This document shows positions 1 through 29,634 of a stretch of 29,634 nt of DNA, in pieces. Positions within the stretch are counted from its first letter, which is position 1, and each line of letters opens with the position of its first letter. Location: positions 1 to 29,634 of the forward strand of contig JBJCIZ010000501.1 in assembly GCA_051294375.1 (NCBI GenBank). Reading direction: 5' to 3'. The notes under the pieces are model-generated. The model was not told where the DNA came from and searched no databases. It saw only the letters and a program-made list of their open reading frames with translations. The DNA comes from Paraspadella gotoi (lineage: Eukaryota; Animalia; Chaetognatha). The translations under genes and the position numbers were made by a program.

Positions 1-409
1 CTTCGTTGCCTCGTTTCTCCAGTCTTATTTTGGCTTCATATAAAAATATTTTGGTATTAACAATTTTTTATAGCCATAATTAAAAAATAAATTAGTACAA
101 AAACCGAATATTAATAAAAGAAGCTTGATAATGTTAAAACTTAATCATATCAATGTCAACATGAGTCCAGATTTTAAGCGAGGATTTGCATAATCAAATG
201 ATGAAAAGGGGAGAAAGAAGATAATGAGCGACAAAATAATTGGTGGCCACGGGCGGCAGAAGTCCGTCATATGCGAAATTGAATGCCATGTTTCCATTGA
301 AAAAGCTGAAATTGAGCGCTCTCTCTCGCTTTTCTCTCTCTCTCTGCAAATGATATCGTACATTGTATGATGTCACGAGTTGATCGCGGTAACATTTGCG
401 CATGGGATT

Positions 410-760
410 GCGCGGAACGACGCACACGGACGCACGGCGAATGTGCCAATGACGAGCACGTCGTGGCGGATGCGTTCGGGCTCGACAGAAACGTAGTACC
501 GCCTCAAAAGACGACTATCGGCTTGATGGTCAACGCTCGATTTCGCGTGGGAGCTCGAATCCGAAACGCTCGCGTGTCAATTAGATGCGAGAGGGCCGCG
601 GACAACGGACGAGCGCCGTCGATGACGGGGATGCTCCGACCTCGGCGATACGCACGCCATGGACCGGACGACAACGCGAGCGCCCGCGATGAACGGTGAT
701 GCGTTCGACCTCGAATTCAACTATGGGCGGGCTGCGACAACGGACGACTCAACCAGGCGA
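410..760. repeat. Degenerate CpG-rich tandem repeat, unit ~65-70 bp
   Basis: GACAACG(G)ACGAGCGCC..CGATGA(A)CGG.GATGC..CGACCTCG recurs at ~601 and ~669. Partial copies lie at ~737 and ~450-485. The block is a GC-rich island in AT-rich flanks. Confidence 0.55.
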
Positions 761-984
761 CTGAGCGTGAAATTGACCGAGCACCGCTGGAGTCATTCGC
801 TCCGAATGAGACGAAGTAAATAATAATATGCGGGTCTCACGTCTTTAGGGCGATCGATTTAATTTGAGAGTATCTCGCGAGTAGGAACCGATTGGGGGGA
901 GGCAGAAGACGAAAACATGGGAAACTTTATTTACCGCTATAGGCTTTCCCCTACCTACTCAAAATAGTTAACGGACATTGGCCG

Positions 985-1005
985 TCTCTCTCTCTCTCTC
1001 TCTCT
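985..1005. repeat. (CT)n microsatellite
   Basis: Pure TC dinucleotide run. Similar runs occur at ~2918-2938, ~22001-22038 and ~22387-22406. Confidence 0.95.
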
Positions 1006-1560
1006 ATAGTCTCTGTGAGAAATATAGTTACTGAATTTTTTCTTTTGCACGGAGATTTCCAAAAACTTTCCCCATCGATCGATCGAGTGGACTTTGTAAA
1101 AAGAAATAAAAAATTTAAATTTTGAAATTATAGTGATAATCCTTCTTTTTTCGTTGTAAATGATTTGAAGAGAAAAGTTTTATTGGTTTTCAGATCGAAA
1201 TCTGTTTATGTGATGAACAGAATGTTTCGGCTTTAGCATTCAAGCTTTTCAGCGTTTTTAGTTTGGATTATATATTAAAAGAAGGTGTGAGATGAGAGAG
1301 AGGAGAGTATGAGAGAGAAAGGGAGAGTAATAGTTTCCAACAATAGTGGTGAGACAGAAATAGTGGTCTGATGGTGAGGGACAGGGTAATTGAACACAGA
1401 TGATGTAAGTTTTTTTTTTAAAAAAGGAATATGAATCATACTTTTGTTAGAAGAGAAAGGAGAGAGAGAGAGATATAGATCTTCACAGGGTCATAAATAA
1501 TGAATGTAAAGACTCTACATTGTTTGCATTAACGGCGGAATCCAACGAGAAAAATAAGAG

Positions 1561-2545
1561 TCTGTAATATAATATAACGTTAGAAGCATCCCTGTGGATT
1601 ATAACCTAAATTATAAAAAATAATTAAGTTTCGATATACAGTTAATCATAGAAGCATTTAGTTGTATCGTTTATTACTATAAACTCATGAAAATTTTTTT
1701 TTTCAAAATCAGAATTTTTATAAAAACGAATTCGTGTGTTAGCGAGTTATTAAAAAAAATAAATTCAAATATTAACTACAAGATTTCTCCAATATTTTTT
1801 TATTTTTATTGGCTTTAAAACTTAGCCAAAAACTACTAAAAATTTGGTACGACTAGTATGTGGACTGATGATTTTAAAACGAGGTTTTTTCCTTTAATTT
1901 TGCCCACGTTCATCACTTGATATTATACCTGTAAAATCGGCGGTTAACTTTTGGTAGAAAATTTTATCGGCTATCTGAATGCTGTTTTTAAATAATAATA
2001 TTTTTATAAAAAGTTTTTTTTCCGATTGTTTGCAATTGTATAAATATTTAATGCTTCCAATGCAGGTAACCAAATAAAAACTAAAGTGTTGTAACTTCTG
2101 TAATATAAATAACGTTAGAGCATCTCTGTGGGATATCGAAATTAAAAAAAATTTTAAGATTTTATATACAGTTAATAACATAGAAGCATTTAAAGTTTAT
2201 CTAAGTCATGAAATTTTTTTTTTTCAAAATCAGAATTTTTAAAAACGGATTCGGGTAGAGATTAAAAAAATAAATAAAAAATATTACTACAAGATTTCCA
2301 ATTTTTTTTGTTTTATTGCTTAAACTTAGCAAAAACTATAAAAATTATGGTACGACGATGATGATGATGATGATTTTAAAGAGTTTTTCCATTATTTGAC
2401 CCACTTATCATTGAAATATTGAAAAACGCATTATATTTATGGGCTATCTGAATCTGTTCTTAAAAAATAATTTTTTTATAAAAAGTTTTTTTCATTGCCT
2501 ATTTAAATGCTTCAATGTTATACTGTGCTTCACTATTTAAAAAAG
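1561..2545. repeat. Tandem duplication, two copies of a ~535 bp AT-rich unit
   Basis: TCTGTAATATAA..AACGTTAG..GCATC starts at both 1561 and 2097. The landmarks CATAGAAGCATTTA, TTTCAAAATCAGAATTTTT, ACTACAAGATTTC and GCTATCTGAAT follow in the same order in both copies. Differences are mostly small indels. Confidence 0.9.
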
Positions 2546-2754
2546 TGATAGTAAATATTAATTAAGTATATGATAGACAAATGAATTTTATATTACAGAA
2601 CTCTTAATGATAAAAAGTGATCACTTTTGGCCTGCCTTATTGTGCAATGTACAACAGTGGTAAATGTTTAAAACTGAAATGAATTCTGAATGGTGTTTAG
2701 ACATCCCCAGAGTAGGGTGCATTTGCACCGACAATCGCGTCGGCACTACAAATC

Positions 2755-3038
2755 ACGAAATCGACCTGTCCAAACGCTGCGCGCTGAGATAAAATGACTG
2801 CCCGCGGTTCCATCACTCGCGCGAACAGACATTCGAATCGACTGTCATCCGTAGCGCGAGAGAGAAATATCTGCCCGCAGGTTCCGTCCTCGCGGCGCGA
2901 ACAGACATTTCGGGATATGAGAGAGAGAGAGAGAGAGAAAGAGAAGAATGAGAAATGGCTGTGTCTCTCTTCCATCCCAGCGTAAAACAGACATTTCGGG
3001 AAATCTGGTACGTGAGCTGTCCCATCCGCTAGCGCGCT
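2755..3038. repeat. Minisatellite, ~73 bp unit, 3-4 degenerate copies interrupted by a (GA)n tract
   Basis: CTGCCCGC(A)GGTTCC at ~2798 and 2871. AACAGACATT(T)CG at ~2824, ~2900 and ~2986. CTGTC(C)ATCCG(C)TAGCGCG recurs. Confidence 0.75.
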
Positions 3039-3675
3039 TGGGCTATGGTTGCCCCTATATTATTTCAAAAAACTCGTCCAAACTCGTCAACTCCCTTGTC
3101 ATTTCAATAGCTAGAAGGCTAATGGTTTACCTTCTGTCACTGCAGAGGGAACCGTCTCCATAAAAACTTTCACGAATCTGCGGGTTCCGCCGGCTATCCC
3201 TTTCTAACCTAGTGTTAAAGTTTTATTCCATAGTTAATTTACAAGACTTCGCTAGCTATCGACATCATCTATCTTTTTTTTTTCTTTTTTTTAAGCTGTT
3301 CTTTTTAAAAAAACAAAAAACACGTTTTTCTTTTTATTGTATAAATGACCGAATATTTTTTGTATCTGTGTTGGGCCCGCGCGGTTTCCCCTTACGCGTT
3401 TTGGAGATCGCAAAAATGGCAAAGCATCTTCCGCTGCGGTCCTGGAATTGGCGGGCCTGGAACCAATCACCGTCGAGAGTTGGGAGAAGAGAATTGTAAC
3501 CCCTTTTTTTATACCGGCGGTTCCCGCGCGCAGTCATTGTGAAGGAAAACGCGTCAATTGGTCGATAATATTATTGAGTCGCATATGAAATCTTGTTTAC
3601 TAGACGGAACACCGTTTTCCAAAACCCAGTAGAGGTTAATTATTTTTTAACATTGCGGGAACCCCCCCGCAACGA

Positions 3676-3762
3676 TTTTTAATATGTTTTTAACTTGTTT
3701 TAACCTGTTTTTAATCTGTTTTTAATCTGTTTTAACTTGTTTTTAATCCGTTTTTATACGTT
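3676..3762. repeat. Short tandem array of a ~11 bp unit (TTTTTAAYCTG-like) preceded by a GC hairpin
   Basis: About 7-8 copies of TTTT(T)AA(T/C)(C/T)TG. TGCGGG-AACCCC-CCCGCA inverted repeat at 3654-3671. Confidence 0.8.
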
Positions 3763-4361
3763 TATTTCGTGCCCTTTTATTTGAATATTAAATATATCGT
3801 TTTTAACCCTGCACTAAACATTCGAATTCCTGGCCGAGCAAATTTTTAGGTTATTTTAGATACAAGATTCAAAGCATTGAAAACGGAGCTGAAACGTCTC
3901 GCGTCCTTCGCCGAGGTGAGAGGTTGAAAAGTGCAGAATTTGAAATTACGATTGAAAATTTTTACTTTGATTCCCGGCCTTTTTATGACGCGAAAATTTA
4001 TTCGCCAACAAACGCGACGCTGGTGAAAAAACTAATATTGTCTCCTCGCCTTTCTCTCCGGCGAAAATTACGACGTGCGCGGAGATTTTGCGACACTGGA
4101 GACAAAAGATCCGGTCGCATTATTTTAGCGAACGCTGATGTGGAGAAGATCGTCGAGAATTTCTCCGTCTCTCACATGTTCGCCTTTCAGCCAAAGATTA
4201 TGACCGGCTTGAGCATGCGCGTTTTTTTGACGACGCTATTCGTAATACCTACGCACGACGCTCGCCCTTTATATAGGATTTTTTGACAATATTTATTTAA
4301 TCTTTTCCCGCCTCTTTTTAATTTTCGAGGTTTTTCCTTTTCCTATAGAACTTATCGAAAG

Positions 4362-6730
4362 ATGGCTTCGCTCAGCTCAGGCCTTTCGCACGGTCGCCCC
4401 GTAACAAATCAACCCCGATGATGAGCTTCGGGCGGCGCACGCTGGAGTTGGTCGGCGGAGTTGAACCAGGTCGCGGAAGGGAAGAACTCCGATTTACAAC
4501 GCCTCGGATGCGAGTCAATGCAGCCCTGATAGTGTTGGAGGGACGAGTGTGACAACATGGGATTCTAAAAAGAGCTAAGGCTAATAGAGATGAAGTTAAT
4601 CAGCACGAAGCTACTCTTCTTGCTTGGGATAGCTTGGCAGCAGCAAAGAGGGTTTCCAAAAAGCCCAAGTTATGGTCCTCCCTCCCAGATCTTTTTTCTT
4701 TGATACAGCTGTGGAGTGCTTGGTGGTTCCTGCCACTGCAGGTTAATGTAAGGCCCAAGGTGGATTGCACTTGGTCATGATGATGAATTCAAGAAGGGCC
4801 TTCTCAGTCTGAGGTGGAGGGTGCATCTGCCAACTGGGGTTACCCGGCCGAGTGGCAGAGTGTGTGGTGAGCTCAAGCCAGGCTGGTTTTGTGTGGCTCT
4901 AGAGGGGCTGCCTCAGGAACTGGCCGGGCTTCAGTGCCCTGTGAGTGCTGCTCGCGAGAATTCAACCACCTTTTAGGCAGGAGATCAAAGGGACAGAAGA
5001 GGGAAGGGAGGGTCAGGTCAGATCTGGTCTGGAAAAGATTATGCATGTGTCTGGTAAAAAGTAGCAGTCTGCTAAATCTATGAAAGCTGAGTTAGCAGCA
5101 TTAAGGCTACAACAAGCGACTGACAAGAAATGGTTGACCTTATTGAAACAGATTTTGAACAAATGCTGCTTTAGAAAAAATTAAAGTTTGAAAGAGATCT
5201 TAAGATGAAAGAATTAGAAGGTAAAAAGATTCAAGTTGACCTGCAGGCAAGAAATTGATGCCTGTTGAAGCTAATAGATAATGAACAAGAAAATTACCTC
5301 TCCTTGCAGATCCTCCTCAGTCCTAACACAAGGCAATAATGGTTGCAGACTGGACGTCGATAAGCACTCCTGCCGTTGATTGATGCTTCAATGGAGGTGA
5401 ATGCCTGCTGCTGCAAACAGCAATAAAGTAATTCATTAAAAGAGAACATCGATTTCAAAAGATCCTTCACCAGGTGGCTATTGGCTCTGAATCCTTTGGG
5501 CAAGGGGTTTGGGTTCCTCCTATAACCTCTTCCTTTGGTTTCAAGCCAGGCGGCAGCAACTGCAATTGGTGCAGCCCTTCCTACCGGTCCCCATCAAGCA
5601 CTTCAGTTCCCAGGAGTAATGCCCTGCTGCATATCGTTGGTGGCAGCAACTCTTGCAGCGTAAGCGTCCCATCTCAGGCTGAAAAAAATGGGAAGGCACA
5701 GCCAGCAGGTTGTGAACCTTTTCCTGAGGGAATTCCTTTACACGTTGAGAGTGTTTCCAGGCAGACTGGCATCGAATAAGTTTTTTGAAGTTGTTGGAGT
5801 GGACCAAGGGAAGCGGCCCAATATGGCAATACAAGAATTTAAGATGCATGCTAATGGTGGATGAAGCTCTGGACTTGCCGAGACAAGAATTAGCGTGAAC
5901 ATTGGGGCTACAGAACATGTACAGCTTTGGATATAATTGGAAAAGAAGCTTCTGAAGAAGGGGGAGAATCAAATCCCTCTGACCAGTCGCTTCACAGATG
6001 GTCTGCGCGAATTTTGTTGGATCTCCAATGGATGGCTAAAGGTAGCTCAAAATCAATTGATGATTATAAAGAGTTTGATTCCCATGACGTCCTGCGGAAG
6101 GAATCATCGAAAGACGCGTTCCCCCTTCATCAGAGAAGCTTGGAAGAAATATCACCATCAAGAATGAACGGTATCGGTTGAATCCGTATAGGCTGGGTTT
6201 TGCTGCTTTTATTTCCTTTATCATGACAGAGTTTTGGAGATGAATGCTTCCTTTTGCGTCAAAAAGGTGCAGCAAGATCAGCAGCCCATCCAAGGCCAAG
6301 GCTGCTGCTACTGCCTAAGGTAAGCATTGTACAGGCAACTGCTGATTCAAGGCCAAGAGTTTTCAGAAACTGCTAAAGGTGGCTAAGGGATTTAAGAAGC
6401 CTGGGACCCAAGCAGCAAGCAGTCGGGGAAACATGTTGGAGAAAGATTCAAAAGGCATCAGCATTGACACCTGTCGATGACTGACTCCACTGCTGTGGCA
6501 AAGAAAGATTCCGTATTGTGCAAGTATGTAAGAATGGAAACAATAATATTATTGATTGTTCTTGTTAATCAAAAATCTGTGTCGAAACGAGTTTCCCCAG
6601 ATTCGGAGCACTGGCAGACTGCTATCGATGTCTGCGGCGTGGGACAGCAATGCGACAAGATGCCCGGGTCAAAGAGACGTGGTTAGCAAGTGCGAATCAG
6701 ATCACATTCACACGCTCGTTCATTTTGATG
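4362..6730 (+). pseudogene. gag: Pao Gag region (DUF1759-like core plus three Cys/His knuckles), disrupted
   Basis: Candidate ATG at 4362 and a charged coiled-coil-like stretch at ~5080-5300. FLREF/KLLEWTKG and IREAWKKY segments at ~5720-6160. Knuckle remnants at ~6517-6559 (QVCKNGNNNIIDC), ~6574-6625 and 6690-6723 (CESDHIHTLVH, compare Pao C..C...HHTLLH). Confidence 0.75.
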
Positions 6731-6779
6731 CTTCAACCCTGCCAGGTCTCTAGTGGACTGCACAGGTGCTTCAATCTCC

Positions 6780-7260
6780 AAGCTTATCGTTCCGATTTGT
6801 AGGCGGTTCGTGTCAAGGGTCCTGACAAGGTAAACTGAAGTTTACGCATTGTTTGATTCTGGCAGTAACGCGTACTTTATGTTCGAGAAAGGTTGGTGGG
6901 AGGAGCTGCCATTTGAAGACTGACATCTGTGGAGATGCAAGTGGGCGACACTGGACTCCACCAAACGTGGAGAAAAGAGTCAGGTTGATTTCAACTTTAG
7001 AATCAATTGATGGCTATAACAGAGAGATGTGGATTCCTGTAGTCGTTGCGATATTACCAGCAGGCCATGGAGTTCACATTCCTAAGAATAAGATTTAACT
7101 AAGTTTCCGCATCTCATGAGTGGTCCTTCATGATTGGACAGGAATGAGATTGATGTGATCATGGGTGCCGCCGATTTTTTGGCACACAATAACTAAAATG
7201 GGACAACTTTACCCTGACAATGACAAATAATGCTTCTGCTCGGCTAACTGGCGCTAGAGT
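6780..7260 (+). pseudogene. pol: Pao aspartic protease (DUF1758-like), disrupted
   Basis: TEVYALFDSGSN with the catalytic D at 6855-6857. IDVIMGA at ~7149-7170. Confidence 0.88.
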
Positions 7261-7559
7261 AGAAAATATCAAAACCTAACGATTTGGAAGAGAAGTATGA
7301 ACTTCCTCCACTCTTCTGCCTGTTGAAGGATGGTTCAAGAAATCCCAGCCGATTATGTGATGACAGGTTATGACTTCCCCTTGCACTGAACACTAAGGCG
7401 GCAGCTGTATCGGGCAGCCTTACTTGTGTCAGGCATGGAGGACAAAGTCCCTGGCCTGACAGCAAGTGAAGACCTTCTGGGGCTGGAACTGTTACCGGGT
7501 CGAGGCTCTAATCTCCCGGCTCAGTTTTTGTCAGCCATTATCACCCTGGAACAATGAAA

Positions 7560-8620
7560 GAGCTGTCTCGACGGCTTGATCGTTGCTTTCAGTGGGATTT
7601 TGGTGACCTGCCTCATGAGAAGGATGGTCGATCTAGAGATGATTTGGAGGCTTGAAAAGAAGTCCTTCAAGGCAATCAATTGAATTGGTTGATGGGGCAT
7701 TTTTTGGGTTGCCTCTCGCCATGGAAAGGTGGCCGTAAAGCTGCTGCAAATGAACCTTTTTAAGGTTGACCATTCGTGCCATGGCTATTAAGAGAGCCGA
7801 AGAAAGCCATGCTAAGTTGGGCTTCGCGATCGTAGAAAGCCTTTGACTAGGTGAATGGGATTGTTCCAAGGAAGTGGTTGGAATGAAGGAGTCGCCTCTG
7901 AGATCTCAGGAATCAGTGACCCTCTTCAGCCATCTGGACAATGCCCATAGTGCTCGTTCGTAAGAGATGATAGCCTGGGAAGGTCAGGACTTTGCCATGA
8001 ATGCTAAAGCCTGAAGTAAGAGGTATCAGGTTTGAAATAGTCAGCTCAAATGGCAGTCCAGACTTGAACAGCCAAAGTTAAATGCGGCATATCTTGCTTC
8101 GCTTTTAGGAGAAGCCTATAGTGATGATGGGATGTGAAAGGTTTCTTTCACAGGTGAGGGTTTCTCCTCCCGACCAAGAGGCTTTGAGGTTTGCCTTTTG
8201 GGTGATTCTGAGGCTCTTTGAGTCCTTGGATCCTTAAAGCTCTCGTGACTGTGTTTCGGATTTTTGAAACTCCTCCCATCTGCCTGTGCTTTGTGGTCAA
8301 GTACCTGGCTGAACCTAAGGTCGTGACAAATACCATCTCTGTCACGATTGAGGCAGTTAAAGCGGGAATTTGTAAATGTCGAATTGATATCATGAATGGT
8401 CAGGCATCTGTTTGAAGATGCTAAAAGAGTCACGTTGAACTGCAGGAGTTGTTTTGCCGCTGGTGGGTTTTCAACTCACCAAATGGCGGGTCGAATGACC
8501 CTGAGGTGCGGGCCAGGCGATTGGAGATTGTGGGCCAATCAGACCCTGAAAGAGGTGAAGGATCCTGATGAAGCTGATGGGTCAAAGCCCTTGGCGTAGC
8601 CTATGATCGAGGCACAAGAT
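7560..8620 (+). pseudogene. pol: Pao reverse transcriptase, disrupted
   Basis: LVDG..LP.WK (~7686-7728), PGKVR (~7974-7988), ILLRF (~8091), DVKGFF (~8131), GGF-QLTKW-SN (~8462-8498), KALGV (~8584). The YVDD position (~8368-8390) is garbled. Confidence 0.88.
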
Positions 8621-8649
8621 GATTTGGGCCTTTAAGGTGGATCACCTAA

Positions 8650-9480
8650 GGAGAGGGGGAGAAAGTGAGGAACTAAGAGGCAGTTGAATGGGGGTGGTAG
8701 CATCCCTGTACGACGCCCTACTAGGAATCGTCTCTCCCTGCCTCTTTTTGCTCAAGTGTAATACTTCAAGCGGCTTGTGTGAAGAAGGGGTGCAATTGGG
8801 ATGATGCCTGTGCCCCAAGGATGAGTTAGATTTGTTCATGGAATGGAGAGGTTCCCGGCCGAGATTGAAAAAATTGAGGCTCAAGGAGATACCATCTTCC
8901 CAATCGAGTTTGGAAGATGTTGCTTGACAGGACAAGCTCCAACGAAACTGGTTTTGGTGAGCCTCCATGGAAGCATATGGTGCGGTTGCTATCTTCCGCT
9001 TTGTGGAGTGTCACTGGCAAGTCCTATATTTGTTTTGTGACCTCGAGATCGAGGGTGGCACCGCATCAATCAGAGAAACAAAGGCTTGTTGGGAGACACT
9101 CGCCGCTTTAGCGTCTTGAATTGACTGCTAGCAGTCGTGGCGTTGACCTCTACAGTCTGCTAGAACAAGAACTCGTATGAGAAAGGCAGACTCAAGTGAC
9201 TCCTGTGGTCGGATTTCTCAATGGTCCCTGAAACAGATTCGCAATACAGAAGACCCGTTTTAAGGCCTTTGTTGGCAGAATCGCAATCACAAAGAATCCT
9301 GCAAAGGACGACGCCTGATTCAATGGAGATTGTTTCCCACGGACGTTATCCAGCTTGACATGTGTTCCCAGGGGCTTGAGGGGCTGAATGAAGAAGGAGA
9401 AGTGGGACCAACACCCATCAGGGTCCCGCAAGTTTCTCCGAGAGTTGCCCGAAAGTGCTTGGCCAGTGGAGCAGATTAGT
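8650..9480 (+). pseudogene. pol: Pao RNase H region (Peptidase_A17 Pfam region), disrupted
   Basis: VASLYD..LG (~8697), WDD (~8798), SMEAYGAV (~8964-8987), FVTSRSRVAP (9034-9063), RLEL (~9112), WSD (~9206), FKAFVGRI (~9259), QWR...PA.D..SRG (~9321-9375). Confidence 0.9.
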
Positions 9481-9779
9481 AGAGCCTGAAAGAAGTTACT
9501 GTCGTGCATAGAAGTGACATTCTAAAATGTTAAATAGTGCTGTGGAAGGAATGACTTTGTTGCCGCCTCTTTGAGAAATGGTTTCACATGGATAAAGAGC
9601 GGTTCGACGCTCATTTCGATCTTGCAGCGGTTTTTCTGGCCACCTCTTCAAGGTTTCCTCGCATGTCTCTTGATCCTCTTGAGCGTAGCTGAGGTGACCT
9701 TGGTCGCGGTTATTTGAGGCAGCAGTCATTCTCTAACAGAATTGAAGCGTTTGGCGATTTCGGAGAGATGTCCGAGACG

Positions 9780-10740
9780 AGAGCTTCGATCGGGAATTCG
9801 CCTCTGAGAAAGCTTGACCCTTTGTTGATGATGCCGGCCACCCCCTTAGTTGGTGGCAGACTTGCCAAAGGCGGACGAGGAGTATCAGACTATCAGTAAG
9901 GCACCCATGGATTCTCCATCGTTCGACCAATCTTGTCAAGGACCTGATTCAGAAGTATCATGAAGAGTGGCGCAATGTGGGGTGGAGGGCCACGTTGGCT
10001 CCCTTCGGTCTAAGTTCTGGATCTTGGGGGCGCGCTCTGCCACCAGATCAATGAGATGGCATTGTTTCATGCCGAAAGAATTCGGAGCGCAACCCCTTTG
10101 ACCCAAAAAATGGCAACCTGGCTTCTGACCGATCGTGTGACACGAGGCCATCCATGTCCTCTCTACCGGTGTAGAACCTATTTGGGTCCCATTTAGGTTC
10201 GATTGGGTCGTCGAGGCAGCAAAACAAAAAGATGGGTTGCGCTTTTTCAACTTGTCTACCGACTCCGCGCCGTTCACTTGGAGGTCGTTGAGACTTTGGT
10301 CGACAGGACAGTTTTATCTTGGCGTTGCTGCGCTTTAATGCAATGCACCCAGAGTCCCGTCACATGTCTCTGATTTGCGGCACAAATAAACTTCAAGGGG
10401 AAGCGCATCGTGAGTTGAAGGAAGAGTTCGAGAAGCGTCAGGCTTGGTTATGGCAGAGGCAGCACTTGACCAGCGGTTTTTTTCGTGGCGCTTTAAGCAC
10501 CTCAGGCACCGCACCAAGGGTGGAGTGGTGGGAAGAAGGTTGGTGAGGTCATGTAAGGAAGGCGCAATGTGGTTTGCTCCTTGATCGGTGAGAGGTTTCC
10601 ATGATCCTGCGGCCTGAGGTGTTCAATACCACTTGTGGCTGTGGATCGCTGGCATCCTCAACTGGCGTCCTATTCTAGGGTGGTCGGAACGATCCTAGCG
10701 ACGCGTTGGCTCTTACAAAATACCTAATGACTTTCTCCAT
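9780..10740 (+). pseudogene. pol: Pao integrase (HHCC plus DDE core), disrupted
   Basis: LRKLDP (~9804), LVGGRL (~9846), HPWIL (~9902), KFWI (~10012), TGV.....GP (~10165-10192), RWVALF/TCL/RAVHLEVV (~10230-10290), SD.GT (~10369), LNWRP (~10657), PNDFL (~10723). Confidence 0.92.
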
Positions 10741-10789
10741 CCTACGGTACGTTCCTGCTCTCTCATCCTCGGAAAAGAATCGTTCCGCC

Positions 10790-11118
10790 AGACGAAGCCG
10801 GTGATGCCCTTAGAAAGATAATGGAAGCAGTCGCAGAGCCTTTGTCGATTTCTTCGGAAGAGATGGCGTAATTGAGTAATCTCCGAGATTTGCAGAGCGC
10901 ACAAGAAATGGATGGCGACGAGGCGCAATCTCTCCATTGGAGATGTTGTACTCGTCGTGGAAACGAGCTGTCCGAGAGACGCCTGGAATATGGCGATAGT
11001 CGAAGAGACGATGCCTGTTGACGGAATTGTCCGGAAAGTGATTGTTCGTACCGCTTTAGGCAACGAGCCTTCACGTGATCGTACGGGTTTGGTGCTTCTT
11101 GAAGCTGATGGTGAATGA
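10790..11118 (+). pseudogene. pol: Pao C-terminal DUF5641 domain
   Basis: ORF 10912-11118 reads RRNLSIGDVVLVVETSCPRDAWNMAIVEETMPVDGIVRKVIVRT, preceded by LQ...KW. This is the typical end of a Pao polyprotein. Confidence 0.93.
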
Positions 11119-11657
11119 CTGCAGTGGCGAAGCGAAAAATGCCAAAATGGCTTAGCAGCTGCTTGAATGATATGAATATGGAACCAGCCGTTATTGATGC
11201 AATCCTCAAGATGTCCTCTTGGCGGCAAGCAGATGGAGGGGGAAGCCCCATCCACGACGCAGTTGAGGCGGCCTCCGCTCCACGACGCCGTGAAGCAAAG
11301 GAAGCCAACCTCCGCCTCCCTTGATCGTCGATCTGCTTGATCAGCCCCGGCAACTCTCGGAGTTGTCGACGGCGGTAGATGATTACTCTAGATGCTCTGG
11401 CATGCTATGATAGTGCTTGTTGCATTTGACCGGCAATTTCCGTTTGCTGCTTGATTTGATTTATTAATTTGATTTAGATTGGTATTTTAGACTTGGCATA
11501 TGATTTTGAACTATGATTTTTGCTTATGGATTGGTTTTAAGCGTCGAGGATATTGTTCGCTTTTATTTGATTTATCTGATGATTTTAAATTCCTGTAAGA
11601 TGGATCTGTGTCGATTTGGACGAGAGAATCGAGTTTCTGGGACCAGTGGGTTCTGTG

Positions 11658-11670
11658 ATGGAGGGGGAAT
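11658..11670 (+). promoter_or_regulatory. Probable polypurine tract of the Pao element
   Basis: ATGGAGGGGGAAT directly followed by TGTTTCC. This resembles the GGGGGRA-TGT junction usual for BEL/Pao and lies ~550 bp after the pol stop. Confidence 0.55.
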
Positions 11671-12025
11671 TGTTTCCTTCCCTTAATTGATCTCGTTTTG
11701 AAGCCTCCTGGATCCACCTTTGCTCCTCAGCTTCCTCTCCCCCTGTCCGGTTGCTGTGATCGGCAAAACAGGAACGGGGTCTCGAGATGGTAAGGTTGGG
11801 CCGCCCTTAATCCATTTCAGGTCAGGATTGAAGACGCAAGTCACGTGGAACTTTTTTTAAACAGGACTTTGGGGTAAAAGCGTCGCGACAGGGAGAAGAG
11901 AGGAGGGAGAGAAAGAGAAGAGAGGCGTGGTTCGTTTTTAGTTCGAGCAAACCGAGTAATAATTCAAATTCCGCTGCTTATATTTTCTTGGCGTTGTAAT
12001 TTCGACAAGCAAACTTTAGAAAACA
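11671..12025 (+). repeat. Putative 3' LTR (TG...CA, ~355 bp)
   Basis: Starts with TGT after the PPT. The candidate end is AAAACA at 12020-12025. No second copy was found in the window, so the right boundary is a guess. Confidence 0.4.
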
Positions 12026-12079
12026 TTTTTTTTTTCTATTGCAGTAACATCAGACTCTTCATCACGGCTTTTTCTCGCC

Positions 12080-13850
12080 ACATGAAACGCCGTGCACGGC
12101 CCGCTATTCAAATGGAACGCCGTTCGCGACAGACATAACTGCTTGAAACGGTGAACTATTTCGGGCGAATGCGTTCAATCGTTGATCATTATTGGCCAGA
12201 AAATTAAATGCGATTATAGTATTTGCCCAATGTGTTATGTGGGTGTTTGTGTACAGATTAGCCAAAAATAGGACCAAATCCAATTGAAAAAAAATTCGGC
12301 GTCTGATCGCTTAGCAAAATCATCGCGCTTGTTTTACAGTACATCGACAGTAAATATTGGACAAATTCTTTTCATGAAAGTTAATTTTTTTAATTTAATT
12401 TTTCGGCCATCATATTCACAGAAGAGTAACAGTAGTTTCTCATACAGCTCACGCAATAATTTAAACCCTAGCTTAGAACAACGCAAATTGGTACAGACAA
12501 CAAAAAGACGAGGGCGCAAGTTAATGGTCACTTTGCGGGACTTTAAGTCCTACCAAACCTAAAAAAATTATACACCACAAAATAAAGAAAAATATATACC
12601 AAGCAAAATTGTTTATCTGTCACTCTATGGTTATATAACTAGGGTTTCCTCACGTTTTGTTCAGCATTTGTGATTTAAAATTGAACCCCACTGGTTTCAA
12701 GCAACCCCCAAGGCACCGTTAAAGTCGACAAACAATACTGACCAAGAAATGGCTATTCTAGAAAAACATGTGTGTAATCAGTTCCTTTTTTCTATTCTTT
12801 CTTCAAATAAAAAAAGGTACGGAGTAAGACCCGTAATCGAACCCTGGTCGAATGCAAAGAAAAAAATTAGTAAATTTGGCAAGCTCTTGAAGCTTAAAAA
12901 ATATTTCAAGGCATTTTGTTCAGAACAATTACGCGTCTTCATTCGCGATATTTTCCCAAAAGTCAACTTCTTTGGTCCTCGGAGTTTCGCCAGAAGTATG
13001 GGATATGTTTAGAAGAGGCATTCATGTAGCTATCGATTCATACGTGAAAGAATGTCCCATCGTCGTCAAAGGAAAAGAAACTCTTTAAATTTATTTTCGA
13101 AATAAATTTAATGCTTAACAGATATTAAATCTAATAGGAAGTCCAAATCTAATGTCACCGTACGCGTCATACCCTCTTGCAAATTGACTGCGAGTCAACT
13201 AAATTAAACATGTAATTCCCATTCGGAATTTACATCTCTTGGCCGAAAAACACTTTTGTCCGTTGTGCAACAAAAAAGTACAACGAAATCAGGCGATTAG
13301 TTTAACCATAAAATGTTAACTAAGGATATTCAGATGCCAACAATTTTGTTCGTGAAAGCGACTGGTTCAGTTGCATTTGTCAAGCAAGATTCTATTAATT
13401 AAAATCTATCCCAAACTTTTTACCGGGATTACACGGAGGTCAAAGCTGGCCTTTTTCTGATATTATTCTTAAGTTCAGTCGGACGATTAGAAACGCAATA
13501 AAGTTTAATGTTTAATTCCACCTCGCTGGGCAAATTTTCAAAGAAACGAGGACATTCAATTGATGTTAAAATGTAGCGAGCTGTTTACTATTGTGGCTTT
13601 TTTGAAAAAAAATTTTAAATGTTGCTTTTTTAAAGAAAGAAAAAAAGAATATTTTAAAAATATTCTGCTCCAGCTTGAAAGAAAGACAGGAACCAGCGGA
13701 AGAGTCCGGGAACGTGAATTTGACAAATGCCCACAGCAAACCGGCGGCCTTCTGATTAATCATCTCAGTTACCAATTAATGTTTCAATTCCAAAACTATA
13801 TGTTACGTTATTGGCCAAGGACGATAATTCCAAATCACGACAGGTACATT
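12080..13850 (-). pseudogene. Exonuclease paralog A: MUT-7/EXD/WRN-exo-like DEDDy 3'-5' exonuclease, heavily disrupted
   Basis: LKYFLSFKSLPNLLIFFFAFDQG (FAFD at 12847-12858) aligns with LRDFLSLALTGRLRFLLAIGFDTEG of copy D. RLF...SKLGF (KLGF at 12463-12474) resembles the MUT-7/EXD3 'LF.dp.ilKlGf' segment. A possible ExoIII remnant GQIL*S lies at ~12210-12230. Many in-frame stops. Confidence 0.5.
12559..12599 (-). other. Probable 41-nt spliceosomal intron in paralog A
   Basis: The minus strand reads GTATATATTTTTC...AATTTTTTTAG. It is very T-rich and lies between two coding-like segments. Confidence 0.5.
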
Positions 13851-13945
13851 TTTTAAGTTCAGTCTTATCTCTTACAATTAACCAATAAAAAAAACGGTAA
13901 ATTACAATTTTATAAAGGAAAATTTCACAAAAGTCTGGGTAACTC

Positions 13946-15670
13946 ATGGCTGCGTTCGTTTCGTCGATTTGAGCCTCAACAGATGACGCCTTTGCCTATT
14001 CCAAACTGAAGCTGGAAGCAGCGCACGACCGTCGTCTACATCGTCACTGATGCCATTGTATCGATTGGAATGAAGACAAGGCGTCTAATCGCCAATATCA
14101 AAAATTGATGGAAAGTCTGGCTACATAACAGGAGAAAACTTGCTCGGGGTTCTTGGGAGACGTTTCCAGTGTCGCCACACATTACCTTCACCAGCTTTTT
14201 AAAAAAGAAGCACCATCGCCCTCTTTTATAAAGCCCACACCAGCGAACTTGCGAGAACTATATTTCTTGAGAAGTAGATATGGTATTATTCTCATGGCGC
14301 AAACTGAAAACAATATTTATCCACAAGAATGCAAAATTTAAATCTGTGGGTTGAAAATGGACGCAACAAATACCTAATGCAACTTGCCTCAAAAAAGTTC
14401 AAGTTTTCCGTTGGATATCCATTAACTTTCCAGTTATGCATGATAGTTTATGAAATTGGTAAAGTCGTCGATTGTCAAGAATTCTTTCGCGAATATACTT
14501 TTAACGACACTGTCGGTGTACCTAAGGTTGGATATTTCGCACCAAGCCAATCATTTGAGCTCTGTTATGCCTAATCGTAGAATTCGCATTGAATGGGCTT
14601 CGTAGATAATGCTTTGTTATGCCGAACCCGATCAAAATTCCTACAGATTCAGGGCTGCTATTTGGCATTCCTTGCTCGCACCCATCCTCTACTTACCGAA
14701 AACCCAGCCAGCGCACCACCACCACCACCCAGTTTCTGGGGATCATCTTACGACCCAGTTTGGAGAGCAAATTGCAAAAATGTCAGAAATTGAAACCAAT
14801 GATTCACCCTACAAAAAAATTACCCACAAGGAGGTTCGAGCGAAAACTCGGAGAAATAGAAGAGTATATATTAGATTCGCAATTAGCAGGACAAAAACAT
14901 AAACTACACGCCGATTTGGAATGTGAGGTAGCAAAGCTGTTGGATCGAACCACTGGCAAACGCGTTAAAGTTTTTTAGACTTCCAATTAAGTGCGACGAA
15001 ACCAATCCATCAATAACCAAAATTCTTTAGGCGAAGCCTTAAAATGTACCTCCGAGCCCGATTCATCGGTAAAAAAGAAAGAATAATTGTTTAATAATCT
15101 TATCTCGTGCATCAAGGACCGCGTGATCCAGGGTTAACGTAATAGCTTCGGCCGAGCTGCGAGAGAAGTCCTCAAAAGGTTTGGGTGAGTTTAGGCCCAT
15201 TTTCCCAAATTGGTCAATGGTCGACTGACAAACTAGAATTTAATGTGGTTAAACAATTAGTTCAGCCACTACCTTTGGATTTTTTTATCAAAAGGAAAAA
15301 AGAAGAACGGGACTTTTCCCCGACTTGAAATAACGGCCGTCCGATAAAATTCTGTTTATCAGACAGCCGACGAACAACCAATTTAAAAAATCTGTGCGAC
15401 AAATTGTTAAGAACCTCTGAAGAGCGGAATTTATTGTAGAGAGCCTCACCTCGATTCCGCTTGACACGGTTTGGTTAAGTTCAGCGGTTAATTGGAGTTA
15501 AATAAAAGTTCGTGTGTAAACGTGCTCAATCTGCAGCAAAAGGTAAGGAACGGCAAAGGACATCAATAAATCATGGATTAAGCTTTCAATGATGAATGGC
15601 CCGGGAGAATGGAGACATAAATGGAAACAATAAACTATTTAAGAAAACCCCGACAACTGGCTTATGAATA
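13946..15670 (+). pseudogene. Exonuclease paralog B: DEDDy-like exonuclease with a C-terminal extension, disrupted
   Basis: Motifs occur in the expected order: FKK..PSFIKP..NLREL, ILMAQTE (ExoI position, ~14288-14308), LMQLAS (14374-14391), PKVGY (14521-14535), GFVD (14596-14607), RFERKLGEIEEYILDS (ExoIII position, ~14832-14879). Candidate ATG at 13946. Confidence 0.62.
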
Positions 15671-15858
15671 ATCATATCACGTGATCTGTAATAAGAAAGC
15701 AAAGGTTATACAAAAATAACAGATTGATGATTGATGATAATTAATCCATAGTTTTATCATAAGTAAAAGTTTTAATTGAATTAACACGGACGAAAATGGA
15801 ACCTACTTCCATCCGACATTTTGCAAAAAGTTTGAGTCCAACACAGCTTTCCTCCTTA

Positions 15859-17466
15859 CTAAGACTGAGCGTACCGCTCAGTGGTCGGACCCCTTGACGA
15901 GAACGGGGCGATCTTTCGCGGCAGAGGGACTCGCTCGCGTCCTCTTTCAACGGTTTTGGAGATCTTACGCAAAGCGAAGAGACAGGTCATTTTCTCACCA
16001 AATTTGTTAGACGAGAAGTGGCGAAGAATGGCCGATGGGTAGAACTTGAGCCGATGGAACCGGAGTCGCCGAAAAATGCCGAGCACGGCGGCAAAACTTG
16101 GCCTTTAGTGACGATGTTTCTTCGGCCACAGATCGAATTGAAGGACGAAGATCGCGCTCGGTAAACAGATTTCTGCGAATGTCGAACACTTGGAAGGGGA
16201 CCACTTGAGGTCGTCAGTGAAAAATTCGACCGTACGCTTTTTTGTAGAATAAGAAGAACGGACACTATTGGAAAGGTCCATGAACAAATTTGGAGCAAAT
16301 TCAGGCCCATAGCCGTAGGTTGAGGTTATGGAGAAGTGAAAGACGTGCTCTTGTCGACCGCGGAAGGTTATAAAAAGTCAATTTCGTCTTTACCGCGTAT
16401 GTATCCAAAGGAACGATGAGTGGGACGGCAGGAAAAATATTTCGCTTGTGGAGGCTTGTGGTCTGAGATCTCTTAGAAGATTTCTGTCATTGACCAATAC
16501 GACCGTCTCCGCAATCCGCAATTAGATTGTGGAGTGGGGATGAAAGGGGAGCGCATATGGTCCCTAAAAAAATCTTCTCCCCATAAATAGGATTTCTTTT
16601 TCGCCGTGAGTTTTCAGAAGAAAAGGAGGCGGAGATTCAGATGGGTCTTAGCGACGTAAAATCTGCGCATTTTCTGAAAATTTCGTCGTCACCTTGCTGA
16701 ATGAAGACGCAAATAGCCGTAAAAGTCGTATTTCTCAACTTGGCCAGAGCCAAGTATCTCCATCACGCGCTCGTTTTCCGTTGCGCATTAAGAATGTCGT
16801 AACGACGGGGAAAGACGTAAACTTTTTTTTCGGCGGCATACTTCATAAAATTTTAACACTGGATTGCGCCTTGAAAATGAATTAGGCAAAAATCGTTCCT
16901 TCTGGATTTTGAGAATGAGGACCTGGTCGAGTTTCCGTTGAAGGGCATCGTCGTTGTTTTTCCCAGTTTTCGAGAAGGAGCGGATGACGAGGGCGTTTTC
17001 GGTGGAACGGAAATTTTGCGAGGACCAACGCTTCAAGGGATTGATTGTCGTAGGGAAGACGTAAAAAGTAATCCAGCCTGTAAAAACGGGAACGTAGAGA
17101 ATTGTAAACTGGCACATTGGCAGTGGAGACGTTCCTCGACCTTAGCTTTCCAGACCGGCAATGTAGCGCTTGGCCCTGGGCGTGAATTTTTTCGCGCATC
17201 TACTCATCGTTGGTTTGAAACCTTAAGCGCGAGCACACCTTCTCAAAACTCTTCCTCCCGCACGGATCTCAGGTTTTAATCCAAGAACCGCTTTCGGTTC
17301 CGAGGAAGGGGAATGGGTTTGAAGGGGAGGTTTGGGACTTGGAAGTGAGGATTGGGGGAAGGGAGAGACATAAGAGAGGGTTGGTAAGGACTGGAACAAA
17401 GGTGGGGGGGGATGAAGAAAGAGGCTGAAGAAATGGGGGATACAATAAATTGGATAAGATAGCCAA
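15859..17466 (-). pseudogene. Exonuclease paralog C: DEDDy-like exonuclease, frameshifted
   Basis: Collinear with copy D (C/D pairs): ILYVP..FY..INP / VLDLP..IY..HNP; QKERFLPNSFS / DKDRYENFEFS; YVFPRRYDI / FIHPRFYDI; AI....QGDD (~16685-16717) / AIGFDTEGDD; IFPA / IFPA; FMDLSN (~16267-16284) / FIRLSN. PSIRSV and TPVPSAQV (~16043-16066) fall near the ExoIII position. Confidence 0.68.
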
Positions 17467-17697
17467 ATTCTACAGAATCTTTCAGAATTATTTATTATTT
17501 TAATTTAGTGTTATAAGGAAAGATTTATTAATTATCAGTGTCCGGTTAAATTAGCCATATCTTTATCATTATCGGTATCACTATAGTTTTTCAGAAACAG
17601 AAATAGCGGAATCATAACTTATATCGAAATTGGTCAAGGTAATCGTTATGAGGATTCATCATACTACATTTATCCGTCTTTTCGTACCTTTAAGGTT

Positions 17698-19100
17698 TCA
17701 TGGAGCAGGCGCATAAAGGGTCGGAAAATTGAGGGCATCGTCAGCTGGAGCGTCGAATATCGAAGGCTCTGAATAATGTAGAGTCTCGACGACGAGCTCA
17801 TCCGATCTTTGGCTGCGGCGTACTCGTATCTCGAAGGTTGGCCATTCCTTTCGCGAGTGAGCTTAGCCAGAGCGATTCTCCCTTTCGTTTAGCCGTAAAC
17901 GCTTCCTCCAATTCAGCGGCCAGTTTCACCCGCTTCTTTTCATCGCTTCTTTTTCCCTTATTCTAGGCGATGAAATTCCTCGTTTCTCTTCTCCCGCAGC
18001 TTTCGGCTCCGTTTTTGGGTCGTTCCAGAGCCTGGACGATAGCCTTAAGGGATGGACAATAATAGGATTTCCGGATCAATTAAGTGTTGAATGAAACTGG
18101 GCGAGGCGACACCGAGGAATGTCGTGAGAAGGATCAAGACCCGGTTTGGTAGGCCAGCCAGCGCAATCTAGCGCAGCATAGCAAAGCTGTGATGGTGATA
18201 AGAGGGACTTTTTCTCCTCGAAGTCCTGCCCAAATGGTTACAGATGAAAGGATCTTTTAATCCAACATCCCACTCGGGTTTCGCGAAATGGTGATTAAAT
18301 CTTAGAGAAGGGGAGTCAAGACGCCGTGGATTGGCTGTCGAGGGAAACCCACTTCAGTAGTGACGGGGGCCTTTAGCGTAGTTGGCGCAGAAGTGGTACA
18401 TGTTAGATAATCTAATGAAACTTTAAATTTTCCTTTTTCTCTAGAGGGATCGAAAAGTTGTGCGACGATTCTGGATAAGTCTTTTTTCGAACATCCTTGC
18501 CAATAAAGACAGCAATAGGGAATGCTTGATGAGCCGACCAGTTCGTCGGCAGGGAAAATACGAACAAGCACAGACATTCCGATAGTGGATTCCAAACTGG
18601 AAAACAATCACCATTCGACTCCGTTGAATCTCTGATGCCATTTGGAGAGTGGCGTCATCGCCCTCAGTGTCGAAACCGATAGCCAGAAGGAATCTGAGAC
18701 GTCCCGTCAAAGCGAGACTCAAAAAATCCCGTAAGCGGTGTTTTCTCGCGATATCGTAGAATCGGGGATGTATGAATGTTGATCGACGCGAGGTTTTGAT
18801 CTTGAAACTGGCGCTGAATGCGCTGAATTCGAAGTTCTCATAACGATCTTTATCCAAGTTGTTTTTGGTCCGTTTTGACGCGACGGGTTATGGCGAAGGA
18901 AGGGATGATAAATCACCTCGACGTCTTCGAGGTCTGGCAAATCGAGGACGAATACCTGATACACCATTCCTCATATAGCTCTCCGTTATTCCAGTCCGCT
19001 TCGGGCGAGTATTGGTCCTTGAGAGCAAAAATTTTCCGACGCGAACGATACGTTTTCTTTTTGCCCTCTTGCCCTCCCACGTCTCTTTCGGACACGAGGG
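17698..19100 (-). pseudogene. Exonuclease paralog D: WRN-exo/MUT-7/EXD-type DEDDy 3'-5' exonuclease with a C-terminal coiled coil; catalytic motifs intact but frameshifted
   Basis: ExoI: AIGFDTEGDDATLQMAS (GFDTE at 18663-18677). ExoII: GCSKKDLSRI (D at ~18480). ExoIII: QDFEEKKSLLSPSQLCYAALDC (YAALD at 18166-18180). A charged helix EKKRVKLAAELEEAF follows at ~17890-18000. Confidence 0.8.
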
Positions 19101-19631
19101 AAACGAGTTAATAGGGGCAGTTTACTGATTTTTGAATGAAAAGCTTAATGTAAACTTGCTGGATAAGAAGGGGAAAAACTATATAGCTACATTTTCAATG
19201 CAAATTAAATCGATTGACTTAAATGAAAGCCCACAATGAGATAAAGTAAAATCAAACTTCATATTTGCTGCTATAAATAAAAAACCCAAATACTTTTGAA
19301 AACTTAAAGAATGATATCTCCGTTGGTTTAGCACGTAATCTAGACAAGCTAAGAGTACTTGACAGTGAAGAAAGGCTAGCGAGGACAATTATTCATTCAA
19401 GGCTACAGGCGTTCTTCACAATCTGTTCGCAGCAAGTATAACTAATTGAACTGCTGTATGTTTTAGACATTGTTTTGACTCATAGGTAAAGCTTGACGGT
19501 AACGAAATAGATAAAAATACTAATACAACGTGCTGAAGAATAGCACCAAAATAGCTTCAATTGGTTGCAAATTTGTAAATATCCTTTTAAAAGCAGTTAA
19601 AAATTAAGCATGTCGGTTTTTTTTGAAAATA

Positions 19632-20764
19632 NNNNNNNNNNNNNNNNNNNNNNNNNTTCAAATTCCTTTAATGATAGACCCTTAAGCTTATGATGTGGGT
19701 CCCCTTAAAATGGAAAAAAACAAAAGTCATATTTATTCGAAGTATTTTTACTTAAATTTACTCATAATTATTATGTTTGTAGGTAGGACTGGCGAGTCTC
19801 TCGAGATTCGCTCATTGATAGTTGTAGATAGATTCGTTCAGAAGGTTGGAAATAAATCCGACGTTGGGATCATCAATGTAGGTAGGGCGAAAAGTAACTC
19901 ACTTTGACGCCAGATCCTAAGGACGCGTTTCGACGGACAACTGGAGGCGTTAGAGGCGCTGCTGAAGGTCGTAGTAAAGCGGAAGACTCTGGCGGACGTT
20001 GACCGGAAGTTACGCCAAATTTAGCGCGCGTGGCGTAAAGGAATCGGGAGGCGAAACTTCGACCGAGTTTAAAAAGGGAGTAGTCTCCAGAGTTGANNNN
20101 NNNNNNNNNNNNNNNNNNNNNNNNNNNNNNNNNNNNNNNNNNNNNNNNNNNNNNNNNNNNNNNNNNNNNNNNNNNNNNNNNNNNNNAGACGAGAGATGGC
20201 AATAGATATCTATAATGCTTGGATTATTAGTTTTTATGCTAATAAACCAAAAATAAAGATTGGTTACCGAAACTTTTGATCAAACTATAATGCAATTAAT
20301 TATTGGATTAATCATAACAATCAATAACAATGAAAATAGTGAAACGACTGTTGAGACTACTCATAGGTAAAATATTACTGAGTAGTTCTGGCGAGTTCTA
20401 TAGTTTGTAAATAAGATTTAGAAGCTAGANNNNNNNNNNNNNNNNNNNNNNNNNNNNNNNNNNNNNNNNNNNNNNNNNNNNNNNNNNNNNNNNNNNNNNN
20501 NNNNNNNNNNNNNNNNNNNNNNNNNNNNNNNNNNNNNNNNNNNNNNNNNNNNNNNNNNNNNNNNNNNNNNNNNNNNNNNNNNNNNNNNNNNNNNNNNNNN
20601 NNNNNNNNNNNNNNNNNNNNNNNNNNNNNNNNNNNNNNNNNNNNNNNNNNNNNNNNNNNNNNNNNNNNNNNNNNNNNNNNNNNNNNNNNNNNNNNNNNNN
20701 NNNNNNNNNNNNNNNNNNNNNNNNNNNNNNNNNNNNNNNNNNNNNNNNNNNNNNNNNNNNNNNN
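19632..20764. other. Assembly gap region (N-runs at 19632-19656, 20097-20185, 20430-20764)
   Basis: Runs of n. Further gaps occur at 23122-23131 and 23779-23803. Confidence 0.99.
19782..20096 (+). other. Exon-like fragment of an unidentified gene, truncated by a gap
   Basis: GC-richer block after a TTTGTAG acceptor-like site. It reads RTRFDGQLEALEALLKVVVKRKTLADVDRKLRQI. No family recognised. Confidence 0.3.
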
Positions 20765-21456
20765 AGCGAATTTTTTAACTTCAGTGGTGGCGACGATGGT
20801 TAACGACTAGCCAGTGGATTACTCGTTTTTTATTGTTTTAAAATTAATTAGAAATTGAATGAAAACAAATCGAAGTAATTTCTGAGTGAATATATATATC
20901 GGTCTTGGCCGATAGACGTCACCAATAATTCTTGGAAAGGATTTCACAGGATGGTGGAAGAGAAAAATTATTTGACTTTGTTATGATTAAAGCTCTTTGT
21001 TTAGTTTGTTAACAAATAAAAAAAAGATTTTTATATTATGTCACTATGTATGATATGAAAAGCATAGTAAAAACTCATCGAATTTCAACCGATTTCAATC
21101 AACCAGATTTAGTTCCTAATGATACATCTTATTACTAATCAGTTATTAATTAAATCTCATCCGCATTTGTCCGCCCTTTTTAAAAATTTAAAAATGCTTT
21201 TCATTCCAAAAATAATAAAAAAGAAGTCAATATTCTTCAGAAATTACAATATGATTCTTTTCTTTGTATATTTAGCAAATATATACCTATTACTTATAAT
21301 ATAATAAAGAAAAAATATTAAGTTGGGTCAATTTCTTTTTAATATCAAAATTATAAATCAAAGGTTGTTCAACTACCATAAATGATTTTTTTAAGAACCA
21401 AATTTGGCGGTAAATAAATTTTTTTTCCATATTTTTTCATCGCGGAATCGTCTCGT

Positions 21457-21999
21457 AACCGATCGACGGAGCGAACGATCTTCGAAGCATTTTTTTTTTG
21501 ATTAGGTAAAAAAGTAATAAATTATGGATGACGAGTTGACGAGAATTAACGCCTCTCTCTCTGCAGACCGTTCAAATCCATTGGATCGTCCGTCTCTCTT
21601 TCTCTCTCTCTCTCTCAGGCGACAAGGAAAACCGAATCGAAAAAAAAAACCGTTAACTGACGACTATGGAATAAGCGCTCTATCGTCTTAATAGGTAAAA
21701 AATAAAAACATTAGCGATTAAATTATATGTACATATATTTACAAATTATCCTCGAAAATGAACAATGATGGAATAGAAAATTTTTTATACATGTATTTAT
21801 AAATTATCGTCAAAATGAGCGACAACGGAATACAAAAGCAAAAAAATTCGAATTACTCGTGATAAGACCGATGGATTGGAATAAAATTTTGTGTGTGGGT
21901 AGGAAAGTGTGTGATTAAGCTAGATATGAAGTTTTGATGAAATTGTGCGATCATCATCATTTTTATTATGTTATGATTTGTGATGATCAGTTATGTTTG

Positions 22000-22041
<42 letters not shown>

Positions 22042-22515
22042 GTCAACTAAAATTTAAAATAATCTTCAGAGTAAAAAAAAGAATAGAAGACATAGTAAAA
22101 AATAACTTTCTGTTTCCCGCTGTAATTCAAAAGATTAAAAAAATGCCATCAATCGCCATTCACTTTATGCTACAAAAAAGATAAAGACTTGTCCTAATAT
22201 TTCCTTAAATTCTTTGGGTTTTCTTGTAATAAACATGGCCCCATTTCTTAAACCGTCGATCGACCGATCGACCCGACCGAGCACCACCGACCGGTCTTCG
22301 AAAGGTTTTTTTGTTCGGTCAAGGTAAATTAAATTAAAATAAAATTAAATTACGAAATGAAGAAATGTCGTCGACGGGGAATTAATCTCTCTCTCTCTCT
22401 CTCTCTCCCCGCGGATGATTCGAATCCGAATCCCTTCGCATTTCGGATCTTTCTCTCTCTCTCTCTCTCTTTATCTCTGGTGCTCTCTCTCTCTCTCTCT
22501 CTCCCCCTCTCTTTT
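21457..22515. repeat. Two diverged copies of a ~160-260 bp interspersed repeat (21457-21617 and 22250-22515)
   Basis: Both read AACCG(A)TCGA..TCTTCGAA..polyT..AGGTAAA..GACG.GAATTAA.(CT)n..TTC.AATCC..GGATC..(CT)n. Confidence 0.6.
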
Positions 22516-24472
22516 TTTCACATGAAAACACAGCAAATTTAAGTTGTGCAGGCCAAATACCACTTTCAGATTATATTTAAAATTTTGCTGTCCATAGATT
22601 AAAATGTATTGTTTGACCACGCTGTAAATTTCTACAAATATGCAACCAATATAAAAACTACTTGATTAAGATTTTTTTAAAAAAAAGACGTCTGCATAAA
22701 TTATAAATTTTAATGTTTGCTTCTTTAAATTAAGTTGGTTTTAACAATATAATTTTTTTCTGCAATCATTTGGGAAAGTAGTTAAAAAATTTGATATAAT
22801 CAGGTTGCTTAATTTTCTTAAAAATATCGGTGAGAAGTAAATCTTTTTCAAATTTTAATTTTTATCTCAAAAATTTTTAAAAATTAGGAATGAATCAAAA
22901 TTTAAAGTATTGACTGATTTTGTTTAAACTTTCTTTTTAAAATAATATAAATATAAAAAGAAGAAAAAGAATTTATACTTTTGTTAAATTTTTAATTATT
23001 ATAATTAAGTATCAACTAAGTATCAATATAATTTATCAATATGTTTAAGGGATGAATATGAATATTAATAAATGGTTATTACAATTATATTTTTAAAAGA
23101 ATAAAATTTATGTTTGTTTTTNNNNNNNNNNCTCTGAAGTTTTATCCGATTTTTTAAATTTTTTTTTAAATTTAAAAAATACTGAGACACCAAAACACAG
23201 ACGAGTGAACAAGGAGGAATGCTGCAAGGGGTTTACTTATTTTTGTCTGTGGCAAACGGTCAAGCTTTAAAGCCAGTTTTGAATGTGGGGAACAGAAACT
23301 AATTGGCAAGAGGAGAGCATAACGATTGTCCATCAGTGGAATTAGTGACCATCTATGGCACCATAGAGTGTTTCTATCTCAGAGGATCCGATTGCAGATG
23401 CCAATGGACGATTGTCTTTGACTTTTAAAAATTGTACAATTTTTGTATTACTCTTTTAGTAAAAAATGGTATTAGGCATCATTAAATATGTATTTTGCAT
23501 TCTCTCTACATAAACGTTTATATTTTCATCCTTAATTGATCCAATTACATCATAAGAATGACTAGGTTTTAGGTACTAGTATTACACTCAGGTAGCTGAA
23601 GTTAATTGAATATAAAGAATTAAAATTCGCTTTTAAAAATGACTTTACCGTCTTGAATGAAATTTTTTAAGTTTACCGATAAAAAAAATTGCCCGAATTT
23701 TGGGTGGCTCTTGAAGCTGAACCTTAGTCAAATTTTAGGTTTTTTTATTTGAAACACGAAGGAAATATACTTCTTTTGNNNNNNNNNNNNNNNNNNNNNN
23801 NNNAAATTCTAAACTAAAACGATCGTCCGAGTTTGCTCGTTTTTTAGCATGTGCGAGTGTGAATTCAAGGAGACAAAATTTTATTAAGAACCTGAAATGT
23901 CAGTGTGGTAACGAAGAAGAAGAGAAGTTCGCAGGACCAGAGTGCGTGTGGACGTGCAGAAGGACGCTGATCAGCGTGAAGTAGTAAATTGATACAGTTT
24001 GTTGAGGAGATTTCGTCGTGACCGTGTCTGAACGAGAAGAAAATAGTTTTTGTTTTGTAGAAGTACAGGCGAATGGAATTTGACGTTTTTCCTACGATGA
24101 GAACCTCCAAAACTGGTGAATGGTGCGGATTTATTGTTCACTTAAACTCATAATTTGAAAGTGTTTTTAAGATTGTCTGATCGCCTGCAATTTCTCATGT
24201 TTGTGACTTGAGTTTCGCAGCGGCCCAGGATGGTTCTTAGATAAATTTAGTCTAGTAACCACGGGGAGGTGTTGGCTGCACAAAACATTTTTCACGTTAA
24301 CCTTTTGAGCAATTGGTGACTGTACCTTGTTCCCAAGATTGTGCTGATTCTCACGCGAGAGTGGAGCAATGGTAAGCAAGAAATGTACAATTACCAGTAA
24401 AACCGCAGAAAAGTCTGTAAATAGAAGAATTATTTAATACTCAAATTAAGTAATATACGAAAGCCTTTTTAG

Positions 24473-25851
24473 ATGGGCCAAAGCGACCCAATGTGGAGCC
24501 CGGTGGAGGCATCCTATCTACTCTCTCAATGGTGGAAGGCGAGGAATTGCGACGCCCTCAACCCAAGCTTCGCCTCTGATGCCTCAGAAATGCTTGCATA
24601 AACGCCATGTGACCGCTCTCAATTTGATGGAACTGCATTCTCAGTCCTCAAGGAATCTAACATAGCGACTCAATATGTCAACTCAAATTGCGAAAAAAAA
24701 GAAACTGTGGCCATGCACCATACCCATTTTCCACCGCATCCCTAACACCGTCCCTCTCATCATCGCCGCAACACCACTTCAAGATAAGCCATGGAGGGAA
24801 CGTTACCTTCTTCCACGCGCGAGACGAACTTACGCATCAGGCGCTGACCAAGGGAATTGCAGGCCGCGCAGAACTTAACCTCATCGTTGAAAAACGACTC
24901 CCTCTCAACAACGAAAGATATCGCCGAAGATGAGATACCGATTAAACTGGTAGTCGAATGGAACGCGAGAATTTCAAAGAGAAAGGATTTCTGGCATGAC
25001 ATTTCTTCCGTGGCTGCCGAAGACCCGACGATCGCGTTCATTTTGGGGAACGGTGACGAGTGGGAAGTTTCGAGCAGGTCTCATCTCAAAGGTCGTTTAT
25101 GGAGCGAGCCTGTAAAGAAACTGCAATGAACAAAACTGGCGCAAGGTGGCGAAAATCCGAGATCGACTACGACGCGCTTCGGTTCACAACAGCACTTTGG
25201 AATCTCAGTTTCAGGCCCCCACAAACAGGCGGCAAAAAGGCCCCCAACCCCGTTCCCAACCCAAACATACCTGCATCGCGTAGTAAGAGCAGACAAGTTT
25301 GATTTAAATAACGGTCATCTTCAAACCCTGCTCAACTTACCGTGCGTCCTCTAGTCGTCCAACATCGCGACATGCGCCAATGTGGTACCAACGAAAAAGG
25401 GGGAGAGAGGAAGTGAAGACGACTTCTTTATGAAAAAGAGGTATGAAATTTGAACAAGAAAAAAGGATGCGCAAAAATCGCTGAATGAAAAAACTTCTTG
25501 CCGACGAAAAAGAAAAACTCGAAAAGGAAAGAAAAACCATTGAACAGGAAGCTTGACAATCTTCGACAAGAACATCAGCATGAATTGCAATGCTGGAGAG
25601 AGGACGTATTTTGCACGTCTGTGCAAGAGATTCCCGACAACCACGTGCTGAATGCTCCGCCAACGCCGCGCAACGTGCACTCCATTTTTTCCCAGCAACT
25701 GCTGAGACGGACTATCCAATCCACCTTCAACCCACCACCTTACCTGCAAACCTCAACCCGATCCCCAAGATCTCAACCTTCCTCAAACCAAGCAAGGTTC
25801 TTAAGAGAAAATAAACTTATTTTTGGACAAACTCGTTGCGGGTCGCTGTAA
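24473..25851 (+). pseudogene. Exonuclease paralog E: relative of copy D, apparently lacking catalytic residues, with a C-terminal coiled coil
   Basis: Ungapped matches to D, in order (E/D): FKISHGGNVTFFHAR / FKIKTSRRSTFIHPR (24778-24822); SEIDYDAL / SQLCYAAL (25156-25179); PNPVPNPNIPASR / PGLDPSHDIPRCR; LTVRPL / IIVHPL. A coiled coil KLLADEKEKLEKERK follows. EDPTIAF resembles the exonuclease 'edp.i.k' segment. ATG at 24473. Confidence 0.58.
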
Positions 25852-26029
25852 TTGATAATCAATTGTCTTTAGGCCTAATTAGAACCTTACCTGACCTGTA
25901 AATAAAAATTAACAAACTAATTCACAATTCATGAGACTGATCTTGTTAAGATATTAAATAAATTTTATGACCATGCTCGTGAATAAATATACAAATAAAA
26001 ATACTTACCGTTGTTTTTAAAGCTAGATA

Positions 26030-26764
26030 AATGCAATAATGGGAGTCAGAAAATACTACAACCAAATCAAATGCAATCCGGGAAAGCTGGGCATTCCACT
26101 ACCTGGAACGGAAGAAAGGGGGAGAAACCTCCTATGGGTAAACAACATCTCCAAACATTACCTCTGAACAAACAAACAGCCAACGCACCACACCGCACTG
26201 ACAACCCTCAAAGTCCATAGCCCGACGGTGAGCAGAATCTCCTACCAATCCCGAGAGCGAATGCCAAAGGAGACGGAGTTTTTTCGTTCCGGACCCAAAG
26301 CAGAGCTGACTGCATTCCAAGCCTTTATAAATCACCAACGGGTGATTCTGGACGCATCCAACGCGGGGAGAATCGCTCCACTAGGGCCCGAAGATGACGG
26401 AAACAAAAGGCGGAAGTTCGGGGAGGCTGTTGCGCCCTCGTATCAGGATGGGAATTGCCAATTAAAGAGGGGCAGAATCCTTGACTGGGGGAAGACTAAT
26501 TGACCTGGTCGACAAAAGGGGGAGTCTAAAAACTGCCATTTTTGGAACTATTACAATGCGAAGATCAAGAATGGACGCAGATTGAAATGGATTTAAATAA
26601 TACTTAACAGACCTCAGCCAACGACGTTAATTTTAATTACTCAACGAGTTGAGTGGCGGGGAGTGTACAGATTAACGCTGGCAGAGTACGGTCTTATTAA
26701 AAAACGCGGAGCGAACAATGCTCTTTTGCCAGAGAAACACTGGCGTCTTAGAAAGAATCTTTAG
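26030..26764 (+). pseudogene. Disrupted coding-like segment of unknown function (downstream exon of E or a separate gene)
   Basis: ORF 26228-26503 continues in frame past stops (CHFWNYYNAKIKNG...VEWRGVYRLTLAEYGLIKKRG). GC is higher than in the flanks. No motif recognised. Confidence 0.35.
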
Positions 26765-27148
26765 CGATATCAGTTTCGGAGTGGTTTTATCAAGAGGAAG
26801 CGGCAGCTTGGAATTAATTTTAGAATTTGAGGAATTTTAATTTCTTTTTGTTTTTTTATTATAAACGCTTTAAAGTAAAAGCTTTTTTTTTTCCTTTTTT
26901 TTTGGCTGCCCTCGCTAAAATGCCTACAAATGTAAGTAATGAAATTCAAATTCTCTTTCTTCTTTTTTCAGTGAATTTGATAATAAGTATCTTTGTTTAG
27001 GGGTTGAACCTTCTCGCTTTCTACTAAAATATCAGTGAAATAATTTGTTTCTACATTCGGCGCTTTTAAGGTTTTACGGCTGCTAGAGGTTAATGCGACG
27101 CGCTTTTATCATATTTGGGCTTATTTTGGGAGCGGCATAGAAGAACGA

Positions 27149-29187
27149 GGAGGTTGTTAAAATTGGTGAGGGACAGTTAGTTAAATAGTCTTTTTATTTA
27201 TCAAACCAACAAATTGTCCTCTCTTTTTATTTTTTATGTCTGCCTTCCTCTCTCTCTTTTCTCTTTATTTTTATGTATCTTTCTCGTCACTCTCAAGATA
27301 AAAACGTTAAGATACACCCAGAAAACGACTTTTTCTCTGTAAAAAGATTGAATACTATTAAAAATAACAGAGAAGAACGGTTTTTTTCAATATAAAAAAA
27401 AATAAAAACTCCAAAAAAAACGCAAACGTTTTTTTCCAATGTAAAAAGAGTTAAAAAAATAATCACGGATAAACGACTTTTCTAAAGGTAAAAGTAATAC
27501 AAACGTTAAATACAGAACCGGCAGACGACATTTCCAAGAGAGATAACAACTTTAAAAACCAAGAAAACGCTTTTCCACACAATGTTAAAAAGAGATATAA
27601 AATTTCTAAAAGAACATACCGGAAAACGGATATTTCCAAGAAAAAGAATAAAAACGTTAATATACTTCTGCAAATAACATCATCGGAGGTTGTTAAAATT
27701 GGGTGAGGACAGTTATTAAATACTTTTTTATCAAAACAAACAAATTCTCTCTTTTATTTTTATGTCTCCCTTCTCTTCTCTTTGCTCTTAATTTTATGTA
27801 GCTTTCTTCTCAGCTCTCGAAAAAAAGAAATTAAAAAACGTTAAATAGGCACAGAAAACGCTTTTTCTCTGTAAAAAGGATATGAAAAACTTTAAAATAA
27901 CAGAAAACGATTTTTTTCCAATGTAAAAAGTAATGAAAAACTTTAAAAAAAAAAAAACGGCAAACGTTTTTCGCAATGTAGAGAAAACTATAAAAAAAAC
28001 ACTGATAAATCGACTTTTCTGAAAGTAAAAGTGAAAAGAACGTTAAAGACAGGGCGCAGAGGACGATATTTCCAGGAAGAGATAACAACTTTAAAAACGA
28101 GAAGAAAGGAACGCTTTTTCCAATGTAAAAAAGAGATAAAAATTTCTAGAAACACCGGAAGAGACGATATTGTTCCAAAGAAAAAAGAAAATAAAGAAAC
28201 GTTAAAGGTACTGTGTCTGCAGAATAGACATGCATGCGAGGTTGTTAGAAATTGGGTGAGGGACAGGTTAATGTGAAAATCTTTTTATCAAAACAAACAG
28301 AATTCCCCGTTTTCTTTATTTTTTATGTCCCTCTCTCTACTCTTTTCTCTTTAATTTATGTAGGCTTTCTCTCACTCTCAAAAGATAAGAGAACGTTAAA
28401 TTACAGCCAGGAACACGGACTTGTGTTCTCTGTAAAGATATGAAGAACTTTAAAAAATAACAGAAAACGGTGTTTTTCCAAGAGTAAAAAGAACTAAAAA
28501 CTTCCAAAAAAAAAAACGGCAAACGTTTTTTCCAGATGGTAAAAAGAGTTAAAAACACCGATAAACGGAGGTAGTTTCTGAAAGAGTAAAGTATAAAACG
28601 TTAAAGAGAGCGGCAAGACGATATTGTCTAAAGAGATAGACAACGTTTAAAAACAAAGAAAAAACGCTTTTTCCAATGTAAAAAGAGATAAGAGAAATTT
28701 CTAAAACACCGGAAAACGATAATTTCAAAGAAACAAGAATACACGCTCTAATTCTTCTGCAAATAACATCAATCGGAGGTTGTTAACGATTGGGTGAAGG
28801 ACAGCGTGGTAATTAAATATCTTTTTATCAAAGCAAACCAAATTTCCTCTCTTTTATTTTTATGTCTGGCCTTCTCTCTCTCTTTTCTCGTTTAAATTTA
28901 ATGTAGCGGCTTTCTCTTCACTCGTCAAAAGATAACACGTTAAATCACCAGAAAGGACTGTTTTCTCTGTAAAAAAGATATGAAAACTTTAAAAAAATAA
29001 CAGAAGAACGATTTTTTCCAATGGAAAAGAGAAATAAAAACTTAAAAAAAAAACGTCAAACGTTTTGGTCCAATGTAAGAAGAGTTAAACAACACCGATG
29101 AACGGAGCTTTTCCTAAGTAAGAAGTAAAGTAAAGACTTTAAATGGAGACACCGGCAGACGACATTTTCAAAGAGATAACAACTTAA
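27149..29187. repeat. Satellite array, ~3.75 copies of a ~540 bp unit with internal ~45-50 bp subrepeats
   Basis: GAGGTTGTTA..ATTGG(G)TGAGG(G)ACAG anchors at ~27150, ~27686, ~28238 and ~28776. Each unit repeats AAACG..TTTTTCCAATGTAAAAAAGAG..AAAAC.TTAAA several times. Confidence 0.95.
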
Positions 29188-29304
29188 GAGCCGTGGGATC
29201 ATTCAAACAAGAAGTTGCATAAGAGCTTATACATGAGGTATATTTTATGTAAATAGAAAAAGAAAAGCAAAAAAAAACTTAATAAGAATTTTTTTTTGTA
29301 AAAA

Positions 29305-29310
29305 GGAGAT

Positions 29311-29347
<37 letters not shown>

Positions 29348-29392
29348 AAAAGAGGGAGAGAGAGTGAGAAAGAGAGAGAGAGAGAGAGAGAG
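29305..29392. repeat. (AG)n-rich microsatellite
   Basis: Interrupted AG dinucleotide run. Confidence 0.95.
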
Positions 29393-29408
29393 TTTTCCCA
29401 CCAACGAG

Positions 29409-29574
29409 ACGCATTATTAGGTCACTCTCGTTTATATCGGTTATCCGTTGCCTCGCAACGGCGTCGTGAAATTGGGTCATGTTGATTTTTTTTATACACG
29501 TAACGCGTTATTAGGTCATGTTCCTCGACATTGTTTACTCGTTGCCCCGCAACGACCACGAAATCTAGGTCAAG
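29409..29574. repeat. 94-bp tandem dimer, each unit containing a CGTTGC-NNN-GCAACG hairpin
   Basis: ACGC(A/G)TTATTAGGTCA at 29409 and 29503. Hairpins at 29446-29460 and 29540-29554. Confidence 0.85.
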
Positions 29575-29634
29575 TAAGTTATTTTATTTTTTGCGATTTT
29601 GTATTGAGATAAAATAATAAATGGCGATAATAAA

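What the first reader, a model, noticed from the sequence alone, without database searches (positions are those of the whole stretch)
12080..25851. Hidden cluster of five highly divergent DEDDy 3'-5' exonuclease paralogs (WRN-exo/MUT-7/EXD type)
Seen: five frameshifted coding blocks (A-, B+, C-, D-, E+) share collinear motifs once frames are stitched. D has GFDTE..ATLQMA, KKD and SQLCYAALD. No DNA-level similarity between copies was evident by eye, which suggests an old expansion. Established: DxE / D / YxxxD with an 'llQla' strand and 'kvG' defines the DEDDy family of WRN exonuclease, MUT-7/Nibbler/EXD3, EXD1/2 and Egalitarian. These are usually low-copy in animals, and several act in small-RNA or transposon silencing. 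Inference: this is a lineage-specific expanded nuclease family, possibly a fast-evolving RNA-trimming or anti-TE/antiviral module. It is the best candidate for an undescribed system in the window.
Basis: partly seen in the sequence, partly recalled or inferred. Interest (0 to 1): 0.85.

Follow-up and report, generated by a model that had tools for sequence, protein, structure and literature searches.

The report
Orphan exonuclease, possible worn copies nearby
One stretch of this frame-broken, likely animal scaffold carries in order the signature motifs of an enzyme predicted to trim RNA or DNA ends and has no relative in our searches; two or three neighbours may be worn copies, but a five-enzyme cluster is not shown.

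Summary
Partly confirmed. Block D (minus strand, about 19100-17690) carries a full DEDDy motif chain (GFDTE, LQMAS, FQF, an ExoII Asp, QLCYAALD) across 3-5 frame breaks. A chain built from a WRN-exo-like profile scores 83-111 against whole-window shuffles of 48-61 (0 of 150 each); plain HMM scores stay weak. No other block passes.
Weak traces link D's front half to C- (family-wise p about 0.003-0.01) and to a plus-strand stretch at 14680-15000 (borderline). E shares one short motif. A shows nothing and reads better on plus. C lacks the ExoI acids in register.
D has no relative among 1.84 billion representatives, so it is likely not a conserved WRN, EXD2, MUT-7 or Egl orthologue; blanks are weak here because the retrotransposon control also came up blank. 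The breaks are likely long-read errors.
Best reading: one orphan 3'-5' trimming nuclease in repeat-rich DNA, likely mobile-element cargo, with one to three possible decayed duplicates. Such cargo is known (Dada, Juno/Vesta, Terminons). The scan's earlier notes showed nothing similar.

The parts
17690..19110 (-). Block D: one long exon or gene of roughly 450 codons, broken by frame changes; front region of unknown kind, DEDDy domain, charged tail
   Evidence: three-frame view; coding model z 4.6 on minus, 4.0 on plus; ends approximate
18663..18677 (-). D ExoI motif GFDTE (Asp 18671, Glu 18665)
   Evidence: hhalign of the natural piece to the WRN-like alignment E 0.0056
18594..18647 (-). D strands LQMAS and IVFQF, same frame as ExoI
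   Evidence: adding this block lifts the chain from 83 to 108
18479..18504 (-). D ExoII Asp: GCSKKD (63 codons after ExoI Asp, as D108-D171 in EXD2) or IGKDV in another frame
   Evidence: EXD2 numbering from PMC6648332; which reading is right is not settled
18166..18189 (-). D ExoIII motif QLCYAALD (Tyr 18180, Asp 18168)
   Evidence: hhalign of the natural piece E 0.0008
16640..16993 (-). Block C front: likely paralog of D's front half and ExoI region; QQGDD region has no D-x-E in register; two stops
   Evidence: score 70, 0 of 260 shuffles, Gumbel p 1.5e-4 per pair; best of 150 tiles; no continuation past ExoI
15830..16640 (.). Rest of block C: coding-like, strand unresolved, no DEDDy chain
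14600..15450 (+). Candidate paralog 'B2': HPLL at 14683, DLE at 14913, FQL at 14981, FIGK at 15062, YQTAD at 15357, in several frames
   Evidence: anchored extension 4-7 of 300 over the next 50 residues, not beyond; WRN-like chain 192 of 300
13948..14632 (+). Front of block B: MQLAS 14377, PKVG 14521, LCYAEPD 14612; no ExoI D-x-E and about 40 residues too short between KVG and Tyr
   Evidence: (12 of 300)
12082..13620 (+). Block A: coding-like on plus; no DEDDy chain on either strand
24450..25851 (+). Block E: coding-like with a charged, coil-like tail; no D-x-E found on plus; one short match to C's front at 24501-24550
   Evidence: 260 of 300; 1 and 5 of 60
4400..11400 (+). Heavily broken Pao/BEL-type LTR retrotransposon body (context; limits approximate, no LTR pair found)
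   Evidence: DUF5641 E 9e-11 at 10876-11115; 1 of 45 pieces passes a Pfam cut-off
27149..29185 (.). Four copies of a 540-base tandem repeat, used as an error gauge
   Evidence: 77-80% identity for all 6 pairs, more indel events than substitutions, no transition excess

Best explanation
Block D carries a complete DEDDy motif chain and likely encodes a single orphan 3'-5' exonuclease, predicted to trim the 3' ends of single-stranded RNA or DNA, likely as cargo of mobile DNA, and one to three neighbouring stretches may be decayed duplicates of it. Shown: motifs, order, spacing, more than chance. From family knowledge: four acids and a tyrosine hold two metal ions and release nucleotides from a 3' end. 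Inferred: that the breaks are read errors, so the gene is intact in the organism; that RNA is the substrate; that it came with a mobile element and serves 3'-end processing of that element's RNA or DNA ends.
For: Motif chain 0 of 150 whole-window shuffles in 4 settings; the profile family finds WRN-exo, MUT-7 and EXD2 structures at E 1e-32 to 8e-21. ExoI to ExoII spacing equals EXD2's 63 codons. No hit among 1.84 billion representatives, unlike what a conserved host orthologue should give (inference). One exon of about 1.4 kb, 6 kb from a retrotransposon, among gaps and tandem repeats. Repeat copies differ mostly by 1-base indels in a star pattern. Transposon-borne DEDDy genes are published (PMC3706591, PMC5408684, PMC6431247). 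C-/D- similarity.
Against: No element ends, transposase or polymerase motif was found around D, so the cargo origin is not shown. HMM and hhalign scores are weak. ExoII to ExoIII is about 100 codons against 71 in EXD2. The retrotransposon control also found no relative, so orphan status is soft. Intron-like AT-rich stretches with splice-like ends flank D on both strands, which fits a host gene as well. The error gauge lies 8 kb away; D itself holds 444 bases without a stop, so its breaks could be true decay. The C and B2 matches use different frames of D at 18907-18743, so both cannot be in-frame there.
Confidence: 0.45

Rival explanations
1. D is an ordinary but fast-evolving host gene (spliced, lineage-specific offshoot of the EXD2/MUT-7 group) with a few tandem duplicates, and would act in host RNA 3'-end trimming.
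For: Acceptor-like site at 19159 and donor/acceptor pair 17687-17425 around an AT-rich stretch; by eye LQMAS, VLVR and GCS..D resemble EXD2 as printed; no element ends found.
Against: No hit to EXD2, WRN or MUT-7 chains with three natural pieces; no membrane segment (best 19-residue hydropathy 1.6) and no CxxC pair in D; the same splice test gives 16 pairs in the intronless retrotransposon body.
Confidence: 0.27
2. One reading: five (or at least four) old DEDDy paralogs form a lineage-specific nuclease cluster, hidden by read errors, that would act in small-RNA or anti-transposon defence.
For: The two best real-sequence matches to D's front half are C- and B+; a short HP-L motif recurs in D, C, B2 and E at similar places; at 10% read error my chain test misses 28-68% of true DEDDy genes.
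Against: At 2-5% error the test finds 79-99% of them, yet only D passes; the HP-L motif was chosen after seeing it and scores at shuffle level (8, 4 of 60); A has no link and reads on plus; E has no D-x-E; a three-block profile finds no further member (26 of 60); no evidence on function.
Confidence: 0.1
3. D is a dead copy: the frame breaks are real mutations and the whole region is decayed mobile or duplicated DNA with no active product.
For: In-frame stops without apparent shifts in A, B and the frame at 26168-26818; the neighbouring retrotransposon is wrecked and has no LTR pair.
Against: All five catalytic positions of D are present; indel excess in repeat copies fits read error better than mutation.
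Confidence: 0.12
4. The DEDDy motifs in D are a chance arrangement in an unrelated gene.
For: No Pfam, PDB or fold hit; a scan over very many windows will meet rare motif chains.
Against: Whole-window p 1e-4 to 5e-6 with five motifs in order and spacing.
Confidence: 0.06

Closest known systems
EXD2 (human, PDB 6k17; PMC6648332)
   Same: D-E-D-Y-D order; 63 codons from ExoI to ExoII Asp; short motifs look alike by eye
   Different: No N-terminal membrane segment seen; about 30 extra residues before ExoIII; no sequence hit; HNH-like domain not seen
WRN exonuclease domain and stand-alone WRN-like exonucleases of bacteria and fungi (PF01612)
   Same: The profile built from these detects D's motif chain
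   Different: Very short loop between ExoI and the LQ strand; only 4 bits overall; no helicase motif nearby
MUT-7 / Nibbler / EXD3 (PMC11347159)
   Same: DEDDy domain with a front extension
   Different: Front region of D is only about 140 codons; no CxxC pair for a MUT7-C zinc finger
DEDDy ORF3 of bdelloid Juno/Vesta LTR elements and Terminons (PMC5408684, PMC6431247)
   Same: Stand-alone, divergent DEDDy frame near a retroelement
   Different: Those read DEED; D reads DEDD, lies 6 kb beyond the retrotransposon on the opposite strand, and no LTR encloses it
Dada transposases with an inserted DEDDy domain (Laccaria, Ectocarpus; PMC3706591)
   Same: DEDDy with all four acids in transposon-rich DNA
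   Different: No transposase motif by recalled patterns, no snRNA or tRNA target in the window

Membership tests
DEDDy 3'-5' exonuclease (block D) | ExoI D-x-E, ExoII D, ExoIII Y-x3-D in order | tested here: met
   across frame breaks; ExoII Asp has two possible readings
DEDDy 3'-5' exonuclease (block D) | Profile hit above the PF01612 cut-off | tested here: inconclusive
   no hit for stop-free pieces; joined form could be scored only against my own profile, 4.0 bits
DEDDy 3'-5' exonuclease (block D) | RNase H-like fold | tested here: inconclusive
   model of one 148-residue piece, pLDDT 42, no match at E 0.001
DEDDy 3'-5' exonuclease (block D) | Metal-dependent 3'-5' activity | not testable with these tools
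   needs purified protein
DEDDy 3'-5' exonuclease (blocks A, C, E) | Three motifs in order | tested here: not met
   read error could hide them at about 10%
DEDDy 3'-5' exonuclease (block B / B2) | Three motifs in order | tested here: inconclusive
   B front 12 of 300 without ExoI; B2 has D-x-E and Y-x3-D in plausible spacing but chain 192 of 300
EXD2 | N-terminal membrane anchor | tested here: not met
   best hydropathy 1.4-1.6, none at the front; an upstream exon cannot be excluded
MUT-7/EXD3 | MUT7-C domain with four-Cys zinc finger (lost in Nibbler) | tested here: not met
   no CxxC in any frame of D 19160-17690
WRN | Fusion to a RecQ helicase | tested here: not met
   no Pfam helicase hit; the one Walker-like pattern lies on plus at 17038
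Egalitarian / EXD1 | LOTUS or Lsm-like partner domains (recalled) | tested here: inconclusive
   no Pfam hit on pieces, but pieces are nearly blind here
Dada transposon with DEDDy insert | DDE triad and DxxH around the exonuclease; insertion in a small RNA gene | tested here: not met
   patterns recalled; the paper's alignment file could not be read
Retroelement DEDDy ORF3 | Position inside the element, between pol and the 3' LTR | tested here: not met
   no LTR pair found; D on the opposite strand, 6 kb away
Subfamily placement by tree | Clade with WRN, EXD1-3, Nibbler or Egl | not tested
   no animal DEDDy sequences could be brought into the script machine

The most novel reading that the evidence does not exclude
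D, C, the stretch at 14600-15450 and perhaps E are a local family of very divergent DEDDy proteins that share an undescribed front domain, with one active member and partly dead siblings, carried on an unrecognised large mobile element or serving as a fast-evolving small-RNA trimming module of this animal lineage.
Probability: 0.28. Interest if true: 0.55.

Novelty: new member of a known kind. Interest (0 to 1): 0.27.

Why it matters
If only D is real, it is one more divergent DEDDy nuclease of a kind already known as transposon cargo and as host RNA trimmers: modest interest. If C and B2 are true siblings with a shared front domain, it would be an unreported expansion of a family that is usually low-copy in animals (recalled), and would make it testable whether such expansions belong to mobile elements or to host small-RNA defence. 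Eight literature searches showed no paper on such an expansion; they cover open-access full text only.

Tried and rejected
No genome is held for this window, so copy number could not be counted. Sequencing runs: none was listed (no evidence either way). Homolog searches all blank: D piece 0 of 1016 candidates, 0 at E 0.001 among 1.84 billion, 0 of 251 metagenome and 0 of 7 and 0 of 2 viral stretches, phages none; the frame at 26168-26500 0 of 144 and 0 of 6, three phage matches at E 5-7; the retrotransposon control 0 of 164. PHROGs and NCBIfam: 41 pieces each, none over a cut-off. The protein atlas could not read the D piece; run on a stored homologue it only confirmed that the seed is PF01612. 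First profile was NrnC-type and found nothing above shuffles. Local frameshift alignment with the WRN-like profile ranked D's two motifs 2nd and 3rd in the window but below the shuffle mean. X-joined D core against A, B, C, E: all within shuffles. BLASTP of the D piece with a 41-residue piece of C: no alignment. Alternative stop-codon use rejected: no frame exceeds the shuffled maxima in blocks A-E. Coding on plus for C and D as the source of their similarity rejected (C+/D+ 43). A DxxH-like word just after D's ExoIII was considered as a Dada sign and dropped (no other motif). No RNA family or tRNA. Earlier scan notes: five listed, none bearing; other look-ups empty.
Full report
Setting. The window is eukaryotic in style: no genome is held for it, it has five N gaps of 25, 90, 335, 10 and 25 bases, CT microsatellites and a broken Pao/BEL-type retrotransposon, named from DUF5641 at E 9e-11; that this group is animal is recalled. 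The host taxon was not determined. Sequence quality is poor: the four copies of a 540-base tandem repeat are 77-80% identical in all 6 pairs, with more indel events than substitutions (for example 60 against 36), mostly single bases, and no transition excess. I read that as raw long-read error used to fill gaps (inference; that 25-N gaps mark one gap-filling program is recalled and was not verified, listing only). Only 1 of 45 stop-free pieces of the retrotransposon passes a Pfam cut-off, so searches with pieces are nearly blind here.

To test them I built a profile from 40 WRN-exo-like proteins, one fungal and the rest bacterial or unnamed; a 30-sequence alignment of mostly the same set finds WRN-exo at 1e-32, MUT-7 at 7e-22 and EXD2 at 8e-21 in the PDB. 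It holds no animal sequence, which limits it. Chains of 4 or 5 motif blocks from this and from a broader profile, allowed in any frame, score 83, 108, 89 and 111 at D; whole-window shuffles average 51, 61, 48 and 56, and 0 of 150 reach D in each setting. Simple patterns agree: 0 and 2 of 300 shuffled windows for strict and loose forms, 175 of 300 for a very loose form. Results against: the X-joined domain gets 4.0 bits by hmmsearch and 10% by hhalign, though above all 100 shuffles; NrnC scores as well as the WRN-like set, RNase D less (25.7, 25.6, 19.2), so the subfamily is open. A model of the 148-residue piece had pLDDT 42 and no fold match. ExoI to ExoII is 63 codons, as in EXD2 (D108 to D171, passages of PMC6648332); ExoII to the tyrosine is about 100 against 71. 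I put D being a true DEDDy homologue at about 0.9.

Other blocks. The finding gives no coordinates for them, so I set limits myself. Five-motif chain, shuffles reaching the observed score out of 300: A+ 118, A- 21, B+ 12, B- 21, C+ 152, C- 84, E+ 260, E- 50, D+ 93, D- 0. Power: with 2, 5 and 10% added error D is still found in 99, 93 and 72% of 200 trials, and 10 NrnC or RNase D genes outside the profile in 93, 79 and 32% of 100. The front of B has MQLAS, PKVG and LCYAEPD but no D-x-E before them and only about 30 codons from KVG to the tyrosine; with motifs half taken from D it reaches 8 of 200, the same as a retrotransposon antisense control. A simple coding model, right on 3 of 3 retrotransposon segments, prefers plus for A (z 4.2 against 1.4 in its larger part), B, E and also C (5.9 against 2.7); a sense against antisense test is mixed for C.

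Paralogy. Translated alignment with shifts allowed in both sequences over 60 block and strand pairings gives one outlier, C-/D- at 70: 0 of 260 local shuffles, p 1.5e-4 per pair, best of 150 real tiles with family-wise p 0.003; one of four earlier global shuffles had reached 64, so the tail may be heavier. The match covers D 18947-18609 and C 16993-16640, puts no D-x-E in C opposite ExoI, and does not continue. The second tile is plus-strand 14683-14846 (55; family-wise not significant). From that anchor the next 50 residues of D still align better than chance (4 and 7 of 300 shuffles, 3 of 200 real anchors), placing DLE at 14913 opposite DTE and FQL opposite FQF; later stretches fade (37-121 of 300, one reading 10 of 300 at 90 residues) and the WRN-like chain is at chance (192 of 300). 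My earlier limit for B had cut this candidate. A profile of D and this stretch has its best masked hit in C (3 of 300 targeted, shuffle level window-wide), the reverse test fails (275 of 300), and B2 against C directly is at chance (126 of 200). The shared short HP-L motif was picked after the fact; leave-one-out ranks are 1, 1 and 3 but scores are at shuffle level, E's match to C is 1 and 5 of 60, and the three-block profile finds nothing further. The C and B2 matches use different frames of D at 18907-18743. My odds: C sibling 0.6, B2 0.45, E 0.2, A under 0.1, all five DEDDy about 0.05.

Mechanism. Shown: motif chain in D. From the family (PMC6648332 passages; PMC5408684 section 3.3): two metal ions held by four acids and a tyrosine remove nucleotides from a 3' end of structured RNA or single-stranded DNA. 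Inferred: D is intact in the organism, and it is accessory cargo rather than a conserved host gene, because it has no detectable relative, sits in one long exon in repeat-rich, gap-filled DNA, and lacks the partner domains of EXD2, MUT-7 and WRN (passages of PMC11347159). Against cargo: no ends, transposase or polymerase were found, and splice-like sites flank D (where the intronless control also gave 16 pairs).

Known cases. Dada transposases of a fungus and a brown alga carry a DEDDy insert (PMC3706591, parts 1-2 of 4 of the text read; supplements listed but not read, the alignment file unreadable, and it may bear on the Dada test). Bdelloid Juno and Vesta elements and Terminons carry DEDDy frames (PMC5408684 passages and section 3.3; PMC6431247 passages). 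D fails the positional tests for these, so it works like them at most.

Verdict. One real, very divergent DEDDy gene; a small sibling group possible but unproven; five nucleases not shown; no evidence on defence function. New member of a known kind, interest 0.27.

Noticed in passing
window 24494-24530 (+): Start of block E fits a recalled Myb/SANT-like pattern (W-x3-E-x3-LL) and the block ends in a coil-like charged tail; Pfam gave no hit.
   Followed up: partly
window 26168-26818 (+): A further coding-like frame of about 217 codons with three stops and no relative found; weak match to the tail of C (48).
   Followed up: partly
window 27149-29185: AT-rich tandem repeat of about 540 bases, four copies, each with an internal 50-55 base sub-repeat.
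   Followed up: partly
window 1561-2020 and 2097-2492: A second local duplication at 76-78% identity with the same indel-rich pattern.
   Followed up: partly
window 21439-21616 and about 22260-22470: Two copies of a roughly 200-base element with CT microsatellite, 65% identical (score 59, shuffles up to 26); possibly a small non-autonomous element.
   Followed up: partly
window 19873-20096 (+): GC-rich, coding-like island beside an N gap within AT-rich DNA.
   Followed up: no
window 26008-25846 (-) and 11930-12044 (+): Strong splice-like donor and acceptor sites around AT-rich stretches; the minus-strand pair runs against the strand on which E and the next frame read best.
   Followed up: no
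window 194-830: GC-rich stretch with repeated short words and a 127-codon open frame at 316-699.
   Followed up: no
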